From NCBI GenBank assembly GCA_041666945.1, contig JBAYFY010000001.1, positions 182,627 through 246,626 of the forward strand: 64,000 nt of DNA. The letters run 5' to 3'. Both the position numbers and the translations under genes were made by a program. Below, piece after piece: positions 1-64,000 of the stretch. The notes beneath the pieces are model-generated. The model made no database searches and had not been told where the DNA came from. It worked only from the letters and a program-made list of their open reading frames with translations. The first letter of the stretch is position 1. Every line of letters begins with the position of its first letter. Origin of the DNA: Candidatus Buchananbacteria bacterium (GTDB lineage: Bacteria; Patescibacteriota; Patescibacteriia; 2-01-FULL-39-33).

Positions 1-210
1 ATCAAGGAAGACACGGTCATCAGGAGCTTGCGCGATTCAATTAAAATCAGCGATCTTAAATTGAACGATTTAGTGGTTATTATCGGCGACCCGGCGACCA
101 CCAGCGGCCAAATTATCGCTAAGCTTATCAGGGTTATGCCAACTCCGCCTGTCAGAGCGTCCGTTGTTGATTCCCCGGTTAATTCCATTACTGCTCCGGC
201 AATTAAATAA
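1..210 (+). CDS. C-terminal fragment of an unidentified protein (reading frame open from window edge)
   Basis: Frame 1 is open from nt 1 to the stop at 208-210. No recognisable motifs. Confidence 0.3.
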   Translation: MKEDTVIRSLRDSIKISDLKLNDLVVIIGDPATTSGQIIAKLIRVMPTPPVRASVVDSPVNSITAPAIK

Positions 211-248
211 TTTATTATTCATTCTTTCTGTTTTAATAATTGTAAATT

Positions 249-2018
249 ATGCTTAACAAGATCAGGGTTTTATTTAAAAAATTAGTTTTAGGCCATAAGA
301 TTATTTCCGGCATTGTTTTAGTCGCGATAATTGTCGGCGGTTATTTTGGCTGGCAGGCGTTATTCGGCGACAAACAGCAAGTGAGTTATGTTACCGCCAA
401 AGCCGCTAAAGATATTATCATTTCAACCGTCTCCGGCAGCGGTACCGTATCCGCCTCCAATGAAGTGGAGCTTAAAACCAAGGCCGCAAGCGATGTGACG
501 GCAATAAAAGTGAAGAAGGGCGATGCGGTCAAAGCCGGCGACGTTCTGATTCAGCTTAATGCCAAAGATGCGGCCAAATCGGTTCGCGACGCCCAGGCCA
601 ATTTGGACTCCGCCAAATTGTCATTGGAAAAATTGCAGCAACCGGCCGAGGAGTTGTCTTTGATTCAAGCGCGGAATTCCTTGATTCAAGCCCAACAAAC
701 TAAAGAAAACTCCCAATACGCTTTGACTAAGGCCTACGAAGACGCTTTTAACGACATATCCAACGCTTTTTTGGATTTGCCGACCATAATGACCGATTTG
801 GATAACATTTTATACAGCAAAGAGATAGGTACGGCGGAAAAATCAGTCGGCAGCAATCAAGATAATCTTTCCGCCTTGCTTTATACTTTGGAATCCGATG
901 ATCAGAATGAATTTCAAGGGTACGAATCGTCGGCGGAAAGCGATTATAAAACCGCTTATGCCAAATATCAGGACAATTTCAACAGTTTTAAGAATACTAA
1001 TCGTTATGCCGATAATCAAGCCATAGAAACATTGCTGGCTGAAACCATAGAAAACGTTAAAGCCGTAGCGCAAGCGGCCAAAAGCGAAAACAACATGATT
1101 GATGTTTGGGTGGAAAACAGATCGGAAAGCAATTGGTCCATCTTTGGCACGGTTAGCGGCTATCAAACAGATTTAAGCGCCGACATCGGTAAAATTAACA
1201 ATCACGTAACTGTCTTGTTGGCCATTCAGCAAACTCTAAAGACGGATAAAGACGCAATTGCCAATGCCGAGAGGACTATTATTGAAAAAACCGCCACCCT
1301 GGCTAACTTAGAGGCCGGAACCGACGCTTTGGACCTTAAGGCGCAACAAATGACCGTTCAACAACGGCAGAATTCTTTGGCTGACGCATTGGAACAATAC
1401 GCCAATTATTCTGTAACCGCTCCTTTTGACGGCGTGGTGGCTAATGTCGCCGTAACCAAGGGCGACACCGTTTCTTCCGGCGCGAGCGCCGTAACCCTGA
1501 TTACCGACCAAAAGATCGCCAATATTTCCCTTAATGAAGTAGATGTGTCTAAAGTCAAGACGGGTCAAAAAGTTACGATAACTTTTGACGCCGTCAGCGA
1601 TTTGACCGTTACCGGATCGGTGGCCGATGTGGATATGATCGGCACAGTCACTCAAGGCGTGGCCAGTTATGACGTAAAAATAGTTTTTGATTCGCAAAAT
1701 GATTTGATTAAATCGGGCATGACCGCCAACGTCAGCATCGTCATTGATTCTAAAGCCGATGCTTTGCAGGTCCCCAGTTCCGCCATTAAGACGCAAAACA
1801 GCATTAATTATGTCCAAGTATTAGTCAATGGCCAGCCCCAGCAGAAAGAAGTCGTTGTCGGCTTAGCCAGCGATACTATGACGGAAATTTTAAGCGGCAT
1901 AAACGAGGGCGATGAAGTGGTAACGCAAACCGTTACCGCGGGAAAATCCAGCGCTAAAACGACCAGCGGCTCCAACTCCGATACTCGTCCCCAGAGCGGG
2001 ATGATGATGGGGTTCTAA
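249..2018 (+). CDS. HlyD-family periplasmic adaptor / membrane-fusion protein of a MacAB-like efflux system
   Basis: N-terminal TM anchor, long coiled-coil-rich middle region, and C-terminal beta-barrel-like region (VTKGDTVSSG, VKTGQKVTITFDA). Sits immediately upstream of the ABC ATPase and FtsX permease genes. Confidence 0.75.
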   Translation: MLNKIRVLFKKLVLGHKIISGIVLVAIIVGGYFGWQALFGDKQQVSYVTAKAAKDIIISTVSGSGTVSASNEVELKTKAASDVTAIKVKKGDAVKAGDVLIQLNAKDAAKSVRDAQANLDSAKLSLEKLQQPAEELSLIQARNSLIQAQQTKENSQYALTKAYEDAFNDISNAFLDLPTIMTDLDNILYSKEIGTAEKSVGSNQDNLSALLYTLESDDQNEFQGYESSAESDYKTAYAKYQDNFNSFKNTNRYADNQAIETLLAETIENVKAVAQAAKSENNMIDVWVENRSESNWSIFGTVSGYQTDLSADIGKINNHVTVLLAIQQTLKTDKDAIANAERTIIEKTATLANLEAGTDALDLKAQQMTVQQRQNSLADALEQYANYSVTAPFDGVVANVAVTKGDTVSSGASAVTLITDQKIANISLNEVDVSKVKTGQKVTITFDAVSDLTVTGSVADVDMIGTVTQGVASYDVKIVFDSQNDLIKSGMTANVSIVIDSKADALQVPSSAIKTQNSINYVQVLVNGQPQQKEVVVGLASDTMTEILSGINEGDEVVTQTVTAGKSSAKTTSGSNSDTRPQSGMMMGF

Positions 2019-2027
2019 CCAATATTT

Positions 2028-2714
2028 ATGCTTAGATGCGAAAATATAAATAAGATTTATCAGATGGGCGAAGATAACGAGTTGGCAGTCCTGTCTGATA
2101 TAAATTTTAAGATAAACAAAGGGGAATTTGTGGCCATTATCGGTCCCTCCGGTTCAGGCAAGACCACCCTGATGAATATTTTAGGCGCCCTGGATCGTCC
2201 CAGCACCGGCAAGTATTTTCTTGACGATCAGGACGTATTCAGTTTGTCGGATGAAGAGATAGCTTTAATCCGTTGCAAGAAAATCGGCTTTGTTTTTCAA
2301 TCATTCAATCTGTTGTCGCGCTCTACCGTATTGCGCAATGTCATGGTGCCTTTAATTTATGCCAAAGTGCCGAAAGAACAGCGTTTGGCTTTGGCCGATC
2401 AAGCCCTTAAAGCCGTCGGCCTGGAAGAAAATCGCTGGCATCACTTGTCCAACCAGTTATCCGGCGGACAAATGCAACGCGTGGCCATCGCCCGGGCGTT
2501 GATTAACAATCCCGACATTATTTTAGCCGACGAACCGACAGGCAATCTTGACTCTAAGACGGGGGAGATTACTTTGGAGACCTTTAAGCGTTTGAACCGC
2601 GAATACGGCCATACGATAATCCTTATTACCCATGATCATAATGTCGCCAGCCATGCCGATCGGATAATTGAGATCAAGGACGGCCGGATTACCAGCGATA
2701 AAAAAATCAGATAA
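2028..2714 (+). CDS. ABC transporter ATP-binding protein (MacB/LolD-type)
   Basis: Walker [13 protein letters not shown] signature [15 protein letters not shown], Walker [13 protein letters not shown]-loop ITHD. Confidence 0.9.
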
Positions 2715-2717
2715 TTT

Positions 2718-3941
2718 ATGCTGTTTTACGATTTATCACAAGAAACATATTTTTCCTTGTTATCAAACAAATCTCGATCTGTTTTGACGATTTTAGGTAT
2801 TGTCATCGGTATCGCCTCGGTGATCGCCATGGTTTCCGTCGGCCAGGGAGCAACTTCAAACATTACCAGCAATATAGAATCTTTGGGCACTAATTTGTTG
2901 GTCGTTTCGCCATCTTCGCAGCGCCGCGCCGGTGAATTGGTCAAGGGCGGCATGGGTGAAGCAACCACTTTGACCTTGGAAGACGCGGAAGCGATTTATG
3001 ATTCCATTGGCGGCATTGACACTGTGGCGCCGACGGTAACTTCCCGCAAACAGGTTACGGCTAAAGGCACCAACACCAATACCAGTATTTATGGCGTCAA
3101 TGAGAATTATTTTATTGTCAAAAGCGTAACTACCGATGTCGGGTCTTTATTCGGCAATCAGCAAGTGGAAGCAAATGCCCGCGTAGCCGTAATCGGTCCC
3201 GATACCAGAGATGACTTATTCGGCGAGGAAGCCAATCCTATAGGACAGAAGATACGCATCAGCGGCCAGGAATTCACGGTTATCGGAGTTACCGCGAGCA
3301 AAGGCGGCAGCGCTTTGGGCAGTTCCGATGATTTGATTTATATTCCCCTTGGCGTGGCCCAGCAATATTTAAGCGGCAGCAAGTCCGTCAGCAATATAAA
3401 CATTCAGGTGTCCTCGGCTGATTTGATGGATGCGGTAGAACAGCAAATCTCCGATTTGCTTTTGTCGCGGCATGGCATTAGCAATGTTGATAATGCTGAT
3501 TTCCGCATTATGAACCAAGCCGACATGTTAAGCACGATGTCTTCAGTTTCGTCCACCCTTACCTGGCTTTTGGGAGCGATCGCCGGCATCTCGCTGGTGG
3601 TCGGCGGCATCGGCATTATGAATATGATGCTGACAACCGTAACTGAACGCACCAGGGAAATCGGCCTAAGGAAATCGTTGGGCGCCAAAAATTCCGATAT
3701 CAGCAGCCAGTTTCTGGCCGAGTCCGTGGCCCTGACCTTTATTGGCGGGTTCTTCGGCATTATTATCGGCTGGCTGGCGTCTTACGTTATCGGTGCTTTG
3801 GCCAGTATGACAACAAGCGTTACCTGGACTTCGGTTTTGTTGGCCTTCGGCATTTCCGCCCTCATTGGTATCGTGTTCGGCTATTATCCGGCGCGCCGCG
3901 CCGCCAAACTTAATCCGATTGACGCTTTGCGGTATCAGTAG
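2718..3941 (+). CDS. ABC transporter permease, FtsX/MacB-type with large extracytoplasmic domain
   Basis: TM1, then a roughly 230-aa periplasmic domain, then three C-terminal TMs with the typical FtsX tail (GIVFGYYPARRAAKLNPIDALR). Confidence 0.85.
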   Translation: MLFYDLSQETYFSLLSNKSRSVLTILGIVIGIASVIAMVSVGQGATSNITSNIESLGTNLLVVSPSSQRRAGELVKGGMGEATTLTLEDAEAIYDSIGGIDTVAPTVTSRKQVTAKGTNTNTSIYGVNENYFIVKSVTTDVGSLFGNQQVEANARVAVIGPDTRDDLFGEEANPIGQKIRISGQEFTVIGVTASKGGSALGSSDDLIYIPLGVAQQYLSGSKSVSNINIQVSSADLMDAVEQQISDLLLSRHGISNVDNADFRIMNQADMLSTMSSVSSTLTWLLGAIAGISLVVGGIGIMNMMLTTVTERTREIGLRKSLGAKNSDISSQFLAESVALTFIGGFFGIIIGWLASYVIGALASMTTSVTWTSVLLAFGISALIGIVFGYYPARRAAKLNPIDALRYQ

Positions 3942-3981
3942 GAATTAAGATTAATTATCAATTATTAATAATCAATAATTT

Positions 3982-4455
3982 ATGAAACAAAAATTACCCC
4001 TTCCTTTGATGATTCTGGCCGCCGTGGTCGTAATCGTGCTTGTCGGCGCCGCATCCTTTTATGCCGGCACCAAGTATTCTTCAGCCAAGAGATTCAGCTC
4101 GTTTGGCAATGGCAATTTTGGGCCGGGCCAACAGCAAGGCGATGCCGCTGCGGCCGGCCGGAAAATCAATGCCGGCGGGGGAATGATTAACGGCGATATC
4201 CTGTCTTTGGACGAAAAGAATATTACGGTTAAGGGTCGCGACGGCAGTTCCAAAATGGTTTTTTTCGCCACTTCAACGGAAGTGGGCAAGTTCGCCGTCG
4301 GAACCGTTAGTGATTTGGCTGTCGGACAGAATGTCATGGTAACAGGTAAAACCAATAGCGATGGCAGTATTGTCGCCCAGTCGATTCAGATTCGTCCGGC
4401 TGCGGCTAATCCCGATCTTGGCGCGCCCGCTGTTTCTGGCAATCCAGTTAAATAA
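3982..4455 (+). CDS. small secreted/anchored Gly-rich protein of unknown function
   Basis: N-terminal hydrophobic signal/anchor and a Gly/Ala-rich linker. No catalytic motifs. Confidence 0.5.
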   Translation: MKQKLPLPLMILAAVVVIVLVGAASFYAGTKYSSAKRFSSFGNGNFGPGQQQGDAAAAGRKINAGGGMINGDILSLDEKNITVKGRDGSSKMVFFATSTEVGKFAVGTVSDLAVGQNVMVTGKTNSDGSIVAQSIQIRPAAANPDLGAPAVSGNPVK

Positions 4456-4476
4456 TAATCAAATAATTTTGACCGC

Positions 4477-4511
4477 TAAAAGAACACTCCGTAGGAGGAG
4501 TGTTCTTTTTT
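4477..4511. terminator. bidirectional intrinsic terminator hairpin
   Basis: AAAAGAACACTCC-gtagga-GGAGTGTTCT followed by TTTTT. It has an A-tract on one side and a T-tract on the other, so it serves the + CDS and the minus-strand tRNA. Confidence 0.7.
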
Positions 4512-4512
4512 G

Positions 4513-4584
4513 TACCGCCACGGAGAATCGAACTCCGGTTCTCGCCTTGAGAAGGCGGTGTCCTAACCACTAGACGATGGCGGC
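4513..4584 (-). tRNA. tRNA-Glu (anticodon CUC)
   Basis: The reverse complement GCCGCCATCGTCTAGTGGTTAGGACACCGCCTTCTCAAGGCGAGAACCGGAGTTCGATTCTCCGTGGCGGTA folds as a cloverleaf. Anticodon loop is TTCTCAA and the T-loop is TTCGATT. It aligns closely to E. coli tRNA-Glu. Confidence 0.8.
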
Positions 4585-4830
4585 AAAAGCGTTACTTTTA
4601 TTGGCTAGTGAGCGAGCGAACCAGCGCTTTAAAGCGCTGGATTCCGAGCGAGCGACGCCAATATAGTCAAATACTGCTCGGCTTGCCGAGCTGTTAGTAC
4701 GCAAGTTCCACTATTACCCCGGGGCTTGTCCCGGGGGTTATATTATTAAAGACGAAATTATTATAGCATAAATTTTTGGAATAATCAAGTCGCCAGGCGT
4801 TTTTTTAATTTGCCGTCTTTGTCTGGTTGC

Positions 4831-4859
4831 TTGTTTCTGCCTTGTTTTTAGTGTAAAAT
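4831..4859 (+). promoter_or_regulatory. candidate sigma70-like promoter for the 4894 gene
   Basis: TTGTTT, then a 17-nt spacer, then TAAAAT with TG immediately upstream; about 35 nt before the ATG. Confidence 0.3.
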
Positions 4860-4893
4860 TAACTCTGTCAATCCGATTAATTTAATTAATTTT

Positions 4894-7134
4894 ATGAATC
4901 AAAAGCCGCTTTTGGCGTTGGCATTAAAAGCTGTAATCTGGGCTTGCTTGGGCGTTATTTTTTTCTCCGCCCTGTATGTCAGTTCGTATCTCTTTTTTCC
5001 TTTCATCACCACTAAAAATTTCGCTTTTCAAATCAGCGTAGAAATAATGTTTTTCGCTTTCCTGTTGCTGTGCCTGGTTGACGGTAGATACCGCATCCGG
5101 CTTAATCCCGCCGTGCTTTTGATTCTTCTTTACTTAGTGATTTTAACCGTGGCCTCGGCTTTTTCCGGCAATGATTTTTACCATTCTTTTTGGTCCAACA
5201 ATGAGCGTTGCGACGGCATCCTGCTTTTGTTGCACCTGTCTTTGTTCTGCGTGGTGCTGTCGGGTTTTTTCCGTTCCATTAAAGAATGGCTTTATGTGTT
5301 TGATTTGTTCCTTGTCGCTTCCTTCGCCGTCGCTCTGGTGGCGTTAGACCAATATTTGGCTTTGACTTTCGTCGGTTCCTGGTCGGATCATTTTATGCCG
5401 TCGTCAAACGGCGCGCGTTTGGCCGGCACAATAGGCAACTCCGGCTATGTCGGCGGTTATATGGTGTTTGGAATTTTTACCGCCCTGTTCATGTCTTTAA
5501 AGCGCTCGCAGTGGTGGGCCAAGGCCTGGTATGTCTTAGTGATGCTTTTAGAATTATTTATCGCCGTGCAAACTTTTACTCGCGGCGCTTATCTGGCTTT
5601 ATTGGTCGGAGCGGGCATTTCCGTGCCCTATTTGATGATATTTTATTATCGCAATCGCTACCTGAAAATCGCCGCCGTTTCGCTGATTGTTTTGTTCGTT
5701 TTGTCGTTCGCTTCCATTTTTGTTTTTAAAGATTCTGATTTTGTCAGGCAACAGCCGATTTTAAGCCGCATCTCCTCCATTTCCCTAAAAGACGGCACCG
5801 CCAACAACCGTCTCATCACTTGGGGGCTTGCCTTGCAGGCCGTAGAAGAAAAGCCGTTGTTGGGTTGGGGCCAGGAGAATTTTTATCAGATTTTTGACAA
5901 ATACTACACCACTAAAAACACCGAGCAATGGTTTGACCGTTCGCATAACATGATTTTTGATCGAGCCACTACCGGCGGCATTATCGGCCTGTTGAGTTAT
6001 CTGGCGTTATTGCTCCTGCCTTTTTATTTTATGTGGCGCTATTACTGGGGCGAATATAAAGAGAGGACGGACGACAAAGAGCATTTGGCCAGGCGTTTTC
6101 TTACGCCCGTAATTTTTTCCATTCTAATTCTGGCTTATATCATCCAGAACATGTTTATTTTTGAGGCCCTGGCGATTTATATCCCGCTGATTATGGTTCT
6201 AAGTTTTGTCGGACAGTACGGCCGGGGTTGGAATTTCGCCTTTTTGGACAATTTTAATTTCAAAGCGGGTTTGGCCGTGGTAATGGTTGTTTTATTGGCG
6301 CCCATGCTTTGGATTTTCAATCTTAAGCCGCTTTACGCCAATATAGATTTCATTAAGGCCCTGACTACGCCTTGGCCGACTTTGCAGGACAAAATAAACG
6401 CTTTTGAAGAAGTTATCGGCCGGGGTACTTTTGGCAATCAGGAATATCGCCGGCACTATTTTAATTTTTACGAGCAGACCATAATGGATTATCTCGGCCA
6501 GCAGGAAAATCGTACGGCGGAGAAAGACAAGCAAATGTCCGATTGGTCAAACTTAATGGAAAGCCAATTCCAGGCGCAACTGAAAGAGAACCCTAATAGC
6601 GTTACTAATTGGTTGCTTTTAAACCGTTTTTATAATATTTCCTATTATTTTGACGTGAGACGGCTGCAAAAGGCGACGGATATCGCTGAACAAGCCATCA
6701 GTTTGAGTCCGGGCCGGCCGCAGGGGTATTATGTGGCGGGCATGTCGTATTATTATTTCGGCGCTTATTTTTTAATGAACAAGAATGATGTTGAAGCGGC
6801 AAAATGCTACAAAGAAACCCTGGCATTATTCTGGCGCGGAGCCAATAAGAATGTCAGACCGGGCGAGGGTTTTGACCAGTTCGTTGATTTTATTCTGTCT
6901 TTGCAGAGCAATCCGGCCTCCGCTCCGATTTTCGCCCGACTGTTGGCCGAGGAGCCGATAAATAATTCAACCTCTATAGAGGTGATTAAAGAATTGGCCC
7001 GGTGGTCAAATTTATCCGCCGATCAAGAAATTATGGCGCAAAGGCAGGATAAGCTTAAGAGCATGGCGGCTTGGCTGATAGCTTCCAAGGCGGGCAGTCC
7101 AGAGCTAAGGCAATATTTGGAAACAATCAAGTAA
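4894..7134 (+). CDS. O-antigen ligase/polymerase-like (Wzy_C domain) polytopic membrane protein with C-terminal soluble TPR-like domain
   Basis: About 12 TM helices. Wzy_C-type motif RSHNMIFDRATTGGIIGLLSYLALL. About 250 aa of hydrophilic C-terminus. Confidence 0.65.
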   Translation: MNQKPLLALALKAVIWACLGVIFFSALYVSSYLFFPFITTKNFAFQISVEIMFFAFLLLCLVDGRYRIRLNPAVLLILLYLVILTVASAFSGNDFYHSFWSNNERCDGILLLLHLSLFCVVLSGFFRSIKEWLYVFDLFLVASFAVALVALDQYLALTFVGSWSDHFMPSSNGARLAGTIGNSGYVGGYMVFGIFTALFMSLKRSQWWAKAWYVLVMLLELFIAVQTFTRGAYLALLVGAGISVPYLMIFYYRNRYLKIAAVSLIVLFVLSFASIFVFKDSDFVRQQPILSRISSISLKDGTANNRLITWGLALQAVEEKPLLGWGQENFYQIFDKYYTTKNTEQWFDRSHNMIFDRATTGGIIGLLSYLALLLLPFYFMWRYYWGEYKERTDDKEHLARRFLTPVIFSILILAYIIQNMFIFEALAIYIPLIMVLSFVGQYGRGWNFAFLDNFNFKAGLAVVMVVLLAPMLWIFNLKPLYANIDFIKALTTPWPTLQDKINAFEEVIGRGTFGNQEYRRHYFNFYEQTIMDYLGQQENRTAEKDKQMSDWSNLMESQFQAQLKENPNSVTNWLLLNRFYNISYYFDVRRLQKATDIAEQAISLSPGRPQGYYVAGMSYYYFGAYFLMNKNDVEAAKCYKETLALFWRGANKNVRPGEGFDQFVDFILSLQSNPASAPIFARLLAEEPINNSTSIEVIKELARWSNLSADQEIMAQRQDKLKSMAAWLIASKAGSPELRQYLETIK

Positions 7135-7170
7135 TATAAAAATCCCCGGATAAAATCGGGGATTTTTAGT
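7135..7170. terminator. bidirectional terminator between convergent genes
   Basis: ATAAAAATCCCCGG-ataaaat-CGGGGATTTTTAG. Confidence 0.65.
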
Positions 7171-7188
7171 TAACTGATTTTTTGTTTT

Positions 7189-8340
7189 TTATTTCAAATA
7201 TGTCGCAAAGGTTTTTTCTACCATTTCGCTTAGGCCGAATTCTTTCTTTACCTTAGCCAGTCCCGCTTCGCCGAATTGTTTTCTTATCCGGTCGTCGGCT
7301 AAAAGCTTGATTTTTTCCGCTAACGATTCGGGAGAGCGCGGTTTGGCCAGATAGCCGGTAACGCCGTCGTCAATCATTTCCGGGATGCCGCCGACACGAG
7401 TCGTCACTATCGGCAAGCCGGCGGACATGGCTTCCAATATGAAATAGGGCAGGCCTTCTTTGACCGACGACATGACCGCCAAGTCCAGCGCCTTTAAATA
7501 TCTGGCGGCTTGCGGTTTGCCGCCGGCAAGAATAACGTCATCCTGTAATTCCAATTGTTTGATTTGCCGTTCCAATTCGCCTCTTAATTCTCCCTCGCCG
7601 ATGATTATCAGCTTATAGCTTAGGGCAGACGGCTTGCGGTTCAACAGCTTAATGGCATCAATCAGATAATTTAATCCTTTGGTGGCATAAAAATTAGCAA
7701 TCGTCCCAAGTATAAACTGTTGGCCGTTGATTATTGGCTGGCGGTTGAATAATTCGGCCGAAGCGATTTCTTTATCCCAAAAGTAATCTTCAGGAAAATC
7801 TACGCCATTATGGATAGTAATTAATTTATCGGGTTTGGCGATTTTTTTGTTTATGCCGATTTGCCGATCGTATTCGGAAACGCAGATAATGCGATGTTTG
7901 GTTCCGGCCGTCAGCCGTTCCAGCCAGAGGTACAACGACCGTTTAAGCGGATTCATTGGTTCATTGAAAACCCAGCCGTGAGCCGTGTAAATAAGCTTGC
8001 CCCGGATTGATCTGGGGCAAAACCAGAAGGCGAAAGTACCGACTACGCCCGCTTTGGAGCTGTTTAAATGGATTATGTCCGGTTTAATTTTTCGGTATAA
8101 TTTAGCCAATTCAAAAACAGCCAAAATATCGTTTAGGGGAGAGATGGCTCTTTTTAGGTGCTTTAGAGTCAAAAATTGGCTATTTTTAGCGTTAATTTGT
8201 TGACTAAGCCAATTACCGCTGTTTTCACCGACAGCCACGCTAACGTCCCAATTTTGGCCTGCAGCGGCCCTTGCTAAGGCGCTGATATAAAGTTGGGCGC
8301 CGCCGATTTCGCCCTGGGTTATGACATAAAGGATTTTCAT
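7189..8340 (-). CDS. glycosyltransferase family 4 (GT-B)
   Basis: N-terminal MKILYVITQGEIGGAQLY; EX7E-type motif EGLPYFILEAMSAGLPIVTTRVGGIPEMI. Confidence 0.85.
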   Translation of the reverse strand: MKILYVITQGEIGGAQLYISALARAAAGQNWDVSVAVGENSGNWLSQQINAKNSQFLTLKHLKRAISPLNDILAVFELAKLYRKIKPDIIHLNSSKAGVVGTFAFWFCPRSIRGKLIYTAHGWVFNEPMNPLKRSLYLWLERLTAGTKHRIICVSEYDRQIGINKKIAKPDKLITIHNGVDFPEDYFWDKEIASAELFNRQPIINGQQFILGTIANFYATKGLNYLIDAIKLLNRKPSALSYKLIIIGEGELRGELERQIKQLELQDDVILAGGKPQAARYLKALDLAVMSSVKEGLPYFILEAMSAGLPIVTTRVGGIPEMIDDGVTGYLAKPRSPESLAEKIKLLADDRIRKQFGEAGLAKVKKEFGLSEMVEKTFATYLK

Positions 8341-8359
8341 AATTTAAAACAAATGAAGC

Positions 8360-8389
8360 TTGAAATTTATAATCATTTTCTGCTATAAT
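8360..8389 (+). promoter_or_regulatory. strong sigma70-like promoter heading the long + strand gene array
   Basis: TTGAAA (8360-8365), then an 18-nt spacer, then TATAAT (8384-8389). Confidence 0.5.
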
Positions 8390-8423
8390 ATTAAGGTATT
8401 ATTTGACAATTTACAAGACCGCC

Positions 8424-9266
8424 ATGAATAAATTAATCGGTTTTATCGGCCAGGGCTGGATCGGCAAAAATTATGCCGACGATTTTGAAGTTAGGGGCTA
8501 TCAGGTAATCAGATATTCTTTGGAAGAACCGTATCTCGCCAACAAAGAAAAAATCAGCGAGTGTGATATCGTGTTCATTGCCGTGCCTACCCCGACTACC
8601 CGGACGGGGTTTGATGATTCCATTGTCAGAGGCGCCGTGAAGCTGGTCGGCCAAGGCAAGATCGCGGTAATCAAGTCCACGATTCTGCCCGGCACGACAG
8701 AGTCAATCCAAGCGGAAAATCCAAATATTTATTTGTTCCATTCGCCGGAATTTTTGTCTGTTTCCACCGCTTATGACGATTCGCGCCATCCGCAGAGGAA
8801 TATCGTCGGCCTGCCCATAGACAATGAAACATACAAAACCAAAGCCCGAGAGGTGATGTCGGTGTTGCCCCAGGCGGATTTTTCTCTTATTACTTCGGCC
8901 AAAGAAGCGGAATTATTCAAGTATTTGCGGAACTGCTTTTTTTATACCAAAGTCGTTTACATGAACATGCTTTATGATTTGGCCAAGAAGTTAGGTTGCC
9001 GGTGGGAAGTGCTAAGGGAAATCATGTCCAATGATCCCTGGATTGGCAACATGCATATTGATCCGGTGCATAAAAGCGGCCGGGGCGCCGGCGGAGAATG
9101 CTTTATCAAGGATTTAGCCGCACTTAGGCGTTTCTACAAACAGAATTTGAACGATGAAACGGCGGATTGGGTTTTTTCCGCTTTGGAGAAAAAGAATATT
9201 GAGTTGTTGTTAAAAAGCCAGAAAGATTTGGATTTGCTTAAAGGCGTTTATGGCGAGGATATTTAA
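8424..9266 (+). CDS. UDP-glucose/GDP-mannose dehydrogenase family protein, short form lacking the C-terminal UDP-binding domain
   Basis: N-terminal Rossmann motif IGFIGQGWIGKNYA. Catalytic-Cys motif GAGGECFIKD (UGDH GGxCxxKD). The ORF track starts at a TTG at 8403; the ATG at 8424 (MNKLIGF) is more plausible. Only about 280 aa, versus about 390-450 aa for typical UGDH. Confidence 0.6.
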   Translation: MNKLIGFIGQGWIGKNYADDFEVRGYQVIRYSLEEPYLANKEKISECDIVFIAVPTPTTRTGFDDSIVRGAVKLVGQGKIAVIKSTILPGTTESIQAENPNIYLFHSPEFLSVSTAYDDSRHPQRNIVGLPIDNETYKTKAREVMSVLPQADFSLITSAKEAELFKYLRNCFFYTKVVYMNMLYDLAKKLGCRWEVLREIMSNDPWIGNMHIDPVHKSGRGAGGECFIKDLAALRRFYKQNLNDETADWVFSALEKKNIELLLKSQKDLDLLKGVYGEDI

Positions 9267-9282
9267 GAGATAGTTTGTTATC

Positions 9283-9310
9283 TAACCTGTTACGTAGCAT
9301 GCTACGTAAC
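9283..9310. repeat. perfect 22-bp palindrome GTTACGTAGCATGCTACGTAAC, preceded by CCTGTTACGTA (minimal member of the same GTAACAGG element family)
   Basis: CCTGTTACGTA is the exact reverse complement of the TACGTAACAGG 11-mer found at 62712-62722. Confidence 0.6.
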
Positions 9311-9320
9311 AATTTATCGC

Positions 9321-10547
9321 ATGCCTGCGGAAAACAAAAAAAGAATTCTGATTTTTTCTTTGGCTTACCATCCTTTTGTGGGCGGAGCCGAAGTGGCCAT
9401 TAAAGAAATCACCGAGCGGCTGGGTGAAGATTTTGAATTTGACATGATTACGGCTAACTTGAGCGGCCATGAGCCGAAGGAAATTGAGAATTTTAACGGC
9501 ATCAGCCGGGTTTACCGTTTAGGCGCCGGAAAATTTGACAAGTATCGTTTTCCTTGGCTGGCGTACAACAAAGCGTTGGAGTTGCAGCAGAAAAACGATT
9601 ATGACGCGGTTTGGGCGATGATGGCCAATCAGGCGGGCTTGGCCGCCTTGAAATTCAAGCGTCGTTTTCCGCAGATTCCTTATTTATTGACTTTGCAAGA
9701 AGGGGACAGCGAACTGAATATCTGGCTGCGCACTTGGTTTATCCGGCCGATTTACAAGGCGATTTACCGCCGCGCCGATTATATTCAGGCGATCAGCAAT
9801 TTTTTGGCCAAGCGCGCCAAGCGTTTAGGCGCGAAATGTCCGATTGAAGTGGTGCCGAATGGCGGTGTTATCGAATTAAATTTAGTAGATTTAAAAGATT
9901 ACAGCAAACAAAAAAATAATGCCGAATTTGTTGCTGAATTTGATTCCACTATTGTGAAAGAAATAGAACAGATAAATAAAAATTTGAAAAAAGGTGATAA
10001 TTTAATCATAACTACTTCGCGATTAGTCAAGAAAAACGGAATAGTGTATTTAATACAGGCAATGAAATTTTTACCAAATAACTTTAAGTTAAGAATTATT
10101 GGTGACGGGAAGTTAAAATTAAAATTAAAAAAAACAGTTAAAAAATTAAATTTGAAAGATAGAGTTGAATTTATTGGTCAAATTGATTTTAGAAAATTGT
10201 ATAAATATTATTGGTATAAACCAATAATATTTGTCCGCCCGTCATTGTCGGAAGGATTGGGTAATGTTTTTTTGGAAGCGATGTCAATGAGTATTCCTGT
10301 AATTGGTACTAAAGTTGGTGGCATTCCTGATTTTTTGGTTGACGGCGAAACCGGCTGGTTCTGCAAAGTTAAAAATCCCGAAAGCATCGCGGAAAAAATC
10401 AATTACATTTTGTCTGAAAAAAATAAAGCCGAAGTTGAAAGAGTGGTTGAAAATGCCCAAAAATTAGTAGCCGAAAAGTATAATTGGAATAAAATAGCCG
10501 GCGAGATGAAAAATATTTTCAATAAATTGGCAAATGGACAAGAATAA
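9321..10547 (+). CDS. glycosyltransferase family 4, with an AT-rich mosaic C-terminal domain
   Basis: GT4 C-terminal domain motif EGLGNVFLEAMSMSIPVIGTKVGGIPDFLVDGETG. The segment from about 9860 to 10330 has sharply lower GC than its flanks. Confidence 0.8.
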   Translation: MPAENKKRILIFSLAYHPFVGGAEVAIKEITERLGEDFEFDMITANLSGHEPKEIENFNGISRVYRLGAGKFDKYRFPWLAYNKALELQQKNDYDAVWAMMANQAGLAALKFKRRFPQIPYLLTLQEGDSELNIWLRTWFIRPIYKAIYRRADYIQAISNFLAKRAKRLGAKCPIEVVPNGGVIELNLVDLKDYSKQKNNAEFVAEFDSTIVKEIEQINKNLKKGDNLIITTSRLVKKNGIVYLIQAMKFLPNNFKLRIIGDGKLKLKLKKTVKKLNLKDRVEFIGQIDFRKLYKYYWYKPIIFVRPSLSEGLGNVFLEAMSMSIPVIGTKVGGIPDFLVDGETGWFCKVKNPESIAEKINYILSEKNKAEVERVVENAQKLVAEKYNWNKIAGEMKNIFNKLANGQE

Positions 10548-11685
10548 CACAAAAATTTTAATCGCCACCGGCATTTATCCGCCGGATATCGGCGGCCCGG
10601 CCACGATGCTTGAAGCGCTGGCCTCGTCTTTGCGCGCCGAGGGTTTTGGCGTCAAGGTCATCACTTACTCCGGCCAAAAACGTTCAGAGCAAGACGTTTA
10701 TCGGGTGTTGAAAAACAGAATTTTCAGCCGCTTGCATTATTTTCTGGCTATGTTTTTTTTGTCTTTTGACGCCGATCTGATTTATGTAACCGATATTTAC
10801 AGCGTCGGCTGGTTTGCCAATCTGATAAAAAAGTTGACCGGCAAAAAATATTTGGTCAGGTTTGCCGGCGATGCCGCCTGGGAAACAGCCACTTCTAACG
10901 GTTGGACGACCGACTACATCACGGATTTTGAAAAAAATAATTATAATCAACGGATTGAAAAAATGAAAGCGCGCCGCCGCCGGATTTTAACGGAAGCTGA
11001 TGCGGTTATCGCCGTCAGTAATTTTATGGGCGACTTGGCCAAGCTGATCGGCGTTGATTCGGCAAAAATAAATGTCATATACAATGCGATTGATTTTAGC
11101 GATGAAACCGGCGTTAACGAGTCGGTTGCCGCCGATCTGCCCAAGGGCGGCCAAATTATCATGACGGTTTGCCGATTGACCAAATGGAAGGGCGTTGATC
11201 AGTTAATCAAGGCCATGCCGGAGATTATCAAGCGTTTGCCCCGGGTTTATTTGATTATTTTAGGCGACGGGCCGGAACTGGAAAGCTTGCAGGATTTAGC
11301 CCGGTCTTTGAATCTGGCCGATCAGGTAAAATTTCTTAACCGCATACCGCATGAAAACGTTTTGGAATATTTAAGCCGGGCCGACGTTTTCGTTTTAAAC
11401 ACCAATTATGAAGGTTTATCCCATACTTTACTGGAAGCCATAAAAGCCGGAACCCCGGTGATCGCCACCAATGTCGGCGGCAATCCTGAAGTTGTTACTG
11501 ACAACCAAAACGGACTGTTGGTAGATTATAACGATCAAAGCCGGTTAACCGAAGCGATTTGCCAATTATTGACTGACAGGCCGTTAGCCAAAAGATTGGC
11601 TGAAGCGGCGACGATTAAGTTAAAGGATTTTTCTTGGCGGCAAACAGTGGATAAAACTGTTGATTTATTGAAAAAATTGCGATGA
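10534..11685 (+). CDS. glycosyltransferase family 4
   Basis: EGLSHTLLEAIKAGTPVIATNVGGNPEVV. Overlaps the upstream gene by 14 nt. Confidence 0.85.
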   Translation: MDKNNTKILIATGIYPPDIGGPATMLEALASSLRAEGFGVKVITYSGQKRSEQDVYRVLKNRIFSRLHYFLAMFFLSFDADLIYVTDIYSVGWFANLIKKLTGKKYLVRFAGDAAWETATSNGWTTDYITDFEKNNYNQRIEKMKARRRRILTEADAVIAVSNFMGDLAKLIGVDSAKINVIYNAIDFSDETGVNESVAADLPKGGQIIMTVCRLTKWKGVDQLIKAMPEIIKRLPRVYLIILGDGPELESLQDLARSLNLADQVKFLNRIPHENVLEYLSRADVFVLNTNYEGLSHTLLEAIKAGTPVIATNVGGNPEVVTDNQNGLLVDYNDQSRLTEAICQLLTDRPLAKRLAEAATIKLKDFSWRQTVDKTVDLLKKLR

Positions 11686-13127
11686 AAAAAGTTTTATTGG
11701 TTAATCCCGAATTCAATATTGTCAAAGATAATTACGACAGCTCTATTTCTGTCGGTCTGTTGAGTATCGCGACGTATTTAAACAGCCAAGGAGTGGAAGT
11801 GAAAATAATAGACGGCGTCAGGCAAAAGGATTATCTGGCTTTATTGGAGCGAGCGATTAAGGAATTTGACCTTGTAGGCATTTCGGTCATGACCATGCAG
11901 ATTTCCAATGCTTTGAAGGTTTCCGAGTTGATAAGAAAGCTTAATCCCGCCGCGACGATTGTCTGGGGCGGCTCGCATCCGACTTTTTTTATTGAGCAGA
12001 CGGCCAAAAATCCCTTGATTGACGCGGTGTGTTTTGGCGAAGGGGAGGAAACCATGTTGCGATTGGCGCAGGGCCTGCCGTACGCTGAAGTTAAAGGCCT
12101 TGCCTATCGCGATTCCGGCGCGGTCGTCATTAATCAGCCGCAACCCCTGCATCGGCCGCAGTCCATGCCGCTGTTCAATTGGGATTTGGTGCCTCCGGAA
12201 ATCAGAGATCACTTGTATTTGATTCCCTCGCTGACTTCGCGCGGCTGTCCGCATCGCTGCACCTTTTGCATTAACGCGATTTTAAAAAATCAATGGCGCG
12301 CCCGAACCGTGGAACAAGTGCTTGAGGATTTGCGGATAATCAAAACCAAAGAATACTTCAAAGATAAAAAACTGCGTTTTTGGGACGAGAATTTTTTTGT
12401 GGATATCGGTCGCGCTAAAGCGATTATTGCCGGAATGATCAGGGAGAATCTGGTGTTGCCATGGGAAACCACCGTTCGCGCCGACTATATCAGGCCGGGC
12501 AAAATAGATGACGAATTTTTGGCCGAACTTAAGCGGTCCGGCTGTTATTTGCTGTCTTTTGGAGCTGAATCCGGCAGTAGCCACGTTTTAAAAATGATAA
12601 AAAAGGATGTTACGGCCGATGACATAGTCGCTTCCGCCGCCGCTTGCCTCAAACACGGCATCATACCCCAGTATTCATTTATGATCGGTTTGCCCGGCGA
12701 AACGCGAAGCGACATGCAGGATACCCTGAAACTGATTGACCGCTTGGTTGCTTTAAGCGACGAAGTCCAGATTTTGGGCCCGCAGGCCTTCCGCCCCTAT
12801 CCCGGATCGGAATTGTACGAGGAATGCGTTAAGGCCGGCTGGCAAGAACCGCAATCGCTGGAGGACTGGAAAAAAGTTTCGGAAAATGAATTGAGTTATA
12901 TGTCAGTCAAGAATTTCCCTTGGGTCAAAAACAAAGATTTTGTGGAATCAATGGAGGCCTATGTCAGGTTCGGCGCCCTGCCGTTTAAAAGCGCGATGAA
13001 TTCAACTATTTCTTCCAACAGATTGCTGAAATTTTGTTTCATTTGTTTATGCAAGTTGCGCTGGAAATTAAAGTTTTTTGCCTGGCCGTTGGAATTTAAA
13101 TTAGCCAAAAGATTTGTCACTAAATAA
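11682..13127 (+). CDS. B12-binding domain radical SAM protein (class B)
   Basis: N-terminal cobalamin-binding Rossmann region (LVGISVMT...VWGGSHPT, GEGEET) and radical SAM cluster SRGCPHRCTFC. ATGA overlap with the upstream gene. Confidence 0.85.
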   Translation: MKKVLLVNPEFNIVKDNYDSSISVGLLSIATYLNSQGVEVKIIDGVRQKDYLALLERAIKEFDLVGISVMTMQISNALKVSELIRKLNPAATIVWGGSHPTFFIEQTAKNPLIDAVCFGEGEETMLRLAQGLPYAEVKGLAYRDSGAVVINQPQPLHRPQSMPLFNWDLVPPEIRDHLYLIPSLTSRGCPHRCTFCINAILKNQWRARTVEQVLEDLRIIKTKEYFKDKKLRFWDENFFVDIGRAKAIIAGMIRENLVLPWETTVRADYIRPGKIDDEFLAELKRSGCYLLSFGAESGSSHVLKMIKKDVTADDIVASAAACLKHGIIPQYSFMIGLPGETRSDMQDTLKLIDRLVALSDEVQILGPQAFRPYPGSELYEECVKAGWQEPQSLEDWKKVSENELSYMSVKNFPWVKNKDFVESMEAYVRFGALPFKSAMNSTISSNRLLKFCFICLCKLRWKLKFFAWPLEFKLAKRFVTK

Positions 13128-13135
13128 TCATCGAC

Positions 13136-15334
13136 ATGAAAATATTAAATTTAGGCACGGATAAAGGCGTTTTTGTCCCGTCAGCGCCTGTGGCGCGGCG
13201 CTTGGTTGAGTATGGCGCCATGACCGACGGCTACGACATCATCGTGCCCGACAAACAGCCGAAAAAAAATAAATTGTCAGAAAAAGTAACCGCTTACGGC
13301 ACGGGCGGCAACAACAGATTGTCGGCTCTGCTCAAGACGTACCGGTTGGCGAAAAAATTATTCCGTCAAAACAATTACGACGTGATAACGGTTCAGGATC
13401 CTTTTGAATTGTCGCTGATAGGATTGTTGTTGGCCAAAAAATTCAATTGCGCCCTAAACATCCAAGAGCACGGCGATTTTTTCAGCACGACTCATTGGCG
13501 CAATGAGAATCCGATTAATTTTTGCCGTTACTATCTGGGACGCTGGCTGATCAAGCGGGCCGACAGCGTGCGCGCAGTCAGCGAGCGGATAAAAGATACG
13601 TTGATTAAGGATTTGCAGATAGCCGAAGATAAAATCGTGGTCGTCTCAGTTTACGTAAAAACAGACCGGCCGGCCGGGGGAAACAAGCCGGAAATCTTTG
13701 ACTGTTTGACCGGCAAGACCGTTTTTTTAACGATGGCGCGGCTGGTGAAGCAGAAAAATTTGCCGTTACTGGTTCGGTCTTTCGCTCTTGTCGTCAAACA
13801 GTCGCCGGACGCGGCCTTGCTTATTGTCGGCCGCGGTCCGGAAAAGGATAAATTGGCCAAACAAATAAAAGAATCGGGTCTGGAAGATAAAATTTTTCTG
13901 GTTGACTGGACCGACAGTATTTATGATTATTACAATTCGGCCGATGTTTATGTTTTAAGTTCCAATTACGAGGGCTGGGGGATGGTTGCAATAGAAGCCG
14001 CCAGTTGCGGCCTGCCCATAGTGATGACTGATGTCGGTTGCGCCGGCGAAGCGGTCAAGGACGGAGAGAGCGCTTTAGTCGTGCCTCTGGACGATGAGAA
14101 AAAATTGGCCGACGCCATGAAAAAACTTATCCAGGACGCTGATTTGCGCCGACGGCTTGGCCAATCGGCTAAGTTGGCGATTAACGCCCTGCCTACCCGC
14201 GAAGGGAATTTGGCGCTTTATTTAAAAAGCTGGCAAATCGCCAAAGACAAGAAAGGTCCGCAAACCTGCAAACATTTTTGGCCGGTTTTGGTACTCTTGG
14301 CGGTTGTGGCGTTAAATGTTTTCATGCGGCTTGATTTCGTCGGTTTTAGCGTCAATGGCGATGCCTATCAGTATATGGAAACGGCTAAATTGTTTATGAA
14401 CCAGCCGGCGGAAAGTTTTCCTTCCAGAATCTTGAAACCGTTGGGGCCGTTGGGCATTGCCTGGTTATCACCCTTAACCGGGGGCGATTTATCGGCGGCA
14501 TTTGAGGCGGAAGCGATTATATTTTATATTTTTTTGGCCTTGGCCGTTTATGCGCTGTTTAATTTGTTTTTTAAGGATAAGTGGCTGGCTTTGACAGGCG
14601 CATTGATTTATATTTCTTCCTATCCGTTGCTTAAATACGGCTTGGATTTATTCACTGAGTCGGGCGCGCAATTATTCTGGGTTCTGGCCGCCATCGGCGT
14701 TGTCAGGTTTTATAAGCGGCCGAATAATTTTAATTTATTTTTGACTTCGCTGATGGTTGTCGTCGGCATGCTGTGGAAAGAATACAGCAGCTTGGGCATG
14801 GTTTTCCTGTATTTGGTGATATTTTTCCATCCGCTGCTGCCCGCGGGCGAGAAATTTAAAAAAATATTTTTATCCACCGTTGCGGTCGGTTTGCCCCTGA
14901 TTGCCTGGCAGGTCGTGGTTTATTTCAATTATCATTATTCGTATTTGGACTGGTATAAGTTAGGTATCAGCGCTCCCAGCGGTTCGGAGTATCAGCCGTT
15001 TTTCGTCGTTAAGAGTATTGTCGGCGTTTATTTGGCCGCTTGGTTATTGGTGCCGCTGGGACTGATCAACTGGCGGGAGTTCACCGTTGATCAAAAATTC
15101 CTGATCAAGTGCATGATTTTGCCGTCTTTTATGTTTTTGCTTTGGACCGGCGTATCATCGCGTCTGTATTTTGTCCTGGCTTTGCTTTTAACTTTGCTGG
15201 CAATCAACGGATTAAAAAAATATTTTCACCGCTGCCCAAGCCGAGCCGCGGTCGTTGCCGTTATTATTTTGATTGATTATTTATGGTTGCTGACCAGCGA
15301 CGGGTTCAGGGAATTTTTCAGCAGATTTCTTTAA
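13136..15334 (+). CDS. fusion: N-terminal GT4 glycosyltransferase + C-terminal roughly 350-aa polytopic membrane domain
   Basis: GT4 motif EGWGMVAIEAASCGLPIVMTDVGCAGEAV in residues 1 to about 370. About 10 predicted TM helices from about residue 380 to the end. Confidence 0.7.
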   Translation: MKILNLGTDKGVFVPSAPVARRLVEYGAMTDGYDIIVPDKQPKKNKLSEKVTAYGTGGNNRLSALLKTYRLAKKLFRQNNYDVITVQDPFELSLIGLLLAKKFNCALNIQEHGDFFSTTHWRNENPINFCRYYLGRWLIKRADSVRAVSERIKDTLIKDLQIAEDKIVVVSVYVKTDRPAGGNKPEIFDCLTGKTVFLTMARLVKQKNLPLLVRSFALVVKQSPDAALLIVGRGPEKDKLAKQIKESGLEDKIFLVDWTDSIYDYYNSADVYVLSSNYEGWGMVAIEAASCGLPIVMTDVGCAGEAVKDGESALVVPLDDEKKLADAMKKLIQDADLRRRLGQSAKLAINALPTREGNLALYLKSWQIAKDKKGPQTCKHFWPVLVLLAVVALNVFMRLDFVGFSVNGDAYQYMETAKLFMNQPAESFPSRILKPLGPLGIAWLSPLTGGDLSAAFEAEAIIFYIFLALAVYALFNLFFKDKWLALTGALIYISSYPLLKYGLDLFTESGAQLFWVLAAIGVVRFYKRPNNFNLFLTSLMVVVGMLWKEYSSLGMVFLYLVIFFHPLLPAGEKFKKIFLSTVAVGLPLIAWQVVVYFNYHYSYLDWYKLGISAPSGSEYQPFFVVKSIVGVYLAAWLLVPLGLINWREFTVDQKFLIKCMILPSFMFLLWTGVSSRLYFVLALLLTLLAINGLKKYFHRCPSRAAVVAVIILIDYLWLLTSDGFREFFSRFL

Positions 15335-15337
15335 AGT

Positions 15338-16810
15338 ATGACGCAAGACAATCAAAAAAATTTGGATTGCCTGTTGATCGCTCCGCCTGATTATTACGGC
15401 GATGAGGATAATATTTGGCGGGAGATTAATTCTAATTTTCCTCCTTTGGGTTTGGCTTCCATCGCCGGCTATATTCGCCAACAGGGCCAGGCCGTGGAAA
15501 TAATCGATTGCGAGGTTTCCTGCCCTTCAGTCAGGGCTTTTGGCGATTATTTAAGGGATAATTTTATTAATCGCCGCAGAGACATCAGAGTGATAGGTTT
15601 TACCGCCACCACCGGCCAAATCAAAAAAGCTTATCAAGCCGCGGAAATTTGCCGGTCATATTATCCTAATGCCCTGATTGTTTTCGGCGGCGTTCACGCG
15701 ACCTTCGTTACTGACGAAGTTATTAATCAGCCGTTTATTGATTTGGCGGTAGTGGGTGAGGGAGAAATTACTTTGGGAGAAATATTATCCGGTAAAAATA
15801 TCGGGGAGATTGAGGGCGTGGTGTATAAGAAAGAGCTAAACGGCCAAAAGCAGATAATCCGCAACGCGCCGCGCCGGCGGATTGCCAATTTGGACGACTT
15901 GCCTTTGCCGGCTTATGATTTATTGCCGATTGACAAATATCGGCCGGCCAAAGGTTCATACAAAAAGCTGCCGGCTATGAGTTTGATGACCAGCCGCGGT
16001 TGTCCGGGGCGTTGCACTTTTTGCAATAAGACCCTGGGTGATCAGATGATTTTCAAATCGGCCGCCGGAATTTTTGCCGAAATAAAATATTTGGCCGCTA
16101 ATTACGGCATCAGGCAAATAATGTTTTATGACGATACTTTCACCGTCTTTCGCCAGAATGTCATTGATTTATGCGACCTGCTGTTAAAGAATAAAATGGA
16201 TTTGTCCTGGACATGTTTTGCCCGGGTGGATTACGTCGATGAAGCCATGTTGCGGAAAATGTCCGACGCCGGTTGCCATCAGATTATGTACGGCGTGGAA
16301 AATATTGACGAAGCCGTATTAAAAAATATCAATAAAAAAATAAATTTAACCCAAGTGATTAATGCCGTCAAATGGACCAAGCAGGCGGGGATAGAGTGCC
16401 GTTTGGCTTTCATGGTGGGCAACCCCGGCGATGATCGCCAAGTGATTGAGAAAAATATCCGCTTTATCAAAAAAATCAATCCCGATCTGCTGATCGTCAA
16501 TATCACCACGCCTTTTCCCGGCACGGCCATGTTTGATTGGGCCAAGGAACGCGGTTTGCTGTTGAGCGAGAACTGGGACGACTTTAATCTGGCCAAGCCG
16601 GTCATGAGATTGGAAAATCTTTCGGCGGCGGAAATAAAGGATTTATATAAAATCATGTACCGCAGTTTTTATTTTCGGCCGAAGTTCGTTCTTAAAAAAG
16701 TTTTTAGCATCAGATCGTTTGCTGACGCAAGAATTTTGCTTGACGGCTTTATGGCCCTGGTTTCATTTTTTATGCCCAAACGGTCGGGTGATGATATAAA
16801 AAGCGTTTAA
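15338..16810 (+). CDS. B12-binding domain radical SAM protein (class B)
   Basis: LPLPAYDLLP motif; cluster SRGCPGRCTFC; B12 region GGVHATF, GEGE. Confidence 0.85.
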   Translation: MTQDNQKNLDCLLIAPPDYYGDEDNIWREINSNFPPLGLASIAGYIRQQGQAVEIIDCEVSCPSVRAFGDYLRDNFINRRRDIRVIGFTATTGQIKKAYQAAEICRSYYPNALIVFGGVHATFVTDEVINQPFIDLAVVGEGEITLGEILSGKNIGEIEGVVYKKELNGQKQIIRNAPRRRIANLDDLPLPAYDLLPIDKYRPAKGSYKKLPAMSLMTSRGCPGRCTFCNKTLGDQMIFKSAAGIFAEIKYLAANYGIRQIMFYDDTFTVFRQNVIDLCDLLLKNKMDLSWTCFARVDYVDEAMLRKMSDAGCHQIMYGVENIDEAVLKNINKKINLTQVINAVKWTKQAGIECRLAFMVGNPGDDRQVIEKNIRFIKKINPDLLIVNITTPFPGTAMFDWAKERGLLLSENWDDFNLAKPVMRLENLSAAEIKDLYKIMYRSFYFRPKFVLKKVFSIRSFADARILLDGFMALVSFFMPKRSGDDIKSV

Positions 16811-16825
16811 TATTAATGATATTTT

Positions 16826-17521
16826 ATGAAATTGTCAGTTATTATACCGGTTTATAATGAACGGAAAACTATTTTGGAATTATTGCGCCGGGTTGAAGCG
16901 GTGCCTCTTTCAGGCGTAACCAAAGAAATCATCATCATTGATGACGGCTCCACCGATGGCACAAGAGAAGTCATTTCTGATTTTAGAGATAGATGCACGA
17001 TCATCCTAAAAGATAAAAATGAAGGCAAGGGTTCGGCCATTAAGCGCGGCCTTTCTGCGGCAACCGGCGACTTGCTGATCATCCAAGACGCCGATTTGGA
17101 ATATAACCCGCAAGAATATCAAGAAATTTTAGAGCCGATCATTAACGGCCAGGCCGATGTCGTTTACGGCTCGCGTTTCATCACCAGCAAACCGCACCGC
17201 GTTTTCTTTTTTTGGCATTATCTGGGCAACACTTTTTTGACAATCTTTTCCAATATTATGAGCAATTTGACTTTGACTGACATGGAAACTTGCTATAAGG
17301 CGTTTAATCGTCCGGTTATTGATTATTTAAAAAGCCGCTTGACTGCCAAGAGGTTCGGCGTTGAACCGGAAATTACCGCCTTGATCGCCAAAGGCAAATT
17401 TCGGATTTATGAAGTCGGCATTTCTTATTCCGGCCGCACTTATGAGGAAGGCAAGAAGGTTAATTGGAAAGACGGCCTGGCGGCGGTTTGGTATATTATT
17501 AAATTTAATTTATGGAAATAA
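16826..17521 (+). CDS. GT2 polyprenyl-phosphate sugar synthase (DPM1/GtrB/ArnC-like)
   Basis: SVIIPVYNE, IIIDDGSTDGT, DADLEY; about 230 aa. Confidence 0.85.
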   Translation: MKLSVIIPVYNERKTILELLRRVEAVPLSGVTKEIIIIDDGSTDGTREVISDFRDRCTIILKDKNEGKGSAIKRGLSAATGDLLIIQDADLEYNPQEYQEILEPIINGQADVVYGSRFITSKPHRVFFFWHYLGNTFLTIFSNIMSNLTLTDMETCYKAFNRPVIDYLKSRLTAKRFGVEPEITALIAKGKFRIYEVGISYSGRTYEEGKKVNWKDGLAAVWYIIKFNLWK

Positions 17522-18114
17522 CCAGTCCCGCCGCCCCCACCAGAGGTTACGGCGTGTTAGAGAAATATTTGGCTAAGCGGCGGGCGCAAAAAGTTGACCG
17601 ATTGATTCCCGCGAATTTAAGATCGGGAGCCATTCTTGATATTGGTTGCGGTTCTTATCCTTATTTTTTGACACAGATTAAGTTTGCCGACAAAGTCGGA
17701 TTAGACAAATCGGTGAACGAAGAAGGGATTGCCGGAATCAATCTGAAAAAATATGAATTCAAATCCGGCGACGATTTGCCCGTTGCTCTCGGCGGCTTTA
17801 CCGTTGTAACCATGTTGGCCGTTTTGGAACATCTGGATGAAACAGCGGCTTTAAATGTTTTAACCCAATCTTGCCGGGCGCTTGTTCCCGGCGGCTTGTT
17901 GATTGTAACGACGCCCTGGGGCAAAACCAAGGGTTTATTGACGTTACTGGCCGCGCTTAAGATAGTTTCGCCGGAAGAAATTAACGAGCATCAGCAGTTC
18001 TATAGCCGTCAAGATTTATTCAGGCAGCTTGTTGCCGCCGGTTTTACGGCTGATAAAATTACCATAGGAAGCTTTGAATTAGGTTTAAATTTATATGCCC
18101 TCGCCAGAAAATAA
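17512..18114 (+). CDS. class I SAM-dependent methyltransferase
   Basis: Motif I ILDIGCGSYPY; motif II-like VTMLAVLEHLDE; PGGLLIV. Confidence 0.75.
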   Translation: MEITSPAAPTRGYGVLEKYLAKRRAQKVDRLIPANLRSGAILDIGCGSYPYFLTQIKFADKVGLDKSVNEEGIAGINLKKYEFKSGDDLPVALGGFTVVTMLAVLEHLDETAALNVLTQSCRALVPGGLLIVTTPWGKTKGLLTLLAALKIVSPEEINEHQQFYSRQDLFRQLVAAGFTADKITIGSFELGLNLYALARK

Positions 18115-19180
18115 AAAATTGAAATTATTAATCCTGACCCAAAAAGTAGATAACGCCGACGGCTTACTCGGGTTCTTTCATGATTGGCTTAAAGAATTCG
18201 CCAACAATTTTTCCCAAGTAACCGTTATTTGTTTATTTAAGGGCGGATATGATTTGCCTGGCAATGTCAGGGTTTTATCTTTAGGCAAAGAAGACAAGCC
18301 GTCGCGTTGGCGGTATTTGTGGCGTTTTTATAAATACCTTTGGCTGGTTCGCCGTGATTATGACGCTGTTTTCGTCCATATCAACGTGGTTTACATTATC
18401 CTGGCCGGTTTAATCTGGCGCTGGCAGGGCAAGCCGGTCGGCTTATGGTACGCGCATAAGGCGGTTGATTTGAAATTAAGATTAGCCGAGCCGTTAACCG
18501 ATATGATTTTTACCGCCTCGCCCGAAAGTTTCCGCCTCGCCAGCGCCAAAGTGAAAGTCATCGGCCACGGCATTGATGTTGACAAATTTTCTTTAAAAGA
18601 TTGGGCGGAAGCAAAACAGGACAAAATCAAAATTATCAGCGTCGGCCGGATCAGTGAAATAAAAAATCAATTATTATTAATCAGGGCCGTTGATATTTTA
18701 GCGCATAAATCAGAAATAAAAAATCTAGCTGTGTCTTTTATCGGTTCGCCGCCGAATATTGAGGGTTTGGGTTATGCCGCTTTGCTGAAAGAGGAAGTAA
18801 AGAAGTTACAACTGGAGCCGTACGTTAGCTGGCTGGGCAATATTCCCAACAAGGATTTGCCCCGTTATTATCAACAAGCCGATTTAAGCGTTAATTTATG
18901 CCCCACCGGGGGATTAGACAAGGTGGTCTTGGAATCGCTGGCTTGCGGCGTGCCGGCCATAGTTTATAATCAAACCTTTTCCGCTATCTTGGGCGATTAT
19001 AAGGATTTGTTATTATTGACAAGCGCCGACGCTCAAGAGTTGGCTGAAAAAATCAAAAAAATCGTCGGGCTGGATTTACCCGGCAAACGGACTATGGCTT
19101 CTGATTTGCGCCGCATTGTCGTATCCTCTTACAGCATAAAAAATTTGGTTATTAACATCAGAAAGGCCTATGACAGATAA
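18095..19180 (+). CDS. GT-B glycosyltransferase (GT4-like)
   Basis: C-terminal ISVGRISEIKNQ ... ESLACGVPAIVYN. Confidence 0.6.
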   Translation: MPSPENKKLKLLILTQKVDNADGLLGFFHDWLKEFANNFSQVTVICLFKGGYDLPGNVRVLSLGKEDKPSRWRYLWRFYKYLWLVRRDYDAVFVHINVVYIILAGLIWRWQGKPVGLWYAHKAVDLKLRLAEPLTDMIFTASPESFRLASAKVKVIGHGIDVDKFSLKDWAEAKQDKIKIISVGRISEIKNQLLLIRAVDILAHKSEIKNLAVSFIGSPPNIEGLGYAALLKEEVKKLQLEPYVSWLGNIPNKDLPRYYQQADLSVNLCPTGGLDKVVLESLACGVPAIVYNQTFSAILGDYKDLLLLTSADAQELAEKIKKIVGLDLPGKRTMASDLRRIVVSSYSIKNLVINIRKAYDR

Positions 19181-19904
19181 AATAAAAATTTTTTTAAAGG
19201 ACCTTTTGGCCGGTTTGCTTGTTTTTTTGCCCGCTCGCCCTAATCGGGCGGTTATTCTGATGTACCATTCGTTGGGCGATAACGGCAAATTTTTTACCGT
19301 TAAGCCGGCTGATTTTTCTCTCCAGCTTGATTATTTAAAACGGCATAAATATAATGTGGTTTCTCTGGCTGTTTTGTCCGGTTATTTGACGGCGGGAAAA
19401 ATCCCGCCGCGAACGGTCGTAATTACCTTTGATGACGGTTACGCGGATAATTACTCAATCGCCTTCCCGGAGTTAAAAAAGCACGGTTTTCCCGCCACGA
19501 TTTTTTTGGCCACCGGCTTGCCGTTTTCCGGTTTGTCTTTGCTGACCAACGATCAAATTTCAGAGATGATTGCTTCCGCTTTGATTGATTTTGAACCTCA
19601 CACCGTCAGCCATGCCAAGCTGACTAAAATAGATTTGGCCGAGGCGCGACGGGAGATTGTTGAATCACGAATCTCCGTTGAACGTCTTTGCCAAAAATCA
19701 GCATCATATTTTGCCTACCCCTATGGTTGCTACAATCAGCAGATTATTGAACTGCTGAAAACCAACGGTTTTGAGCTGGCCCTAACCGTCGCTAAGGGCG
19801 TCGTTAGCCCTAAGAGCAACCGCTGGCTGCTCAAGCGTAACGCCATTGACTCCGCCGTCAGCCCGGTTCAATTTAAGGCCATCGTTAAATTCGGCAAAAG
19901 ATAA
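19170..19904 (+). CDS. polysaccharide deacetylase (CE4/NodB domain)
   Basis: VILMYHSL, VITFDDGYADN, HTVSHAKL. Confidence 0.8.
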   Translation: MTDKIKIFLKDLLAGLLVFLPARPNRAVILMYHSLGDNGKFFTVKPADFSLQLDYLKRHKYNVVSLAVLSGYLTAGKIPPRTVVITFDDGYADNYSIAFPELKKHGFPATIFLATGLPFSGLSLLTNDQISEMIASALIDFEPHTVSHAKLTKIDLAEARREIVESRISVERLCQKSASYFAYPYGCYNQQIIELLKTNGFELALTVAKGVVSPKSNRWLLKRNAIDSAVSPVQFKAIVKFGKR

Positions 19905-19908
19905 GATT

Positions 19909-20973
19909 ATGACTATTTGTTATTTTGGAATTTATGACCCCGGCTACAGCCGCAACAGGATTTTGCTGGCTGGCTTGCGTTTAAACAATATTAAAGTGAT
20001 TGAATGCCGGACTGCCGTTAAGGGACCGCTGAAATATTGGGACCTAATCGGTAAACACTGGTCAATCAGGAAAAAGTATGATATCATGATCGTTGGCTTC
20101 CCGGGGTTTCAGGCGATGATTTTGGCCCGATTCTTGACTTCTAAACCGATAATTTTTGACGCTTTTTATTCCTTTTTTGATTCCATGGTTGAAGACAGGA
20201 AAATCGTCAAAGCCCGGAGTTTCAGGGGCGGGTATTATTGGTTTTTGGATTGGCTGTCTTGCCGTTTGGCCGATAAGATTTTGTTAGATACCAACGCTCA
20301 TATTGATTATTTTGTAAAAAAATTAAAACTGGAACGAAGCAAATTTTTCCGAGTCCTGGTCGGTTGCGACGATAAAGTGATTTTCCCCGAGCCGCTTAGG
20401 AAAAAGGATTATTTTCTGGTTCATTTCCATGGCAGTTTCATTCCCTTGCAAGGCGTAGAGTATATTATTGAAGCGGCAAAAATTTTGGAAAATGAAAATA
20501 TCAAATTTAATATTATCGGCCGCGGCCAGACCTATGGAGAGATTATTGATTTGGCGCGCCGCCGGCAAATCCATAATGTTAATTTTTTAGAGCCGGTTCC
20601 CCTTGAAACCCTAAGGGATTATTTGGCACAAGCCGATCTCTGCCTGGGCGTATTCGGTTGCACCGATAAAGCCAAAAGAGTCATTCCCAATAAAGTTTAT
20701 GAAGGTTTGGCGGCGCGGCGGCCGGTTCTGACCGGTGATTCTCCGGCCGTCAGGGAGTTGCTTACGGACGGGCGGACTGCGGTTTTTTGCCGCTTGGCCG
20801 ATGCTCAAGATCTGGCCGCCAAGATTTTGGAGTTGAGAGAGGGGAGAATTGATTACGAAACGATTGCCGCCAACGGTTATGAAGTTTATCAGCGATTATG
20901 CCGGCCGGAGATCTTGGTCAAACAATTGTTAGATAGCCGTTTATTTGAAGGATTATTGAATCGAAAAAAATAA
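19909..20973 (+). CDS. GT-B fold glycosyltransferase (GT4-like, divergent)
   Basis: C-terminal Rossmann pattern NIIGRGQ ... NKVYEGLAARRPVLTGDSPAVRELL. Start taken at the ATG at 19909, directly after the upstream stop; the ORF track's 19846 start overlaps the upstream gene. Confidence 0.6.
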   Translation: MTICYFGIYDPGYSRNRILLAGLRLNNIKVIECRTAVKGPLKYWDLIGKHWSIRKKYDIMIVGFPGFQAMILARFLTSKPIIFDAFYSFFDSMVEDRKIVKARSFRGGYYWFLDWLSCRLADKILLDTNAHIDYFVKKLKLERSKFFRVLVGCDDKVIFPEPLRKKDYFLVHFHGSFIPLQGVEYIIEAAKILENENIKFNIIGRGQTYGEIIDLARRRQIHNVNFLEPVPLETLRDYLAQADLCLGVFGCTDKAKRVIPNKVYEGLAARRPVLTGDSPAVRELLTDGRTAVFCRLADAQDLAAKILELREGRIDYETIAANGYEVYQRLCRPEILVKQLLDSRLFEGLLNRKK

Positions 20974-20975
20974 TT

Positions 20976-23135
20976 ATGCTAAAAATCAATCAGGATAAGG
21001 ATTTAATTTTTATTTTGCCGCCCAAACGACTCAAAGAGCATCGTTATTCTTTGGGCTTGATGTATATCTCCGGCTATTTGCGGGATCATGGTTTTGACAA
21101 TTTGATTATTGACGGAAAATTCATTGCTACCCGGGGTTATCAATATGATAATCGCGAAAGGGCCAAGGAAGAAATCATCAAGGCGGTTGTGGAACTCAAG
21201 CCGCAAGTAATCGGTTTTACGGCTACGACTATGGAAATCGCCGAAGCCGTAGAAATGAATCGGAGAATCAAAGCGGAACTCGAAGTGTTCTCAATAATCG
21301 GCGGACCTCAAGCCACAGCCGATCCGGCCGGCGTGATTAATTCCGGTTTTGACGTGGCCGTTATCGGCGAAGGTGAAAAAACCGCGCTGGAATTGATGGA
21401 AGAGCTGCAAAAAGAACAACCGGATTTGCAAAGAGTGCGAGGCATTGCCTGGCCGGATCAAAACAATAATGTTGTCATTAATGAGCAGCGCGAGTACATG
21501 GATTTAACTGATTTGAGTTTGCCGGCTTATGATAAAGTGAACATGGCTTACTATACCAAGATCTGGGACGATATTATCAGGGGCATCCCCATGAAGGCGG
21601 TTATGGTCATGGCCTCTCGGGGCTGTCCGTATAGCTGCACCTTTTGCGCCTGCAACCAAGTTTTCGGGCGTCAGGTGCGTTACCGCGATTTGGAAAACAT
21701 CAAAAAAGAAATCAACCTTTTAAAAAATGAATATAACGTTGAGGGAATTTGGTTTGCTGACGACACTTTGACGACTAATTACGATCACGTGAGGAAAATC
21801 TGCCGGATTATGAAGGAGTCCGGTTTGTATTGGGGCGCGCAATCGCGGGTGGATTTGGTTAATGAGGAAATTATTAAGTTAATGGCTGAAAGCGGTTGTT
21901 TGCAGCTTGATTTTGGCGTGGAATCTGGCAGTCAGCGGGTTTTGGATGAAATCATCAATAAAAGAATAAAATTATCCGACGTGGAAAAGGCCTTTGAACT
22001 CTGCCAGAAATATGGCATTCGCCGAGAAGCGGGCTTTATGATCGGTTTGCCGAACGAAACCAAGGAAGAGATGCGACAAACTTTTGAATTCGCCAAAAAA
22101 ATCAAAGCCGATCATTACTCTTTCAGTATCTTTACCGCCCTGCCGGGAACGAAACTTTTCAATGATTTTTTTAAAGATCGCATCAGTGTCGCCGATTATT
22201 GCAATTTTTCTTTTTTTCAAAGCCAGGATAAATTCAATCGTTCCGGCGTCAGCGATTCCCAAGAATTAGAAAAATTATTCGAGGGTTGGCGCCAGGGCAT
22301 ATTTGAAGGCGTAAAAAAGAGAGGTTTGACCCATTTTTTAAGATTAGCGGCGATTTGGTTTAAACTGGGTAATAAAAAAGAACGCTGGGATTTTATATTC
22401 TTTAAAATTAAACGGGCTTTCAAATATTATTTTGGCAAGATTAGTAAAGGCATAGCGCGATCGTTTTTTTTCGAAGGTACGCGGCGCCCCGATTTTAAAA
22501 ATATTTCCAAGCATTTGGACTATAATCAGTATTGGCTGGAACGAGGATTCAAATTACGCAGCAAATTGATGGAAAGGGAAGTAATCTTTTTGGATTGGAT
22601 TAATCGGGGAGCGAAAGTTTTGGATTTGGGCTGCGGCAGTTCCCGTTTGCCTTACGAACTGAAAGAAAAGAAGGGTTGCCAAGTCAGCGGCCTGGATATT
22701 TCCAGTTTAGTGATTGATAATTTAAAGCGAGCCGGCATTGGCGGGGTAGTGGCTGATATTGAAAGCCCTGATTTTCACTTGGCCGATCAATATGATTACA
22801 TTGTTATTTCGGAAGTTTTGGAACACATCAAATATCCCGAAAATTTAATCGCTAAGATAAAGAATAGCGCCGACTATTTGGCGATTTCAATTCCCAATTC
22901 CGCTTTTTACCGTTATCGTTTCGGATTGATGTTCGGGGGTAGATTTTTTACCCAATGGATGACCCATCCGGCCGAACATCTGCGTTTTTGGAGCCATAAT
23001 GATTTTTTGCTTTGGCTGAACGATCTGGGTTTGGAAGTCGTTAAGTTTAAGTCGTCCAACGGTTTCCGTTTTAAGGACGTCTGGCCCAACATGTTCGGGC
23101 ATCAAATTTGCTATTTGGTAAAAACAAAAAAATGA
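20976..23135 (+). CDS. fusion: B12-binding radical SAM (N-terminal, about 470 aa) + class I SAM-dependent methyltransferase (C-terminal, about 200 aa)
   Basis: SLPAYD, SRGCPYSCTFC, GEGEKT; then VLDLGCGSSRLPYEL ... ISEVLEHIKYPENL. Confidence 0.8.
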   Translation: MLKINQDKDLIFILPPKRLKEHRYSLGLMYISGYLRDHGFDNLIIDGKFIATRGYQYDNRERAKEEIIKAVVELKPQVIGFTATTMEIAEAVEMNRRIKAELEVFSIIGGPQATADPAGVINSGFDVAVIGEGEKTALELMEELQKEQPDLQRVRGIAWPDQNNNVVINEQREYMDLTDLSLPAYDKVNMAYYTKIWDDIIRGIPMKAVMVMASRGCPYSCTFCACNQVFGRQVRYRDLENIKKEINLLKNEYNVEGIWFADDTLTTNYDHVRKICRIMKESGLYWGAQSRVDLVNEEIIKLMAESGCLQLDFGVESGSQRVLDEIINKRIKLSDVEKAFELCQKYGIRREAGFMIGLPNETKEEMRQTFEFAKKIKADHYSFSIFTALPGTKLFNDFFKDRISVADYCNFSFFQSQDKFNRSGVSDSQELEKLFEGWRQGIFEGVKKRGLTHFLRLAAIWFKLGNKKERWDFIFFKIKRAFKYYFGKISKGIARSFFFEGTRRPDFKNISKHLDYNQYWLERGFKLRSKLMEREVIFLDWINRGAKVLDLGCGSSRLPYELKEKKGCQVSGLDISSLVIDNLKRAGIGGVVADIESPDFHLADQYDYIVISEVLEHIKYPENLIAKIKNSADYLAISIPNSAFYRYRFGLMFGGRFFTQWMTHPAEHLRFWSHNDFLLWLNDLGLEVVKFKSSNGFRFKDVWPNMFGHQICYLVKTKK

Positions 23136-24250
23136 AAATAATTTATTTAGCCAACATCAGAATGCCGACCGAAAAAGCCCATGGTTGGCAAATCATGAAA
23201 ATGTGCGGGACCTTCTCCGCCTTGGGCCACCAAGTTGAATTAGTGGTCCCGCGGCGCCTTAATAATCTTAAGGCCGATCCTTTCGCGTACTATAATTTGC
23301 CGCCTAACTTCAAAATTACCAAATTGCCTTGTTTGGACCTGATTTTTCTGGATAAAATCATCGGCAATCTGGCATTTTGGCTGGCCACCGCGACTTTTTT
23401 GCTGGCCAGCAGATGCTACGTGTTTTTTAGGGAATATGATATTATATATACGCGCGAAGAACAATTCGGCTTATTTTTTAAATCGGCTTTTTTAGAACTC
23501 CACTCTTTACCCGCCGCCAGCAAATCGTATCATCGCCTTTTTTGGCGGCGTTTTAAGCGAATTATCGTTCTGACTGATTTCATTAAAACCGCTTTAATAA
23601 ATAACGGAATTGCCGCCTCTGAAATATTGATTGCTCCCGATGGCGTTGATTTGGCCGATTTTGATTTGGCTCTTTCAGCGCCGGCCGCCAGAAACAAAGT
23701 TAATCTGCCTTTAGATAAAAAACTGATTGTTTATACCGGCCATCTTTACGGCTGGAAGGGGGCTCAAGTTTTGGCTGAAGCCGCTAAATATTTGCCCGCC
23801 CAAGCCCTGGTCGTCTTTATCGGCGGCACCGAGGAAGATGTCAGGACGTTTCAAAAGAAAAACGAGGGCAACGCCAATATTTTAATTCTGGGTCATCAAC
23901 CTCATCAACAGATTCCGTTTTATTTGAAAGCCGCCGACGTTCTGGTTTTGCCGAATTCCGGAAAAGAAAAAATTTCTCAGTTTTATACCTCACCGCTTAA
24001 ACTTTTTGAATATTTAGCCAGCGGCGCGCCCCTGGTCGCTTCTAATTTGCCGTCGCTTCGGGAAATTTTAAATGAGCAGAACGCCGTTTTGGTTGAACCG
24101 GATAATCCTCGCCTGTTAGCGGAGGGGATCAGTAAGGTTTTAACACAGCGGCAATTGGCCGAGGCCATTTCCCGCCAGGCCCACAATGACGCCCAAAAGT
24201 ACAGCTGGGAAAAGAGAACTGAAAAGATTATTTCTTTCTTTAATTCATAA
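23132..24250 (+). CDS. glycosyltransferase family 4
   Basis: ATGA start/stop overlap with the upstream gene. GT-B C-terminal domain TGHLYGWKG ... LFEYLASGAPLVASNLPSLREIL. Confidence 0.75.
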   Translation: MKIIYLANIRMPTEKAHGWQIMKMCGTFSALGHQVELVVPRRLNNLKADPFAYYNLPPNFKITKLPCLDLIFLDKIIGNLAFWLATATFLLASRCYVFFREYDIIYTREEQFGLFFKSAFLELHSLPAASKSYHRLFWRRFKRIIVLTDFIKTALINNGIAASEILIAPDGVDLADFDLALSAPAARNKVNLPLDKKLIVYTGHLYGWKGAQVLAEAAKYLPAQALVVFIGGTEEDVRTFQKKNEGNANILILGHQPHQQIPFYLKAADVLVLPNSGKEKISQFYTSPLKLFEYLASGAPLVASNLPSLREILNEQNAVLVEPDNPRLLAEGISKVLTQRQLAEAISRQAHNDAQKYSWEKRTEKIISFFNS

Positions 24251-24259
24251 ACAGCCGAA

Positions 24260-24916
24260 ATGTTCAAAGAATTTTTAACCGCCAAATTAACCAGAAAAAA
24301 AATAGACAACTTCGTCGCTCGCTACGCTTCGGCCGACAAATTGGTTTTGGATTTGGGCTGCGGCGACGCTGCTTATAAGGATTTGTTTCCCCGGCGAATC
24401 GGTTTTGACCATCGGCCGGGAGTTAATGTTGATGTCGTCGGCGATGCCCATCAATTGCCTTTTGCCGACGAAAAATTTGATTTAATCCTGTGTACGGAAT
24501 TATTAGAACATGTTCATTCGCCGGTTGTGGTCATAAAAGAGATGAAAAGAGTATTAAAGCCCGGCGGACTGCTGCTTTTGACTACCAGATTCGTTTTTCC
24601 CCTCCATGACGTGCCGAATGATTATTATCGTTTCACCAAATACGGCTTGAAGTTTTTATTCAGCGAGGGCTGGGAAATTTTAGAATTACAGGACGAGGCC
24701 TCAACTAAGGATACTTTGGCCATACTCTTGCAGCGCATCGGCTTTCAAGCCGATTTATTCGGCGGTCCCATAATGAAAGTGCCCCTATTCTTATCAGTTA
24801 AGCTATTATATTTCTTGCCCTCGCTGATTAAAAAGGAATTCGGCGATATCAGGCATTCGCGTCCGGAAAAAAATATTTTATCCAGCGGTTATTATTTAGC
24901 TTGTAAAAAAAAATAA
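24260..24916 (+). CDS. class I SAM-dependent methyltransferase
   Basis: VLDLGCGDAAYKD; LLEHVHSP; PGGLLLLT. Confidence 0.75.
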   Translation: MFKEFLTAKLTRKKIDNFVARYASADKLVLDLGCGDAAYKDLFPRRIGFDHRPGVNVDVVGDAHQLPFADEKFDLILCTELLEHVHSPVVVIKEMKRVLKPGGLLLLTTRFVFPLHDVPNDYYRFTKYGLKFLFSEGWEILELQDEASTKDTLAILLQRIGFQADLFGGPIMKVPLFLSVKLLYFLPSLIKKEFGDIRHSRPEKNILSSGYYLACKKK

Positions 24917-24920
24917 TGTT

Positions 24921-25616
24921 ATGAAAATCAATAAACTTTCCATTGTTATCCCGGCTTATAATGAAGCAAAAACCATTGAAGCCATCTTGCAAAGAGTGGC
25001 GGAAGCCGATTTGGGCGTAGCCAAAGAAATCATCGTGATTAATGACGGTTCCAGCGATAATTCCAAGGAGGTGCTGGATCGTTACCGGGATAAATACGTT
25101 ATTATCCATTTCTCGCAAAATCAAGGCAAGGGAGCGGGTGTGGCTGCCGGTTACCAGGTGGCGACTGGCGATTACATCGTGGTGCAGGACGCCGATTTGG
25201 AATATGATCCGAATGATTTGAAGAAATTAATAAACGAAGTGGAAAATTGCGGCGCTCAAGCGGTTTACGGTTCCAGGCGCTTGGGGCTGACCAGAAAGAA
25301 AAGCCCTAAAGCCGGTTGGTTTTATTATTTGGGCGGAGTTTATCTGACCTGGTTGACAAATTTCCTTTATGGCACGGCCATAACCGATGAGGCGACTTGC
25401 TATAAGATGGTCAGCAAGCAAGTTCTGGATAAGATAAACATTAAAGCCAAGGGTTTTGAATTCTGTCCGGAAGTAACGGCTAAAATTTCCCGGCAGGGCG
25501 TTAAAATCTATGAAGTGCCGATCTCTTATATTCCCCGCTCGCAAGAAGAAGGCAAAAAAATAAAACTTCGCGACGGTTTAATCGCCATTTGGACATTAAT
25601 CAAATATCGTTTTTAA
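24921..25616 (+). CDS. GT2 polyprenyl-phosphate sugar synthase (DPM1/GtrB-like), paralog of 16826..17521
   Basis: SIVIPAYNE, VINDGSSDNS, DADLEYD. Confidence 0.85.
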   Translation: MKINKLSIVIPAYNEAKTIEAILQRVAEADLGVAKEIIVINDGSSDNSKEVLDRYRDKYVIIHFSQNQGKGAGVAAGYQVATGDYIVVQDADLEYDPNDLKKLINEVENCGAQAVYGSRRLGLTRKKSPKAGWFYYLGGVYLTWLTNFLYGTAITDEATCYKMVSKQVLDKINIKAKGFEFCPEVTAKISRQGVKIYEVPISYIPRSQEEGKKIKLRDGLIAIWTLIKYRF

Positions 25617-25647
25617 TTTTTATCGTCTTTATTTTTAATTTATCGTT

Positions 25648-27111
25648 ATGAAAATAATTTTAGTCCAACCCCCGCTTACTTTGGAAGAGAGGTATGGAAT
25701 AAAAAGCAAAAGCGGAGGAGAGTCCATTCCCTTGGGGTTGGTATATTTAGCCGCCGCCGCCAGAGCGGCCGGGCATCAAGTGGATATTATTGATGCGGAG
25801 ATTTTAAATTTGAATACGGCCTCGACGGTAGAAAAGATTTTGGCGGCTGATCCCGCCGTTGTCGGTTTTACGGCAGTCACCATTTCAATAGACAACGCGG
25901 CGGCAGTCGCTCGGGAAATAAAAAAAATCAAACCGGAAATAATCACGTTAATCGGCGGCCATCATTTAAGCACGGCGCCGGAGGAGACCCTGAAACTTTA
26001 TCCTCAATTCGATTTGGGAATCATCGGCGAAGGCGAGAAAACTTTGGTGGAGCTGTTAGCGGCATTGGCCCGGGGCGCTTGGGATAAAAATCAGCTAAGG
26101 GAGATTAACGGTTTGATTTTTAAATCCGATGATTCCGATGAATTTATCATTACGGCTCCGCGAGACAGAATTATTGATTTGGACACCTTGCCGCAGCCGG
26201 CTTTTGACCTGTTGCCGGATTTAATCAAATACTCTCCGCCGGTTCACACGGTTAAAAAATTTCCCGCCTCCACCTTAGTCACCTCGCGAGGTTGTCCCGG
26301 CCAATGCACTTTCTGCACCAGAAGCGTTTACGGCAATATCCTGTCATCCCATTCGGCGGAATATATGATGGAATTGGTTTTATTGCTTTATCATAAATAC
26401 GGCATCAGAGAGATCCAATTTCGCGACGACAATTTTACGGTTTTCAAACCGCGCCTTTACAAATTCTGCGAACTGTTGAAAAAGGAAAAATTGGATTTGG
26501 TTTGGACGGCCCTGGCTCGCGTTGATATGGTTGAACCGGAGATGTTTAAAGCGATGAAAGCGGCCGGCTGTTGGCAGGTTTGGTATGGCGTGGAGTCGGG
26601 CAATGAAAATATTTTGAAATTAATCAAAAAAAACACTACCAAGGAACAGATTAGAAACGCCATTAACTGGACGAAGAAAGCGGGAATCGACGTGGGAGCG
26701 TTTTTTATCATGGGTCATCCCGGAGAAACCAAAGAAACGCTGCAGGAAACCATTGATTTTGCCTTAACTTTAAAAATAGACGAATTTCATTGCACCCTCA
26801 TGACGCCCTTGCCCGGTTCGGAGATCAGCGGCAATTACTCCCGCTACGGGACATTTGAAAAAAATTGGAAAAAAATGAATGAATGGGAGCCGGTTTTCGT
26901 GCCCTTCGGCTTAACGAAAGAGGAACTGATAAAATACAACAGATTATTTTTCCGTAAATTTTATTTCCGCCCCCGGATCGTTCTAAATTATATGAAACGC
27001 TTGAGAAGTCCCAAGCATGTTAAAATTTATTTTTTGGGTTTTTTGGCGCTTTGTGAATGGATTATTAGCGGTAAAAAGCGGCAAGAACAGAAAATCGTAT
27101 GTCAACAATAA
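25648..27111 (+). CDS. B12-binding domain radical SAM protein (class B)
   Basis: LPQPAFDLLP; SRGCPGQCTFC; GGHHLS, GEGEKT. Confidence 0.85.
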   Translation: MKIILVQPPLTLEERYGIKSKSGGESIPLGLVYLAAAARAAGHQVDIIDAEILNLNTASTVEKILAADPAVVGFTAVTISIDNAAAVAREIKKIKPEIITLIGGHHLSTAPEETLKLYPQFDLGIIGEGEKTLVELLAALARGAWDKNQLREINGLIFKSDDSDEFIITAPRDRIIDLDTLPQPAFDLLPDLIKYSPPVHTVKKFPASTLVTSRGCPGQCTFCTRSVYGNILSSHSAEYMMELVLLLYHKYGIREIQFRDDNFTVFKPRLYKFCELLKKEKLDLVWTALARVDMVEPEMFKAMKAAGCWQVWYGVESGNENILKLIKKNTTKEQIRNAINWTKKAGIDVGAFFIMGHPGETKETLQETIDFALTLKIDEFHCTLMTPLPGSEISGNYSRYGTFEKNWKKMNEWEPVFVPFGLTKEELIKYNRLFFRKFYFRPRIVLNYMKRLRSPKHVKIYFLGFLALCEWIISGKKRQEQKIVCQQ

Positions 27112-29663
27112 AAAGCATTTTTTCCCGGTACCGATCATGGCTGATTATTGCCGCCGCTTTTTTGGCGGTGCGAATTTTGGTTTTTATCACTTTTTGGCAG
27201 GCCAGCGTAAGTCGGGGCGGTTGGCAGAATTTTTATAACCAAGCCCAGCCGGCGGTCTCCGTGTTGCTGGGTATTTTCCATGATTACTGCGATTGGCATC
27301 CGCCGCTTTATTATATGGCAACTTCCGTTTTATTGCATTGGCTGGGAGGGGAGTGGATGATTTATCTGGCGCAGGTGGCCTTAGCTTTCGTGACTTTATT
27401 CATCGGTTATAAACTGATCCGCTTGTTTTTTAGCGAAAGGATTTCTTTGTTGGTCACTTTTTTAGTCGCCATTGAACCTTATTGGGCTTGGCACAATTTT
27501 TTATTAGTCAGTGAAAATCTCGCCATCCCGCTGTTTTTGGGCGGCGTTTATTATTTTTTGAAATTTTTTCTATTTCCGGAAAATAAGCAATTAATGATTA
27601 GCGGGTTATTGCTGGGCTTGTCTACTTTGGTCAGGCAAAACACCTCGCCTTTGATGGCGATTCTGCCGGTTTTTCTCATCTTGGCCTATGTTTTTCGAAA
27701 AATATTAGCTTTAAAGGAATTGGAGCGGATTAATTGGCGCAAAATAGTTTTAGGCGCCGCCGCTTTTATTTTGGTTTTTGCCGCCGTTATCTCGCCTATT
27801 TTAATCAAGAATAAGATTGTTTATCAACGCTTGACCCTGGTTAATTTATTGGCGACGAATATTTATTTTTATAATCTGCCGGCGTTGATTTCTTATCAGA
27901 AACAAATTCCCTATGCTGATGCCTACAATCTTATCGTTAAGCAAGCTGATGACGCTTTGGGAGCGAATATTGGCAATCAAGGCGACTGCCTGTCGGTTAG
28001 TTTGCCTGAATTCAACCGTGAATTGGATTATTACAGCCAAACGGCCAAAACCTACATCTTAGGTAATTTTGCCGATTACCTCAAAGTGCATTTGATCAGA
28101 ACAGTGCCTTTCTTTTTCCAGCCCGGCTATTTTGAAATGTGGTCGGCTTACACCGGGGAATTTTCCAAACCGGATATTACCGGTTTCATTTTAAACGGCA
28201 ATTGGCAGGGGATTTTTGATTTTCTCAAGCAGATTAATCTTAAATTATTGACGTACTTTTCCGGCATCGCCCTGTGGGGCATCTGTTCCGTCGCCTTGCT
28301 TGCGGCCTTGGTTTACTCGTGTTTTAAAGATCGGGACAAACTGCTGTTTTTCGTTTTTTCGGCCATGATTATCCTTTATACCGCTTTGATGGTGTCGCCT
28401 TTTGTTTTGGCGCGTTATCGTTTGCCGGTTTATATTTTTTTCTTCTCTGCTTTAGCTTATTGCTGCGGCCTGCTTTTGGTCTTTTTGAAAAAGAATAAAC
28501 ATCAGGTGAAAAAAATTATTAAAGCTGTACCGATAATTTCTCCCTTAGCGAAATTATTTTATGATTGGCGCCGCGATAAACTGGCCGACGGCAAGATTAA
28601 AAAATTTATTGAATTGTCGGAACTGCCTTTTAAAACCGTCGCTCCGCCGATTTATGAAATCGGTTATGAGCCGACAATCAAATGCAATTTGCGTTGCAAG
28701 ATGTGCTATCAGGGCGAGAACAGGAATTTGCGCCAGCAGGAACTGTCAACCGAACAAATCCTGGAGGTTTTTAAAAAGATATCCGGTAAAACCAAAGAAA
28801 TAAAACTGGTCGGCGGCGAACCTTTCGCGCGACAGGATATTTTGGAACTGATTGCTTTTTGGGATTCTTTAGGCAAGAGAGTAATCCTCCAGACCAATTG
28901 CACGCTTATTAATGAGGATAATATTGATCGCTTGGCCGAATATAAACATTTGACCGATATTTTAACCTCATTAGACGGTCCCAAGGAATTGCATGATGCC
29001 ATTAGGGGCGTGCCAGGGACCTTTGACAGATTGGAGCGCGCTCTGGGGCTTTTACGGGTCAAGATGCCCCAGGTTCCGATTACTATTTTTGCCACCTTGC
29101 TGATTAATGACAACGTTGATAATTTTTTTGAATTAATCGATACGACCAAAAAATTAGGCATTACCACAATCAATGTTTTGTTTGAGCAGGTTTATTCAGC
29201 GGAAGAGGTCGCTCAAACCAAAAATATTTTTAATCAAGAATTCGGCTGGGAGGACGGCCGCGATTATCGTCTGAATACGCAGGTTCGGAATCCGATTTTC
29301 CCCTCCGATCTTGATGCCGGCGAATTGAAGAAAAAATTAGCTAAAATCAGATCGTATGGCCTTAAAAACGGTTGTTTCGTTAATTTTTCTCCGTTTAATT
29401 ACTACCACAATCTGCCGCAATATCTGGGTCGCCAGCCCGCCAGGCCCTTCTGTTTGAAACTGCTGCAGCCGGAATTGCGCATTAATCAGCGCGGCGAGGT
29501 TGTCTGGTGCGATATTATTGAGAAATCATTTGGCAATCTGTTGGATAAAACCCCGGATGAGATTTGGCTGTCTGATGATTATCAGAAATTCCGCCAGTAT
29601 TTGTTCAAGCATTCATTGTCCGTTTGTTCCAGATGTTGCAAGGCGGTTTATATTAATAATTAA
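27099..29663 (+). CDS. fusion: N-terminal GT-C-like (PMT/ArnT-like) polytopic membrane glycosyltransferase domain + C-terminal radical SAM domain with Cys-rich SPASM/twitch-like tail
   Basis: About 11 TMs in residues 1 to about 470, with an acidic first loop HDYCDWHPPLYY. Then YEPTIKCNLRCKMCYQ, GGEPF, and a C-terminal CxxC/CC cluster. Confidence 0.65.
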   Translation: MSTIKSIFSRYRSWLIIAAAFLAVRILVFITFWQASVSRGGWQNFYNQAQPAVSVLLGIFHDYCDWHPPLYYMATSVLLHWLGGEWMIYLAQVALAFVTLFIGYKLIRLFFSERISLLVTFLVAIEPYWAWHNFLLVSENLAIPLFLGGVYYFLKFFLFPENKQLMISGLLLGLSTLVRQNTSPLMAILPVFLILAYVFRKILALKELERINWRKIVLGAAAFILVFAAVISPILIKNKIVYQRLTLVNLLATNIYFYNLPALISYQKQIPYADAYNLIVKQADDALGANIGNQGDCLSVSLPEFNRELDYYSQTAKTYILGNFADYLKVHLIRTVPFFFQPGYFEMWSAYTGEFSKPDITGFILNGNWQGIFDFLKQINLKLLTYFSGIALWGICSVALLAALVYSCFKDRDKLLFFVFSAMIILYTALMVSPFVLARYRLPVYIFFFSALAYCCGLLLVFLKKNKHQVKKIIKAVPIISPLAKLFYDWRRDKLADGKIKKFIELSELPFKTVAPPIYEIGYEPTIKCNLRCKMCYQGENRNLRQQELSTEQILEVFKKISGKTKEIKLVGGEPFARQDILELIAFWDSLGKRVILQTNCTLINEDNIDRLAEYKHLTDILTSLDGPKELHDAIRGVPGTFDRLERALGLLRVKMPQVPITIFATLLINDNVDNFFELIDTTKKLGITTINVLFEQVYSAEEVAQTKNIFNQEFGWEDGRDYRLNTQVRNPIFPSDLDAGELKKKLAKIRSYGLKNGCFVNFSPFNYYHNLPQYLGRQPARPFCLKLLQPELRINQRGEVVWCDIIEKSFGNLLDKTPDEIWLSDDYQKFRQYLFKHSLSVCSRCCKAVYINN

Positions 29664-29676
29664 TCTTAAAGGCAAA

Positions 29677-31026
29677 ATGAAAATATTCTTATTGGTTCCC
29701 AATTTCAATCGGGAAAAAAAATCCATTATGAACGTCAGAGCCAGACAGCCGTTATCAATGGCTATAATCGCCTCCGGCTTGAGGCAATCCGGCCATGACG
29801 TTAGTTTGCTGGATGCCAATGTTTTAAATTTTTCATTAGAGCAGATTGGGCAGGCGATTAAAAATTTTAATCCCGAAATCCTGATTGTCACTTCTACGCC
29901 GATTGATCGCTGGGAATGCCCTAATTCCCATATTGAAAATGTTTTTAAGATCATCAACCAGGCGACGGCTCAATATAAAGTTTTAATCGGCAGCCATGGC
30001 ACCACTATGCCCGAGTGGGTGTTTGATAATTGCCAAACGGATTTTATCATCAGGGGCGAGCCGGAATTAGCCGTAGAAAAATTGATTGCCGCCTTATCGG
30101 CTAAGCAGTCCGCCGCAGGCGTTGCCGGCTTATCCTATCGCCAAGACGGTAAAGTTATAAATAATCCCGGTGAAAGAATCCTTGATTTGGACGCCTTGCC
30201 GCTGCCGGCTTATGATTTGTTGCCCATGGATAAGTATTCCAGCAATGATTATGAAAGGCCGTTTTCCATTATGATGACTTCGCGCGGCTGTCCTTACAAT
30301 TGCGTTTTTTGTCTCAAAGAAATGATGCCCGGCCGTTATATTGTCAGAAGCGTTGATAAAGTGATTGAGGAAATTGAATATTTGATAAAAAATTTCCAAA
30401 TCAAATCGATTTTTTTTCAGGATTGGGAATTTTTCATTGATGGCGACAGAGTAAAGAAGATTTGTTCCGCCATTGTTTCCCGGGACTTAAAATTTTCTTG
30501 GGGCGCCAATGCCCGGGCGACTGATATCATTAAAAGCAGGGAAATCATGCCATTAGTCAAACAAGCCGGCTGTGTTAACGTGAACTTGGGCATGGAATCA
30601 GCCAGTGATCGGGTTTTGACTAAAATCAATAAAAAAATAACCGCCGCTGATTTGCAATTGGCGATTGATATTTTGAAAGAAAATAATATCGCCGGAGGAT
30701 ATTGCGTTTTATTAAACGCGCCCGGGGAGAATCGGCAAACCATTAAAGAAACCATTGACTTTATTGTTAAAAATGATTTGCAAGTCAAGCAATTTTTACC
30801 TGTCATTCCTTATCCCGGAACGGTTCTTTTTGAGCAAATAAAAAAGAAATTTCCCGGAAAAAACATAAATTGGAATAACATTGAAAAATACGCGGGCTTG
30901 ATTGATACTGGATCAAAGCCGTTTTGGAGTTTTTTGTTTTTAAGAAATTATAAGCAACGCCTTAAGTATGGCCGGGGATATTGGCTGAAACCGGTTTTTT
31001 GGCGGGAAGTTATTTTTAAAGATTGA
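29677..31026 (+). CDS. B12-binding domain radical SAM protein (class B)
   Basis: LPLPAYDLLPMDKY; SRGCPYNCVFC. Start taken at the ATG at 29677 (MKIFLLV); the upstream extension in the ORF track overlaps the preceding gene. Confidence 0.85.
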   Translation: MKIFLLVPNFNREKKSIMNVRARQPLSMAIIASGLRQSGHDVSLLDANVLNFSLEQIGQAIKNFNPEILIVTSTPIDRWECPNSHIENVFKIINQATAQYKVLIGSHGTTMPEWVFDNCQTDFIIRGEPELAVEKLIAALSAKQSAAGVAGLSYRQDGKVINNPGERILDLDALPLPAYDLLPMDKYSSNDYERPFSIMMTSRGCPYNCVFCLKEMMPGRYIVRSVDKVIEEIEYLIKNFQIKSIFFQDWEFFIDGDRVKKICSAIVSRDLKFSWGANARATDIIKSREIMPLVKQAGCVNVNLGMESASDRVLTKINKKITAADLQLAIDILKENNIAGGYCVLLNAPGENRQTIKETIDFIVKNDLQVKQFLPVIPYPGTVLFEQIKKKFPGKNINWNNIEKYAGLIDTGSKPFWSFLFLRNYKQRLKYGRGYWLKPVFWREVIFKD

Positions 31027-31027
31027 T

Positions 31028-32443
31028 ATGAGAATAGCTCTAATTTTTCCTCCCTCGCTTTATCAAACCAAAGAAACTATGCCGCCGCTCGGCTTGGCGT
31101 GGTTAGCCGCGGTTTTGCGAAACAACGGTTTTGACGATATTTATATTATTGATAGCGTCATTAATCGGTATGACAATAAAAAAGTGGTGGAAATCCTGAA
31201 AGAAAAGGGCGCCGATATGATCGGGCTGTCTTTCGGCACGCAAAATCGTTTTCATGCTTTTGAATTGGCGGAATTGATTAAAAAAAGTTTTCCCGCGACA
31301 CCCATTGTGGCCGGCGGGCCTCATCCGACCCTAACTGCCGCCGATACGCTAAAGCATATTAAATCAATAGACATAATCGTCAGAGGCGAGGGGGAATTGA
31401 CTTTTTTGGAGTTGGTTAAGGCGGTTGTCGCCGGGGAAGATTTAGCCGATATCAAGGGCTTGTCTTACCGCAACAGCCAAGGAGAAATCATCCATAACGC
31501 TAACCGTCAAGCGATTGCTGACTTGGATGGCTTGCCGTTGCCGGCCAGGGATCTGCTCCCCATTGATGAATACCGACAAACAATACCGTTATCAACGAAG
31601 ATTTGCACCAGCATTATCAGCAGCCGCGGCTGCCCGTATAATTGCGTTTATTGCTCTACTGCCGAGCAATGGGGCCATAATATCAGATATCGCAGCGCCA
31701 AAAATGTGGTTGACGAAATAGAATTTTTAATGGACAAATACAAATTGGAGGGAGTGGGTTTTTTTGATGATTGTTTTACCATGAATAAGCAAAGGGTAAT
31801 TGATATTTGCCAGGAAATAATCGCCAGACAACTGAAGGTTGGTTGGTGGTGCGAAGCCCGAGCCAATAATATTGACGTTGAGTTGATTGATTGGATGAAA
31901 CGGGCCGGTTGCGAGCATATCGCCATGGCTGCGGAATCGGGCAGCGATGAAATTTTGAAAAATATAAAAAAAGCCATTACCGTCAGCCAGGTTATTGAAG
32001 CGATAAAAATAATCAAAGGGGCGGGGATAAAATTGAAAGTATTTTTCATGCACGGCTTGCCGGGGGAAACTTATAAGGATATCAAGAAAACCGTTTATTT
32101 GAGCCGATATCTGGAAAATAAACTCGGTGTTGACGAAACAACCCAAACCTTGACAATGATTTATCCCCATACTGCGATTGAGTTGGAAGCCAAAAGAATC
32201 GGCACTCTGCCGGAGGATTTTTCCTGGGCGGAATATTACGAAGAAAAGCGATCATACCCTCCCTTGATATCTTGCGCTCATGTGCCGATTTTTGAGCAAC
32301 CCGGTTTAAGTTATGAGAAAATTTTTCAATTTGCCCGGCGAGCCAAGATAGAATACTATTTATCGCATCCGTTTTTTTCAACACGAAAACTTTGGAAGAA
32401 CAGAAAGAATATCCTTAAGTGGCTTACCACTAAAACTCCCTGA
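31028..32443 (+). CDS. B12-binding domain radical SAM protein (class B)
   Basis: LPLPARDLLPIDEY; SRGCPYNCVYC; GGPHPT, GEGE. Confidence 0.85.
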   Translation: MRIALIFPPSLYQTKETMPPLGLAWLAAVLRNNGFDDIYIIDSVINRYDNKKVVEILKEKGADMIGLSFGTQNRFHAFELAELIKKSFPATPIVAGGPHPTLTAADTLKHIKSIDIIVRGEGELTFLELVKAVVAGEDLADIKGLSYRNSQGEIIHNANRQAIADLDGLPLPARDLLPIDEYRQTIPLSTKICTSIISSRGCPYNCVYCSTAEQWGHNIRYRSAKNVVDEIEFLMDKYKLEGVGFFDDCFTMNKQRVIDICQEIIARQLKVGWWCEARANNIDVELIDWMKRAGCEHIAMAAESGSDEILKNIKKAITVSQVIEAIKIIKGAGIKLKVFFMHGLPGETYKDIKKTVYLSRYLENKLGVDETTQTLTMIYPHTAIELEAKRIGTLPEDFSWAEYYEEKRSYPPLISCAHVPIFEQPGLSYEKIFQFARRAKIEYYLSHPFFSTRKLWKNRKNILKWLTTKTP

Positions 32444-32445
32444 TT

Positions 32446-33606
32446 ATGAAAATTTACTCGCTTGATTCAATTAGAAAAATATTTTTACTGCCCTTGGCTT
32501 TTTTCTTGCGTTTTTTGGGCCGGTTTTATTTTAGAAAAAAGAGGGGACGGGCGATCGTAGTTTTCTATACCGGCAAACTGGGGGATATGGTTTGTTTGAC
32601 TCCGATTTTGGAAGCCCTAAAGGATAATGATCGGGAAGCGAAATTGATTGTTTGCGCCAGGAGCAAATTTTTGGATATTTGGCGGAATAATCCTTTTATT
32701 GACGAGAAGATTGGGTTTGTTCATGAACGGGAAGCGGGCGGCGTTAAATGGCTGCTCAAACAATGGCGGTTTTTGAGTCGGTTTGAAATCGCAGCTTACT
32801 TCAATTTGGTGAATAATTTTGAAGGCGGTATTTTGGGTTTGACTTTGCCCGCCCTTAAGTCATATTTGGTCACCACGCGATTGGATGGCCGATTGTCGCG
32901 CCTGCTCTACCCATATTACTCAACCAAGGATTATAAGTTTGACCGCCCGATCAAGGAATTTTATTTTGAGTTGTTACGAGAAGCCGGTTTTAGCGTTAAA
33001 AATAAAAGCAACCGATTGTTTTTTCCTGATGTCTGCCAGGAGGCGGATGATTTTTCCCGCCTGAATTCTTTAAGCGGCAGAACGGTTGTCGGCATTGTTA
33101 TTTCATCAGGCAAGGACTACAAAGTTTGGCCTAAGGATTATTGGATAAAATTGATACAAAAAATTCATGCCGAATATCAGTCAGTTTTTTTATTATTCGG
33201 CTTACAGGAGGAAGAAGAATATTTGGAACAAATCAGGCGGGCCACCGGCGGGGAAATTCATTTGATTTTAGGCAAGAATTTAGATATCTTGCCGTACTAT
33301 TTGAAAAAATGCCATTTATTCATCAGTGTTGATACCGGCTTATTGTATATCGCTGACGCTCTGTCAGTCCCCGTAGTTGATATCCTCGGCCCTTGCGATG
33401 ATAACAATCAACGGCCGGAAAATAACTACCGTTTAGTTACCGATCGCCAGGTTTGCCGGCCGCAATGTAGAATGCTATATAATGCGGATATAAATATCGC
33501 CGAAGTAAGGGCTTGTTTTTCAGCCATAACCCCGGATCAAGTATTAAACGCTTGCCGAGAGTTATTGCCCCCGCCCCATTCCGAAGTTGCCGTTAAAAAC
33601 CATTAA
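32446..33606 (+). CDS. glycosyltransferase family 9 (heptosyltransferase-like)
   Basis: N-terminal GKLGDMVCLTPILEALK and C-terminal VDTGLLYIADALSVPVVDILGP, matching the GT9 LGD...P..L / D.G..H.A.A...P.V..FGP patterns. Confidence 0.65.
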   Translation: MKIYSLDSIRKIFLLPLAFFLRFLGRFYFRKKRGRAIVVFYTGKLGDMVCLTPILEALKDNDREAKLIVCARSKFLDIWRNNPFIDEKIGFVHEREAGGVKWLLKQWRFLSRFEIAAYFNLVNNFEGGILGLTLPALKSYLVTTRLDGRLSRLLYPYYSTKDYKFDRPIKEFYFELLREAGFSVKNKSNRLFFPDVCQEADDFSRLNSLSGRTVVGIVISSGKDYKVWPKDYWIKLIQKIHAEYQSVFLLFGLQEEEEYLEQIRRATGGEIHLILGKNLDILPYYLKKCHLFISVDTGLLYIADALSVPVVDILGPCDDNNQRPENNYRLVTDRQVCRPQCRMLYNADINIAEVRACFSAITPDQVLNACRELLPPPHSEVAVKNH

Positions 33607-33661
33607 TTATTTGATTTTTCCTTGAAAATGTGTTATAAAATATACTCTTACTGTTGTATGT

Positions 33662-35197
33662 TTGACGATATTAATCGGCAGGCAATACGCAAGTATACTT
33701 ATGAAATTTTTGTTAATCTCAATTAATCAGCAGGACGTTGAAGAGTTTAAAAAAGCTCCGACTGATATTAGCGCTTTGGGTGCCAGATATCTTTCTTCCT
33801 ACCTTAAAAGCCATGGCCGAGAAGTGGCGATTTTATTTTTATCCAAACCCCACGGAGAATTGGAAACCGCTGATGAATTGTGGCAGATCAATAACCTTGT
33901 TAAAAAATATCAGCCGGATTTAGTCGGCCTTAGTTTGATGTCAAATCATTTTTTTCGCGCCAAGAATATCACCATGGCCATCAAAAAATCTTTTCCGAGT
34001 TTGCCGATAATTTGGGGCGGAATTCATCCCACTATTGATCCGGAAAACTGCCTAAAGTACGCTGATTTGGTCTGTGTCGGGGAGGGCGAGTCGGCTCTTT
34101 TGCAATTAACTGAAAATAATAACTGGCTTGATTATCGGAGAGTTAACATTCCCGGCTTGTGGTACAGGGACGGCGATCAAATTGTCAGTGGCGGCAAATC
34201 GGTTTTAGTTGAAAATATCGACGAGTTGCCTTTTCCGGATTATGATTTTTCCGATCATTATATTATTCATCAGGGCGAATTACTGGCCATGACGGAGAGT
34301 ATTTTTCGGCAGTATTATCCGGCCGCGCGAGGCGATCATCGCTTATTATCTTCGCGCGGCTGCCCTCACGCCTGCGCTTATTGTTGTAATTCGGTTTTCC
34401 GTAACATTTATAGCGGTGTTTTTTTAAGGAAGCGTTCTGTCGATCAATTGATTGCCGAAATGAAAGCGATTAAAGAAAAATTTCCCTTTATCCATTCATT
34501 TAAAATCATGGATGACAGCTTTGCTGTCAATGACCTGAATTGGATCAATGAATTCAATCGGCTTTATAAAACAGAGATTAATTTGCCATTTTTTTGTTTG
34601 GCCAGCCCCACCACCATTGACGCCGTTAAATTGGAACTATTGGTTGATGCCGGACTGGAGACCATTCAAATAGGCCTGCAGAGCGGCAGCGACCGGGTAA
34701 ATCAAGAGGTCTACTTGAGATATGCCAAATCCGATCAGTTTTTAGCCGCTATGGCTCTCTTAGATAAATATCGCGGCAAGTTGCATGTCATCGTTGACGT
34801 CATCCTGGATAATCCCTATGAAAATGAAGCCGATTTGCTTTCAACCATCGCCGTTCTTAATCAGATTAAAAAACCTTTCCATCTCTCGTTATTCTCCCTG
34901 ACCTTCTATCCCGGTACGGAATTATACCGTCGGGCCATTGCTGACGGCCATTTGATCGACGGCCAGGAATATTTGAAGAAGCAGTTTCATTTGTTGAACA
35001 AGAATTATTTAAACAAAGTCATTTATCTTATTCCTCGGCTTCAGAAGAATCAAATTGATTATTTGGCGAAAAATCGCAATAATCCCTTTATCCGTGCGGG
35101 TGTTTCCATTTTGTATTTGTTTTTTATGAAGAAAAACAAGATTCCCCAACCCTTAATCAAGATTATGTTTTCCGTCAAAAAATTAATCAGCCATTAA
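33662..35197 (+). CDS. B12-binding domain radical SAM protein (class B)
   Basis: LPFPDYD; SSRGCPHACAYCC; GGIHPT, GEGES. The true start may instead be the ATG at 33701. Confidence 0.8.
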   Translation: MTILIGRQYASILMKFLLISINQQDVEEFKKAPTDISALGARYLSSYLKSHGREVAILFLSKPHGELETADELWQINNLVKKYQPDLVGLSLMSNHFFRAKNITMAIKKSFPSLPIIWGGIHPTIDPENCLKYADLVCVGEGESALLQLTENNNWLDYRRVNIPGLWYRDGDQIVSGGKSVLVENIDELPFPDYDFSDHYIIHQGELLAMTESIFRQYYPAARGDHRLLSSRGCPHACAYCCNSVFRNIYSGVFLRKRSVDQLIAEMKAIKEKFPFIHSFKIMDDSFAVNDLNWINEFNRLYKTEINLPFFCLASPTTIDAVKLELLVDAGLETIQIGLQSGSDRVNQEVYLRYAKSDQFLAAMALLDKYRGKLHVIVDVILDNPYENEADLLSTIAVLNQIKKPFHLSLFSLTFYPGTELYRRAIADGHLIDGQEYLKKQFHLLNKNYLNKVIYLIPRLQKNQIDYLAKNRNNPFIRAGVSILYLFFMKKNKIPQPLIKIMFSVKKLISH

Positions 35198-35209
35198 CAT
35201 TTAAAAACC

Positions 35210-36544
35210 ATGGCGGCAATAAAACAAAAAATTACCCAGGCCTGGCGGTATTTGTGGCAGTTGAATTTTTTTCGCGACCTATTGGTTTTGCAATGGGGTT
35301 CTTTTTGGGATTTGGGTTTATCACTGATCGCTTCCGTTATTTATGCCCGAGTTTTGGGCGTCGGCGCTTATGGCGACTATGCCTTGATTTTTGCTTTAGC
35401 CAGCTTCGCCGGATTATTCATGGATTGGGGCACCGGTTACGCCACTTTGACGCTTTTGGCCGAGGCCTATGCCAAAAGAAGCCGCCAGGATATCAAAGAC
35501 ATCATTACTTATTTTTTTAAATTGAATTTGATTATCGCGGTAACTTTTGGTTTGTTAGCCATTCTTTCGGCTCCGACTCTGGCGCAATATTTTTACCACA
35601 ACCGCCTGATTGGCGAATTGGCTCGGTTGATAATAGTCGGCTACATTTTCCAAATATTTTTCGGCTTATTGGTGAATTTGCTTCAAGTCATGCGGAAGAT
35701 AAAATACCTAACCATTATAGAAAATGTTAACAAATTTTTTGCCGTTTTTTTACCCGTAATTTTTGTCTTCATGGGGTTCGGCTTGGCTGGAATCGCCTGG
35801 GGTTATTTGCTGACTATCATCGGCACCATGGTTTTTTCTATTTTAGTTTATCGAAATTTTGCGCGCCGCAATGAATTGGTGCCGTCATTTCGCGAAATTT
35901 TGATTAACTTCCATCAAGTTAGAATTAAGAAATATTTTAATTTCGGTTTCGTTATGGCCGCGGATAAAAATATCTCTAATTTATTCAATATTCTGCCCTT
36001 ATTAATTCTTGGTTATCTGGCTTCTTCAGTTGAAGTGGCTAATCTGAAAATCGCCTTAGCTTATTTGGCTTTGTCTAATGTTTTTTTAACTCCGATCAGC
36101 CGTTTATTGCAGGTGCAATTGCCCAAAGCTAAAGTTGCCGGCATTAAGGATTTGAAGGTTAATTTTTATAAATCCTCGCTTTTTGCCGGATTGATTTTCT
36201 TTTTTATTGTTTTGGCTTCTTTGATTGTTGCTCCCTATGTTATTAGAATCGTTTATGGTTCGGCGTTTGATTTAAGCATTAAATTGGTTTATCCGCTGTC
36301 GTTAAGCGTTATTTTTTCCGGTTTCGCCATCGGCTTAGGAGCAGTTTATCGAACAATCAATAAAAATATCTATGCTATTGCCATAAATCTCGCCAATCTG
36401 ATTTCTGGTTTTATCTTGATGTTTTTTCTCTTGCAGTTCATTTCTCCGTTAAGCGCTATTATTATTTTAATAATTTACTGGTCGTTTTTTAGCTTAGCGG
36501 CCCATTTTTCGTATTTAAAGAGTTATTTTTTGAAACTATATTAA
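35210..36544 (+). CDS. polysaccharide biosynthesis protein / Wzx-like flippase (MOP superfamily)
   Basis: 444 aa, about 12-14 TM helices, no soluble domains. Confidence 0.65.
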   Translation: MAAIKQKITQAWRYLWQLNFFRDLLVLQWGSFWDLGLSLIASVIYARVLGVGAYGDYALIFALASFAGLFMDWGTGYATLTLLAEAYAKRSRQDIKDIITYFFKLNLIIAVTFGLLAILSAPTLAQYFYHNRLIGELARLIIVGYIFQIFFGLLVNLLQVMRKIKYLTIIENVNKFFAVFLPVIFVFMGFGLAGIAWGYLLTIIGTMVFSILVYRNFARRNELVPSFREILINFHQVRIKKYFNFGFVMAADKNISNLFNILPLLILGYLASSVEVANLKIALAYLALSNVFLTPISRLLQVQLPKAKVAGIKDLKVNFYKSSLFAGLIFFFIVLASLIVAPYVIRIVYGSAFDLSIKLVYPLSLSVIFSGFAIGLGAVYRTINKNIYAIAINLANLISGFILMFFLLQFISPLSAIIILIIYWSFFSLAAHFSYLKSYFLKLY

Positions 36545-36547
36545 GTT

Positions 36548-37777
36548 ATGAAAATATTATTCGTTTCCGATGATTTCCCGCCGGTAACTCATACGGGGCC
36601 GTCCATCGTGACTTATAATTTAGCCCAAGGCCTGATTAAATTGGGCCATAGTATTTTCGTCATCGCCAGCGTTCAAGATAAACAACGGGCCGGAATGGAG
36701 ATTTACGACGGCATAGAAGTCCATCGGATTTATGCTTGCTATCCGGATCGTTGGAATAGTTATGTGAGTTTGTTCAATCCCCAGGTCGTTTTCAAATTTA
36801 AGAAGATAATCAAGAAAATCAAGCCGGATATTTGCCATTTTCATAATGTCCATGGCCATATATCGTACCATACTTTTTCTCTCGGCCGGCGATATTCCCG
36901 AGCGGTTTTTTTGACGGCGCACGATACGATGCTTTTTAATTACGGCAAACTTAATTTAAAAAACGGCACCTGCCGTTATAAAGTGAGTTTTGTGGATAAT
37001 TTAAGAAACGCTAAAAAAAGATACAATCCCTTGCGTAATATTTTAATTAAGCATTATCTCAAATATATAGACAAAATTTTTTGCATTACTAATGCGCAAA
37101 AAGAACTTTTGGCTTTAAACGGTATTACTAACACAGCCACGATCCATAATGCCATTGCCAGCGATTATTGGCAAAATAATAATTCGGAGATTGAGGCGTT
37201 TAAGGAAAAATTCAAATTGGCCGGTAAAAAGGTGGTTATGTTTGGCGGACGATTGAGCGAGGCCAAGGGCGGCGGCGCCATTATTGAGGCCATGACTCGG
37301 GTGGTGAAGGAAGTGGATAATGCAGTATTAGTGGTAGTCGGAGAGATGACCGGTTATGCCAAGGATTTAATTAATAAAATTAATAATACCCGACTTGCCG
37401 ACAAGGTTTTATTTACCGGCTGGCTAAGTCGTCAAGAAATAGGGTTGGCTTTTTTTTCGGCTGACGTTTGCGTCACGCCGTCAATTTATTTCGATCCGTT
37501 TAATCTGTTTAATATCGAAGCCATGTCAGCCGGCAAACCGGTGGTCGGGACTTGTTTTGGCGGGACCCCGGAGATTGTAGTTGACGGCGTAACCGGCTAT
37601 ATAGTTAACCCGCTTAAAACCGAAGAATTCGCCGATAGAATCGTGGACTTATTGAAGCAGCCGGATCTGGCCGAGAAATTCGGGCGGGCTGGCCGCCAAA
37701 GAGTGCTAAAAGATTTTTCCCTTAATGAACAGATGACCGAAACTCTTGGCTGGTATAATAAGTTTATAGATAAATAA
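36548..37777 (+). CDS. glycosyltransferase family 4
   Basis: MKILFVSDDFPP; EAMSAGKPVVGTCFGGTPEIVVDGVTG. Confidence 0.85.
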   Translation: MKILFVSDDFPPVTHTGPSIVTYNLAQGLIKLGHSIFVIASVQDKQRAGMEIYDGIEVHRIYACYPDRWNSYVSLFNPQVVFKFKKIIKKIKPDICHFHNVHGHISYHTFSLGRRYSRAVFLTAHDTMLFNYGKLNLKNGTCRYKVSFVDNLRNAKKRYNPLRNILIKHYLKYIDKIFCITNAQKELLALNGITNTATIHNAIASDYWQNNNSEIEAFKEKFKLAGKKVVMFGGRLSEAKGGGAIIEAMTRVVKEVDNAVLVVVGEMTGYAKDLINKINNTRLADKVLFTGWLSRQEIGLAFFSADVCVTPSIYFDPFNLFNIEAMSAGKPVVGTCFGGTPEIVVDGVTGYIVNPLKTEEFADRIVDLLKQPDLAEKFGRAGRQRVLKDFSLNEQMTETLGWYNKFIDK

Positions 37778-37785
37778 TTATTACT

Positions 37786-39234
37786 ATGGATCTGTTGCTG
37801 ATTGAAGTCAGGGGTATAAACAAATACATCAATAACGGCTTGGCTTATTTGGGCGGCTCGCTGATCGGGCGTTGTGCTTTTAATATTATTGATTTGAATT
37901 TTTTGGCTTGGTCGCCCGATCAGTTGAAAGATTTTATCATTGCCGTTAATCCCAAAGTTTTGGGTTTTTCGGTCAAATCCACCAATGCGGCAGCAGTTGA
38001 GGATTTAATTGCCGAACTGAAAGGAAAAATCAACAGCTTGATCATTGTTGGGGGGCCGCATGTTAGTTTGTTGGGAACGGAATATTTGCGGGCTAACCCT
38101 GACATTGATTATGGCTTGCAGTTTGAGGCCGAACGATCCCTGCCGCTTTTTTTTGATTTTTTAGCCGGTCAAAAAAAAATTGATGAGGTCCCCGGATTGG
38201 TTTACAGGGCTAACGGAGAATGTCTCGCCAATCCTTACTCTTTTACCGTTGACTTGGATAAATTGAATTTTCCCGATTACGATCATTTTGCCGAGTTTAA
38301 TCCCAGCCGATATTTTAGGGATCATCCTTATCCGCTGTTAACCAGCCGCGGCTGTCCGTATAATTGTATTTATTGTTCGGTTAAGTTTGTCAGCGGCCGA
38401 CTTTGGCGGTTTAGGAGCGTGGAAAATATTATTGAAGAAATAATCGCCGCTAAGGAAAAATATCAGATAAGCAGCTTTGAATTGGTTGATGATAATTTCA
38501 CTCTGGATATTGATCGGGCTTTGCTGTTCTGCCGCTCATTGGTTGATCGGCAATTAAATCTCATTTGGGGCTGCCCCAATGGCATCAGGGCCGATCGGGT
38601 TAATCAGGAACTGTGCAAGGCCATGTATGAGTCAGGTTGCCGTCATGTCGCTTTGGGCATAGAAAGTGGCGTACCCGAAATTTTTGACCGGATAAAAAAA
38701 GGCGAGAAATTAGAAGATGTCGCCAAGGCCGCTAAGATGTTGATGGAAAGCGGCATCAAAGTTACGGGGTTTTTCATTGTCGGTTTGCCTGGCGATAGCA
38801 TCAAGCATACCAAACAAACGGTGAAATTTTTCAATCAATTAAAATTAAACGGCGGCATTAAGTGGAATTTTTTAATTCCCTATCCCCATACCGAATTGTG
38901 GGATTGGATTAAAAAAGAAGGGAAATTATTGAATAATTTCGCTTTAGGCCGTCATTTTTCTAAAACGGGGGATAGAATTATCCCGATTTTTGAAACTGCC
39001 GATTTTAGCTCTCAAGCTCGGTTGAAAGCTTGGAAAATTGCCAATTTATCCACCGAGTCGTATTCAGCCGTCTTTAAAATACCAAAAAATCCGATCGTTT
39101 TCAGGCTAAAAATGGCTTATTTTTTATTATTGTATGCCCCGCAAGTGTTGTGGCGGAAATTATCAGGGATAATCCCAAAATTGTTAAGGAATCAGCGGAA
39201 TATTAAAGCGGCTTCCAAGAAACATGATTTATGA
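37786..39234 (+). CDS. B12-binding domain radical SAM protein (class B)
   Basis: NFPDYD; TSRGCPYNCIYC; GGPHVS. Confidence 0.85.
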   Translation: MDLLLIEVRGINKYINNGLAYLGGSLIGRCAFNIIDLNFLAWSPDQLKDFIIAVNPKVLGFSVKSTNAAAVEDLIAELKGKINSLIIVGGPHVSLLGTEYLRANPDIDYGLQFEAERSLPLFFDFLAGQKKIDEVPGLVYRANGECLANPYSFTVDLDKLNFPDYDHFAEFNPSRYFRDHPYPLLTSRGCPYNCIYCSVKFVSGRLWRFRSVENIIEEIIAAKEKYQISSFELVDDNFTLDIDRALLFCRSLVDRQLNLIWGCPNGIRADRVNQELCKAMYESGCRHVALGIESGVPEIFDRIKKGEKLEDVAKAAKMLMESGIKVTGFFIVGLPGDSIKHTKQTVKFFNQLKLNGGIKWNFLIPYPHTELWDWIKKEGKLLNNFALGRHFSKTGDRIIPIFETADFSSQARLKAWKIANLSTESYSAVFKIPKNPIVFRLKMAYFLLLYAPQVLWRKLSGIIPKLLRNQRNIKAASKKHDL

Positions 39235-40187
39235 ATCAGATTAATCCCCGAGTTGACATCGTTATTTGCAGTTATAAGAATAAAGAATTGACCGCAAAAT
39301 GCCTTGACTCCTTGTTGGATTCAACGTATATTAACTATAATATTATTTTAGTTGATGACCATTCCCCGGATGATTCAGTTGATTATTTTCAACGACATTA
39401 CCCGGAAATCACTGTTATTGCAAATGAAGTTAATCTGGGTCCGGCGGCATCGCGCAACCGGGGAATTAATCATGGACAAGCCGAATATATCGTAACCATG
39501 GATAATGATGCGACGCTGTCTAAAACCTGGCTGACCGAAATGATCCGATTAATGGATTCAGACGAAAGCATAGGACAGGCCGTAGGAAAAATTTTGTTTG
39601 CCGGTGAACCCGGGAAAATAGCCGCTGCCGGCGGCAGCATGTTATTCCGCGGCAAGGGTTATGATATCGGTCTGGGCGCGGAAGCGGATAACCCCCGGTA
39701 TAACCAATTCAGACAGGTGCTTTATGCCTGCAGCGCTTCAATGATTATCAGACGCAGCGTCCTAGAGAAAATCGGCGGTTTTTACGAGGGCTACTATCAT
39801 GGTTATGAAGATACCGATTTGTCATTAAGAGCCAACATCGCCGGTTTCAAAGTCGTTTATCAGCCGAACAGCATCAGTTATCACGGCCTTAGCGCGACCG
39901 TAAATAAGACCATTGATAATAAACGAACAACTTATCTTTGGATGCGGAATCGGTTGCTAATCATGTTAAGAAATTATCCCTGGCCGTTTTTGATTAAATT
40001 TTTTCCGCTTAATATTCGTTTTAATATCGGCCATTGCCTAAGCGAGCCCGACGATTTCTTGCCGTTTATCAGAAGTATTATTTCCATTATTATTAATGCT
40101 TTCAATATCCATTCTGCTCGTAAAGAAAATAAACGGTTGAAAAAAATCAGCGACGAGCGGCTGGAACAATTATTCAATTTAAATTAA
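39231..40187 (+). CDS. glycosyltransferase family 2
   Basis: DIVICSYKN, ILVDDHSPDDS, DNDA. Confidence 0.8.
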   Translation: MNQINPRVDIVICSYKNKELTAKCLDSLLDSTYINYNIILVDDHSPDDSVDYFQRHYPEITVIANEVNLGPAASRNRGINHGQAEYIVTMDNDATLSKTWLTEMIRLMDSDESIGQAVGKILFAGEPGKIAAAGGSMLFRGKGYDIGLGAEADNPRYNQFRQVLYACSASMIIRRSVLEKIGGFYEGYYHGYEDTDLSLRANIAGFKVVYQPNSISYHGLSATVNKTIDNKRTTYLWMRNRLLIMLRNYPWPFLIKFFPLNIRFNIGHCLSEPDDFLPFIRSIISIIINAFNIHSARKENKRLKKISDERLEQLFNLN

Positions 40188-40190
40188 TCT

Positions 40191-41267
40191 ATGGAGTTTA
40201 TTAAGAGATTGAAGATAATCAAGCAGTATTTGCCGGTAAGTAAATTTTATTTTTATTATTTATTAAAAAAAGATTGGCCGCTTTACGGGTTGATTTTTCA
40301 GGTGACTAATAAATGCAATTCCCGTTGCTTGATGTGTTTTAATTGGCAGGTAATCAATACGGAAACCGACGAGCTTTCTTTGGCGGAGATAGAAAAGTTT
40401 GCCAAAACCGTCGGCGCCATAAGAAGCGTTACCTTGGGCGGCGGCGAACCGTTCTTGCGATCTGATTTGCCGGAAATTTGTGAGATTTTTTACCGTTGCA
40501 GTGCCACCCGAAAGATCGCCATACCGACAAACTGCCTCCTGCCCGACCGGATAATAGAACAAACCCAAAAAATATTAGCCGCCGTACCAATCAAACTGAA
40601 AGTCGTCTTATCTCTGGACGGGATCGGCGAAGTGCATGATACGATCAGGGGAATAGCCGGAAATTTTGAACGTTTCTCGGAGACCTATGAAAAATTAATG
40701 GAATTGGCCAAAGTTAATGAGGCCTTGCAAGTCAGCGTCAACTCCACTATTTCCAATGTTAATAAGGATAATATTGCCGACATTATTGATTTTATTGATC
40801 GGCATCCCGGCATTAAGTATCATACCGCCGAAGTTATCCGCGGCTCGTTTGACCCGCAAAAAATTGCTCCGCTGGATTTAAAGCAATACGAAGATTTGCT
40901 TAATCGGGTTTTGTTTAAAAGCAAGACCTTGGCTAATGATTTTGCCAATAAGTTGTTTTACGTTTATTATCATAAGATAGCCCTGCGGATAATGAAGCAA
41001 AAAAGGCAAATTTTACCGTGCCGCTCCGCTTCCTTTTTCCCGGTTGTTGATGCTTGGGGCAATGTGTATAATTGCGAAATGCTGCCAAAAATTGGGAACT
41101 TAAGAAACGCCGATTATGATTTTAAAAAAATCTGGCAATCAGCGGCTGCCAAACGGCAACGATTGGACATTAGGAATAAAAAATGTTGGTGTACCCACTA
41201 TTGCTATCAATTGCCCAATATTATAATGAGCCCCTGGCATCTGCTCCGGGCTGTTTTGGGGATTTAA
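40191..41267 (+). CDS. radical SAM / SPASM-domain protein (no B12 domain)
   Basis: FQVTNKCNSRCLMCFNW, GGEPFL. C-terminal Cys-rich CRSASFF...YNCEM...CWCTHYC. Confidence 0.75.
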   Translation: MEFIKRLKIIKQYLPVSKFYFYYLLKKDWPLYGLIFQVTNKCNSRCLMCFNWQVINTETDELSLAEIEKFAKTVGAIRSVTLGGGEPFLRSDLPEICEIFYRCSATRKIAIPTNCLLPDRIIEQTQKILAAVPIKLKVVLSLDGIGEVHDTIRGIAGNFERFSETYEKLMELAKVNEALQVSVNSTISNVNKDNIADIIDFIDRHPGIKYHTAEVIRGSFDPQKIAPLDLKQYEDLLNRVLFKSKTLANDFANKLFYVYYHKIALRIMKQKRQILPCRSASFFPVVDAWGNVYNCEMLPKIGNLRNADYDFKKIWQSAAAKRQRLDIRNKKCWCTHYCYQLPNIIMSPWHLLRAVLGI

Positions 41268-41287
41268 ATTATAAATAATCTAAAGTT

Positions 41288-43117
41288 ATGTGGCAACAGT
41301 CAAATAATCGTTTTAACCGATTGATTATCTTAATTTTACTGCCCGTGGTTTTTTTTATGGCGGCCGCCTTTTGGTATTTCCCGGTTTTTTTCAAAGGCAG
41401 CACCGCTCAGCCCGCTGAAGCGGAAAATTTTATCTTGGCCAGGAATCTGGTCCGGACCGGGTTTTACGGCATGGAAGACAGCCGCAATATCGTTTTAGCG
41501 CCGTCCTTAGTCAGTCAGCACGCCCAGCCCAGCACCCAGGGAAATAAGTTCACTACTTGGTCTTATGCCGCCTTGTTCAAATACATCGGCCTGCCCGATT
41601 TTAATGTGTTGATAATTATTGCCGTGATTATCCAAGCGCTGGCTTTAGTTTTATTTGCCGCCGTTGTTTTTTATTTATTCGGCTGGGAAGCGGCTATAAT
41701 TTTTTCTTTGGTTTATATCCTATTGCCGTTTAATTCCCAGATGGTTCAGACAATCGGCACTTATGAATTTGCCATGTTATATTTCGCAATTTTTTCCGTT
41801 TTGTTTTTTCTGGGCCGAAAAACCAAGGGTAAATATATTTTTTTGCCTTTAGCCGGTATTTTTCTATCGCTATCTTGTTTGGCGCGGGAAGTGATGTTTT
41901 TATTCCCCCCCGTGTTTTTCTGTTGGCTTATTTTTCAACCCCAGCAACAGCCCGTTGCCGCTTCAAAGATTTTATCGTCCCTGCAGTCGGTTCGGTCATG
42001 GTTTAAAACAACCGCGACTAATCTTAAAAAAAATGTCACTAAAATTAATTTAATAAACGCCGGCCTGGTTTTTGTTCCTTTCTTCGTCATGCTGGCGGTT
42101 TTTTGGTTGCCGGCGATAGTCGGTCTTCGCGGCACCAATGATTATTTCAGGGTTTTTGTCGCTAATAAAACACAGACCGGTAATTGGTCGGAATTTAATT
42201 TTTACGGCCATCTTTTCCCCGATCCTTATACCTTTTATTTCGATCAAAAAACCGTACTGGATAAATTCAATTCAGACATTGCCAGCCGGGGAATATTGGA
42301 ACGCATTGATTTAATCAAGGTGGGAGCCAATATCGGCATCCGCCCCATTAACTTAATGGAGAGAATGATTGTGGGGTCGAATAATTTACTCGCCCATCTT
42401 TCCCGCTTTGTTGCTTTGGAGTATATCGGCGGATCGTTGTTTTTCATTTTAATGCTGTTGGGCATTAAAGAATTGAGCCGTCGCGATAAGAATTTAACCG
42501 TTCTTTTTGCCAGTTGGCTGGTGTTCTCCATCTTAATTTCCAGTTACGTTGTTTTGGCTTCGCGCGACCATTTAATGGACTGGGGTTGGGCGATTGCGCT
42601 TTTTATCAGTTTTGGTTTAACGGGTTTAGTAAAAATTATTAGCGATCGTTATGTCGCCAACAAATTCAGCCGATTAGCCGGCTGGTTAGCCATTTTCTTG
42701 CTTATTTACGGCCTGATCCAGGCGAATCATGTTTATTGGGGGCGAGGATATGATGATAACGTCAACTTAAAGATCGTCTATTTGGCAGAACAGGTTCGTT
42801 CGCGGACCGAAGCCATCAAGCCGGAGGAAACGGTAGTCGTGGGCAATAGGGCGTTGCACCCCCTGTTGAATTATTTGACGGGAGTGTCAGCGGTTTATTT
42901 TTCTCCCGAGACCGTCGGCCGTTTACTGCAAGAGCAGAAACTTCAGTCGGCATTTGAAGCTTATAACGTGAAATACGTGATTGGTTATGACAGTGAATTG
43001 GCGCAACAAATCTCTTCCAGCAGCCAAGCAATAAATATCGCTGATTGGCCCCGGGCCGGAGTAGTGGAAGCCAAAGCCAGCCCCGGGAAAATGTGGTTTC
43101 TTAATTTGATAAAATAA
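41288..43117 (+). CDS. large polytopic membrane protein of unknown function (possible GT-C-like transferase)
   Basis: About 12 TMs with loops in between. No soluble catalytic motifs recognised. Confidence 0.45.
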   Translation: MWQQSNNRFNRLIILILLPVVFFMAAAFWYFPVFFKGSTAQPAEAENFILARNLVRTGFYGMEDSRNIVLAPSLVSQHAQPSTQGNKFTTWSYAALFKYIGLPDFNVLIIIAVIIQALALVLFAAVVFYLFGWEAAIIFSLVYILLPFNSQMVQTIGTYEFAMLYFAIFSVLFFLGRKTKGKYIFLPLAGIFLSLSCLAREVMFLFPPVFFCWLIFQPQQQPVAASKILSSLQSVRSWFKTTATNLKKNVTKINLINAGLVFVPFFVMLAVFWLPAIVGLRGTNDYFRVFVANKTQTGNWSEFNFYGHLFPDPYTFYFDQKTVLDKFNSDIASRGILERIDLIKVGANIGIRPINLMERMIVGSNNLLAHLSRFVALEYIGGSLFFILMLLGIKELSRRDKNLTVLFASWLVFSILISSYVVLASRDHLMDWGWAIALFISFGLTGLVKIISDRYVANKFSRLAGWLAIFLLIYGLIQANHVYWGRGYDDNVNLKIVYLAEQVRSRTEAIKPEETVVVGNRALHPLLNYLTGVSAVYFSPETVGRLLQEQKLQSAFEAYNVKYVIGYDSELAQQISSSSQAINIADWPRAGVVEAKASPGKMWFLNLIK

Positions 43118-44091
43118 TGATAAAAATTGGAACCAGGTGGAAAAAAATAATTTCTTTAATCATAACTTTGGCTTTAGTGGCCCTGCTTTTAACGCAGATT
43201 GATTTTACCCAAGCCAAAGATATTATTTTAAAAATATCGTGGCCCTACCTTTTAATCGCGTTTATTTTTTATTTTGTTGGCGTTTGTTTGCGGGCTTGGA
43301 GATGGCAAATTTTGATTCTTTCCAAGAAAGTTGGTTTTTTAAATTCTTTAAAAATCACTTTAGGTTATACTTTTTTCTGCAACTTGCTGCCCTTTAGAAG
43401 CGGCGAGTTAAGTTTTGTTTATTTTATAAAAAAACGCGAAAACATAGCCGTGGCTGAAGGCCTTAGTGTCTTGTTGATAGCCAGATTTTTTGATCTTTTA
43501 GCGGTGGCCGTTTCGTTTTTAGCCGGTTTTATTTTGCTTAATCCCGGCTATATTCCGCCCAATAAGATTTATTTAAGCTGCATTGTATTGGGTTTAGGCA
43601 CGATTGCCGTTTTATTTTACCTTGATCAACTGATTAAAGCGGCTATCGTTTTAATGGACAAGGCAGGATTGACTAAGTTTAAATTCGGTGCTAAGCTAAT
43701 CATCAAATTGAAAGAAGCTATAACCAGTATCAAAGCAATTCGCTCCCTGCCCGTTTATTTGATTAATTTATTGATTTCATTTTTATGGTTAGCGTCCGCC
43801 TCTTTAATGGTTATAGCATTCTTTCGTTCCTTAAATATCGATTTTGGCTGGTTAAAGGTAACCTTGGGGCTTATTTTCAGCCAGTTGATAAGCTTTCTGC
43901 CCGTTCAAGGACTGTGGGATTTCGGCACTTATGAAACCGGCTGGGCCATTGGTTTTGGCTTATTGGGCTTGAATAAGGAAGCAGCGATTATTTCCGGTTT
44001 TATGGTGCACTTATTCAGCTTGGCCTATCTTTTAATTTTGATTATTATCTTTTTACCCGTCAGAAGTATTTTAAAAAAGACCAATTTATGA
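43117..44091 (+). CDS. flippase-like / lysylphosphatidylglycerol-synthase-TM-region family membrane protein
   Basis: 8 TMs. N-terminal WKKIISLIITLALVALLL...ISWPYLLIAFIFYFVGVCLRAWRWQIL is typical of the family. ATGA overlaps with both neighbours. Confidence 0.6.
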   Translation: MIKIGTRWKKIISLIITLALVALLLTQIDFTQAKDIILKISWPYLLIAFIFYFVGVCLRAWRWQILILSKKVGFLNSLKITLGYTFFCNLLPFRSGELSFVYFIKKRENIAVAEGLSVLLIARFFDLLAVAVSFLAGFILLNPGYIPPNKIYLSCIVLGLGTIAVLFYLDQLIKAAIVLMDKAGLTKFKFGAKLIIKLKEAITSIKAIRSLPVYLINLLISFLWLASASLMVIAFFRSLNIDFGWLKVTLGLIFSQLISFLPVQGLWDFGTYETGWAIGFGLLGLNKEAAIISGFMVHLFSLAYLLILIIIFLPVRSILKKTNL

Positions 44092-45515
44092 AATATAAAC
44101 TCTTATTGATCAATCCTCCTTTCACTAATTATGACGGCATTGAAGGTCAGGGCGGCAAAACCGCCCCGCTTAATCTGGCTTATCTGGCGGCTTATTTGCG
44201 CCAATACGAAAAGGATGTGGAAATAACCATTCTTGACTGCGAAGCGCTGGAAATGTCTTACGACCAGATAGATGAAAAAATTAAGGGGATTGGGCCGCAT
44301 TTTGTCGCTTTAACATTTCCTACCCCGGTTTATAAGCAGCTTAAGGAGATTACGCGGCGAATAAAAGCCATTGATCAGAATATAAAAATTATTGTCGGCG
44401 GACCACATCCGACGATTGCCGCCCAAGAAACAATGCAAGACATGCCGGCGATAGATTTTTCCGTTTTAGGCGAAGGAGAAGTCACTTTTTTAGAGCTTAT
44501 CCGCGCCCTCATCGCCGGGCAAACCTACTTCAAGGATATTAAGGGTATTGCTTATCGCGACAATGGCGCGGTGCTGGTAACGGAATATCGCCCGCTGATT
44601 GATAATTTGGATACCATACCCTTTCCGGCTCGCGATTTATTGCCGATTGAAAAATATTATTTGCCGCCCACAAGGACAACGGATTCGGGGCAGGCGATAA
44701 ATATTATTTCCGGCCGCGGTTGTCCTTATTGCTGCACTTTTTGCATGGCGGAATCGGTTTGGAAAAGAAAATATCGCACCAGAAGCGTAGATAATGTTCT
44801 GGGTGAGATTGAAGAATGCGTTAGGAATTATCAGGCAACCTCCTTTAATTTCCATGATGAGCTTTTTACCGCCAATAAAGAAAGAGTGAGAAGATTTTGC
44901 GAAGAGATTATTAGGCGAAAACTTGATATTTCTTGGGTAGTCATGGCCCGGGTTGATTCGGTAAACGACGAAATACTAAAATTAATGCGACAGGCCGGCT
45001 GCAAAAGAATCGGCTTCGGATTTGAATCAGGTTCACAGAAGATTTTAGACAAAATGCGCAAGGGCGCTACTTTGGAGCAGGCCAGACAGGCCGTTGCTTT
45101 ATGCCGCAAGAATGACATTTTAGTTTCCGGAGCGTTTATCATCGGCTATATTGACGAGGACCCGGAAACAGTTAACCAGACGATTGATTTCGCCTGCAGT
45201 TTGGATTTGGATACGGCGGCTTTCTTCGTGGCCATTCCTTATCCCGGGACCAAACTCTACGAAGAGGCCAAAGCCCGGGGGTATATCAGGAAAGATTTTG
45301 ATTGGAGCGATTTTTGCTCGGTTTCCAATCATATACCGCCGATGGATCTGCCCGGTTTAAGCAGCGACACTCTATTGAAACTGAAGCGCCGGGCCTTTAT
45401 CAAATTTTATTTGCGGCCGAAATATATTATTTATCGGCTAAAAAAAATAAAGTCCTTGGCAGATTTGAAGGATATCTTGCTAGGACTTAATATTTTTAAA
45501 AACGTTCTCAAATAA
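44088..45515 (+). CDS. B12-binding domain radical SAM protein (class B)
   Basis: IPFPARDLLPIEKY; GRGCPYCCTFC; GGPHPT, GEGE. Confidence 0.85.
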   Translation: MKYKLLLINPPFTNYDGIEGQGGKTAPLNLAYLAAYLRQYEKDVEITILDCEALEMSYDQIDEKIKGIGPHFVALTFPTPVYKQLKEITRRIKAIDQNIKIIVGGPHPTIAAQETMQDMPAIDFSVLGEGEVTFLELIRALIAGQTYFKDIKGIAYRDNGAVLVTEYRPLIDNLDTIPFPARDLLPIEKYYLPPTRTTDSGQAINIISGRGCPYCCTFCMAESVWKRKYRTRSVDNVLGEIEECVRNYQATSFNFHDELFTANKERVRRFCEEIIRRKLDISWVVMARVDSVNDEILKLMRQAGCKRIGFGFESGSQKILDKMRKGATLEQARQAVALCRKNDILVSGAFIIGYIDEDPETVNQTIDFACSLDLDTAAFFVAIPYPGTKLYEEAKARGYIRKDFDWSDFCSVSNHIPPMDLPGLSSDTLLKLKRRAFIKFYLRPKYIIYRLKKIKSLADLKDILLGLNIFKNVLK

Positions 45516-45528
45516 GATCAGATAAGAT

Positions 45529-46947
45529 TCAGAATTTCAGAACTTGCCAGCCGGCTTTGGCCTTCCTGGCCAATTCATCCCAAGATCTGACGGCGAGAAG
45601 CTTTTTGATGATGTATTTGGGGCGGCGATAGAAAGAGGCGTAGAATTTTCTCATTAGCGCCAGTAATTCGTCACGGGTAAAATTCTCCGTCCATAATGGC
45701 GGGATGAATTGCGCCGCAGGGTTGGCGGCGAATTCTCGCCAAACGTCGGTTTTTATTATGCCCTTTTCCAGCGCGAGAGCGTATAATTGAGTGCCGGGGA
45801 AAGGGGTGGTGATAGAGACGTTAATGTAATCCGGATCGAGTTTTTTGGCGAATTTTATGGTTTGCTTGATGTCATCAAGCGTTTCCGAGGGGTTGCCAAT
45901 CATAAAGTAGGCGAGGGTTTCAATACCCTCTTTTTTTGTCCAGCGGATCGCTTTTTCCACCATTTCCAGAGTGATGTCTTTCTTGAGCGCGTCAAGAATT
46001 TTTTGGGTTCCTGCTTCAACGCCGAAATGAATTCTTTGGCAACCGGCCATTTTAAGCAGATGGAGCAGTTCCTCATCAACCGTATTGACGCGAGCACGGA
46101 TATCCCAATTGATTTTTAATTTCCTGTTGATTATTTCGCGGCAGATATCTACTGTTCTTTGGCGATTAATGGTGAAAGTGTCGTCGTAAATGAATATTTC
46201 CTCAATGCCCATTTTTTTGATTTCTGCCATTTCATCAACAACGTTATTAGCGCTGCGGGCGCGGAAAACCTTGCCTAAATGCGGACGGTCGCAAAACAAG
46301 CAGCGGTAAGGGCAGCCGCGTGAAGTAAACATCGTGGTAACCGGCGATTTTTGCGCGATAATGGAAAAATATTTATCGTATTTTGTCAGCTGGCGAGCCG
46401 GAAAGGGCAATTCGTCCAAATTATTGATCAGTCCGCAATGCCCGGTGTTGATAATTTGCCCGTTAGATTTAAAAACTATGCCGGGGATAGTTTTTAATTT
46501 TTCCCGGTCATTGATATTATCAATTAATTCTTTGAACGGTTTTTCGCCTTCCCCCAAAATAATAAAATCCACGCCCGGCAAATTAATTGTTTCATCCGGG
46601 TATAAATTAGGATGAGCGCCGCCTAAAACAATCGGGGTATCGGGCAATGCCGCTTTGATTGATTTAATAATGGCCATAACGTCCAGAAGGACGAAGGTTA
46701 AAGCGGTTATCCCGATTATGTCCGGCTGGAATTCTTTGGCCAGGCGGCCGATCTCATCGTAACTTATGTTTTCTACGCCGCAATCCGCGATTTTAATCTC
46801 GCAGTCGTTGAATTTTTTTAAATAAGCGGCTAAGTAGAGGATCCCCAATGATGGCAGATAATCAATTTCTTTGTCGTAGATTTCCGGCTGATTGGCAGCA
46901 ATCGGCTGAAATTGAGCGGGGTTAATCAGTAATATTTTCTTGGTCAT
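45529..46947 (-). CDS. B12-binding domain radical SAM protein (class B)
   Basis: LPFPARQL; TSRGCPYRCLFC; GGAHPN, GEGEK. Confidence 0.85.
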   Translation of the reverse strand: MTKKILLINPAQFQPIAANQPEIYDKEIDYLPSLGILYLAAYLKKFNDCEIKIADCGVENISYDEIGRLAKEFQPDIIGITALTFVLLDVMAIIKSIKAALPDTPIVLGGAHPNLYPDETINLPGVDFIILGEGEKPFKELIDNINDREKLKTIPGIVFKSNGQIINTGHCGLINNLDELPFPARQLTKYDKYFSIIAQKSPVTTMFTSRGCPYRCLFCDRPHLGKVFRARSANNVVDEMAEIKKMGIEEIFIYDDTFTINRQRTVDICREIINRKLKINWDIRARVNTVDEELLHLLKMAGCQRIHFGVEAGTQKILDALKKDITLEMVEKAIRWTKKEGIETLAYFMIGNPSETLDDIKQTIKFAKKLDPDYINVSITTPFPGTQLYALALEKGIIKTDVWREFAANPAAQFIPPLWTENFTRDELLALMRKFYASFYRRPKYIIKKLLAVRSWDELARKAKAGWQVLKF

Positions 46948-46951
46948 AATT

Positions 46952-47953
46952 TTAGGGCAGATATTTCCTTAATTTGGGCCCGATTAAGGCAGTGATATTC
47001 AAGGGCAATAAGCGGTAGATTTTTGACGCATAACGCAAACAGGATTTTTGAGGCGTTTTAATTGTTTTTTGATCGGATGAGATAAGATAATAGGGCAGAG
47101 TGATGTTGCGGCAATTCCATTGGCTTTTGAATTTGGCCACGGGGGAGCCAATTTGCGATCGGCCGAGATCTATCTTTTTGATTTCCGGCCGGCAAGATTC
47201 CGCCATTATTCGCCAATATAAGTAATCGTTAAAATTAAAAGATTTTAGCTTGCGGTCAGAAGCGGCCCAGGGTATATGCAACGTGTTTTTATAAACAAAG
47301 GTTAAAGCGGCGGCGGCTATCTTATCGTTGTATTTAACGGCGCAGATAGCGCCGTCAAATTGTTTCAATATATCCGCAAAAAAACCGATTTTATGCGCCG
47401 GCGTGCCGTGTCGTTTCATTGATTTAAGATAAAGCAGATAGAAATCCGGCAGTAATTCCTTTTGTTTTAAATATTCCGGGTTGTACTTTTCCGCCTTGCG
47501 CACTTGGTTCCTGGCTTTTTTATCAATCCTTTTCCATAAATCATCCGCCGTAACTCCCAAATCTATCAATGAACATATGTTATCAATGTTCGGCGATGCT
47601 TGGCCCAGGCCCGTTTCTCTTGACTGGCGTAATTCGTACTTTTCTCCCTGATTCAGGGATCGGTTGATTAAATAATCATTAAATTCCTTTTTAGCCGATT
47701 CAGCGCCGACAAATCCCGCCCAATCGGTAAAGGGTAGCGAGATGAAATTTTTTTTGCCGGTTTTAAATAATGGCAAAATTCCGGTGATTGAATCCCGGTT
47801 ATCAATATTAATCAAATAATGATCTGCCAGGCCGTAATTGTCCCGGATAATTTTTCGCATTCCAATACTATGGGAGAAATTTGCTTGCTCCTGGGCGGTT
47901 AAGAAATCTTCCCAAGCTTGTTCCCGGTCTTTTGTTAATTCTTTAATGGCCAT
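46952..47953 (-). CDS. FemAB-like / GNAT-fold acyltransferase family protein (EPS-locus associated)
   Basis: Overall resemblance to FemAB-related proteins that pair with a CE4 deacetylase in EPS loci. Weak motif support only. Confidence 0.45.
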   Translation of the reverse strand: MAIKELTKDREQAWEDFLTAQEQANFSHSIGMRKIIRDNYGLADHYLINIDNRDSITGILPLFKTGKKNFISLPFTDWAGFVGAESAKKEFNDYLINRSLNQGEKYELRQSRETGLGQASPNIDNICSLIDLGVTADDLWKRIDKKARNQVRKAEKYNPEYLKQKELLPDFYLLYLKSMKRHGTPAHKIGFFADILKQFDGAICAVKYNDKIAAAALTFVYKNTLHIPWAASDRKLKSFNFNDYLYWRIMAESCRPEIKKIDLGRSQIGSPVAKFKSQWNCRNITLPYYLISSDQKTIKTPQKSCLRYASKIYRLLPLNITALIGPKLRKYLP

Positions 47954-48785
47954 GGCGCATTCTATATTGTTCTATGCTTTCAATGGAAAAATCGTCCAGC
48001 AATCGATTAAATTTATCCCAACCCCTTTTAACGCCGAAATACTTAAGGGTTTTTCGCCAACGGGGGATTTTTATATCCGGTATTGATTCGTCCAAATCCA
48101 TCAGATGGAAATAAAGCACAATCAATTCGTTTTTTGCGGCCTTTCTTTTCAGAAGATAGGAGAAAATCCTATAGGGCAACAAACGGAAATAAAAACCGCC
48201 CGATATCGGCCAGTTTATTCCGGCCTGGCGGAAGGTGGAAACAGGGTATTCCAGAAACGGTCCGGCAGTCAGCGGCGGATAGGGTTTAGTCGGCAGCGGT
48301 TTTGTCGGATCAGAAGAAAAGGCGAAATAACTTGAATCATAGATGAAATCGTTTTTTTCTAAAATTTCCCAGGCCCATTTGTTATCCTGATTGATTGAAA
48401 AATTAGGCGCTCTGAATCCCTTAGGTTCTTCACCGATCACGCGCAAAAATATCTCTTTTGATTTGTTAAGATCATTCTCAAATTCAGCGGGGCTTAAGCG
48501 ATTAATCGGCGTATGATTGAGGCCATGCAAGCCGATTTCGTGGCCGACGGCCTTAATCGCCTTCAGTAAATCGGGGAAGCGATCCATCAGCTCGGCTAAG
48601 ACAAAGAAAGTCGCGTTGGCACCGGCAGAATCGCCCAGCCGGGATAAAATTTTTTCCAAAAGAACCGTATTGAGCGGCGGGGTGTCAGCTTGATTTCCGG
48701 ACAGGTATTTTTCCAGGAATTTGCTTGAGTGCCAGTACTCCAAATCGAAAGAAAGGATAATTTTAGGTTTATTGACATCAGTCAT
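47943..48785 (-). CDS. polysaccharide deacetylase family protein (CE4-like)
   Basis: ILSFDLEYWHS N-terminus; HGLNH. Confidence 0.65.
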   Translation of the reverse strand: MTDVNKPKIILSFDLEYWHSSKFLEKYLSGNQADTPPLNTVLLEKILSRLGDSAGANATFFVLAELMDRFPDLLKAIKAVGHEIGLHGLNHTPINRLSPAEFENDLNKSKEIFLRVIGEEPKGFRAPNFSINQDNKWAWEILEKNDFIYDSSYFAFSSDPTKPLPTKPYPPLTAGPFLEYPVSTFRQAGINWPISGGFYFRLLPYRIFSYLLKRKAAKNELIVLYFHLMDLDESIPDIKIPRWRKTLKYFGVKRGWDKFNRLLDDFSIESIEQYRMRHGH

Positions 48786-49473
48786 GCGGATTGTTTAATG
48801 ATGATTTTTCAAATAAGACGTTCGCGTCCAAACCCAAAAGAGAGCTTAAGTTGGTTTGATCCAGATAACGCATAACCGGAAAAGCCCACAATGGCGTTTT
48901 ATTGGGCGGAATCATGGCATCAATGAAAGTTTTTGCCGGCCGCAAGCCGGCCGCTTCGCCCAGGCCCTTAAGATAGGTTAATGAAAAGTCCAGTCCGCCT
49001 AATTCTTCCCGATTTAACAGGGAGAATGCCATTACAGCTGGATTCTTGCCGTTCGGTTCGCATAAAAACACATGCTTTTTTGCCACCCTGGTCATTTCTT
49101 TTACGGCCTTAGTCCTATCTTCTTTATTCATGTGATGAAGCAACGCGCTGCAGGTGACCAGATCAAAAGAATCATCCGGAAACGGTATTTCAGTTACCGA
49201 GGCGACCATTTTTCGCGGATTGGGATTATTGTCAATCATTTCTTTTGAGTAATCAATTCCCAGACAGTCCACCCCAAAGACATTGGTTAGAGCTTTTTGA
49301 AAAAAACCATTGCCGCAGCCGCAGTCAATAATACTGCCGATATTATCCGGCAGCAGATTTTTTAATTTTTTTGCTTTGTCTTGGAAAATGTAACTTACAA
49401 TCGGATGTTCTGGAGAACGGCGGGAAGATTTGTTTTGATTCCAGAATTTTTCTTGCAGATCTTCAGTTGGCAT
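48778..49473 (-). CDS. class I SAM-dependent methyltransferase
   Basis: IIDCGCGNGFF; LLHHMNKED. Confidence 0.75.
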   Translation of the reverse strand: MPTEDLQEKFWNQNKSSRRSPEHPIVSYIFQDKAKKLKNLLPDNIGSIIDCGCGNGFFQKALTNVFGVDCLGIDYSKEMIDNNPNPRKMVASVTEIPFPDDSFDLVTCSALLHHMNKEDRTKAVKEMTRVAKKHVFLCEPNGKNPAVMAFSLLNREELGGLDFSLTYLKGLGEAAGLRPAKTFIDAMIPPNKTPLWAFPVMRYLDQTNLSSLLGLDANVLFEKSSLNNPHD

Positions 49474-49487
49474 AAAAATTTAATGTT

Positions 49488-50414
49488 TCATTGGCGATTA
49501 TTAATCTCTCTTCTTAGGGCGGAAATCTGATCGGCAATCAAGCCGAAAAAGAAAATCAGTATTGAAGATAACGATATTAATACCGTGCTGGCGCTGATTC
49601 TGCCTTGATTAAGAATATCAAAGATCAATAAACTTCCGCCCAAGAGGAACAATAGCAAGCCAATGGGCAAAAATATTCTTAAGGGCGAGAAAAGCATGAT
49701 TAAACGCAGAATTAAAAATAAGTAAGTTATAAATTCCCTCGGTTTAACCATGCTTTGCCCGCTTTCTCTTTTGTTTATTTGAATGGGTATGAATTTAACA
49801 TTCAGGCCTTCACGCAAAAAGGCGAACAGGGTGGTGGTTGAGCAAGAAAAGCCATTAGGCAAAATATGAGTGAATCTTAAGAATTCTTTCTTCTTTATCA
49901 ACCTTAAACCGCAATTGAAATCGGCTATCTTTTTACCCAATAAATAAATGGCCAGCAAGTGGATTAATTTTTTACCCGGTTGGCGAATCCAGGGTCCTTG
50001 ATAGCCCATTCGTTCGCCCGATATCAAATCGAAATTTTCCGTATAAACCAGCATTCTTTTGATGTCTTCGGCCTGATGCTGGCCGTCAGCGTCAAAAAAC
50101 ACCAGCCAGTCATATTGAGCGTTCTTGGCCCCGGTTTTTAAACTGGCGCCATAGCCCTTATTGTAAGGATGATTAATCGTCTTTATCCTGTCATCTTGCT
50201 TTAATATTTCTCCGCTCTGATCCGTTGAACCGTCGTTAACGACAATAATTTCGTGGATTATTTGATTTCCAATCAATTCTTTGGTTAAGGAATCAATAAC
50301 CTTGGGCAGGGCTTCGCCGTCGTTAAAATTAGGAATGATTATTGATAATGCCGGAAATGTATTCATAATTATCGCTATTATTTGGTCTCTATTGGCCTCG
50401 GCCGCCCAGAACAA
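49488..50414 (-). CDS. GT2 polyprenyl-phosphate sugar synthase with C-terminal TM helices (GtrB/ArnC-like)
   Basis: SIIIPNFND, VVNDGSTDQS, DADGQHQ. Two C-terminal TMs. Confidence 0.85.
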   Translation of the reverse strand: MFWAAEANRDQIIAIIMNTFPALSIIIPNFNDGEALPKVIDSLTKELIGNQIIHEIIVVNDGSTDQSGEILKQDDRIKTINHPYNKGYGASLKTGAKNAQYDWLVFFDADGQHQAEDIKRMLVYTENFDLISGERMGYQGPWIRQPGKKLIHLLAIYLLGKKIADFNCGLRLIKKKEFLRFTHILPNGFSCSTTTLFAFLREGLNVKFIPIQINKRESGQSMVKPREFITYLFLILRLIMLFSPLRIFLPIGLLLFLLGGSLLIFDILNQGRISASTVLISLSSILIFFFGLIADQISALRREINNRQ

Positions 50415-51738
50415 CCCTGATGGTTTTTAGGGCAATGCTTAAATCAAGAAGCGGGGAACGATTTTTGACGTAATATAAGTCGTATTTGATTTTTTCCACC
50501 GTTTCTTCTTTAGAACCGCCGTAAGACGGGCCCATCAATTGCGCCCAGCCGGTTAATCCCGGTTTAACCAAGAGCCGCTCGCTGTAAAAGGGGATTTCTT
50601 GGGACAAGGATTGGATAAATTCCGGCCGCTCCGGCCTGGGACCGATTAATGACATTTCACCGCGCAGAACATTAAGCAATTGGGGAACCTCGTCCAATCG
50701 GGTTTTTCTCATTATCCGGCCGAAGCGGGTAACGCGGGCATCGTTTTTGGTCGCCCATTGAGCGCCATTTTTTTCCGCGTCCCGAACCATTGAGCGGAAT
50801 TTTTTGGCCAGAAATTCCTTGCCATTCTTGCCCACTCTGATTTGCCGAAAAATTATCGGGCCGGGGCTTTCCAATTTAATGATTAAAGCGATAAGAGGCA
50901 CAAGCGGCGCCGTCACCATCAAGCCGATGACGGCTAAAATGATATCTATTAGTCGCTTTAACAGCTCGTATGATTTTTTGGAATTTTCAGTTAAGTTCTC
51001 CAAAAACCAACCCAGCTCAATTGACTCTATCGGCACTTTCTGGGTGATGGTTTCATAAAAATCAGTCAGCCGGTGCACATCAATGCCCAGCGACAGGCAA
51101 TCAAATATTTTTTTGGCCGTGGCGGCGTCGGTATGCAAGCTATTGTCGGTGATAACAATGTCAATATTATTGTCCAGGCAATATTTTTTCAGATCTTCCG
51201 GCGCCCGTTCAAGCAATGTAGCCACGTAACCTAATTGCGGCCGGCGGACTATTTCTTTCATTAGATTTTCGGCTAAACTGTTTTGCCCGATGATTAAGAT
51301 ATAGTTAGCTATTTGCGGCGATTTGATTAAGCCGTAAAAAATTCTGCGCCAAGAAAAAATGAAAATAAAGGTAATGATCAAATCAATGATTAAAACTTTC
51401 TGCGGCTTGATGGCGGGGAAAAAAGGAGCCAGAAAATAAAAAGCGAACACCGCGATAATGCCGTTGATTATCGTGGCCCTGAATAAGACGGAAAACAGAG
51501 AGAAATTATTGTAACTGGTTTTTAGATCGTAAAAATCGCAGATGTAAAAAACCAACAGCCATAAGGCAAAAATAAAAGTCAGAGCCCGGTAATGAATCTG
51601 CCAAGAATTGGCATCAAAACCCGAGCCGTAGCGAATCCAAAGAGTCAGCCAAAGCGCCAGATAAAGGCAGGCAATATCGCCTAAAATTAGAAGTAATTTT
51701 TTGGTTTTTAGGATAAGGCCGGTCATAATTCCAGTCAA
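50389..51738 (-). CDS. polyprenyl-phosphate hexose-1-phosphate transferase (WbaP/sugar transferase family), priming enzyme
   Basis: Five N-terminal TMs. C-terminal bacterial sugar transferase domain PGPIIFRQIRVGKNGKEF...DEVPQLLNVLRGEMSLIGPRP. Confidence 0.85.
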   Translation of the reverse strand: MTGIMTGLILKTKKLLLILGDIACLYLALWLTLWIRYGSGFDANSWQIHYRALTFIFALWLLVFYICDFYDLKTSYNNFSLFSVLFRATIINGIIAVFAFYFLAPFFPAIKPQKVLIIDLIITFIFIFSWRRIFYGLIKSPQIANYILIIGQNSLAENLMKEIVRRPQLGYVATLLERAPEDLKKYCLDNNIDIVITDNSLHTDAATAKKIFDCLSLGIDVHRLTDFYETITQKVPIESIELGWFLENLTENSKKSYELLKRLIDIILAVIGLMVTAPLVPLIALIIKLESPGPIIFRQIRVGKNGKEFLAKKFRSMVRDAEKNGAQWATKNDARVTRFGRIMRKTRLDEVPQLLNVLRGEMSLIGPRPERPEFIQSLSQEIPFYSERLLVKPGLTGWAQLMGPSYGGSKEETVEKIKYDLYYVKNRSPLLDLSIALKTIRVVLGGRGQ

Positions 51739-51782
51739 TTAACAGAACTATTTATACCATATTTAGATGAAAAAAACAAGTT

Positions 51783-51809
51783 TTGACTTAATTTAATTTA
51801 TGTTATAAT
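51783..51809 (+). promoter_or_regulatory. sigma70-like promoter for the GtrA/UXS/GT2 array
   Basis: TTGACT (51783-51788), then a 15-nt spacer, then TATAAT (51804-51809); about 28 nt upstream of the 51837 start. Confidence 0.45.
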
Positions 51810-51836
51810 GAAATAGGGTTAAATGCCCCGATTTTT

Positions 51837-52265
51837 ATGTTAAGCATGATTAAAGAAAAATTTTGCCAACTGCCGTTTTTCCGCCGGCCAATTTTCAGGC
51901 AATTCATCAAATTTTGCCTTGTCGGCGCTTCTAATTTTTTTATTGATTTTTCAGTGTATTTGCTTTTTACGCGTTTATTCGGCTTGCATTACCTTCCCGC
52001 CTCGGTGATTTCTTTCGTTGTCGCCGTAACCTGGAGCTTTGAATGGAATCGCAAGTGGACTTTCCGTTATCGCAACGAGGGTTTGAGATGGCAATATATT
52101 AAATTTTTTATTGCCAATATCATCAGCTTGTCGCTGAATCTTGGTCTTTTGAGTTTATTGATTGAATTGGTCCATATCCCTGATTTGTGGGCCAAAGCCG
52201 TTTCCTCGCTTATAGTCGCCGTCTTTAATTTCAGTTTGAACCGCTTTTGGACTTTTAAAAGATAG
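51837..52265 (+). CDS. GtrA family membrane protein
   Basis: 142 aa, 4 TMs. FIKFCLVGASNFFIDFSVYLLF is the GtrA signature. Confidence 0.8.
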   Translation: MLSMIKEKFCQLPFFRRPIFRQFIKFCLVGASNFFIDFSVYLLFTRLFGLHYLPASVISFVVAVTWSFEWNRKWTFRYRNEGLRWQYIKFFIANIISLSLNLGLLSLLIELVHIPDLWAKAVSSLIVAVFNFSLNRFWTFKR

Positions 52266-52338
52266 TTGTTCGGTAAGGGCAAATCATGTTATAATTTATG
52301 TATGAACTAAATATCCATTTAAGGAATAAATTAAATCT

Positions 52339-53379
52339 ATGCCAGTCAAAAAGGCGATATTTGACAAAAAAAACATCTTAGTCGTTGGCGGAGCCGGATT
52401 TGTCGGTTCCAATCTTTGCGATGAATTGGTCAAAACCGCCAAAGTCATCTGCTTGGATAACTTTATTACCGGCGATTCCGCCAATATCTCTCATTTATTG
52501 GCCAATCCCGATTTTAAATTTATTAACCACGACATTATAAACCCCATTAATCTGGAGAGCCGTCCGGAATTGGCCGAATTCAAAGTTGCTTTCCAGGGAG
52601 TGCAAGAAATTTATTTTTTGGCCTCGCCGACTTCACCCAAGGCCTATGTCGCTCATCCGGTAGAAACGCTGTTGGTTAACTCGGTCGGTCTGCGTCACGC
52701 GTTGGATTTGGCGGTTAAGTATGAGGCCTCGATTTTATTCGCCTCCGCTCCGGCGGTTTACGGCACCGGCACCGGCCCCATGCCGATTAAAGAGGATTAT
52801 ATCGGTCCGGTTGACCAGCTTGGCCCGCGGGCTTGTTACGCCGAAGCCAAGCGTTTCGGCGAGTCGCTGGTTAATAATTACCGTTTGGCTTATAAGCTTA
52901 ATACGAAAATCGCCAGAATTTTCAATTGTTACGGCCCGCGGCTGGGATTAACCGACGGCCGCATGATTCCGGAAATGATTTCTGCCGCTTACAGCGGAAC
53001 GCCGCTTACCATTTACGGCCGCGAAAGCGAGTTCGCTTCTTATTTTTATATCACTGATTTGATCCGCGGATTAATGAAACTCATGGAGAGCGGGGAAAGC
53101 GGTCCGGTGAATATGGCGTCAGAATGGAAAATGGGCGTAACGGAAATCGCCAAAAAGATAATCGCCTTGACCAACTCCGTATCCGCGATTGAATTTAAGG
53201 ATCGGCCGGCTCATTTTGAGGCCCAACCCTTGGCCAATATCTCTTTAGCTAAAGAAAAATTGGGCTGGTTTCCGATAATCCTAATGGATGAAGGCCTGCA
53301 AAAAACCATTGATTACTTAAGCGCGCAAAAGGGGATAAGGCGGCCTGAAGCAACTCTTAGTTCCGTCCAGACGGTTTAA
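52339..53379 (+). CDS. NAD-dependent epimerase/dehydratase (extended SDR), probably UDP-glucuronate decarboxylase-like
   Basis: ILVVGGAGFVGSNLCDELV; catalytic YAEAK (YxxxK). Confidence 0.75.
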   Translation: MPVKKAIFDKKNILVVGGAGFVGSNLCDELVKTAKVICLDNFITGDSANISHLLANPDFKFINHDIINPINLESRPELAEFKVAFQGVQEIYFLASPTSPKAYVAHPVETLLVNSVGLRHALDLAVKYEASILFASAPAVYGTGTGPMPIKEDYIGPVDQLGPRACYAEAKRFGESLVNNYRLAYKLNTKIARIFNCYGPRLGLTDGRMIPEMISAAYSGTPLTIYGRESEFASYFYITDLIRGLMKLMESGESGPVNMASEWKMGVTEIAKKIIALTNSVSAIEFKDRPAHFEAQPLANISLAKEKLGWFPIILMDEGLQKTIDYLSAQKGIRRPEATLSSVQTV

Positions 53380-53383
53380 ACTT

Positions 53384-54046
53384 ATGAAATTGGCGATAAT
53401 TATCCCGGCTTACAATGAAGCGGAAAAAATAAGCTCTGTTGTTTTAGCGGTCAAAGCCGCTCAGCCCGAATCCTTGATTATAGTTGTGGATGACGGTTCC
53501 GGCGATGCGACGGCTGAACTGGCCGCTTCGGCCGGCGCTGATGTTTTACGGCATAAAATCAACCGCGGGCAGGGAGCGGCGCTTAAGACCGGCGTAGAAT
53601 ACGCTTTTCGCCGCTACATTGACGCGGCTGTTTTTTTTGACGCGGACGGGCAGATGGAGCCGTCGGAGATTAAATTGCTGGCAGCCGAACTGTCCCAAGG
53701 TTATGATGTGGTGCTGGGTTCCAGAAATTTGGGCCGCGCCCTGAATATGCCGCTGGCTAAAAAAATCGCCAAGAAATTAGCTTTGTATTTCACCCGCTTT
53801 ACCACTGGTTTGAAATTGACTGATACGCACAACGGTTTTCAGGCCTGGACCAGCGGATCGTTAAAACGCTTGAATTTAGGTCAAGATCGTCAGGCCTATG
53901 CCAGCGAGGTGTTGCACGAAATTAAGCGCCTTAAGTTAAAATACTGCGAGGTGCCGGTGACGATTCGTTATACCGGCTATTCCATAAAAAAGGGCCAAAG
54001 CATCTGGAATGCGTTTGGGATTTTGTGGGACCTGTTAATAAAGTAA
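53384..54046 (+). CDS. GT2 polyprenyl-phosphate sugar synthase (DPM1-like)
   Basis: AIIIPAYNE, VVDDGSGDAT, DADGQ. Confidence 0.8.
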   Translation: MKLAIIIPAYNEAEKISSVVLAVKAAQPESLIIVVDDGSGDATAELAASAGADVLRHKINRGQGAALKTGVEYAFRRYIDAAVFFDADGQMEPSEIKLLAAELSQGYDVVLGSRNLGRALNMPLAKKIAKKLALYFTRFTTGLKLTDTHNGFQAWTSGSLKRLNLGQDRQAYASEVLHEIKRLKLKYCEVPVTIRYTGYSIKKGQSIWNAFGILWDLLIK

Positions 54047-54100
54047 CAGGTAATAAGTAACAAGTAATTTTTAATAATTTATTACATATTACGTATTACT
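54043..54100. repeat. inverted heptamer-array element (GTAAYAN)x3 ... (NTRTTAC)x3, copy 1
   Basis: AAGTAACAGGTAATAAGTAACAAGTAA, then tttttaataat, then TTATTACATATTACGTATTAC; immediately after the GT2 stop codon. Confidence 0.6.
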
Positions 54101-54113
54101 ATTTATAAACAAT

Positions 54114-54449
54114 ATGCTTATACAAATCATCCTGCTTATTATTATCGCCGTTATTGTTTTACGCTTAGCGGTTAAATACCGCGCCAAGGAATTGCCCGGC
54201 AAGCAATTCATCAGTTGGCTTGTTTTTTGGCTGGCGGCTTCCGCGGCCGTGATTTGGCCCCAGTTGACAGTTAATATTGCCAATCGCGTGGGTGTGGGTC
54301 GCGGTTCTGACTTGGTAGTTTACTTGGCCTTGATATTTTTGTTTTATATCCTCTTCCGCTTGTTTTTGCGCATTGAGAAACTGGAGAAAAACTTGACTAA
54401 AGTCGCCCGGGCTGAAGCCCTAAAAGAAAAAAATGATTCAACCGAATAA
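54114..54449 (+). CDS. DUF2304-like small membrane protein
   Basis: 111 aa, three TMs plus a C-terminal amphipathic helix. Commonly paired with GT2 genes. Confidence 0.55.
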   Translation: MLIQIILLIIIAVIVLRLAVKYRAKELPGKQFISWLVFWLAASAAVIWPQLTVNIANRVGVGRGSDLVVYLALIFLFYILFRLFLRIEKLEKNLTKVARAEALKEKNDSTE

Positions 54450-55485
54450 AAAGATCGTCATTGGCATCGTAACTTATAATTCCCGCCATAAAATCGCCGA
54501 TTGCCTTAACAGCGTTAATCGGCAGAATTATCCGCGCGAATTGGTGCAGGTGGCGGTAGTTGATAACAACAGCAATGACTCAACTAAAGATTATTTGGCT
54601 GAAGCTTGGCCGCAAGTGACGGTTATTGCCAATAACAATAATACCGGTTTTGCCGCGGCCAATAATCAGATCTATGCCTTCGCCAAAGGCCAAGCCGATT
54701 ATCTGGTCCTGCTTAATGATGACACGATAGTAGAGCCCAATTGGCTGACACGACTGGTTAACGCCGCCTTAAGCGATGATAAAATTGCCGCCGTTCAGTC
54801 AAAATTATTGCTTTATCCGGAAAAGAATTTGGTCAATAGCTTGGGCAACTCCATCCAGTTTTTGGGTTTCGCTTTTTGCAATCACTATCGCGAGCCCGAT
54901 AATCATGATTACACCGCCTTGTTTGATTTGCCTTACGCTTCCGGCGCCGCCGTGTTGTTAAAACTTTCAGCGCTTGAAGAAATTGGTTTATTTGATGAAA
55001 AATTATTCATGTATCACGAAGACGTGGACTTGGGCTGGCGCTTGCGGCTTTTGGGTTACCGCGCGGTCATTGATCCGCTCTCCGTCGTTTATCACAAATA
55101 TAACTATTCCAAAGCCAAGTACAAGTTCTACTACATGGATCGCAATCGCTGGATCGTCCTGCTGAAGAACTACCGCTTAGCGACTATTATATTATTAGCG
55201 CCCATGCTATTGATAATGGAATTCGGCATTACGCTTTATTCTATTAAAAACGGCTGGTTTAAGGAAAAACTTAAGGGCTGGGCCTGGCTGATAAAAAATC
55301 TCGGCTATGTTTTGAGCGAACGGAAGAAAATTCAAGGCCTGCGGCAAACATCCGACCGTAAAATTTTGAATTTGTTTGTCGGTTCAATCACCAATCAGGA
55401 AGTGGAAAATAAATTATTGTCTTGGATAGCCAATCCTCTAATGGAGATTTATTTTCTTTTAATCCGCTTGGTTGTTTTTTGGTAA
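54433..55485 (+). CDS. glycosyltransferase family 2
   Basis: VIGIVTYNS, VAVVDNNSNDST, LNDD; C-terminal membrane-associated tail. Confidence 0.8.
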   Translation: MIQPNKKIVIGIVTYNSRHKIADCLNSVNRQNYPRELVQVAVVDNNSNDSTKDYLAEAWPQVTVIANNNNTGFAAANNQIYAFAKGQADYLVLLNDDTIVEPNWLTRLVNAALSDDKIAAVQSKLLLYPEKNLVNSLGNSIQFLGFAFCNHYREPDNHDYTALFDLPYASGAAVLLKLSALEEIGLFDEKLFMYHEDVDLGWRLRLLGYRAVIDPLSVVYHKYNYSKAKYKFYYMDRNRWIVLLKNYRLATIILLAPMLLIMEFGITLYSIKNGWFKEKLKGWAWLIKNLGYVLSERKKIQGLRQTSDRKILNLFVGSITNQEVENKLLSWIANPLMEIYFLLIRLVVFW

Positions 55486-55633
55486 CGGCCGGACTTGATT
55501 TTTTTTTAATTTTACATTATAATTCACCCTGTTAAATGCGCTAAAGCGCAATTCGCTTTGGGCGAGTTATTTAACGGGTTAACAAAATTCACGGTATTTT
55601 ATTCAAATATCGTGATTTAGGAAGGGACAAAAT

Positions 55634-56413
55634 ATGGATCAAATTACGCAACCGATCAAAAGAATGGGGGCCGGCAAGATTGCCGTTTACATTGTTTTGA
55701 TCTTGGCACTTTCTGCCGTCGCCATTATTTCCATTGTGCGCGATCGCATTGTCAACTACCCGCAGAATTCGGTTTCCGTCACCGGCCAAGGCAAAGTCAC
55801 TTATCAGCCGGACATCGCCATTATCACCTTGGGCGTACAAATTGACAAGGTGGCCAAACCGGATGAAGCTCTCAATCAGTTGAATGATAAAATCACCAAG
55901 ATTGTTGCGGCGATTAAGGCCTTGGGCATAGCGACGGAAGATATTGTCACGCAGAGTTATTCCCTGTATCCGCAATATGATTATGTCAATAACGTCAGCA
56001 GCTTATCCGGCTATAGCGCCAATCAGCAGATTACCGTCAAAGCGCGGGATATCAAAGTTAGTCCGGATAAAACCAGCAAGGTGATTGCCGAAGCCAGTAA
56101 GGCCGGCGCCAATCAGGTTTTGGGAATTTCTTTTGACGTTTCCAATTTAGATGATCTTAAGCAGCAAGCCAGGGTTGAGGCCTTGGGCGACGCCAATAAT
56201 AAAGCGATCAAAATGGCTTCGGCGGCTGAAGTGAAGTTGGGAGAGATTACCGGCTGGTGGGAGAATTATCTCCAGGGTCCGGGGCAGTCGCAGAATTATT
56301 ACGGTGGCAGCGATAAGGGCGGCCTGGGCGGCGGCGGCAGTGTCAGCGCCACAATTCCGACCGGCAGTTATGAGATTGTTATGGAGATGAATGTAAATTA
56401 TAAATTAAAATAA
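55634..56413 (+). CDS. SIMPL-domain (DUF541/BP26-like) secreted protein
   Basis: N-terminal TM/signal; SVSVTGQGKVTYQPDIAIITLGVQ; C-terminal Gly-rich region. Good SD GGAAGGG. Confidence 0.65.
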   Translation: MDQITQPIKRMGAGKIAVYIVLILALSAVAIISIVRDRIVNYPQNSVSVTGQGKVTYQPDIAIITLGVQIDKVAKPDEALNQLNDKITKIVAAIKALGIATEDIVTQSYSLYPQYDYVNNVSSLSGYSANQQITVKARDIKVSPDKTSKVIAEASKAGANQVLGISFDVSNLDDLKQQARVEALGDANNKAIKMASAAEVKLGEITGWWENYLQGPGQSQNYYGGSDKGGLGGGGSVSATIPTGSYEIVMEMNVNYKLK

Positions 56414-56420
56414 ATTCCTC

Positions 56421-56446
56421 GGGGGCTGTTACCAAACAGCCCCTTT
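56421..56446 (+). terminator. intrinsic terminator hairpin
   Basis: GGGGGCTGTT-acc-AAACAGCCCC, then TTT. Confidence 0.5.
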
Positions 56447-56448
56447 AA

Positions 56449-56519
56449 GGGCCTATAGTCTAGTGGTACGACGCTACATTCGCATTGTAGAGGCGGCGGT
56501 TCGATTCCGCCTAGGTCCA
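56449..56519 (+). tRNA. tRNA-Ala (anticodon CGC)
   Basis: Cloverleaf GGGCCTA/TAGGTCC with the G3:U70 Ala identity pair. Anticodon loop TTCGCAT; T-loop TTCGATT. Confidence 0.8.
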
Positions 56520-56570
56520 CTGCTTCGCTAAAGCTACGCAGTGCAGGTATTTTAAAAGATTAATTTAAAT

Positions 56571-56647
<77 letters not shown>

Positions 56648-56654
56648 TTTATTT

Positions 56655-57398
56655 ATGTCTAATCTTATTTGGGCGTTGCTGGCGGTCGCGTTAATCAGCG
56701 TTATGTCTTTTTCCGGCGCCTTGGCTCTGATATTAAACGATCACCGGCTCAAAAATTTTTTGATTTATTTCGTGTCTTTCGCGGCCGGATCAATGATGGG
56801 CGCGGCCTTTTTTCATTTATTGCCCGAGGTTTTGAACTCTATCCCGCCGCTGGAAGCGTTTATTGCCGTACTCGTCGGCTTTTCCCTCTTTTTTATTTTG
56901 GAAAGATTCCTGCGTTGGCATCATTGCCATGAAGAGTCCTGCGAAACCCACGACCATTTGGGCTGGCTTAATTTGATCGGCGACGGCTTCCATAACATGA
57001 TTGACGGCATGATTATTTTTGCCTCTTTTTTAGGCGGTCCGGTTCTGGGCATACCGGTAACTTTGTCCATAATCCTTCACGAAATTCCGCAGGAATTGGG
57101 TGATTTCGGGGTTTTATTGTATTCCGGATTCACCAAAAAACGCGCTTTGTTTTATAATTTGCTTTCCGCCTGCGCGGCTTTTATCGGCGTTTTGCTGGGC
57201 TGGATGTTTTATCGGCAAAGCGAAATGCTTTTTTCTTTGCTCCTGCCTTTTGCCGCCGGCGGGTTTATTTACATCGCCGCCTCGGATTTGATCCCCGAGT
57301 TGCATAAAGACAGGAATTTGACTCGCGCTGTTTTTTCTTACATTTTGTTTATTTTAGCTTTAGCGTTTATGTATTTGATGAAAATATTGTTTGAATAA
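56655..57398 (+). CDS. ZIP family metal (Zn/Fe) transporter
   Basis: 8 TMs; HEIPQELGDFGVLL ZIP signature; His-rich loop HHCHEESCETHDH. Confidence 0.85.
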   Translation: MSNLIWALLAVALISVMSFSGALALILNDHRLKNFLIYFVSFAAGSMMGAAFFHLLPEVLNSIPPLEAFIAVLVGFSLFFILERFLRWHHCHEESCETHDHLGWLNLIGDGFHNMIDGMIIFASFLGGPVLGIPVTLSIILHEIPQELGDFGVLLYSGFTKKRALFYNLLSACAAFIGVLLGWMFYRQSEMLFSLLLPFAAGGFIYIAASDLIPELHKDRNLTRAVFSYILFILALAFMYLMKILFE

Positions 57399-57643
57399 CC
57401 CTCCTGTCATCCTCTTGAATAATCCCCACTGTCATCCTCTTGAATAATCCCCACTGTCATCCTCGCGGAGGCGAGGATCCAAGAGGTTAAAATTATATAA
57501 TAATGGATTCCCGCCTACGCGGGAATGACGGATAAAAAATTGAAACAGCAGGAACAATGCGGAGGCGAGGATCCAAGAGGTTAAAATTATATAATAATGG
57601 ATTCCCGCCTACGCGGGAATGACGGATAAAAAATTGAAACAGT
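57389..57643. repeat. composite repeat cluster: about 2.5 tandem copies of a 25-bp unit, then two identical 84-bp direct repeats separated by 10 bp
   Basis: Two perfect copies of the 25-bp unit CTGTCATCCTCTTGAATAATCCCCA (57404-57428 and 57429-57453); a degenerate half-copy in the ZIP 3' end (57389-57403) and a partial copy at 57454-57464. 84-bp unit GCGGAGGCGAGGATCC...ATTGAAACAG at 57465-57548 and 57559-57642, 100% identical. Internal palindromes ATCCTCGC-gga-GGCGAGGAT and TTCCCGC-ctac-GCGGGAA. Confidence 0.85.
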
Positions 57644-57901
57644 AATACTCGATCGGAATGGCAATAAAAAGGATGCTCAAGCTGGGCATGACTTATAATT
57701 ATTACTATCTGTTTTGTCTATTAAATATAAAAATTATCTAAAATTATATAAAAAGTGATAATCGCTAATTATAAAAATAGATAAATCTATTGACAAAATA
57801 TTTAAGGTATGATATGACATTCACAGCACGTTACATTGGCAGGCCTTAGGCCGGGGACTATTTCTCTGGTAGGAGGTAAGCCGCAATATGGGAGAAAAAC
57901 C

Positions 57902-58600
57902 ATGAAAAAGAGTGAGTTCTTGAGCGCGTTGGGTGTTATGTGGGAAATTTGGAAGTCGCTGACGGATGAAATTTTGTCTTTAGGCGGCGACGATGAGGCG
58001 ATCCGCCTCATTAAGACGGATGACGGTCTGCGGCGGAGAATCGCCGAATTGGTGATGGCTAAAGCGCGTGGCGTCAAGGTTGCCGCCAAGCAAATTGGCG
58101 CTGATATGTCCGCCGGCAGCTACGATGTAATCGTTGACTTTAGCCAGAATCTTGAGCAGATGATCGCCGCCGGTCGCTATAATAGAGCGAGCTCGGACAT
58201 CAACGCCAATAATTTTTCGCTAAACGGAGCGGGTAAACGTAGAGTCAAAGTGGAATTGCTCCACTTTAATCAGAGTTTAGAAAATGGTGACCAAATCTTC
58301 GCCAAACTAAAAGAAGTCAATGATTGGCTGGCGCAACAAGGAGTGAAGTATCGCTACCGTTTTGCCCAAATAGAAGAGCTTCTGGCTCTGGGCGCGACTC
58401 AACCCGAGTTGCAACGGCAACTCCTGATTGCTGCTTTGGGTTCAATTTGGCACCATTATGGCAACCGCGACTTCGTTTGCCTTGGCGGGAATATTATAGA
58501 GCGCCACCTGCTCTTGGGTTCTCTTAAGGGTCGCTTCTCCGGTGACTACTGGCGGTTCGCTGTTGTCCGCGAGGTTTTTGATGACACCTTGAAACCTTGA
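57902..58600 (+). CDS. hypothetical protein, paralog A of a duplicated pair
   Basis: Shares a C-terminal module with 58631..59248 (SDINA..F..NG.GK, ELLALGA.QPELQRQ.LIAALGSIW, YWRFAVVR). The ORF track starts at 57836; MKKSEF at 57902 is more plausible. Confidence 0.45.
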   Translation: MKKSEFLSALGVMWEIWKSLTDEILSLGGDDEAIRLIKTDDGLRRRIAELVMAKARGVKVAAKQIGADMSAGSYDVIVDFSQNLEQMIAAGRYNRASSDINANNFSLNGAGKRRVKVELLHFNQSLENGDQIFAKLKEVNDWLAQQGVKYRYRFAQIEELLALGATQPELQRQLLIAALGSIWHHYGNRDFVCLGGNIIERHLLLGSLKGRFSGDYWRFAVVREVFDDTLKP

Positions 58601-58630
58601 ATCAGAAAAAATCGGGAAAAGGAGAATAGC

Positions 58631-59248
58631 ATGAAAACTGCAAGTAAAACTGGAAATAGAAATAAGAAAGTCGGAACCGGGATTATCACCGCTATTACCG
58701 TCGCAGTTGTAAGCCAAGGCGGAAAAGCCGAGGACTTGACTGCGGTTGTCGGGCACAATGAGTTGCTCAAGCAATTAGCCGCGGCCGTCATTGAGCTTTC
58801 CCGTAAGATCATCCAACTCGTCATTGACTATCGTATGACTTTGGCGCAGATGATCATCGCTGGCAAGTATGACCGGGTGAATTCGGACATCAACGCCGAA
58901 CATTTCCCGATCAATGGGAAGGGCAAGAAGGCGGTCGACATTGAACTCTGGCATCCGAACAGATATTTTAAAAACGGCGACGAAGTGATTGCCGAGCTGA
59001 AAAAGTCCAAATATGGTTATCGTTTCGCCACCCTGCCGGAACTTTTGGCTCTGGGCGCGGCTCAACCCGAGTTGCAACGGCAATTCCTGATTGCCGCTTT
59101 GGGTTCAATTTGGCGCCGCACCGGCTACCGCCGTTTCGCCTACCTCCACGGGTCTGACGCTATGCGCGACCTGGACCTGGGCTTTCTCGGGGGTGCTTTC
59201 CACGGCTATTGGCGCTTTGCGGTTGTCCGCGATCCTGCCTGCCGGTAG
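58631..59248 (+). CDS. hypothetical protein, paralog B of the duplicated pair
   Basis: SD AAGGAGA 7 nt upstream. N-terminal TM. Conserved C-terminal module as in paralog A. Confidence 0.5.
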   Translation: MKTASKTGNRNKKVGTGIITAITVAVVSQGGKAEDLTAVVGHNELLKQLAAAVIELSRKIIQLVIDYRMTLAQMIIAGKYDRVNSDINAEHFPINGKGKKAVDIELWHPNRYFKNGDEVIAELKKSKYGYRFATLPELLALGAAQPELQRQFLIAALGSIWRRTGYRRFAYLHGSDAMRDLDLGFLGGAFHGYWRFAVVRDPACR

Positions 59249-59285
59249 GTAAGTAATTTTGATTAGACATTGACCTCTGAATTTT

Positions 59286-59318
59286 CCGCGCGATAACCCT
59301 TATCGCGCGGCTTTTATT
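59286..59318 (+). terminator. intrinsic terminator
   Basis: CCGCGCGATAA-ccc-TTATCGCGCGG, then CTTTTATTT. Confidence 0.65.
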
Positions 59319-59486
59319 TGATAAAGCTCATAAAAAATTGGCACGGAATTGGAAAGTATGTTATACTGTATATATTGCGGGGTTAATTGCCCGGCCAAAA
59401 TAGATTGGCAGGTATGATACTGGTGAAATTTCAATAAATTTACTTATTAAATCAATTTTTATAAATTTTTATTTAACAGGGTAAAT

Positions 59487-60422
59487 ATGAAAAAAATTAT
59501 TTCTAAAATTTCCGACTGGTGCAAGAATGTTTGCGCCAAGCGCGAGGGGCAAAGCAATTTTAAACGCGGCCTGATAATCGGCCTGATCGTTGCCGTAATC
59601 ATTATTATCATTTTAGTATTGGTTTTATGGCTATCCGGCGTTTGGGACGGCAAAAAAGACGATTCTCAGCCGGCTAATCCCGTCGCCGAAGCCAAAGTAA
59701 TCATTTTGACTTCCACTCATTGCGGCAACAAATGCTGGGATACTGATTTGTTCATAGACGCCCTAAAAAGCAGGAGCATAAAAATCACCGATACGGAAAC
59801 GCTTAAGGTTGACGGTTGGTGGCCTTGGAGTAAAGGCAAGGCCTTGGCTAAAAAACTGCAGGTAACCAAAGTCCCGACGGTCATAGTGGAAGCCGATTTT
59901 AGCAAAAATCCAGATTTGGCGGCTTTTTTCACCAGCACTTTAGGCAACACGGTGGATAACCAGTTTGTCTTAACTAAAATCCTGGCACCCTATTATGATT
60001 TGGCTCTAAAAAAACTTAAGGGCGAAATTTTGATTACTTACTTGACCGACGCTTCATGCAAAACCTGCTATGACGTCAAGACCCATGAAACGGCTTTGAA
60101 GAATTTGGGCATGCCGACCAACCGATCCAAAACCGTGGACATTTCCTCATCTGCCGGCAAGGCCTTGATTGATAAGTATAAGATCACTAAAGCCCCGACA
60201 GTCATAATTAGCGGCGAAGTCAGCGAGTACCCGGTGTTTATTCAGGCCTGGGTTGACGTGGGAACTGTTACCGGCGATGGCGTTTATATTTTTACCAATC
60301 TGGATTTGATGGGTGATTATAAGGATTTGACTACCGGCCAAGAGGTGAAAGCGGACGCCGCCAAGGCCTCCGGTTCGCAGACAACGCAAACCACGGCAGC
60401 CGCCAAAACAACAACCAAATAA
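59487..60422 (+). CDS. membrane-anchored protein with two tandem thioredoxin-fold-like domains and Thr/Ala-rich C-terminal tail
   Basis: N-terminal signal anchor. Domain 1 has CGNKC ... TKVPTVIV; domain 2 has CKTC ... TKAPTVII (CxxC-type motif plus cis-Pro loop). Tail QTTQTTAAAKTTTK. Confidence 0.5.
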   Translation: MKKIISKISDWCKNVCAKREGQSNFKRGLIIGLIVAVIIIIILVLVLWLSGVWDGKKDDSQPANPVAEAKVIILTSTHCGNKCWDTDLFIDALKSRSIKITDTETLKVDGWWPWSKGKALAKKLQVTKVPTVIVEADFSKNPDLAAFFTSTLGNTVDNQFVLTKILAPYYDLALKKLKGEILITYLTDASCKTCYDVKTHETALKNLGMPTNRSKTVDISSSAGKALIDKYKITKAPTVIISGEVSEYPVFIQAWVDVGTVTGDGVYIFTNLDLMGDYKDLTTGQEVKADAAKASGSQTTQTTAAAKTTTK

Positions 60423-60434
60423 TTTGTAAAAGCT

Positions 60435-60465
60435 TCAACCTCGCTAAAGCGAGGTTGATTTTTTT
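60435..60465 (+). terminator. intrinsic terminator
   Basis: TCAACCTCGC-taaa-GCGAGGTTGA, then TTTTTTT. Confidence 0.75.
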
Positions 60466-60497
60466 CGGTTAAAATGTTATATTTTAATCATCCGATT

Positions 60498-61187
60498 ATG
60501 AAGTTATACATCGTGGCTACGCCGCTGGGCAATCTAAAAGATATCACTTTGCGGGCGTTGGAAGTCCTAAGATCAGCGCCTTTAATCGCCTGCGAAGACA
60601 CCCGCGTTTCCGGCAAATTGTTAGCGGCTTACAATATTAAAACCCCGACCGTTTCTTATCACCAGCACAGTTCTTCGGGCAAGGTGGATTTTTTGTTGAA
60701 TAAACTGGCTGAAGCGGGGGAGATGGCAATTATCACCGATGCCGGCACGCCGGGCATTTCCGATCCCGGGAATTTGTTAGTGGAAGCGGCGGTTAAAAAG
60801 TTTGGCTTAAAGTGCGAAATTATACCCATTCCCGGGCCTTCAGCCATTATCGCGCTGCTATCAATTTCCGGCTTGCCGACCGACCGATTTTTGTTTTTGG
60901 GTTTTTTGCCTCATAAAAAAGGCAAAGAAACCATGCTGAAACGAATTATAGACAGCGAAGAAACCGTTGTTTTTTACGAGTCCACCCATCGGATTATCAA
61001 GTCCCTGGAAAAGTTAGGGGAGTTGATGTCTTTGGGGGCGAATAATGACAGACGAATCGTGGTCGGCCGCGAGCTGACGAAAAAATTTGAAACCGTCCAT
61101 CGCGGCAATATTAAGCAAATTTTAGAGCAATTAAAATCCGATACCGCTAAGGGTGAATTTGTCGTGGTGGTGGAAGGAAAGAAATAA
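60498..61187 (+). CDS. rsmI: 16S rRNA (cytidine1402-2'-O)-methyltransferase RsmI (tetrapyrrole-methylase fold)
   Basis: MKLYIVATPLGNLKDITLRALEVL...ACEDTR matches the RsmI N-terminus. Start taken at the ATG at 60498. Confidence 0.85.
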   Translation: MKLYIVATPLGNLKDITLRALEVLRSAPLIACEDTRVSGKLLAAYNIKTPTVSYHQHSSSGKVDFLLNKLAEAGEMAIITDAGTPGISDPGNLLVEAAVKKFGLKCEIIPIPGPSAIIALLSISGLPTDRFLFLGFLPHKKGKETMLKRIIDSEETVVFYESTHRIIKSLEKLGELMSLGANNDRRIVVGRELTKKFETVHRGNIKQILEQLKSDTAKGEFVVVVEGKK

Positions 61188-61188
61188 T

Positions 61189-62694
61189 ATGTCCAAGTTT
61201 TATATTACAACGCCAATTTATTATTCCAACGCCGAACCGCACATCGGTTCGGCTTATCCGACGATTGCCGCCGATGTTTTGGCTCGCTATCACCGCTTGC
61301 GCGGCGAAGAAGTGCGCTATCTGACCGGAGTGGATGAACACGGCCAGAAGATGTCCGATTCGGCCGCGGCCGCGAATAAATCGCCGCAGGAATTTTGCGA
61401 TGAAATGGCGGCCAAATGGCAATTCGCCTGGGACGCGCTTGATATCTCTAATGATGATTTTATCCGCACCACTTCCAATCGCCATAAGGACGGCGTGGCC
61501 AAGTTGCTATTGAAATTAAAGGAAGCCGGGGCGGTTTACGAAGGCAAATATGAGGGTTATTATTGCAAAGGTTGCGAGGCCTTTGTGACGGAAAAGGACT
61601 TGATTGACGGCAAATGCCCGGTGCATCAAACCAAGCCGGAATTGATTGAAGAAAAAAATTATTTTTTTAATCTGAAAAAATATCTGCCGGAAGTGGAGCG
61701 GCTGATTGATACGGATAAAATCAGAATTTTGCCGGCCAGCAAAAAGAAAGAAGTGCTGGGGTTGTTCAAACAAGAATTATCTGATTTTTCCATTTCCCGC
61801 CAAAATCTCAAATGGGGCATACCTCTGCCCTGGGATCCGACCCAGGTTGCTTACGTCTGGGCCGATGCTTTAAGCAATTACATTAACGCTTTGGGATATG
61901 GCTCCGATGATGAGACAATGTTAAACAAATTCTGGCCGGCCGACGTGCACGTCATCGGCAAGGATATTATCAAATTCCACTGTATTTTTTGGCCGGCCAT
62001 GCTTTTGGCTGCGGAAATACAGCCGCCCCAGACCGTTTTTGCCCATGGATTTTTTACGGTTGACGGCCAGAAAATGGGCAAATCACTGGGTAACATCATT
62101 GACCCGCTGGAGTTAGTAAAAGGATTTGGCGCCGATGCCGTCAGATATTTGTTATTGTCGCAATTTCCGTTCGGCCAAGACGGGGATATCAAAGCGGAAA
62201 AATTCGTTACCCAATATAATTCCGATTTAGCCAACGGCATCGGTAATTTTTCTTCCCGCGTAACCGCCATGGCCGAGAAATATTTTAACGGCTCGGTGCC
62301 CGGCAATCGCGACAGCGAATTAAAGGCGGAAACGGAAAAGATTATCGGCCAGTATGACCAGGCCATGGCTGATTTCTTGCCTGACGGAGGCATTGAAGCG
62401 GTCAAGGCGCTGGTTGCCTTAGGCGACGCTTATGTGGAAAAAAACAAGCCCTGGGAATTGGCCAAGTCCGATACCAAAAGATTGGAAGAAGTGATTTATA
62501 ATCTGTTGGAATTATTGCGCCATGTCGGTGTTTTGCTCTGGCCCGTGATGCCTGAAACCGCCGGTAAAATCCTGTCATCCTTGGGCCAGGATAAGTTTAC
62601 CGGCCAGGATTACAAAAACTTGATCGTCTGGGGGCTACTGGAACCGCAGGGCAAGGTAGAAAAGATTTCCGGCTTATTCCCTAGAATTCAATAA
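61189..62694 (+). CDS. metG: methionine--tRNA ligase, short form without C-terminal tRNA-binding extension
   Basis: HIGH motif PHIGSAY. KMSKS motif QKMGKSLGN. Zinc knuckle CKGCEAF...CPVHQ. Starts 1 nt after the rsmI stop. Confidence 0.9.
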   Translation: MSKFYITTPIYYSNAEPHIGSAYPTIAADVLARYHRLRGEEVRYLTGVDEHGQKMSDSAAAANKSPQEFCDEMAAKWQFAWDALDISNDDFIRTTSNRHKDGVAKLLLKLKEAGAVYEGKYEGYYCKGCEAFVTEKDLIDGKCPVHQTKPELIEEKNYFFNLKKYLPEVERLIDTDKIRILPASKKKEVLGLFKQELSDFSISRQNLKWGIPLPWDPTQVAYVWADALSNYINALGYGSDDETMLNKFWPADVHVIGKDIIKFHCIFWPAMLLAAEIQPPQTVFAHGFFTVDGQKMGKSLGNIIDPLELVKGFGADAVRYLLLSQFPFGQDGDIKAEKFVTQYNSDLANGIGNFSSRVTAMAEKYFNGSVPGNRDSELKAETEKIIGQYDQAMADFLPDGGIEAVKALVALGDAYVEKNKPWELAKSDTKRLEEVIYNLLELLRHVGVLLWPVMPETAGKILSSLGQDKFTGQDYKNLIVWGLLEPQGKVEKISGLFPRIQ

Positions 62695-62696
62695 AA

Positions 62697-62790
62697 AAGT
62701 AATAAGTAATACGTAACAGGTAACAAGTAAATAAATAGCTATAATAAAAAATTGCTTTTTACTTTTTACTTATTACATATTACGGTTATC
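62697..62790. repeat. inverted heptamer-array element, copy 2 (contains TACGTAACAGG core)
   Basis: GTAATAAGTAATACGTAACAGGTAACAAGTAA, then an AT-rich spacer containing TATAAT, then TTACTTTTTACTTATTACATATTAC; between metG and cvpA. Confidence 0.6.
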
Positions 62791-62798
62791 ATAAATTT

Positions 62799-63320
62799 AT
62801 GACATTCACGCTTGTCGACGTTATCTTAATCATTATCGTTTTGATTTTCGTGATGTGGGGGTTTGTCATGGGCCTGATACGTTCCATCGGCGCTTTAGTC
62901 GGCATAGTTTTGGGCACTTGGCTGGCCGGCCATTATTTTATGCCGGTGGCCGATTGGCTGACGCCGGTGCTGATGGGTCACGCCGTGGCCGCGAAGATCA
63001 TCGCCTTTCTGCTGGTTTTTATTATAGTCAATCGTCTAACAGTCCTGCTGTTTTACCTGATTGACCGCGGTTTCAAGCTGATTTCCATCATTCCTTTTCT
63101 GGGCTCTTTAAATCGGCTGGGCGGCATGCTTTTAGGGCTGGTTGAGGGCGTTTTGACTTCCGGCATCATGATATTCGTTTTAGCCAAAATCGCCCCGGAT
63201 ATTTCCTTAGTCAAGGACTCCTTGGCTAATTCCCAGGTGGCGTATTGGCTGGTTTTGTCAGCTACTTGGCTGACTAAGCTTTTGCCTGAAGCGTTTAACA
63301 AGATCCAGTCAATATTTTAG
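62799..63320 (+). CDS. cvpA: CvpA family membrane protein
   Basis: 173 aa, 4 TMs, typical CvpA N-terminus MTFTLVDVILIIIVLIFVMWGF. Confidence 0.7.
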   Translation: MTFTLVDVILIIIVLIFVMWGFVMGLIRSIGALVGIVLGTWLAGHYFMPVADWLTPVLMGHAVAAKIIAFLLVFIIVNRLTVLLFYLIDRGFKLISIIPFLGSLNRLGGMLLGLVEGVLTSGIMIFVLAKIAPDISLVKDSLANSQVAYWLVLSATWLTKLLPEAFNKIQSIF

Positions 63321-63358
63321 GATTTTTCAATTTTTTTAAAAGTCGCGATTAACCGGCT

Positions 63359-64000
63359 ATGTTAGTTGATTCCCATTGCCATTTGAATTTTATCTCTTTC
63401 AAAGACGACGCCGCTAAAGTGGCGGCTGATTTTTTGTCGTCCAATTACGCTTTAATCAATGTGGGCGCGCAATATTCCACTTCCCAACGGGCAATCAAAT
63501 TGGCGGAAACATTCAAGCGCGGCGTTTATGCCGCGGTCGGTTTGCACCCGCTGCATCTGATTGAGGACGGCGAGGAAACCGTAATGCTTGACGGCCAGCC
63601 CCATACTTTTAAAACCGCGCAAGAGGACTTTGACCCTGACAAGTACCGCCAATTGGCCAAATCTTCGGTTAAAGTCGTGGCCCTCGGGGAAGTCGGCTTG
63701 GATTATTATTATTTTGATAAATTTTCCGCCAGCGAAATTGCCGATCTTAAAATTAAGCAGGAGCGGGCTTTTCGCGGTTTCATCGCTTTAAGCGAAGAGT
63801 TGAATTTGCCCCTGATCATTCACACCCGCGGTTCGCGGCAAGCGCCTGACGACGCTTATGATGACATTTTACGCCTGCTGCAAGATGAAATTAATTCCGG
63901 CCGGAAGATTAAAGGGGTGGTGCACTGTTTCGGCGGCAATGCCGAACAAGCTAAAAGTTTTCTTCAGCTCGGATTATTTTTGGGTTTTACCGGCATCATA
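63359..64000 (+). CDS. TatD family metal-dependent hydrolase (5' partial; continues past window end)
   Basis: Hand translation from the ATG at 63359: MLVDSHCHLNF...GEVGLDYYY...IIHTRGS...VVHCFGG. It has no in-window stop, so it is absent from the ORF track. Confidence 0.8.
   Translation, partial: MLVDSHCHLNFISFKDDAAKVAADFLSSNYALINVGAQYSTSQRAIKLAETFKRGVYAAVGLHPLHLIEDGEETVMLDGQPHTFKTAQEDFDPDKYRQLAKSSVKVVALGEVGLDYYYFDKFSASEIADLKIKQERAFRGFIALSEELNLPLIIHTRGSRQAPDDAYDDILRLLQDEINSGRKIKGVVHCFGGNAEQAKSFLQLGLFLGFTGII

Follow-up and report, generated by a model that had tools for sequence, protein, structure and literature searches.

Positions 20976..23135 on the plus strand of the 64,000-nucleotide stretch of Candidatus Buchananbacteria DNA analyzed here (the window) encode a single polypeptide of 719 aa plus stop, in which a B12-type radical SAM enzyme is joined to a class I SAM methyltransferase. 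The open reading frame, Pfam profiles and AlphaFold2/Foldseek comparisons agree on this architecture, which a preliminary description of the DNA had proposed from the letters alone. We consider it probable (roughly 60%) that the protein is bifunctional and tailors a polyprenyl-phosphate-linked glycan of the cell surface, made by a Wzx/Wzy-type pathway, in this member of the CPR/Patescibacteria. We base this likely meaning on the Wzx/Wzy-type glycan locus in which the gene lies, a context that the preliminary description had overlooked.

Domain architecture of the fused protein

The open reading frame starts with ATG, runs without an internal stop and is deposited at NCBI as MFA6593804.1, a ‘radical SAM protein’ from a Candidatus Buchananbacteria MAG; its translation carries SRGCPYSCTFC, VLDLGCGSSRLPYEL and ISEVLEHIKYP. 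Three domains were found in the 719 aa: a B12-binding domain (aa 25–140), a radical SAM core (aa 214–373) and a MetW-like class I methyltransferase (aa 496–719). All of them score far above chance, with the B12-binding, Radical_SAM, MetW and Methyltransf_23 profiles each exceeding their Pfam cutoffs, and both folds are backed by an AlphaFold2 model of the full protein (mean pLDDT 80) compared with the PDB using Foldseek. The order of domains given in the preliminary description stands, while its sizes of about 470 and 200 aa need correction to a radical SAM unit of about 495 aa, including an amphipathic tail, and a methyltransferase of about 224 aa.

The B12-binding domain (21048..21395, plus strand; PF02310, 62.8 bits against a cutoff of 32.1) is Rossmann-like and modeled mostly at pLDDT >90. 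Its fold matches those of cobalamin-bound TsrM, OxsB, TokK and CysS, in alignments that span both the B12 and the radical SAM domains, and it precedes the radical SAM core as in class B radical SAM enzymes. Cobalamin ligation leaves no conserved motif in the sequence that could be scored. The core itself (21615..22094, plus strand; PF04055, 100.8 bits against a cutoff of 29.5) contains the CxxxCxxC signature of the radical SAM superfamily, located by a regular expression on the translation as the [4Fe–4S] motif C217-P-Y-S-C221-T-F-C224 (21624..21647, plus strand), and all three cysteines are invariant across the alignment of the radical SAM orthogroup (A1).

At its C-terminal end, the radical SAM unit carries a cationic, aromatic-rich amphipathic helical tail (aa 448–497; 22317..22466, plus strand) that ends at the joint with the methyltransferase. 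Its hydrophobic moments of 0.57–0.63 are the highest in the protein (mean 0.26, s.d. 0.13), its net charge is +4 to +6, and the AlphaFold2 model places long helices at aa 428–494. Sequence analysis found no transmembrane segment in the tail, which is kept in free-standing radical SAM orthologs (A1 consensus) and may serve as a membrane-interface anchor.

While these features define the type of enzyme, several chemistries are compatible with them. By sequence, the closest PDB matches of the core are AprD4 (6fd2, E = 2.5 × 10−26) and MgmA (9ccb, E = 1.2 × 10−25); by Foldseek, the N-terminal part matches MgmA best (E = 4 × 10−21), along with AprD4, TsrM, OxsB, CysS and TokK. No NCBIfam equivalog or subfamily cutoff was reached, whether for ApyD (185 bits against 750), BchE (165 against 481), HpnJ (147 against 578), PhpK (133 against 600) or MgmA (132 against 360), and the C-methyltransferase profiles HpnR, KedN5 and RiPP C-MT were likewise below theirs.

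The closest solved relatives thus include a dehydratase, AprD4, besides methylases, and the radical SAM half could equally perform non-methylating chemistry. It may, like AprD4, catalyze 1,2-diol dehydration or deoxygenation, or else an epimerization or a carbon–carbon or ring rearrangement, with a B12 domain that is perhaps cobalamin-free and the class I domain as the only methylating unit. AprD4 acts on an aminoglycoside sugar, and its place as top PDB sequence match and a top fold match argues for this possibility, as does the shortfall against every methylase equivalog threshold. The B12-like domain of AprD4 can be cofactor-free, and cobalamin synthesis is unlikely in a CPR genome of about 1 Mb. 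Moreover, class B radical SAM enzymes are chemically diverse (PMC9204698, PMC12931638). However, the AprD4 family profile (NF033070) covers only the radical SAM core, aa 169–396, at 108.5 bits against a cutoff of 500, whereas the profiles of the B12-dependent families (ApyD, BchE, HpnJ, PhpK and MgmA) align from about aa 25 through the B12 domain to aa 398. The Pfam B12-binding score is also about twice its cutoff, and in structure the match to MgmA, which is a true B12 methylase, is equally good. We therefore hold a non-methylating radical SAM half to be a possibility worth keeping in mind, if a doubtful one.

The C-terminal unit (22461..23132, plus strand) scores 65.4 bits against a cutoff of 21 for MetW (aa 537–714) and 61.4 bits against a cutoff of 27 for Methyltransf_23 (aa 531–689), and is 50–74% identical to free-standing proteins of about 225 aa. 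The AlphaFold2 model, at pLDDT mostly 85–98 over aa 520–650 and 680–719, alternates strands and helices in the seven-stranded Rossmann-like fold of class I methyltransferases; its best Foldseek match is 3cc8 (E = 4 × 10−10), and it also matches TehB-like proteins, RebM, AtmM, EvdMO1 and dozens more methyltransferases. Detection of a methyltransferase fold, on which the preliminary description had staked its claim, therefore succeeded by both profile and structure. Motif I, (E/D)xGxGxG, appears as L549-D-L-G-C-G554 within the SAM-binding segment V548-LDLGCGSS-556 (22617..22643, plus strand), in which G554 is invariant in alignments A2 and A3 (G58). Also invariant in A3, the alignment of the MetW-like family, are the acidic residue that ends β2 (D78 of A3, ‘GLDIS’) and a family block, PNSAFYRYR...GRFFTQW..HP(S/A)EHLR(F/Y)WS.

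The Pfam name of this unit, and the label ‘methionine biosynthesis protein MetW’ that JGI gives its relatives, might suggest a true MetW acting with a MetX partner, and the best NCBIfam match of the fusion, the RiPP enzyme ApyD, might point to a RiPP or other natural-product (ApyD-like) pathway instead of a glycan. We rejected both on profile scores and gene neighbors, and regard them as very unlikely. The unit reaches 66 bits against an equivalog cutoff of 189.5 for TIGR02081, and the ApyD score falls similarly short of its own cutoff. No metX-like or homoserine acyltransferase gene occurs among the flanking genes, where we instead observed glycosyltransferases, deacetylases, Wzx, Wzy and a priming transferase; across 24 loci of the family, the conserved partner is a glycosyltransferase. 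It is this glycan context that points to a sugar oxygen as the probable methyl acceptor.

We compared the fusion with the solved class B members MgmA (9ccb), TsrM (6wte), TokK (7kdx), CysS (9n1b) and OxsB (5ul3). Like them, it has a partial TIM-barrel radical SAM core with CxxxCxxC behind an N-terminal Rossmann-like B12 domain (Foldseek E = 1 × 10−14 to 4 × 10−21), but identity is only 17–24%. A cationic amphipathic helix pair stands where TokK, CysS and OxsB have C-terminal domains, and the gene lies in a Wzx/Wzy glycan locus rather than in an antibiotic or RiPP cluster. No solved or reviewed class B member has a complete fused class I methyltransferase. The resemblance to AprD4, the radical SAM 1,2-diol dehydratase of apramycin biosynthesis, comprises sequence, fold and the carbohydrate nature of the AprD4 substrate, but ends with the radical SAM core, and AprD4 has no methyltransferase domain. 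The methyltransferase, in turn, shares its Rossmann fold, motif I GxGxG and acidic β2 residue with MetW/Methyltransf_23 types such as BCE_1332 (3cc8) and the sugar O-methyltransferases RebM, AtmM and EvdMO1, and differs from them in its own invariant block, its position below the MetW equivalog threshold and its fusion to a radical SAM enzyme. In CC-1065 cyclopropanation, the HemN-like radical SAM enzyme C10P works with the methyltransferase-like C10Q, and Elp3 is a radical SAM enzyme fused to an acetyltransferase. Both resemble the present case in that a radical SAM enzyme works with, or is fused to, a second group-transfer enzyme, but neither radical SAM enzyme is of the B12 type, and partners and substrates are different. 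Dedicated reviews of B12-dependent radical SAM enzymes and full-text searches describe no B12-dependent radical SAM enzyme fused to a class I methyltransferase, and nothing relevant was found among the literature searched, in keeping with the statement of the preliminary description that it knew of no characterized example.

The joint and its evolutionary history

The joint falls at aa 496–507 (SFFFEGTRRPDF; 22461..22496, plus strand), which aligns in A3 with the N-terminus MFYFxGTRKPDF of free MetW-like proteins, while free radical SAM orthologs stop at about aa 493. The two units are joined exactly end to end with essentially no linker, and the model drops to pLDDT <50 at aa 496–505. These alignments show the fusion to be an end-to-end join of a normally separate radical SAM gene of about 490 aa with a MetW-like gene of about 225 aa.

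As the sequence is metagenome-assembled and split versions are known (L009 and L098), a frameshift or a chimeric contig might have joined two adjacent genes artificially. Against this, at least six contigs from differing samples and assemblers (JGI, ENA, Logan and NCBI) carry the same ORF of 719–722 aa in frame. The search of related genomes that the preliminary description had called for recovered identical architecture at 76–89% identity in the independent assemblies L091, L092, L093, L095–L097 and L099. Flanking synteny is identical among the copies, and the splitting frameshift or stop that had been named as grounds for abandoning the claim appears in none of the independent assemblies. 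Over aa 470–510, across the joint, pN is 0.14–0.27 compared with a pS of 0.66–0.83; synonymous change at the joint has reached saturation, yet the frame is kept. Both domains evolve at a dN/dS of about 0.04–0.07 (0.07 in the methyltransferase). The joint is under purifying selection, and an artifact is effectively refuted.

We next consider how common this arrangement is. The fusion is confined to one shallow clade (76–100% identity), in which it is fixed, with the cofactor motifs of both halves retained. About 94% of the sampled loci of the MetW-like family are free-standing. Among 24 well-flanked free loci, a B12-dependent radical SAM gene lies within 4 kb in only seven and is absent from the other 17, and this census led us to reject the strict Rosetta-stone view that a methyltransferase of this family is always partnered with a radical SAM enzyme. 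The radical SAM orthogroup likewise occurs without the MetW-like methyltransferase at L003 and L005. Where both genes are present, they usually adjoin or sit within two genes of each other. A scan of genome contigs with the radical SAM orthogroup alignment, on a generic Cys-motif pattern, listed distant paralogs (L011–L090, ≤38% identity) that served as a negative control: among those listed, no B12-dependent radical SAM ORF carries the methyltransferase domain.

Overall, we observed three independent fusions of a B12-dependent radical SAM enzyme with a class I methyltransferase, each directly after a GT4 gene in a glycan locus, which together use three methyltransferase lineages and both domain orders. 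In the window clade, the radical SAM unit precedes a type B methyltransferase. In P0013/L010, the order is reversed, with a type A methyltransferase only about 30% identical to type B placed ahead of a radical SAM unit from the window’s own orthogroup. The third, P0083/L174, contains a distant radical SAM enzyme (30% identical). In a neighbor-joining tree, the window clade and P0013/L010 fall in separate clades, each nested among unfused orthologs. An upstream 220-aa methyltransferase at L001 and L007 was rejected as an ortholog of the fused domain, being 29% identical to it and of the distinct type A.

At L009, where a radical SAM gene and a MetW gene are separated by 17 nt, we considered an unfused precursor and rejected it: the radical SAM gene is another paralog (24% identity), and the MetW gene of L009/L098 retains a remnant of the radical SAM tail (window aa 475–718 align with aa 10–249 of P0121). 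A secondary split or replacement is likelier, because a paralogous radical SAM gene fills the slot and the remnant remains on MetW.

These observations bear on whether the fusion matters to function. Two operon neighbors may simply have merged through a lost stop codon, leaving independent enzymes that act on separate residues or positions or at separate stages, with no coupling or channeling. The end-to-end join, with its low-confidence region and no evolved linker, is consistent with such a neutral merger, as are the 17 methyltransferase loci with no nearby radical SAM gene, the radical SAM orthogroup members without a methyltransferase, the restriction to a single shallow clade, and the secondarily split appearance of L009/L098 with a different paralog in the slot. 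Three separate fusions in both orders argue against it, as does the frequent adjacency of the two genes, and since such recurrence is hard to explain otherwise, we favor a selective benefit of co-localization and consider a neutral merger unlikely. The three independent fusions therefore point to a degree of functional coupling, with the sugar added by the flanking glycosyltransferases as its probable site. This coupling is not obligatory: each family occurs without the other, so the two steps appear to be separable and may target distinct positions or residues.

Glycan locus and candidate function

The surrounding genes have the make-up of a Wzx/Wzy-dependent glycan locus, with a priming transferase (Bac_transf, 50389–51738, minus strand), a flippase (Polysacc_synt, Wzx, at 35210) and a Wzy/ligase-like protein (Wzy_C, at 4894) clustered with over 15 glycosyltransferase genes, alongside deacetylases and GtrA. 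This locus of about 47 kb contains 10 divergent B12-dependent radical SAM paralogs and two other radical SAM genes, and is more remarkable than the fusion itself; we found nothing relevant on B12-radical-SAM-rich glycan loci of CPR bacteria in the literature searched.

The most conserved neighbor of both the radical SAM orthogroup and the MetW-like family is the glycosyltransferase immediately upstream of the fusion (19846..20973, plus strand; Glycos_transf_1 type), which has homologs in 21 of the 24 well-flanked free MetW-like loci and is directly upstream in 22 of 32 mapped loci. Downstream lies a GT4 glycosyltransferase (23108..24250, plus strand) that recurs at this position in gene maps as the second conserved member and is 67% identical to the glycosyltransferase of L009. 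Its true start is likely the ATG at 23132, overlapping the stop of the fusion; the start of its L091 ortholog overlaps the stop by 4 nt. The conserved module runs from a glycosyltransferase of the 18095 type through one of the 19846 type and the methyltransferase to one of the 23108 type, with variable placement of the radical SAM and methyltransferase genes around the glycosyltransferases. Gene-neighborhood comparison shows that, in glycan loci of Patescibacteria, both genes accompany a conserved glycosyltransferase module as optional accessories.

From this context and the domain features, we infer the chemistry and substrate of the tailoring enzyme as follows. The [4Fe–4S] cluster bound by C217, C221 and C224 would cleave SAM to a 5′-deoxyadenosyl radical, which would take a hydrogen from a sugar residue at an unactivated carbon. 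The step that follows is most probably a methyl transfer from methylcobalamin, a class B C-methylation of the GenK or Fom3 kind. GenK/GenD1 and Fom3 are class B radical SAM C-methylases. That CPR genomes usually have no cobalamin synthesis counts against this reading. The C-terminal half would transfer the methyl of a second SAM by SN2 to a hydroxyl of the same glycan intermediate, an amine being the less likely acceptor, so that C-methylation and O- or N-methylation may fall on one substrate. The cationic tail would hold the enzyme at the cytoplasmic face of the membrane, the site of the lipid-linked intermediate, and the fusion would ensure 1:1 stoichiometry and co-localization of two tailoring steps tied to one glycosyltransferase step.

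The fusion does not require the two steps to meet at the same atom or to follow a fixed order. We accordingly do not retain the stronger statement of the preliminary description that the architecture implies sequential action of both domains on one substrate, as the units are normally separate and autonomous.

Significance for Patescibacteria

In evolution, it is common for neighboring tailoring genes to fuse within a single shallow clade, and the fused protein is an uncharacterized, selected, evolutionarily ordinary two-in-one enzyme. Should its proposed function hold, it would offer the first opportunity to study a cobalamin-type radical SAM enzyme that shares one polypeptide with a conventional SAM methyltransferase, and would be among very few B12-dependent radical SAM enzymes assigned to polysaccharide tailoring rather than to antibiotics, RiPPs, lipids or cofactors. 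The recurrent fusions also provide a guilt-by-fusion link between two large uncharacterized families of Patescibacteria and a specific glycosyltransferase module.

Extending the argument to the whole locus, we tentatively picture an undescribed glycan pathway, on present evidence a rather improbable one, in which pairs of glycosyltransferases and B12-dependent radical SAM enzymes build a polymer whose sugars are radical-tailored at unactivated carbons, C-methylated or otherwise, and then O-methylated. At the membrane face, the fused enzyme would methylate one lipid-linked sugar by coupled radical and polar chemistry, and a CPR symbiont with a genome of about 1 Mb would rely heavily on scavenged cobalamin for its envelope. 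That a single surface glycan should take up about 47 kb and twelve radical SAM genes of such a genome suggests chemically unusual envelope sugars and a strong dependence on external B12 and anoxic conditions, properties that would bear on how CPR bacteria attach to their hosts and rely on them.

Integrity of the fusion ORF

The gene at 20976–23135 (+) starts with ATG and encodes 719 aa without interruption, as the preliminary description had it in reading a single ORF, and all three sequence strings quoted there are present in the translation. Pfam models identify a B12-binding domain (aa 25–140, 62.8 bits against a cutoff of 32.1), a Radical_SAM domain (aa 214–373, 100.8 bits, cutoff 29.5) carrying the cluster motif C217-P-Y-S-C221-T-F-C224, and C-terminal matches to MetW (aa 537–714, 65.4 bits, cutoff 21) and Methyltransf_23 (aa 531–689, 61.4 bits, cutoff 27). 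The protein belongs to the radical SAM (rSAM) superfamily, with a class I methyltransferase (MT) as its C-terminal half. An AlphaFold2 model built from an alignment of 111 sequences reached a mean pLDDT of 80 and a pTM of 0.68, with the B12 domain, rSAM core and MT domain modeled confidently and aa 413–448, 496–505 (the joint) and 655–669 at low confidence. In Foldseek searches against the PDB, the N-terminal ~420 residues matched MgmA (9ccb, E = 4 × 10−21), AprD4 (6fd2, E = 7 × 10−21) and further B12-type rSAM folds (TsrM, OxsB, CysS, TokK); the C-terminal ~210 residues matched class I methyltransferases (best 3cc8, E = 4 × 10−10), among them TehB-like proteins and the sugar O-methyltransferases RebM, AtmM and EvdMO1, which bears out the predicted methyltransferase fold. 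No solved chain among these matches spanned both halves. Because ORF, Pfam and fold matches agree, the original observation is confirmed.

A frameshift or chimeric join, the main concern raised with that observation, appears effectively excluded by comparison with other assemblies. The exact protein is deposited at NCBI (MFA6593804.1) from a 300-kb contig of a Candidatus Buchananbacteria MAG, and the homologs P0002–P0005 share its architecture at 76–87% identity and 719–722 aa. Independent samples and assemblers supplied the fusion copies L091/L094 (958-kb contig, JGI 3300029288), L092 (JGI 3300037067), L093 (Logan SRR22388058), L095, L096 and L097 (Ga0172379) and L099. All retrieved copies are in frame with one terminal stop each. 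In codon comparisons of the window gene with the L091 copy, dN/dS was 0.04 for the rSAM part and 0.07 for the MT part, and across the junction (aa 470–510) pS between the window gene and the copies was saturated (0.66–0.83) while pN was only 0.14–0.27, so the joint has long been translated and constrained.

Source units and repeated fusion

Both halves also occur as large sets of free-standing proteins: ~490-aa orthologs of the N-terminal ~490 aa (P0006–P0050, 43–66% identity) and ~225-aa orthologs of the C-terminal 224 aa (50–74% identity). An exhaustive search of 1.84 billion representatives with the C-terminal unit returned 8,461 matches at E = 10−3 or better, and the best 150 of these are nearly all 200–260 aa long. 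Free rSAM orthologs stop at about residue 493 in fusion numbering, and the N-terminus of the free MetW-like proteins, MFYFxGTRKPDF, aligns with residues 496–507 of the window protein (SFFFEGTRRPDF, alignment A3); thus the two units were joined cleanly end to end, with hardly any linker between them. The rSAM unit finishes in a stretch of ~50 residues (aa 448–497, window 22317–22466) that forms two amphipathic helices; their hydrophobic moments exceed all others in the protein (0.57–0.63 vs a mean of 0.26, sd 0.13), and they are strongly cationic (net charge +4 to +6) and rich in aromatics. No transmembrane segment was predicted. This helix pair, also conserved in unfused rSAM orthologs, may act as an in-plane membrane anchor.

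On contigs with unfused rSAM orthologs, a class I MT often lies close by, in variable placement. The order is glycosyltransferase (GT) – MetW-like (P0154, 64% identical to the fused domain) – rSAM in L006, repeated in L124 with a gap of 7 nt, and rSAM – DegT – MT – MetW-like (P0181) in L004/L120. Three loci (L001, L007, L008) read GT – GT – type A MT – rSAM, where type A denotes a different MT family (220–222 aa, just 29% identical to the fused, type B domain), and L003 and L005 have GT – rSAM with no adjacent MT.

Two other fusions were found. P0013 (727 aa; L010 2022–4205, NCBI MFA4872192.1) has the opposite order, a type A MT 65% identical to the L007 neighbor followed by an rSAM ortholog 62% identical to that of the window; it is flanked by the same two GT types as the window fusion, and three independent 727-aa members of this type exist. 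P0083 (694 aa; L174 5516–7600, L175 7001–9085) carries a C-terminal Methyltransf_11 domain and an rSAM part 30% identical to that of the window, and its gene, like those of the other two fusions, directly follows a GT4 in a glycan locus. That locus also contains RGP (GT75-like) and WecG genes. In a neighbor-joining tree of the rSAM parts, computed without bootstrap, the five rSAM–MT(B) fusions form one clade nested among unfused orthologs, and P0013 falls within a neighboring clade whose sampled members P0006 and P0012 have a type A MT next door. With the separate P0083, fusion has thus taken place independently at least three times. In a set of 182 B12-rSAM ORFs, an MT domain was confined to these fusions.

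Neighborhood of the MetW-like domain and the glycan locus

A metagenome scan for the MetW-like family by the motifs TQWxxHP[SA]EH and PNSAFYRY yielded 80 loci, with the domain free in 75 and fused in five, all of the window's own clade (83–89% identity). For 24 of the free loci, flanking sequence of 4 kb or more was available in each direction; only seven of these had any B12-rSAM within 4 kb, and 21 had a homolog of the window's upstream GT (19846-type, named like the others by window start). Gene maps gave a conserved core order of GT(18095-type) – [deacetylase] – GT(19846-type) – MetW-like – [x] – GT(23108-type); of 32 mapped loci, 22 have the MetW-like MT immediately behind the 19846-type GT. 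For the window's 23108-type GT, the probable start is ATG 23132, which overlaps the stop codon of the fusion. Coupling of rSAM and MT is not obligatory; the B12-rSAM is an optional insert in a conserved GT/MetW-like module. Two loci, L009 (873–3166) and L098, are syntenic with the window (flanking GTs 66–67% identical, MetW gene 72%), with a different rSAM paralog (24% identity) in the slot. Their separate 250-aa MetW protein, P0121, bears an N-terminal extension that aligns to the fusion's rSAM tail (window aa 475–718 vs P0121 aa 10–249, 72%). This remnant and the foreign paralog suggest a secondary split (fission) or cassette-like rSAM replacement of a once-fused gene, with the GT module fixed. 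MetW-like domains are also fused to PMT_2 (P0316), sulfotransferase (P0384) and GT (P0377) domains or stand in tandem with other class I MTs (P0249, P0339), all of them partners in glycan tailoring, as would fit a function in modifying sugars.

The fusion gene lies in a ~47-kb locus (4894–51738), mostly on one strand, with a Wzy_C protein at 4894, a Wzx-type flippase at 35210 and a Bac_transf priming phosphoglycosyl transferase at 50389–51738 (−). The locus also encodes more than 15 GT4, GT2 and GT9 glycosyltransferases, two polysaccharide deacetylases, a FemAB/GNAT-like protein, an LPG_synthase_TM protein and three class I methyltransferases besides the fusion. Its whole arrangement is syntenic in the relative with the 958-kb contig (L091). 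It represents a surface-glycan locus of the Wzx/Wzy type rather than a cluster for RiPP or antibiotic biosynthesis. Ten B12-binding rSAM paralogs begin at 11682, 15338, 20976, 25648, 29500, 31028, 33662, 37786, 44088 and 45529 (−); the seven compared share only 21–35% identity, and all keep CxxxCxxC. A small rSAM gene lies at 40191. The 854-aa protein at 27099–29663 (+) likewise has an unusual fused architecture, joining a membrane GT to an rSAM: an N-terminal PMT_2 domain (GT-C type, polyprenyl-phosphate-sugar-dependent) precedes an rSAM core and a SPASM domain. Its conserved counterpart in L091 is also 854 aa long, and that in L097 is 54% identical. The rSAM genes often stand in GT-rSAM pairs. 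With twelve rSAM genes, ten of B12 type, interleaved with GTs in a bacterium with a ~1-Mb genome, the locus is more remarkable than the fusion itself.

Several ORFs of the window call for comment. The mechanical ORF at 29500–31026 (+) has a TTG start, codes for 508 aa and shares 164 nt with the gene before it; since its L091 ortholog is annotated with 449 aa, its real start probably lies downstream. At 8403–9266 (+), a UDP-glucose/GDP-mannose dehydrogenase-like ORF of only 287 aa matches parts of the N-terminal and central domains, gives no match for the C-terminal one and could be a truncated or degenerate gene. No Pfam match at E ≤ 10−4 was obtained for 41288–43117 (+, 609 aa), inside the glycan locus, or for the downstream ORFs of 254, 205 and 311 aa at 57836–60422 (+).

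Proposed chemistry and standing

Strong purifying selection acts on both halves and both keep their cofactor-binding signatures, so both are probably active. In structure, the rSAM half is of class B. The HMM alignments of the cobalamin-dependent ApyD, BchE, HpnJ, PhpK and MgmA begin at residue ~25 and take in the B12 domain, whereas that of the cobalamin-free AprD4 aligns to the rSAM core alone (aa 169–396), a pattern that favors a cobalamin-using enzyme. Among the reactions of such enzymes, C-methylation of an unactivated sugar carbon is the most common, and it would be the likeliest for this half. Dehydration, epimerization or rearrangement is a serious if less likely alternative, which stands because the rSAM half reaches no equivalog threshold; the coverage of the B12 domain by cobalamin-dependent families weighs against it. 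The fusion belongs to none of the curated equivalog families tested (ApyD, BchE, HpnJ, PhpK, MgmA, AprD4, MetW). Identity of the C-terminal half as a true MetW was rejected (66 bits vs 189.5, no metX neighbor). The MT half would most likely place its methyl group on a sugar hydroxyl (O-methylation). With a deacetylase two genes upstream, a de-N-acetylated amino sugar might conceivably be N-methylated instead, but gene maps place no deacetylase at most MetW-like family loci. The amphipathic tail and the Wzx/Wzy context suggest that the substrate would be a polyprenyl-diphosphate-linked oligosaccharide at the cytoplasmic membrane face.

The preliminary reading is supported in part: Pfam, Foldseek and independent assemblies uphold a single polypeptide with B12-rSAM and class I MT domains, which may or may not carry out sequential radical and polar modification of one substrate. 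Such a fusion would secure stoichiometry and co-localization of two tailoring steps at the same GT step, implying neither a shared residue nor a fixed order. Full-text literature searches returned no description of this architecture or of B12-rSAM-rich CPR glycan loci, in keeping with the earlier statement that no characterized example was known, and two recent reviews of B12-rSAM enzymes mention neither a fusion nor a glycan role. The sequences are already public, annotated just as 'radical SAM protein'. The fusion is an uncharacterized bifunctional architecture, produced by a common evolutionary process and found in one shallow clade only; not very surprising in itself, it provides a useful functional link and an attractive biochemical target for specialists.

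Follow-up and report, generated by a model that had tools for sequence, protein, structure and literature searches.

The window analysed here, a 64,000-nucleotide stretch of a Candidatus Buchananbacteria contig, contains an ORF that encodes a genuine single polypeptide made of a 10-TM GT-C glycosyltransferase and a cytoplasmic radical SAM enzyme. In it, a module conserved in Patescibacteria is found in fused form; this module consists of a small GT2 of the polyprenyl-phosphate sugar synthase type, a GT-C and a radical SAM protein. The module sits in a Wzx/Wzy-type surface-glycan locus, with a WbaP-type initiating transferase, Wzx, Wzy and many GT4 enzymes. The genes concerned are the following:

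24921-25616, + strand: cognate small GT2 of 231 aa, polyprenyl-phosphate sugar synthase type (sequence comparison)
25648-27111, + strand: B12-binding radical SAM gene immediately upstream of the fusion; orthologues flank GT-C in loci L001, L033 and L035
27099-29663, + strand: the whole fusion ORF, 854 aa
29677-31026, + strand: B12-binding radical SAM gene directly after the fusion; L001 and L033 have its orthologues downstream as well
31028-32443, + strand: second downstream B12-binding radical SAM gene; orthologues directly follow the fusion in L005 and L006
43117-44091, + strand: flippase-like membrane protein (LPG_synthase_TM / TIGR00374), candidate donor flippase

The start of the fusion ORF overlaps the stop of the upstream B12-binding gene by 13 nt. 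Among the loci compared, no single orthogroup of B12-binding radical SAM genes was universal in the module. Within the fusion, these parts were delimited:

27099-28493, + strand: GT-C half, PMT_2/ArnT-like with a GT-C fold, residues 1-465
27279-27314, + strand: first extracytoplasmic loop motif HDYCDWHPPLYY, residues 61-72
27825-28238, + strand: all-helical extracytoplasmic domain between TM7 and TM8, residues 243-380
28494-28652, + strand: basic two-helix linker, residues 466-518
28653-29438, + strand: radical SAM core, residues 519-780
29439-29660, + strand: twitch-like auxiliary Fe-S domain, residues 781-854

The original prediction had read a PMT/ArnT-like N-terminal half and a radical SAM C-terminal half from the letters of this ORF. 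The motifs it quoted are present and all three domains were found by Pfam: PMT_2 at residues 67-226 (30.7 bits; gathering score 26.1), Radical_SAM at 524-681 (83.3 bits, E 2.8e-23) and SPASM at 790-846 (33.6 bits against 21.5). The full-length AF2 model of the fusion reached a pLDDT of 93 and a pTM of 0.82.

The fusion is real and recurrent in groundwater Patescibacteria. Eight diverged full-length fusions were found, three of them GT2+GT-C+radical SAM triple fusions. That a frameshift or an assembly error had merged two neighbouring genes was considered, as split loci overlap within an A-rich stretch and an A7 run lies at the junction in the window. Against this, four sources contain the identical protein, the ORF is equally continuous in an 85%-identical homologue assembled independently from ENA and Logan data, a 180-nt alignment of the junction DNA contains no indel, and fusions at 45-55% identity are present in other lineages. 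A sequencing-error fusion, the risk flagged in the original prediction, is effectively refuted by the homologous fusions, the independent assemblies and the indel-free junction, and the probability of an artefact is negligible.

In the GT-C half, AF2 helices together with hydropathy gave ten TM helices (12-37, 86-108, 113-132, 139-158, 162-178, 185-198, 213-242, 381-409, 412-432 and 438-465), residues 69-82 forming a juxtamembrane helix of the first outer loop that is outside this count; the TM-rich region thus stands as originally described, with ten helices rather than about 11. Within HDYCDWHPPLYY, residues H61, C64, D65, W66, H67, P68, P69 and Y71 were invariant in 31 homologues. D65 is the sole invariant acidic residue of the first extracytoplasmic loop (31/31 sequences) and a candidate catalytic base. 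Also invariant are E126, at the outer end of TM3 (31/31), and, in the extracytoplasmic domain 243-380, C297 and K357-P358-D359. The half is polytopic, has the GT-C fold with its conserved N-terminal 7-TM module and carries a conserved acidic residue in the first extracytoplasmic loop, as expected for the GT-C superfamily, and was not the non-glycosyltransferase transporter that would have overturned the assignment. It passes the gathering score of PMT_2 (Pfam PF13231, ArnT-like), for which the homologue P0152 scores 54.1 bits. ArnT (GT83) and PMT (GT39) proper have 11-13 TM helices, an extracytoplasmic soluble domain that is C-terminal or in a loop, and an outward C-terminus, whereas this half, which has only 10 TM helices, a C-terminus pointing inward and an outer domain that is helical and lies between TM7 and TM8, falls outside both families. 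Since a phmmer search of PDB sequences with this half returned nothing significant, structure prediction was required, and the membrane half was modelled separately because Foldseek with the full-length model gave radical SAM matches only. AftA and AftB were among its structural neighbours. A 609-aa polytopic ORF at 41288-43117 was tried as a second GT-C of the same family and rejected, the hhalign comparison not being significant.

The topology of the fusion is predicted to be N-in/C-in, with the radical SAM domain in the cytoplasm and the GT-C active-site loop outside. Family-averaged net charges of the predicted inner parts were +2.2 (N-terminus), +2.5 (loop 199-212) and +2.9 (after TM10), versus -1.3 (EL1) and -0.8 (large loop) for the predicted outer parts. 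In addition, N-terminal GT2 fusions exist, so the N-terminus must be inside. The periplasmic placement of the radical SAM domain that had been named as fatal is therefore not what the model predicts. By contrast, the proposal that radical modification occurs at the glycan transfer step is topologically implausible, as the active-site loop is outside and the radical SAM domain inside; any coupling has to lie upstream, at the cytoplasmic side.

As originally proposed, an intact radical SAM enzyme and its auxiliary Fe-S domain make up the C-terminal half. The motif IKCNLRCKMCYQ spans residues 527-538, its CxxxCxxC cysteines (C529/C533/C536, encoded at 28683-28706) being invariant in 71-72 sequences; GGEP is found at residues 572-575, with G572-G573-E574 invariant. 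Together with a partial TIM-barrel core, the CxxxCxxC and the GGE SAM-binding motif place this half in the radical SAM superfamily. Its fold matched BlsE, anSME, SkfB, DesII and viperin (Foldseek), with a probability of 1.0 to SuiB, anSME, BlsE and viperin, and BlsE was the best target-normalised match (TMt 0.71). The family is large (>100 clusters at 90% identity) and unnamed, no curated NCBIfam model reaching its cut-off.

The auxiliary region, which the AF2 model shows as a beta-hairpin and then a helix, contains five invariant cysteines (C785-x18-C804...C843-x2-C846-C847). Twitch domains are shortened C-terminal domains with about four cysteines and one auxiliary cluster. SPASM domains are defined by a seven-Cys motif, CX9-15GX4C ... 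CX2CX5CX3C ... C, and two auxiliary clusters (PMC13459092); here, and across the whole clade, there is neither a CX2CX5CX3C block nor a seventh cysteine. A full SPASM domain with two auxiliary clusters is ruled out by this count despite the Pfam match, and the domain is better described, from its cysteines, as twitch-like with one putative cluster. Of the SPASM-type enzyme first proposed, the radical SAM domain and its Cys-rich tail remain. BtrN was the sole solved protein matched by the auxiliary region alone (a weak match, E about 1e-3), and the C-x18-C...C-x2-C arrangement resembles what we take to be the BtrN pattern.

These comparisons bear on two alternative functions. Among the domain's closest neighbours by sequence and structure are SkfB, SuiB, CteB, anSME and PqqE, as would be expected of an anSME- or RiPP-type maturase of proteins or peptides that modifies an acceptor protein or a partner enzyme. 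Yet profile searches found no RRE domain in the fusion protein, whose corresponding N-terminal extension is the ~50-residue two-helix linker of the AF2 model; the auxiliary cysteines are only five; and precursor-peptide or sulfatase genes are absent, all neighbours being glycan genes. A RiPP maturase was rejected for want of an RRE and a peptide context, and maturation of any protein is highly improbable. Modification of a lipid, be it the polyprenyl carrier or some other lipid of the membrane, by adenosylation, cross-linking or saturation, would be compatible with a domain tethered at the membrane and with sub-threshold matches to HpnH (TIGR03470, 59.8 bits) and GDGT-MAS (compare HpnH and Tes/GDGT-MAS). 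These scores lie far under the family cut-offs and reflect the common core only, the genomic context is wholly one of glycan assembly and the fusion partners in the clade are glycosyltransferases, making a lipid substrate very unlikely.

The module is found in several states: overlapping separate genes, GT2+GT-C, GT-C+radical SAM and the triple fusion. Where the GT-C and radical SAM genes stand alone they adjoin, with stop/start overlaps of 4-32 nt, and the linker 466-518 is the counterpart both of the conserved N-terminal extension of stand-alone radical SAM orthologues and of the place where stop and start overlap in split loci. GT-C was fused or adjacent in 10 of 15 close-orthologue loci, and other loci had GT-C within 5-7 kb. 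The close radical SAM orthologue is not next to GT-C in L008, L011, L012 and L026, and that of L026 (Fischerbacteria) is outside any glycan context. Fused forms are scattered in the radical SAM tree, and distant relatives are flanked by PMT_2 genes in one Sphingomonadaceae MAG and one Chloroflexota MAG. The coupling had been called highly unusual, which holds for the fused form (2 among 1.84 billion cluster representatives) but not for the unfused pair, common in Patescibacteria. Members of the wider radical SAM clade (about 30% identity) are fused to GT4, GT2, GT28 or Wzx, and one belongs to a 1920-aa multi-GT protein, so the clade is dedicated to glycan assembly.

The cognate GT2 shares 59% identity with the corresponding domain of the triple fusion P0007, and its best matches are AglJ, ArnC, PpgS and Dol-P-hexose synthases. 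The idea of a DPM1-like GT2 as donor supplier is thus likely correct (DPM1/AglJ/ArnC-like), although two GT2s of the locus, not four, look synthase-like. This adjacent or fused synthase-like GT2 gives contextual support to a polyprenyl-phosphate-linked sugar as the putative donor of the GT-C half. The synthase-like GT2 and the GT-C, both present at the locus, would be two parts of a three-component glycosylation system. No GtrA- or MATE-type flippase was adjacent to the module, and the protein encoded at 43117-44091 is, by sequence, the only candidate flippase in the locus for a lipid-linked donor.

Considering this context, we infer the substrate of the radical SAM domain, its chemistry and the acceptor as follows. 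At the cytoplasmic face, the GT2 would use a nucleotide sugar to glycosylate polyprenyl phosphate. The radical SAM domain, held by the GT-C at the same face, would then abstract a hydrogen atom from the lipid-linked sugar and convert it into a different sugar, most likely by oxidation to a keto-sugar or by epimerisation, decarboxylation also being possible, and the neighbouring B12-binding radical SAM methylases may tailor it further. The modified donor would be flipped, and the GT-C half would transfer the sugar onto an exported glycan or a surface protein. The repeated fusion of GT-C and radical SAM hints at radical remodelling of a lipid-carried sugar ahead of its attachment to the surface. 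There are known systems in which an auxiliary enzyme works on the lipid-linked donor before the GT-C uses it (PMC11127046), and Cds and HpnJ are radical SAM enzymes acting on lipid-anchored sugars (PMC13459092). That the domain modifies the GT-C's lipid-linked donor before flipping and transfer is plausible, at a little under even chances.

Several observations weigh on the other side of this donor model: the orthologues found away from GT-C, the L026 orthologue without glycan context, the non-adjacency of a GtrA-type flippase, and the GT4, GT28 and Wzx fusions of the wider clade, which fit modification of an Und-PP-linked repeat unit at least as well. Accordingly, the radical SAM domain could modify a polyprenyl-diphosphate-linked repeat-unit oligosaccharide or the growing glycan, the GT-C serving as membrane anchor only; the ~30%-identity relatives fused to GT4, GT28, GT2, the Wzx flippase or the multi-GT protein, the WbaP-type transferase, Wzx and Wzy of the locus, and the orthologues at times lacking an adjacent GT-C all point that way. 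This is a real but doubtful possibility, as the orthologue group is tied to GT2 and GT-C in every fusion state, triple fusions included, and its translational coupling is specifically with the GT-C gene. The domain might instead make or alter a soluble nucleotide-sugar precursor whose product the GT2 then loads, in the manner of BlsE and DesII on nucleoside-linked sugars: it is predicted to be cytoplasmic, its top target-normalised structural match is BlsE, a cytosylglucuronate decarboxylase, and DesII matches too. A soluble-substrate enzyme has no obvious need for repeated C-terminal fusion to a polytopic protein, however, and the conserved basic N-terminal helices suggest docking to the membrane or the GT-C, so we regard this as unlikely.

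If the donor model holds, and here we are more tentative still, the domain would be the first radical SAM enzyme acting on a polyprenyl-phosphate-linked sugar. It would be physically joined to the GT-C for which it makes the donor, and would correspond, in an anaerobic form driven by SAM, to DprE1/E2 or ArnD. A literature search that covered few subscription journals found no link of radical SAM to GT-C, ArnT, PMT_2 or polyprenyl-phosphate sugars. The triple fusions would be single-polypeptide machines that make, remodel and transfer a surface sugar beyond any nucleotide-sugar pathway. Known GT-C auxiliaries diversifying lipid-linked donors are hydrolases or nicotinamide/flavin epimerases; a radical SAM partner would bring C-H activation to extracytoplasmic glycosylation and, with it, sugars unreachable via nucleotide-sugar routes. 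Like a Rosetta stone, the repeated fusions allow a testable role to be assigned both to this large radical SAM family, which has no name, and to a Patescibacteria GT-C family, in organisms whose cell surfaces are central to their episymbiotic lifestyle. The proteins are compact, and anaerobic biochemistry should be feasible with the stand-alone orthologues.

Among known systems, the SPASM maturases anSME, PqqE, SuiB and CteB share with the fusion family a Pfam SPASM match above cut-off and the common core fold, but the fusion family lacks the CX2CX5CX3C block and seventh cysteine and has neither an RRE domain nor a peptide context. At only 15-20% sequence identity, BtrN, BlsE and DesII have the same partial TIM-barrel radical SAM core, to which BtrN and BlsE add a short Fe-S domain at the C-terminus; they act on soluble aminocyclitol or nucleoside-sugar substrates and are not known to be membrane-tethered or GT-fused. 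The Arn pathway comprises the GT2 ArnC, the deformylase ArnD acting on Und-P-Ara4FN, the flippase ArnE/F and the GT-C ArnT. Its modifier is a hydrolase rather than a radical enzyme, and ArnT has 13 TM helices and a periplasmic C-terminal domain, versus 10 and a cytoplasmic C-terminal enzyme domain in the fusion. Calditol synthase Cds and HpnJ perform radical chemistry on a hexose already on a membrane lipid (PMC13459092), but there ring contraction alters the head groups of final membrane lipids, HpnJ has a B12 domain, and neither enzyme is linked to a GT-C or a polyprenyl-phosphate carrier.

The three-component extracytoplasmic glycosylation systems are GtrA/GtrB/GtrC, CsbB/GtcA/YfhO, and polyprenyl-phosphoribose synthase/MATE flippase/GT136 with an auxiliary epimerase (PMC11127046, PMC7389260). 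As proposed for the module, a cytoplasmic synthase makes a polyprenyl-phosphate monosaccharide that a GT-C transfers outside onto a finished glycan, an optional auxiliary enzyme alters the identity of the donor sugar, and the locus is of the Wzx/Wzy type. Unlike in those systems, a GtrA or MATE donor flippase is not adjacent, and the auxiliary is a radical SAM/twitch protein instead of an SDR epimerase, translationally coupled or fused to the GT-C, with the GT2 sometimes fused too. Finally, DprE1/DprE2 epimerise decaprenyl-P-ribose to decaprenyl-P-arabinose, feeding the Emb/Aft GT-C enzymes (PMC11127046). In that case, as in the donor model, a lipid-linked sugar is redox-remodelled into the sole donor for GT-C enzymes, with FAD and NADH, whereas the fusion would use SAM and Fe-S radical chemistry, suiting anaerobes, with epimerisation as one candidate reaction among others.

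The forward strand carries at 27099-29663 an uninterrupted open reading frame of 854 codons, whose product matches three Pfam families.

Pfam matches in the fusion protein
Residues 67-226, PMT_2, 30.7 bits (gathering score 26.1)
Residues 524-681, Radical_SAM, 83.3 bits
Residues 790-846, SPASM, 33.6 bits (gathering score 21.5)

No NCBIfam curated model came near its cut-off with this protein (best, AhbD, 95 bits versus 500). An NCBI protein of identical sequence, encoded on a 300-kb contig, is labelled 'MAG: radical SAM protein [Candidatus Buchananbacteria bacterium]', the organism belonging to the Patescibacteria/Parcubacteria group. Every motif quoted in the original prediction was found in the protein and is conserved among its homologues.

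A fusion created by sequencing error was ruled out. For the homologue P0002, ENA and Logan assemblies made independently both contain the same 854-aa ORF, in the gene order of the window, and the junction DNA of homologue and window aligns over 180 nt with 0 indels and ∼25% substitutions. Eight diverged full-length fusions came from a word-indexed search, among them P0002 (85%), P0003, P0005, P0006 and the triple fusions P0007-P0009 (∼1080 aa, with an extra GT2 at the N-terminus), and a second Buchananbacteria MAG encodes an 855-aa fusion (locus L007). Together, these results establish the fusion as genuine. The fused state is rare, since among 1.84 billion cluster representatives, scanned exhaustively with HMMER, only two (P0152 and P0009) cover both halves.

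AF2 modelled the whole protein from a 94-sequence alignment with pLDDT 93.1 and pTM 0.82, and the membrane half by itself with pLDDT 85.7 and pTM 0.87. Invariant residues of the GT-C half lie in the first extracytoplasmic loop (H61, C64, D65, W66, H67, P68, P69 and Y71) and elsewhere (E126-P127; R179, N181; K357-P358-D359; R439, R441), and gather on predicted outer-face segments. The proposed resemblance to PMT/ArnT enzymes extends to the PMT_2 match, but the protein is an orthologue of neither: it has 10 TM helices, a helical domain on the outer side separates TM7 from TM8, and its GT-C half matched no PDB sequence. C64 (27288-27290) and C297 (27987-27989) are invariant in 31 of 31 GT-C homologues, at predicted extracytoplasmic sites in loop 1 and the large outer domain, respectively; they may form a disulfide linking the catalytic loop to the outer domain.

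Net charges were averaged over the family, with segments set by the AF2 helix boundaries.

Family-averaged net charge of GT-C segments
Before TM1, +2.2
Loop 199-212, +2.5
After TM10, +2.9
Loop 1, -1.3
Large loop, -0.8

In 10 homologues a GT2, nucleotide-sugar-dependent, directly precedes TM1, which places the GT-C N-terminus inside. Along the predicted path, seven conserved GT-C helices finish outside and three further helices return the chain inside, so that the radical SAM (rSAM) domain is predicted to be cytoplasmic. The side of the membrane, which the original prediction had left to a topology check, is predicted from the AF2 helices, the charge pattern and the N-terminal GT2 fusions. SAM and reductants are available in the cytoplasm.

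In the rSAM half, C529/C533/C536 and GGEP 572-575 are invariant. Its auxiliary region (residues 781-854) holds only five invariant cysteines, C785-x18-C804...C843-x2-C846-C847, a pattern common to the whole clade, from which the CX2CX5CX3C block is absent throughout. Canonical SPASM domains bind two auxiliary clusters (PMC13459092), and SPASM/twitch domains one or two (PMC8326336). Because of the five cysteines and the missing block, the region fits a one-cluster, twitch-like domain; the earlier label 'SPASM-type' agrees with the Pfam match, but 'twitch-like' describes the region better. Searched by itself, the region matched BtrN, weakly, as the sole solved protein. Structural neighbours of the rSAM half are BlsE (TMt 0.71), viperin, anSME, SkfB and DesII, and no RRE domain was found in the fusion protein.

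The fusion partners of relatives at ∼30% identity include GT4, GT2, GT28, a Wzx flippase and a B12-binding rSAM, and one relative is part of a 1920-aa multi-GT protein. These partners indicate that the rSAM clade is dedicated to glycan assembly. In the 1920-aa P0288, from the representative search, an rSAM/twitch domain belonging to this clade forms the C-terminus of a protein that also carries GT2, GT28, another radical SAM domain and GT4; in other relatives the partner is a Wzx flippase (P0219), GT28 (P0245), GT4 (P0195) or a B12-rSAM (P0203).

In the window fusion, two parts of a conserved module of GT2, GT-C and rSAM are joined in one gene. More than 100 stand-alone orthologues of the rSAM half exist (∼386 aa, 50-67% identity), nearly all without a name. 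In locus L001 a separate GT-C gene and the rSAM gene that follows it share 32 nt; in L003 the gene before the rSAM is a GT2+GT-C fusion, overlapping it by 4 nt; and the overlaps in L009 and L013 are 26 and 8 nt. When 36 fetched loci were scanned by hmmsearch with family HMMs, 15 had a close rSAM orthologue and usable flank, and in 10 of these the family GT-C was fused or adjacent to it; in two further genomes the rSAM and a GT2+GT-C fusion share a cluster, separated by 5-7 kb. 'Highly unusual', as the fusion had been called, thus describes the fused state, but not the module, which is conserved as separate genes. Fused forms are scattered when rSAM domains are placed in a neighbour-joining tree, which has no bootstrap support: the window fusion has stand-alone P0033 as its sister, and P0008 has P0084, likewise stand-alone. 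The pattern suggests several fusion or fission events. PMT_2 genes also flank more distant rSAM relatives (34-37% identity) from two MAGs, one of the Sphingomonadaceae and one of the Chloroflexota.

The proposal that a polyprenyl-phosphate-synthase-like GT2 of the locus could serve as donor source is supported for 24921-25616: the GT2 domain of triple fusion P0007 is 59% identical to it and only 40% to 16826-17521. Its best matches, all below equivalog cut-offs, are AglJ, ArnC, PgfS, PpgS and Dol-P-hexose transferases, every one a polyprenyl-phosphate sugar synthase.

Several homologue loci depart from this arrangement. A different 461-aa radical SAM protein lies directly 3' of the stand-alone GT-C in L002 (9452-10837) and is present in the L006 locus as well (3992-5377); it has no B12 or SPASM Pfam match and gives this GT-C family a further radical SAM partner. 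L026 (Candidatus Fischerbacteria, MFGW01000132.1, 6995-8149) encodes a close rSAM-domain orthologue (54% identity) outside the Patescibacteria; around it neither a family GT-C nor a family GT2 was detected, and obvious glycan genes are lacking. Horizontal transfer may account for it, or its role may differ. AbiEii/DUF4325-type toxin-antitoxin genes at the glycan-locus edge of L003 (477-2355), and small unannotated ORFs directly upstream of the rSAM, the GT-C position elsewhere, in L012 (5596-6947) and L010 (6127-6792), hint that mobile-element insertions split the module.

The fusion gene lies within a ∼47 kb surface-glycan locus, the bulk of which is a ∼36 kb forward-strand operon; the same locus type was found again around homologues.

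Gene content of the glycan locus
About nine GT4 genes
Several GT2 genes and one GT9 gene
Two polysaccharide deacetylases
SAM methyltransferases
Wzx, a Wzy_C protein and a WbaP-type initiating transferase
Ten B12-binding radical SAM genes, starting at 11682, 15338, 20976, 25648, 29677, 31028, 33662, 37786, 44088 and 45529 (reverse strand)

The ten B12-rSAM proteins share ∼27-38% mutual identity and have orthologues at 46-93% in related loci, indicating distinct conserved functions and not recent duplicates. Their number implies a glycan unusually heavily radical-tailored, possibly C-methylated, in an organism not expected to make cobalamin. Two SPASM/twitch rSAM domains accompany them within 11682-46947. 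The B12-rSAM genes flanking the fusion belong to separate orthogroups, often found with the module, none universally: the 25648 type occurs in L001, L033 and L035, and the 31028 type immediately 3' of the fusion in L005 and L006. In the 719-aa product of 20976-23135, a B12-binding radical SAM enzyme is joined with a class I SAM methyltransferase domain (MetW/Methyltransf_23); L033 has an orthologue. Pfam covers only residues 48-346 of the 732-aa GT4 at 13136-15334, its C-terminal extension of ∼385 aa having no family match; L005 has a 731-aa GT4 at the corresponding position. At the 5' edge lie an HlyD/MacB-type ABC export system (249-3941) and a 746-aa Wzy_C, O-antigen ligase/polymerase-like (4894-7134), and at the 3' edge, ∼60 kb, tRNA-synthetase and housekeeping genes.

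The genes at 39231-44091 may form a second module built on this principle.

Genes of the possible second module
39231-40187, GT2
40191-41267, stand-alone rSAM/SPASM (32% identity over the core; different Cys pattern, CxCxxxC)
41288-43117, unannotated polytopic ORF, 609 aa, at least nine TM helices
43117-44091, LPG_synthase_TM protein, flippase-like

The 609-aa ORF has no match in Pfam or NCBIfam, and hhalign gave no significant match between its product and the GT-C family of the fusion.

In its fusion states the module unites a donor synthase and a radical enzyme, both on the cytoplasmic side, with a transferase that faces outward. Radical chemistry at the glycan transfer step, as originally suggested, is topologically implausible, since the predicted GT-C active site faces outward and the rSAM lies inside. 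The most economical reading is that a polyprenyl-phosphate sugar would be produced by the GT2, remodelled by the rSAM at the cytoplasmic face, flipped, and its sugar transferred by the GT-C. The main rival has the rSAM act on a lipid-PP-linked repeat unit instead of the polyprenyl-phosphate sugar. The likeliest rSAM reaction seems to be an oxidation, as in BtrN or anSME, or an epimerisation; that the fifth, spare auxiliary cysteine donates a hydrogen atom is speculation.

Both domain superfamilies are already known, and there are precedents for the pathway logic; literature searches found no paper joining a radical SAM enzyme to a GT-C or to a polyprenyl-phosphate sugar. Three sets of precedents support the four-step scheme. 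ArnC/ArnD/ArnT is one for the pathway logic. A second set consists of DprE1/E2, together with the Emb/Aft GT-C enzymes, and of ORF13, the SDR epimerase in the GT136 system (PMC11127046). The third is formed by Cds and HpnJ, radical SAM enzymes that work on lipid-anchored hexoses (PMC13459092).

Follow-up and report, generated by a model that had tools for sequence, protein, structure and literature searches.

Convergent heptamer arrays just past two stop codons in Candidatus Buchananbacteria: a young, lineage-specific case of a repeat type known from other bacteria

Intergenic heptameric repeats have been described in Xanthomonas (unit GGGAATC) and Nostoc (unit GGGGAYT) (Rehm et al. 2015, PLoS One, PMC4692102). 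These repeats typically have about four copies of the 7-nt unit, are overwhelmingly intergenic, and lie mostly between same-strand genes; near the stop codon (up to about 50 bp away, with some arrays overlapping the codon itself), their purine-rich strand is the sense strand. A Xanthomonas genome carries about 180 such loci, with 70-75 cases of two convergent arrays on opposite strands that are capable of forming a stem-loop. The length and sequence of the repeats differ between close species, and Xanthomonas transcripts start or stop at them more often than at controls (PMC4692102). Among the long simple-sequence repeats of prokaryotes, heptanucleotides are the most abundant, with polymerase slippage as the proposed cause (Mrazek 2007, as summarized in PMC4679880). 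[quoted passage not shown] Classical STRR units (CCCCAGT, TTGGTCA, CAACAGT) form near-perfect, longer, single direct arrays in non-coding DNA. In the RNase P RNA of heterocyst-forming cyanobacteria, an extended P12 helix has STRRs as both of its arms. Another heptamer, TAACTGA, forms direct repeats in marine Beggiatoaceae, cyanobacteria, and Bacteroidetes (MacGregor 2015, PMC4679880); these repeats are intergenic, have stop codons inside the heptamers, and keep a strict orientation to the flanking genes. They come in short sets of 2-6 copies at hundreds of loci per genome, have a scattered phylogenetic distribution, and have been proposed to act post-transcriptionally.

We analyzed a 64,000-nt stretch (the window) of Candidatus Buchananbacteria assembly GCA_041666945.1, contig JBAYFY010000001.1, positions 182,627–246,626 of the forward strand. 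Two of its spacers, which we call sites 2 and 3, share a common plan of four or five tandem GTAAYAN heptamers, an AT-rich center, and three or four inverted copies.

54043-54099, whole array of site 2, 57 bp, in the spacer from the GT2 stop to the DUF2304 start
54043-54070, plus strand, left arm of site 2, four tandem heptamers GTAACAG, GTAATAA, GTAACAA, GTAATTT
54071-54078, no strand, AT-rich 8-nt center of site 2, the hairpin loop
54079-54099, minus strand, right arm of site 2, three inverted heptamers, on the minus strand GTAATAC, GTAATAT, GTAATAA
62699-62783, whole array of site 3, 85 bp, in the spacer from the metG stop to the cvpA start
62699-62733, plus strand, left arm of site 3, five tandem heptamers GTAATAA, GTAATAC, GTAACAG, GTAACAA, GTAAATA
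62734-62755, plus strand, 22-nt center and hairpin loop of site 3, carrying GCTATAAT
62756-62783, minus strand, right arm of site 3, four inverted heptamers, on the minus strand GTAATAT, GTAATAA, GTAAAAA, GTAAAAA

Both arrays are tied closely to the ends of the upstream genes. Site 2 lies in a glycosyltransferase cluster, and the TAA stop (54044-54046) of the GT2 glycosyltransferase gene (53384-54046) falls inside its first heptad; the array starts 3 nt ahead of the end of the stop codon, and the DUF2304 start codon (54114) is 14 nt past the right arm. Site 3 begins 4 nt beyond the metG stop codon (62692-62694), and the cvpA start codon (62799) is 15 nt past its right arm, which is U-rich on the plus strand and includes two CUUUUUAC units. 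The TATAAT that an earlier note on this DNA placed upstream of cvpA is present at 62740-62745 in the center of site 3. It is part of GCTATAAT (62738-62745), which nearly matches the genome's extended -10 signature, the TGnTATAAT that marks operon starts in the window. The site 3 loop thus holds a possible cvpA promoter, as judged from this match.

Sites 2 and 3 are real, non-random intergenic arrays. Within the window, four arrays have at least three period-7 GTAA units versus none in 200 shuffles, confirming that the motif exceeds chance, and a three-heptad pattern has six matches against 0.00 expected. Tandem Repeats Finder (TRF) reports period 7 at 54036-54068, 54080-54103, 62697-62730, and 62755-62776, with matches of 73-93%, so the arrays are degenerate and fall short of near-perfect unit identity. 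The degeneracy is patterned: across all 16 heptads of the two sites, positions 1-4 never change and position 6 is constant in 14, while positions 5 and 7 vary freely. Intergenic DNA makes up 5.1% of the window, and every heptad array sits in it, between same-strand genes. We found no GTAA arrays besides sites 2 and 3 in 83 kb of this genome (the window plus an extra 19 kb). Further arrays of period 7 or 14 are found in this genome's spacers, at 3950-3996 of the window and at 7177-7207 of a second stretch (L001), which suggests a background prone to slippage. The earlier note had counted four plus three heptamers in the largest array; the inverted arms are real, but site 3 has five plus four.

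In arm layout and distance from the stop codon, sites 2 and 3 fit the convergent inverted heptamer pairs of Xanthomonas. They also resemble STRRs and other long simple-sequence repeats in having three or more head-to-tail heptanucleotides beyond chance, in non-coding DNA, that vary among relatives. There are differences from each system. Unlike the Xanthomonas and Nostoc units, GTAAYAN is AT-rich, contains a single G, and cannot form a G-quadruplex, and its copies are degenerate; two loci in 83 kb contrast with the roughly 180 per genome of Xanthomonas. Unlike STRR hosts, the organism belongs to the Candidate Phyla Radiation (CPR) and has a small genome and very few copies, and its arrays are not single, direct, and near-perfect. 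The TAACTGA repeats, unlike sites 2 and 3, are forward direct repeats a few nucleotides upstream of starts, with one inverted case only, and are far more numerous.

The earlier note had grouped a third location with these arrays, as a family of heptamer sites after stop codons. That grouping stands for sites 2 and 3, but site 1 has no period-7 array. It consists of two TGYTACGTARCA boxes.

9288-9311, plus strand, site 1, a perfect 24-bp palindrome of the 12-bp boxes TGTTACGTAGCA and TGCTACGTAACA
9274-9286, plus strand, a degenerate third box of site 1, TTTGTTATCTAAC

The neighbors of site 1 are a short UDP-glucose/GDP-mannose dehydrogenase-like gene (8403-9266) on one side and a GT4 glycosyltransferase gene (9321-10547) on the other. 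Four more genomes (L264, L265-L267, L268/L269) keep it at this junction, and it is predicted to fold in all four, with substitutions to wobble pairs only; L264 has the third box intact (TTTGCTACGTAAC), and L268 has it nearly so. The motif was not found elsewhere in 445 kb. Site 1 is a conserved, locus-specific stem-loop, unrelated to sites 2 and 3. The common core proposed for all three sites, TACGTAACAGG, does not hold, as site 1 is conserved at its own junction and sites 2 and 3 are not. The 11-mer and its reverse complement do exist, although at 62710-62720 and 9286-9296 rather than at 62712 and 9285. However, of random 96-nt segments of the window, 99.8% have one or more 11-mers in common with another part of it (mean, 13 matches), so the match between sites 1 and 3 is not significant. 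TACGTA arises in the arrays wherever the last base of a heptad is C and GTAA follows.

Comparison with relatives indicates that the arrays of sites 2 and 3 are young and lineage-specific. We inspected both junctions in relatives L229, L231, L236, and L243. The metG-cvpA junctions of relatives whose MetRS is 89%, 73%, and 70% identical have spacers of 10-27 bp with no array; the array is likewise absent from the GT2-DUF2304 junctions, and 328 kb of related DNA contains no GTAA heptad arrays. In most relatives sampled, both junctions are 7-27 bp and operon-like. At its GT2-DUF2304 junction, L229 has a different stretch, roughly AWCAATT and of period 7 by eye, which suggests rapid turnover, and among periods 5-11 in relatives, period 7 is the commonest. 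The innermost heptad and center resemble the stop-codon contexts of relatives: the last left-arm heptad and center of site 2 are AAGTAATTTTT, as in L231 and L243, and L229 has AGTAAATA, though these similarities span only 8-11 nt in AT-rich DNA. An ENA metagenome assembly has the same arrays, letter for letter, as a Logan assembly of a sequencing run; the two may derive from one sample and thus make a weak test of polymorphism.

Folding predictions, which the earlier note had proposed, do give hairpins at site 2 (-11.7 kcal/mol, z -2.1) and site 3 (-20.7 kcal/mol, z -4.0). Their stems are AU-rich, with paired runs interrupted by single mismatches at about every seventh base. Predicted folding is slightly stronger for minus-strand RNA of the arrays than for sense RNA, which speaks against selection acting on the sense transcript. 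As canonical intrinsic terminators, which have a GC-rich stem of 5-14 bp, a 3-8-nt loop, and a U-tract directly past the stem, sites 2 and 3 fail: besides the AU-rich mismatched stems and the 22-nt loop of site 3, there is no U-tract 3' of the full hairpin at either site (the tail is GGUUAUCAU). A consensus terminator scan of the window did not flag them; it did flag GC-rich terminators at 59286-59310 and 60435-60458. Another hairpin, with an A-run and a T-run on either side, lies at 7130-7175. An Rfam search of the window yielded only three tRNAs that reach the gathering score, with nothing but sub-threshold chance matches around the three sites.

Arrays of the GTAAYAN type are widespread, with more than 120 genomic and 104 viral matches to a four-heptad pattern, in cyanobacteria (which dominate the genome scan), Bacteroidota, Chloroflexota, and phages. 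Most of these matches are near-perfect, longer, single direct arrays. Where inverted pairs occur, 19 are convergent and none divergent, with the purine-rich arm first in all; a scan independent of the motif found the same order in 13 of 13 pairs, and L247 has a similar layout with the unrelated unit GAATTAC. Seventeen of the 19 convergent pairs lie within 30 bp of a gene 3' end, and five are between convergent genes. This 3'-end bias is partly a necessity, since no reading frame stays open through a GTAA array. The pairs elsewhere have predicted folds of z -6 to -10. Sites 2 and 3, with arm gaps of 8 and 22 nt, have the same orientation as all 19.

How did these arrays arise, and do they do anything? 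The explanation that we think best, and to which we give an even chance of being right, is that sites 2 and 3 are slippage-born convergent GTAAYAN hairpins, with a weak attenuator or processing role as the likeliest function. The arrays would have grown in place, with replication slippage extending a native stop-codon context (AAGTAA-T...) by 7 nt at a time and the second arm added by inverted duplication through template switching. The genes beside each array look co-transcribed, and read-through RNA would fold into the AU-rich hairpin with a mismatch at every seventh base; the arrays also carry TAA stop codons in each of the six reading frames. Such a hairpin would probably act between the two genes as a weak, leaky attenuator or as an RNA processing or stability element, rather than as a strong terminator, and the GCTATAAT in the site 3 loop may allow transcription to restart for cvpA. 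Against this, the hairpins in the window are weak and the 22-nt loop of site 3 is large, and the non-conservation of the arrays is compatible with no function whatsoever. In addition, simple recent slippage would yield identical units, so a constant core with variable positions 5 and 7 fits a sequence-specific binding protein too.

Tentatively, the arrays could instead be neutral by-products of slippage and template switching in dispensable spacer, their orientation set by the mode of birth or by TAA-truncated frames; this is a real possibility, if not one that we would bet on. It would account for the lack of arrays at these junctions in every relative sampled, the differing period-7-like stretch in L229, the other period-7 arrays in this genome's spacers, the weak and mismatched hairpins, and the partly forced bias toward gene 3' ends. 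However, 19 convergent pairs versus none and 13 of 13 purine-first pairs in unrelated phyla are hard for neutral DNA-level processes to produce, changes within the heptads are limited to positions 5, 7, and rarely 6, and transcript ends and starts in Xanthomonas are enriched at heptamer repeats (PMC4692102). It is tempting to see the arrays as efficient, lineage-specific, possibly bidirectional intrinsic (Rho-independent) terminators, the leading idea of the earlier note: they sit directly past stop codons, a purine-rich 5' arm followed by a U-rich 3' arm is the orientation that termination needs, and in other phyla inverted pairs lie right against the 3' ends of genes, convergent genes among them. 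We consider this unlikely, and in its canonical sense the idea fails on the stems, the missing U-tract, and the scan that passes over the arrays yet picks up the GC-rich terminators. Moreover, the arrays are not conserved, and at junctions that are operon-like in most relatives, a strong terminator would shut off DUF2304-GT2 and cvpA.

Protein binding can also be considered, with a protein recognizing GTAAYA cores cooperatively and so governing a promoter that lies within the array or downstream of it. The model is the omega repressor encoded by plasmid pSM19035, whose targets are neighboring 7-bp heptads of the form WATCACW. As in the omega operators, 7-bp units are adjacent, direct and inverted, and placed around a promoter-like element, here the -10-like box between the arms of site 3; the G-T-A-A-n-A core and the geometry are compatible with such binding. 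Unlike those operators, the arrays lack a known cognate protein (no candidate binding protein was identified) and are not conserved. With two loci in 83 kb and none in relatives, the protein would have to be equally young, and the recurrence of the layout with unrelated units (GGGAATC in Xanthomonas, GAATTAC in L247) points to a cause independent of sequence. The evidence here does not favor iteron-like sites, which seem to us improbable. Least probable by far is a miniature mobile element (MITE- or REP-like) or a phase-variable repeat whose copy number switches the downstream surface-polysaccharide genes and cvpA, in the manner of the 7-bp repeats that lie upstream of Haemophilus hmw1A. Both arrays are insertions relative to relatives, site 2 is within a glycosyltransferase cluster, and heptanucleotide phase variation is documented elsewhere (PMC8262952). 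However, the miniature repeat element suggested earlier does not agree with two copies that differ in length and center and have no further counterparts in 83 kb, nor were terminal repeats or target duplications seen by eye at sites 2 and 3. Heterogeneous units suppress slippage, while phase-variable repeats are perfect, and the ENA and Logan arrays do not differ.

In all, the Buchananbacteria arrays are a recent, local case of a kind of repeat known before from other bacteria. More broadly, convergent purine-first heptamer arrays might be widespread "punctuation" modules, born repeatedly across phyla, with hairpins that insulate neighboring genes in both directions, a generalization that we offer as speculative and rather doubtful. 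If it were true, slippage at stop-codon contexts would seed the arrays, insulation would come from termination or processing, and the loop would sometimes hold a promoter, as it may at site 3. The Buchananbacteria arrays would then be freshly born and imperfect, caught in the act of splitting former operons.

The three intergenic sites that the earlier note had grouped as one family of inverted heptamer arrays split into two young arrays predicted to form hairpins (sites 2 and 3) and one unrelated, conserved element, a putative stem-loop (site 1). Their source is a metagenome-assembled genome from the Candidate Phyla Radiation (CPR), under the NCBI label Candidatus Buchananbacteria, in which CvpA and a Wzy-like protein have exact matches (MFA6593840.1 and MFA6593791.1). 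The window has a GC content of ~44% and tightly packed genes, mainly on the + strand, with 3,286 of its 64,000 bases intergenic. The unit of sites 2 and 3 is the heptamer GTAAYAN, arranged as follows.

54043-54070, + strand: site 2 left arm, four tandem heptamers (GTAACAG GTAATAA GTAACAA GTAATTT)
Between the arms: site 2 centre, 8 nt, AT
54079-54099, inverted: site 2 right arm, three heptamers
62699-62733, + strand: site 3 left arm, five tandem heptamers
Between the arms: site 3 centre, 22 nt
62756-62783, inverted: site 3 right arm, four heptamers

The first heptad of site 2 overlaps the TAA stop codon of a GT2 glycosyltransferase gene, and 14 nt separate the array's end from the DUF2304 start codon; site 3 starts 4 nt past the stop codon of metG and leaves 15 nt before the cvpA start codon. 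The window has four period-7 runs of three or more GTAA units, and 200 dinucleotide-preserving shuffles produced none; the three-heptad pattern has six matches in the window, with 0.00 expected. The inverted arrays after stop codons, as first noticed by eye, are thus real, and both arms of site 3 hold up, with five and four copies in place of the four and three counted earlier. A motif search beyond the window, which the earlier note had proposed, found no further GTAAYAN copies in the 10 kb upstream and 9 kb downstream. We are confident that sites 2 and 3 represent a lineage-specific, degenerate case of known intergenic heptameric repeats, in a convergent inverted configuration.

Site 1 (9288-9311) is a perfect 24-bp palindrome, TGTTACGTAGCA joined to TGCTACGTAACA, and has no heptad array. 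A family link to sites 2 and 3 through TACGTA and the 11-mer TACGTAACAGG was rejected. The 11-mer is present at 62710-62720, with its reverse complement at 9286-9296, but since 99.8% of random 96-nt segments of the window share an 11-mer with another place in it, the match carries no weight as evidence of kinship. Sites 1-3 account for four of the window's five TACGTA copies; within the arrays the hexamer is only the junction of GTAATAC with GTAA, where a heptad ending in C abuts the next one. In four other genomes (L264, L265-L267 and L268/L269), whose GT4 proteins are no more than 62-68% identical, the junction of a short UDP-glucose/GDP-mannose dehydrogenase-like gene with the GT4 gene also carries site 1, which is therefore a separate, conserved, locus-specific element.

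Window 9274-9311: site 1 region
L264 2426-2470, L265 2466-2495, L268 1454-1495: counterparts of the site 1 region

In these relatives the element takes the form of two to three alternating 12-13-bp boxes with the consensus TGYTACGTARCA. It is not present in L270-L272, whose GT4 genes lack the dehydrogenase-like gene as immediate upstream neighbour, and GYTACGTARC was not found elsewhere in 445 kb of the clade. The 10-bp stem is retained in all four aligned sequences; its five one-sided changes all lead to G-U wobbles, and these four sequences contain no double compensatory changes. A reading of the window and L264 as swapped arms, which would amount to compensatory change, was rejected, as the alignment is that of a three-box array with different adjacent boxes intact. 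Site 1 may act as an RNA stem-loop or as an operator. Across ~100 bp around it, the window and L268 are ~90% identical, with GT4 proteins at only 62%. The idea that site 1 truncates the 287-aa dehydrogenase-like reading frame (8403-9266) was also rejected: a form of 283-289 aa that lacks the C-terminal domain keeps its synteny in the CPR genomes L264, L265 and L268, and so is a true short version rather than a pseudogene.

Repeats comparable to sites 2 and 3 have been described before. Heptanucleotides are the commonest long simple-sequence repeats of prokaryotes, with polymerase slippage as the proposed cause, and TAACTGA heptamers with a specific orientation lie between genes in Beggiatoaceae, cyanobacteria and Bacteroidetes (PMC4679880). 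The closest precedent is the GGGAATC heptamer of Xanthomonas (Rehm et al. 2015; PMC4692102). Of these repeats, 89-93% are intergenic; they occur on the sense strand no more than ~50 bp from a stop codon or overlapping it, differ between species, and make up 70-75 convergent inverted pairs in each genome; transcript starts and stops coincide with them oftener than with control repeats (PMC4692102). The arrays of the window are alike in layout, but their unit is AT-rich and incapable of forming a G-quadruplex.

The four-heptad GTAAYAN pattern, for which arithmetic with uniform base composition gives ~0.5 chance matches in the genome collection, matched at least 120 genomic stretches and 104 viral contigs. 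Among the matches listed, which sample the taxa rather than count them in full, cyanobacteria dominate, joined by Bacteroidota, Chloroflexota, spirochaetes, Endomicrobia, Acidobacteriota and another CPR genome. The majority of the matches listed are single near-perfect direct arrays; 19 inverted pairs are found among them, all convergent (GTAA arm first) and none divergent. Seventeen of these 19 lie within 30 bp of a gene 3' end, five being between convergent and two between divergent genes. A motif-independent scan gave 13 inverted period-7 pairs, with the purine-rich arm first in every one. A strict lag-7 detector overlooks the degenerate arrays, so its census is too low. Four GTAAYAN examples in other phyla have long, nearly perfect predicted hairpins (z -6.2 to -10.2). 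Single arrays near 3' ends favor the GTAA-sense over the antisense orientation by 46:8 in genomes and 43:11 in viral contigs (89:19 together), and arrays inside long reading frames (loci L005-L228) are antisense to the frame in 25 of 25 cases; these biases are partly forced, because the TAA gives stops in all frames. Convergent inverted arrays follow successive genes within a few kb in Nostoc sp. CHAB 5836 (L094 1123-1212, 2172-2240 and 7904-7987) and in Endomicrobia (L033 695-780 and 1594-1677). Immediately outside the left arm on its 5' side, L033 has a GC-rich segment complementary to the centre, a hint of alternative pairings.

Judging by comparison with relatives, both arrays are younger than the split from the nearest sampled sister lineage. 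A metagenome scan with MetRS yielded 33 related loci (41-93% identity, 328 kb in total), none of which contains a GTAA heptad array. The metG-cvpA spacer of four relatives, L229 (89% identity), L243, L236 and L231, is 10-27 bp long and lacks an array, and alignment at this junction shows the ~90-bp array as a clean insertion. The GT2-DUF2304 spacer of L229, L231 and L243 also lacks an array: in L231 the two genes are separated by only 7 bp, and in L229 the spacer is a longer, unrelated sequence with a period-7 look by eye. Nothing closer than 89% occurs in the protein collection, where the 90%-identity cluster of CvpA has one member. Since the arrays have no counterpart in sister genomes, we interpret them as recent insertions into operon-like junctions, which in most sampled relatives look like operon-internal spacers. 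The innermost left heptad and centre of site 2 (AAGTAATTTTT) are identical to the stop-codon context in L231 and L243, and those of site 3 (AGTAAATA...AGCTAT) are similar to TAGTAAATA...AGCTAT in L229. These AT-rich similarities are short and weak; they would fit an origin in place, by slippage-driven birth and turnover from the local stop-codon context.

Other repeats occupy comparable spacers. AT-rich period-7/period-14 arrays of ATTAATT/ATCAATT and TAATTCG (3.7 copies) lie directly upstream of the start codons of a DUF5666 gene and a HIT gene in the window's own genome (window 3950-3996 and locus L001 7177-7207). A GC-rich REP-like hairpin family (GTCATTCCCGCGAAGGCGGGAATCC and variants) is found at window 57391-57642. 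Here, in the 57.4-57.8 kb spacer, it forms part of a 25-bp repeat (3 copies) and a 94-bp repeat (1.9 copies); two further spacers of this genome contain it as well (L001 6850-7000 and ~13800). In the distant CPR relative L247 (48% MetRS identity), an independent inverted array of GAATTAC/GTAATTC (1915-2000; fold -25.4 kcal/mol, z -6.4) fills the spacer after metG. Like the period-7/period-14 arrays above and the L229 stretch, it would fit repeats that are born and replaced through slippage. Another repeat-like insert, GTCATTGCGAGG...GCGACCGTGGCAATC, lies at the orthologous GT2-DUF2304 junction of L236 (~400-500), and one of its type in the spacer after metG of L234 (3270-3339). The GT2-DUF2304 and post-metG spacers seem especially prone to small insertions.

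The predicted RNAs of sites 2 and 3 form hairpins with a mismatch at about every seventh base (site 3, -20.7 kcal/mol, z -4.0; site 2, -11.7 kcal/mol, z -2.1), and the antisense strands of both fold slightly better than the sense strands. The suggestion of a terminator family is not supported in its canonical sense, since a consensus scan of the window calls GC-rich terminators at 59286 and 60435 but neither array, and no U-tract follows their stems. At 7130-7175 there is another hairpin, with an A-run on one side and a T-run on the other. An Rfam gathering-score search of the window returned three tRNAs and nothing else, and E-value searches around sites 1-3 gave chance matches only. A 7-nt period shifts the reading frame from unit to unit, so that the recurring TAA supplies stop codons in all three frames of each strand. 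A candidate cvpA promoter within the site 3 loop is plausible, given that the loop carries GCTATAAT and that four of the five TGnTATAAT copies in the window are intergenic at operon starts. This extended -10 sequence (8381-8389, 51801-51809 and 52287-52295 on the + strand; 4760-4768 on the - strand) marks operon starts and the tRNA-Glu gene, and appears to be a promoter signature of this genome; the copy at 8381 is kept in L264 and L265.

How might the arrays function? The hairpins may act at the RNA level, as leaky attenuators or as processing or stability elements between genes, accompanied by stop codons in all frames and, at site 3, possibly by a promoter in the loop. We are much less sure of this preferred mechanism. 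The strict orientation rule across phyla, the stop-codon proximity and the Xanthomonas transcript data count for it; against it, the stems are weak, the arrays are not conserved and lie inside operons, and the antisense strand folds slightly better. Its main rival, that the arrays are a purely neutral product of slippage, seems to us unlikely, though still a serious contender; the orientation rule, with its 19:0 GTAAYAN pairs and 13/13 purine-first arms across phyla, suggests something beyond pure neutrality. The near-invariant GTAA-A core leaves some room for a heptad-binding protein, although the same architecture occurs elsewhere with unrelated units and relatives lack any arrays. The arrays are unlikely to be a mobile element, as the flanks contain no more copies, or, with their heterogeneous units, a phase-variable repeat. 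Two independent assemblies (ENA ERZ27249449 and Logan SRR6484324), which may come from one sample, are identical to the window save one mismatch, at 59013.

Locally, the arrays are ordinary and probably of little consequence for the two flanking operons. Set beside the sister genomes, they offer a clean before-and-after comparison. Heptameric repeats, especially convergent, stop-proximal inverted pairs of the Xanthomonas type, now extend to a small CPR genome, and the orientation rule makes their function testable.
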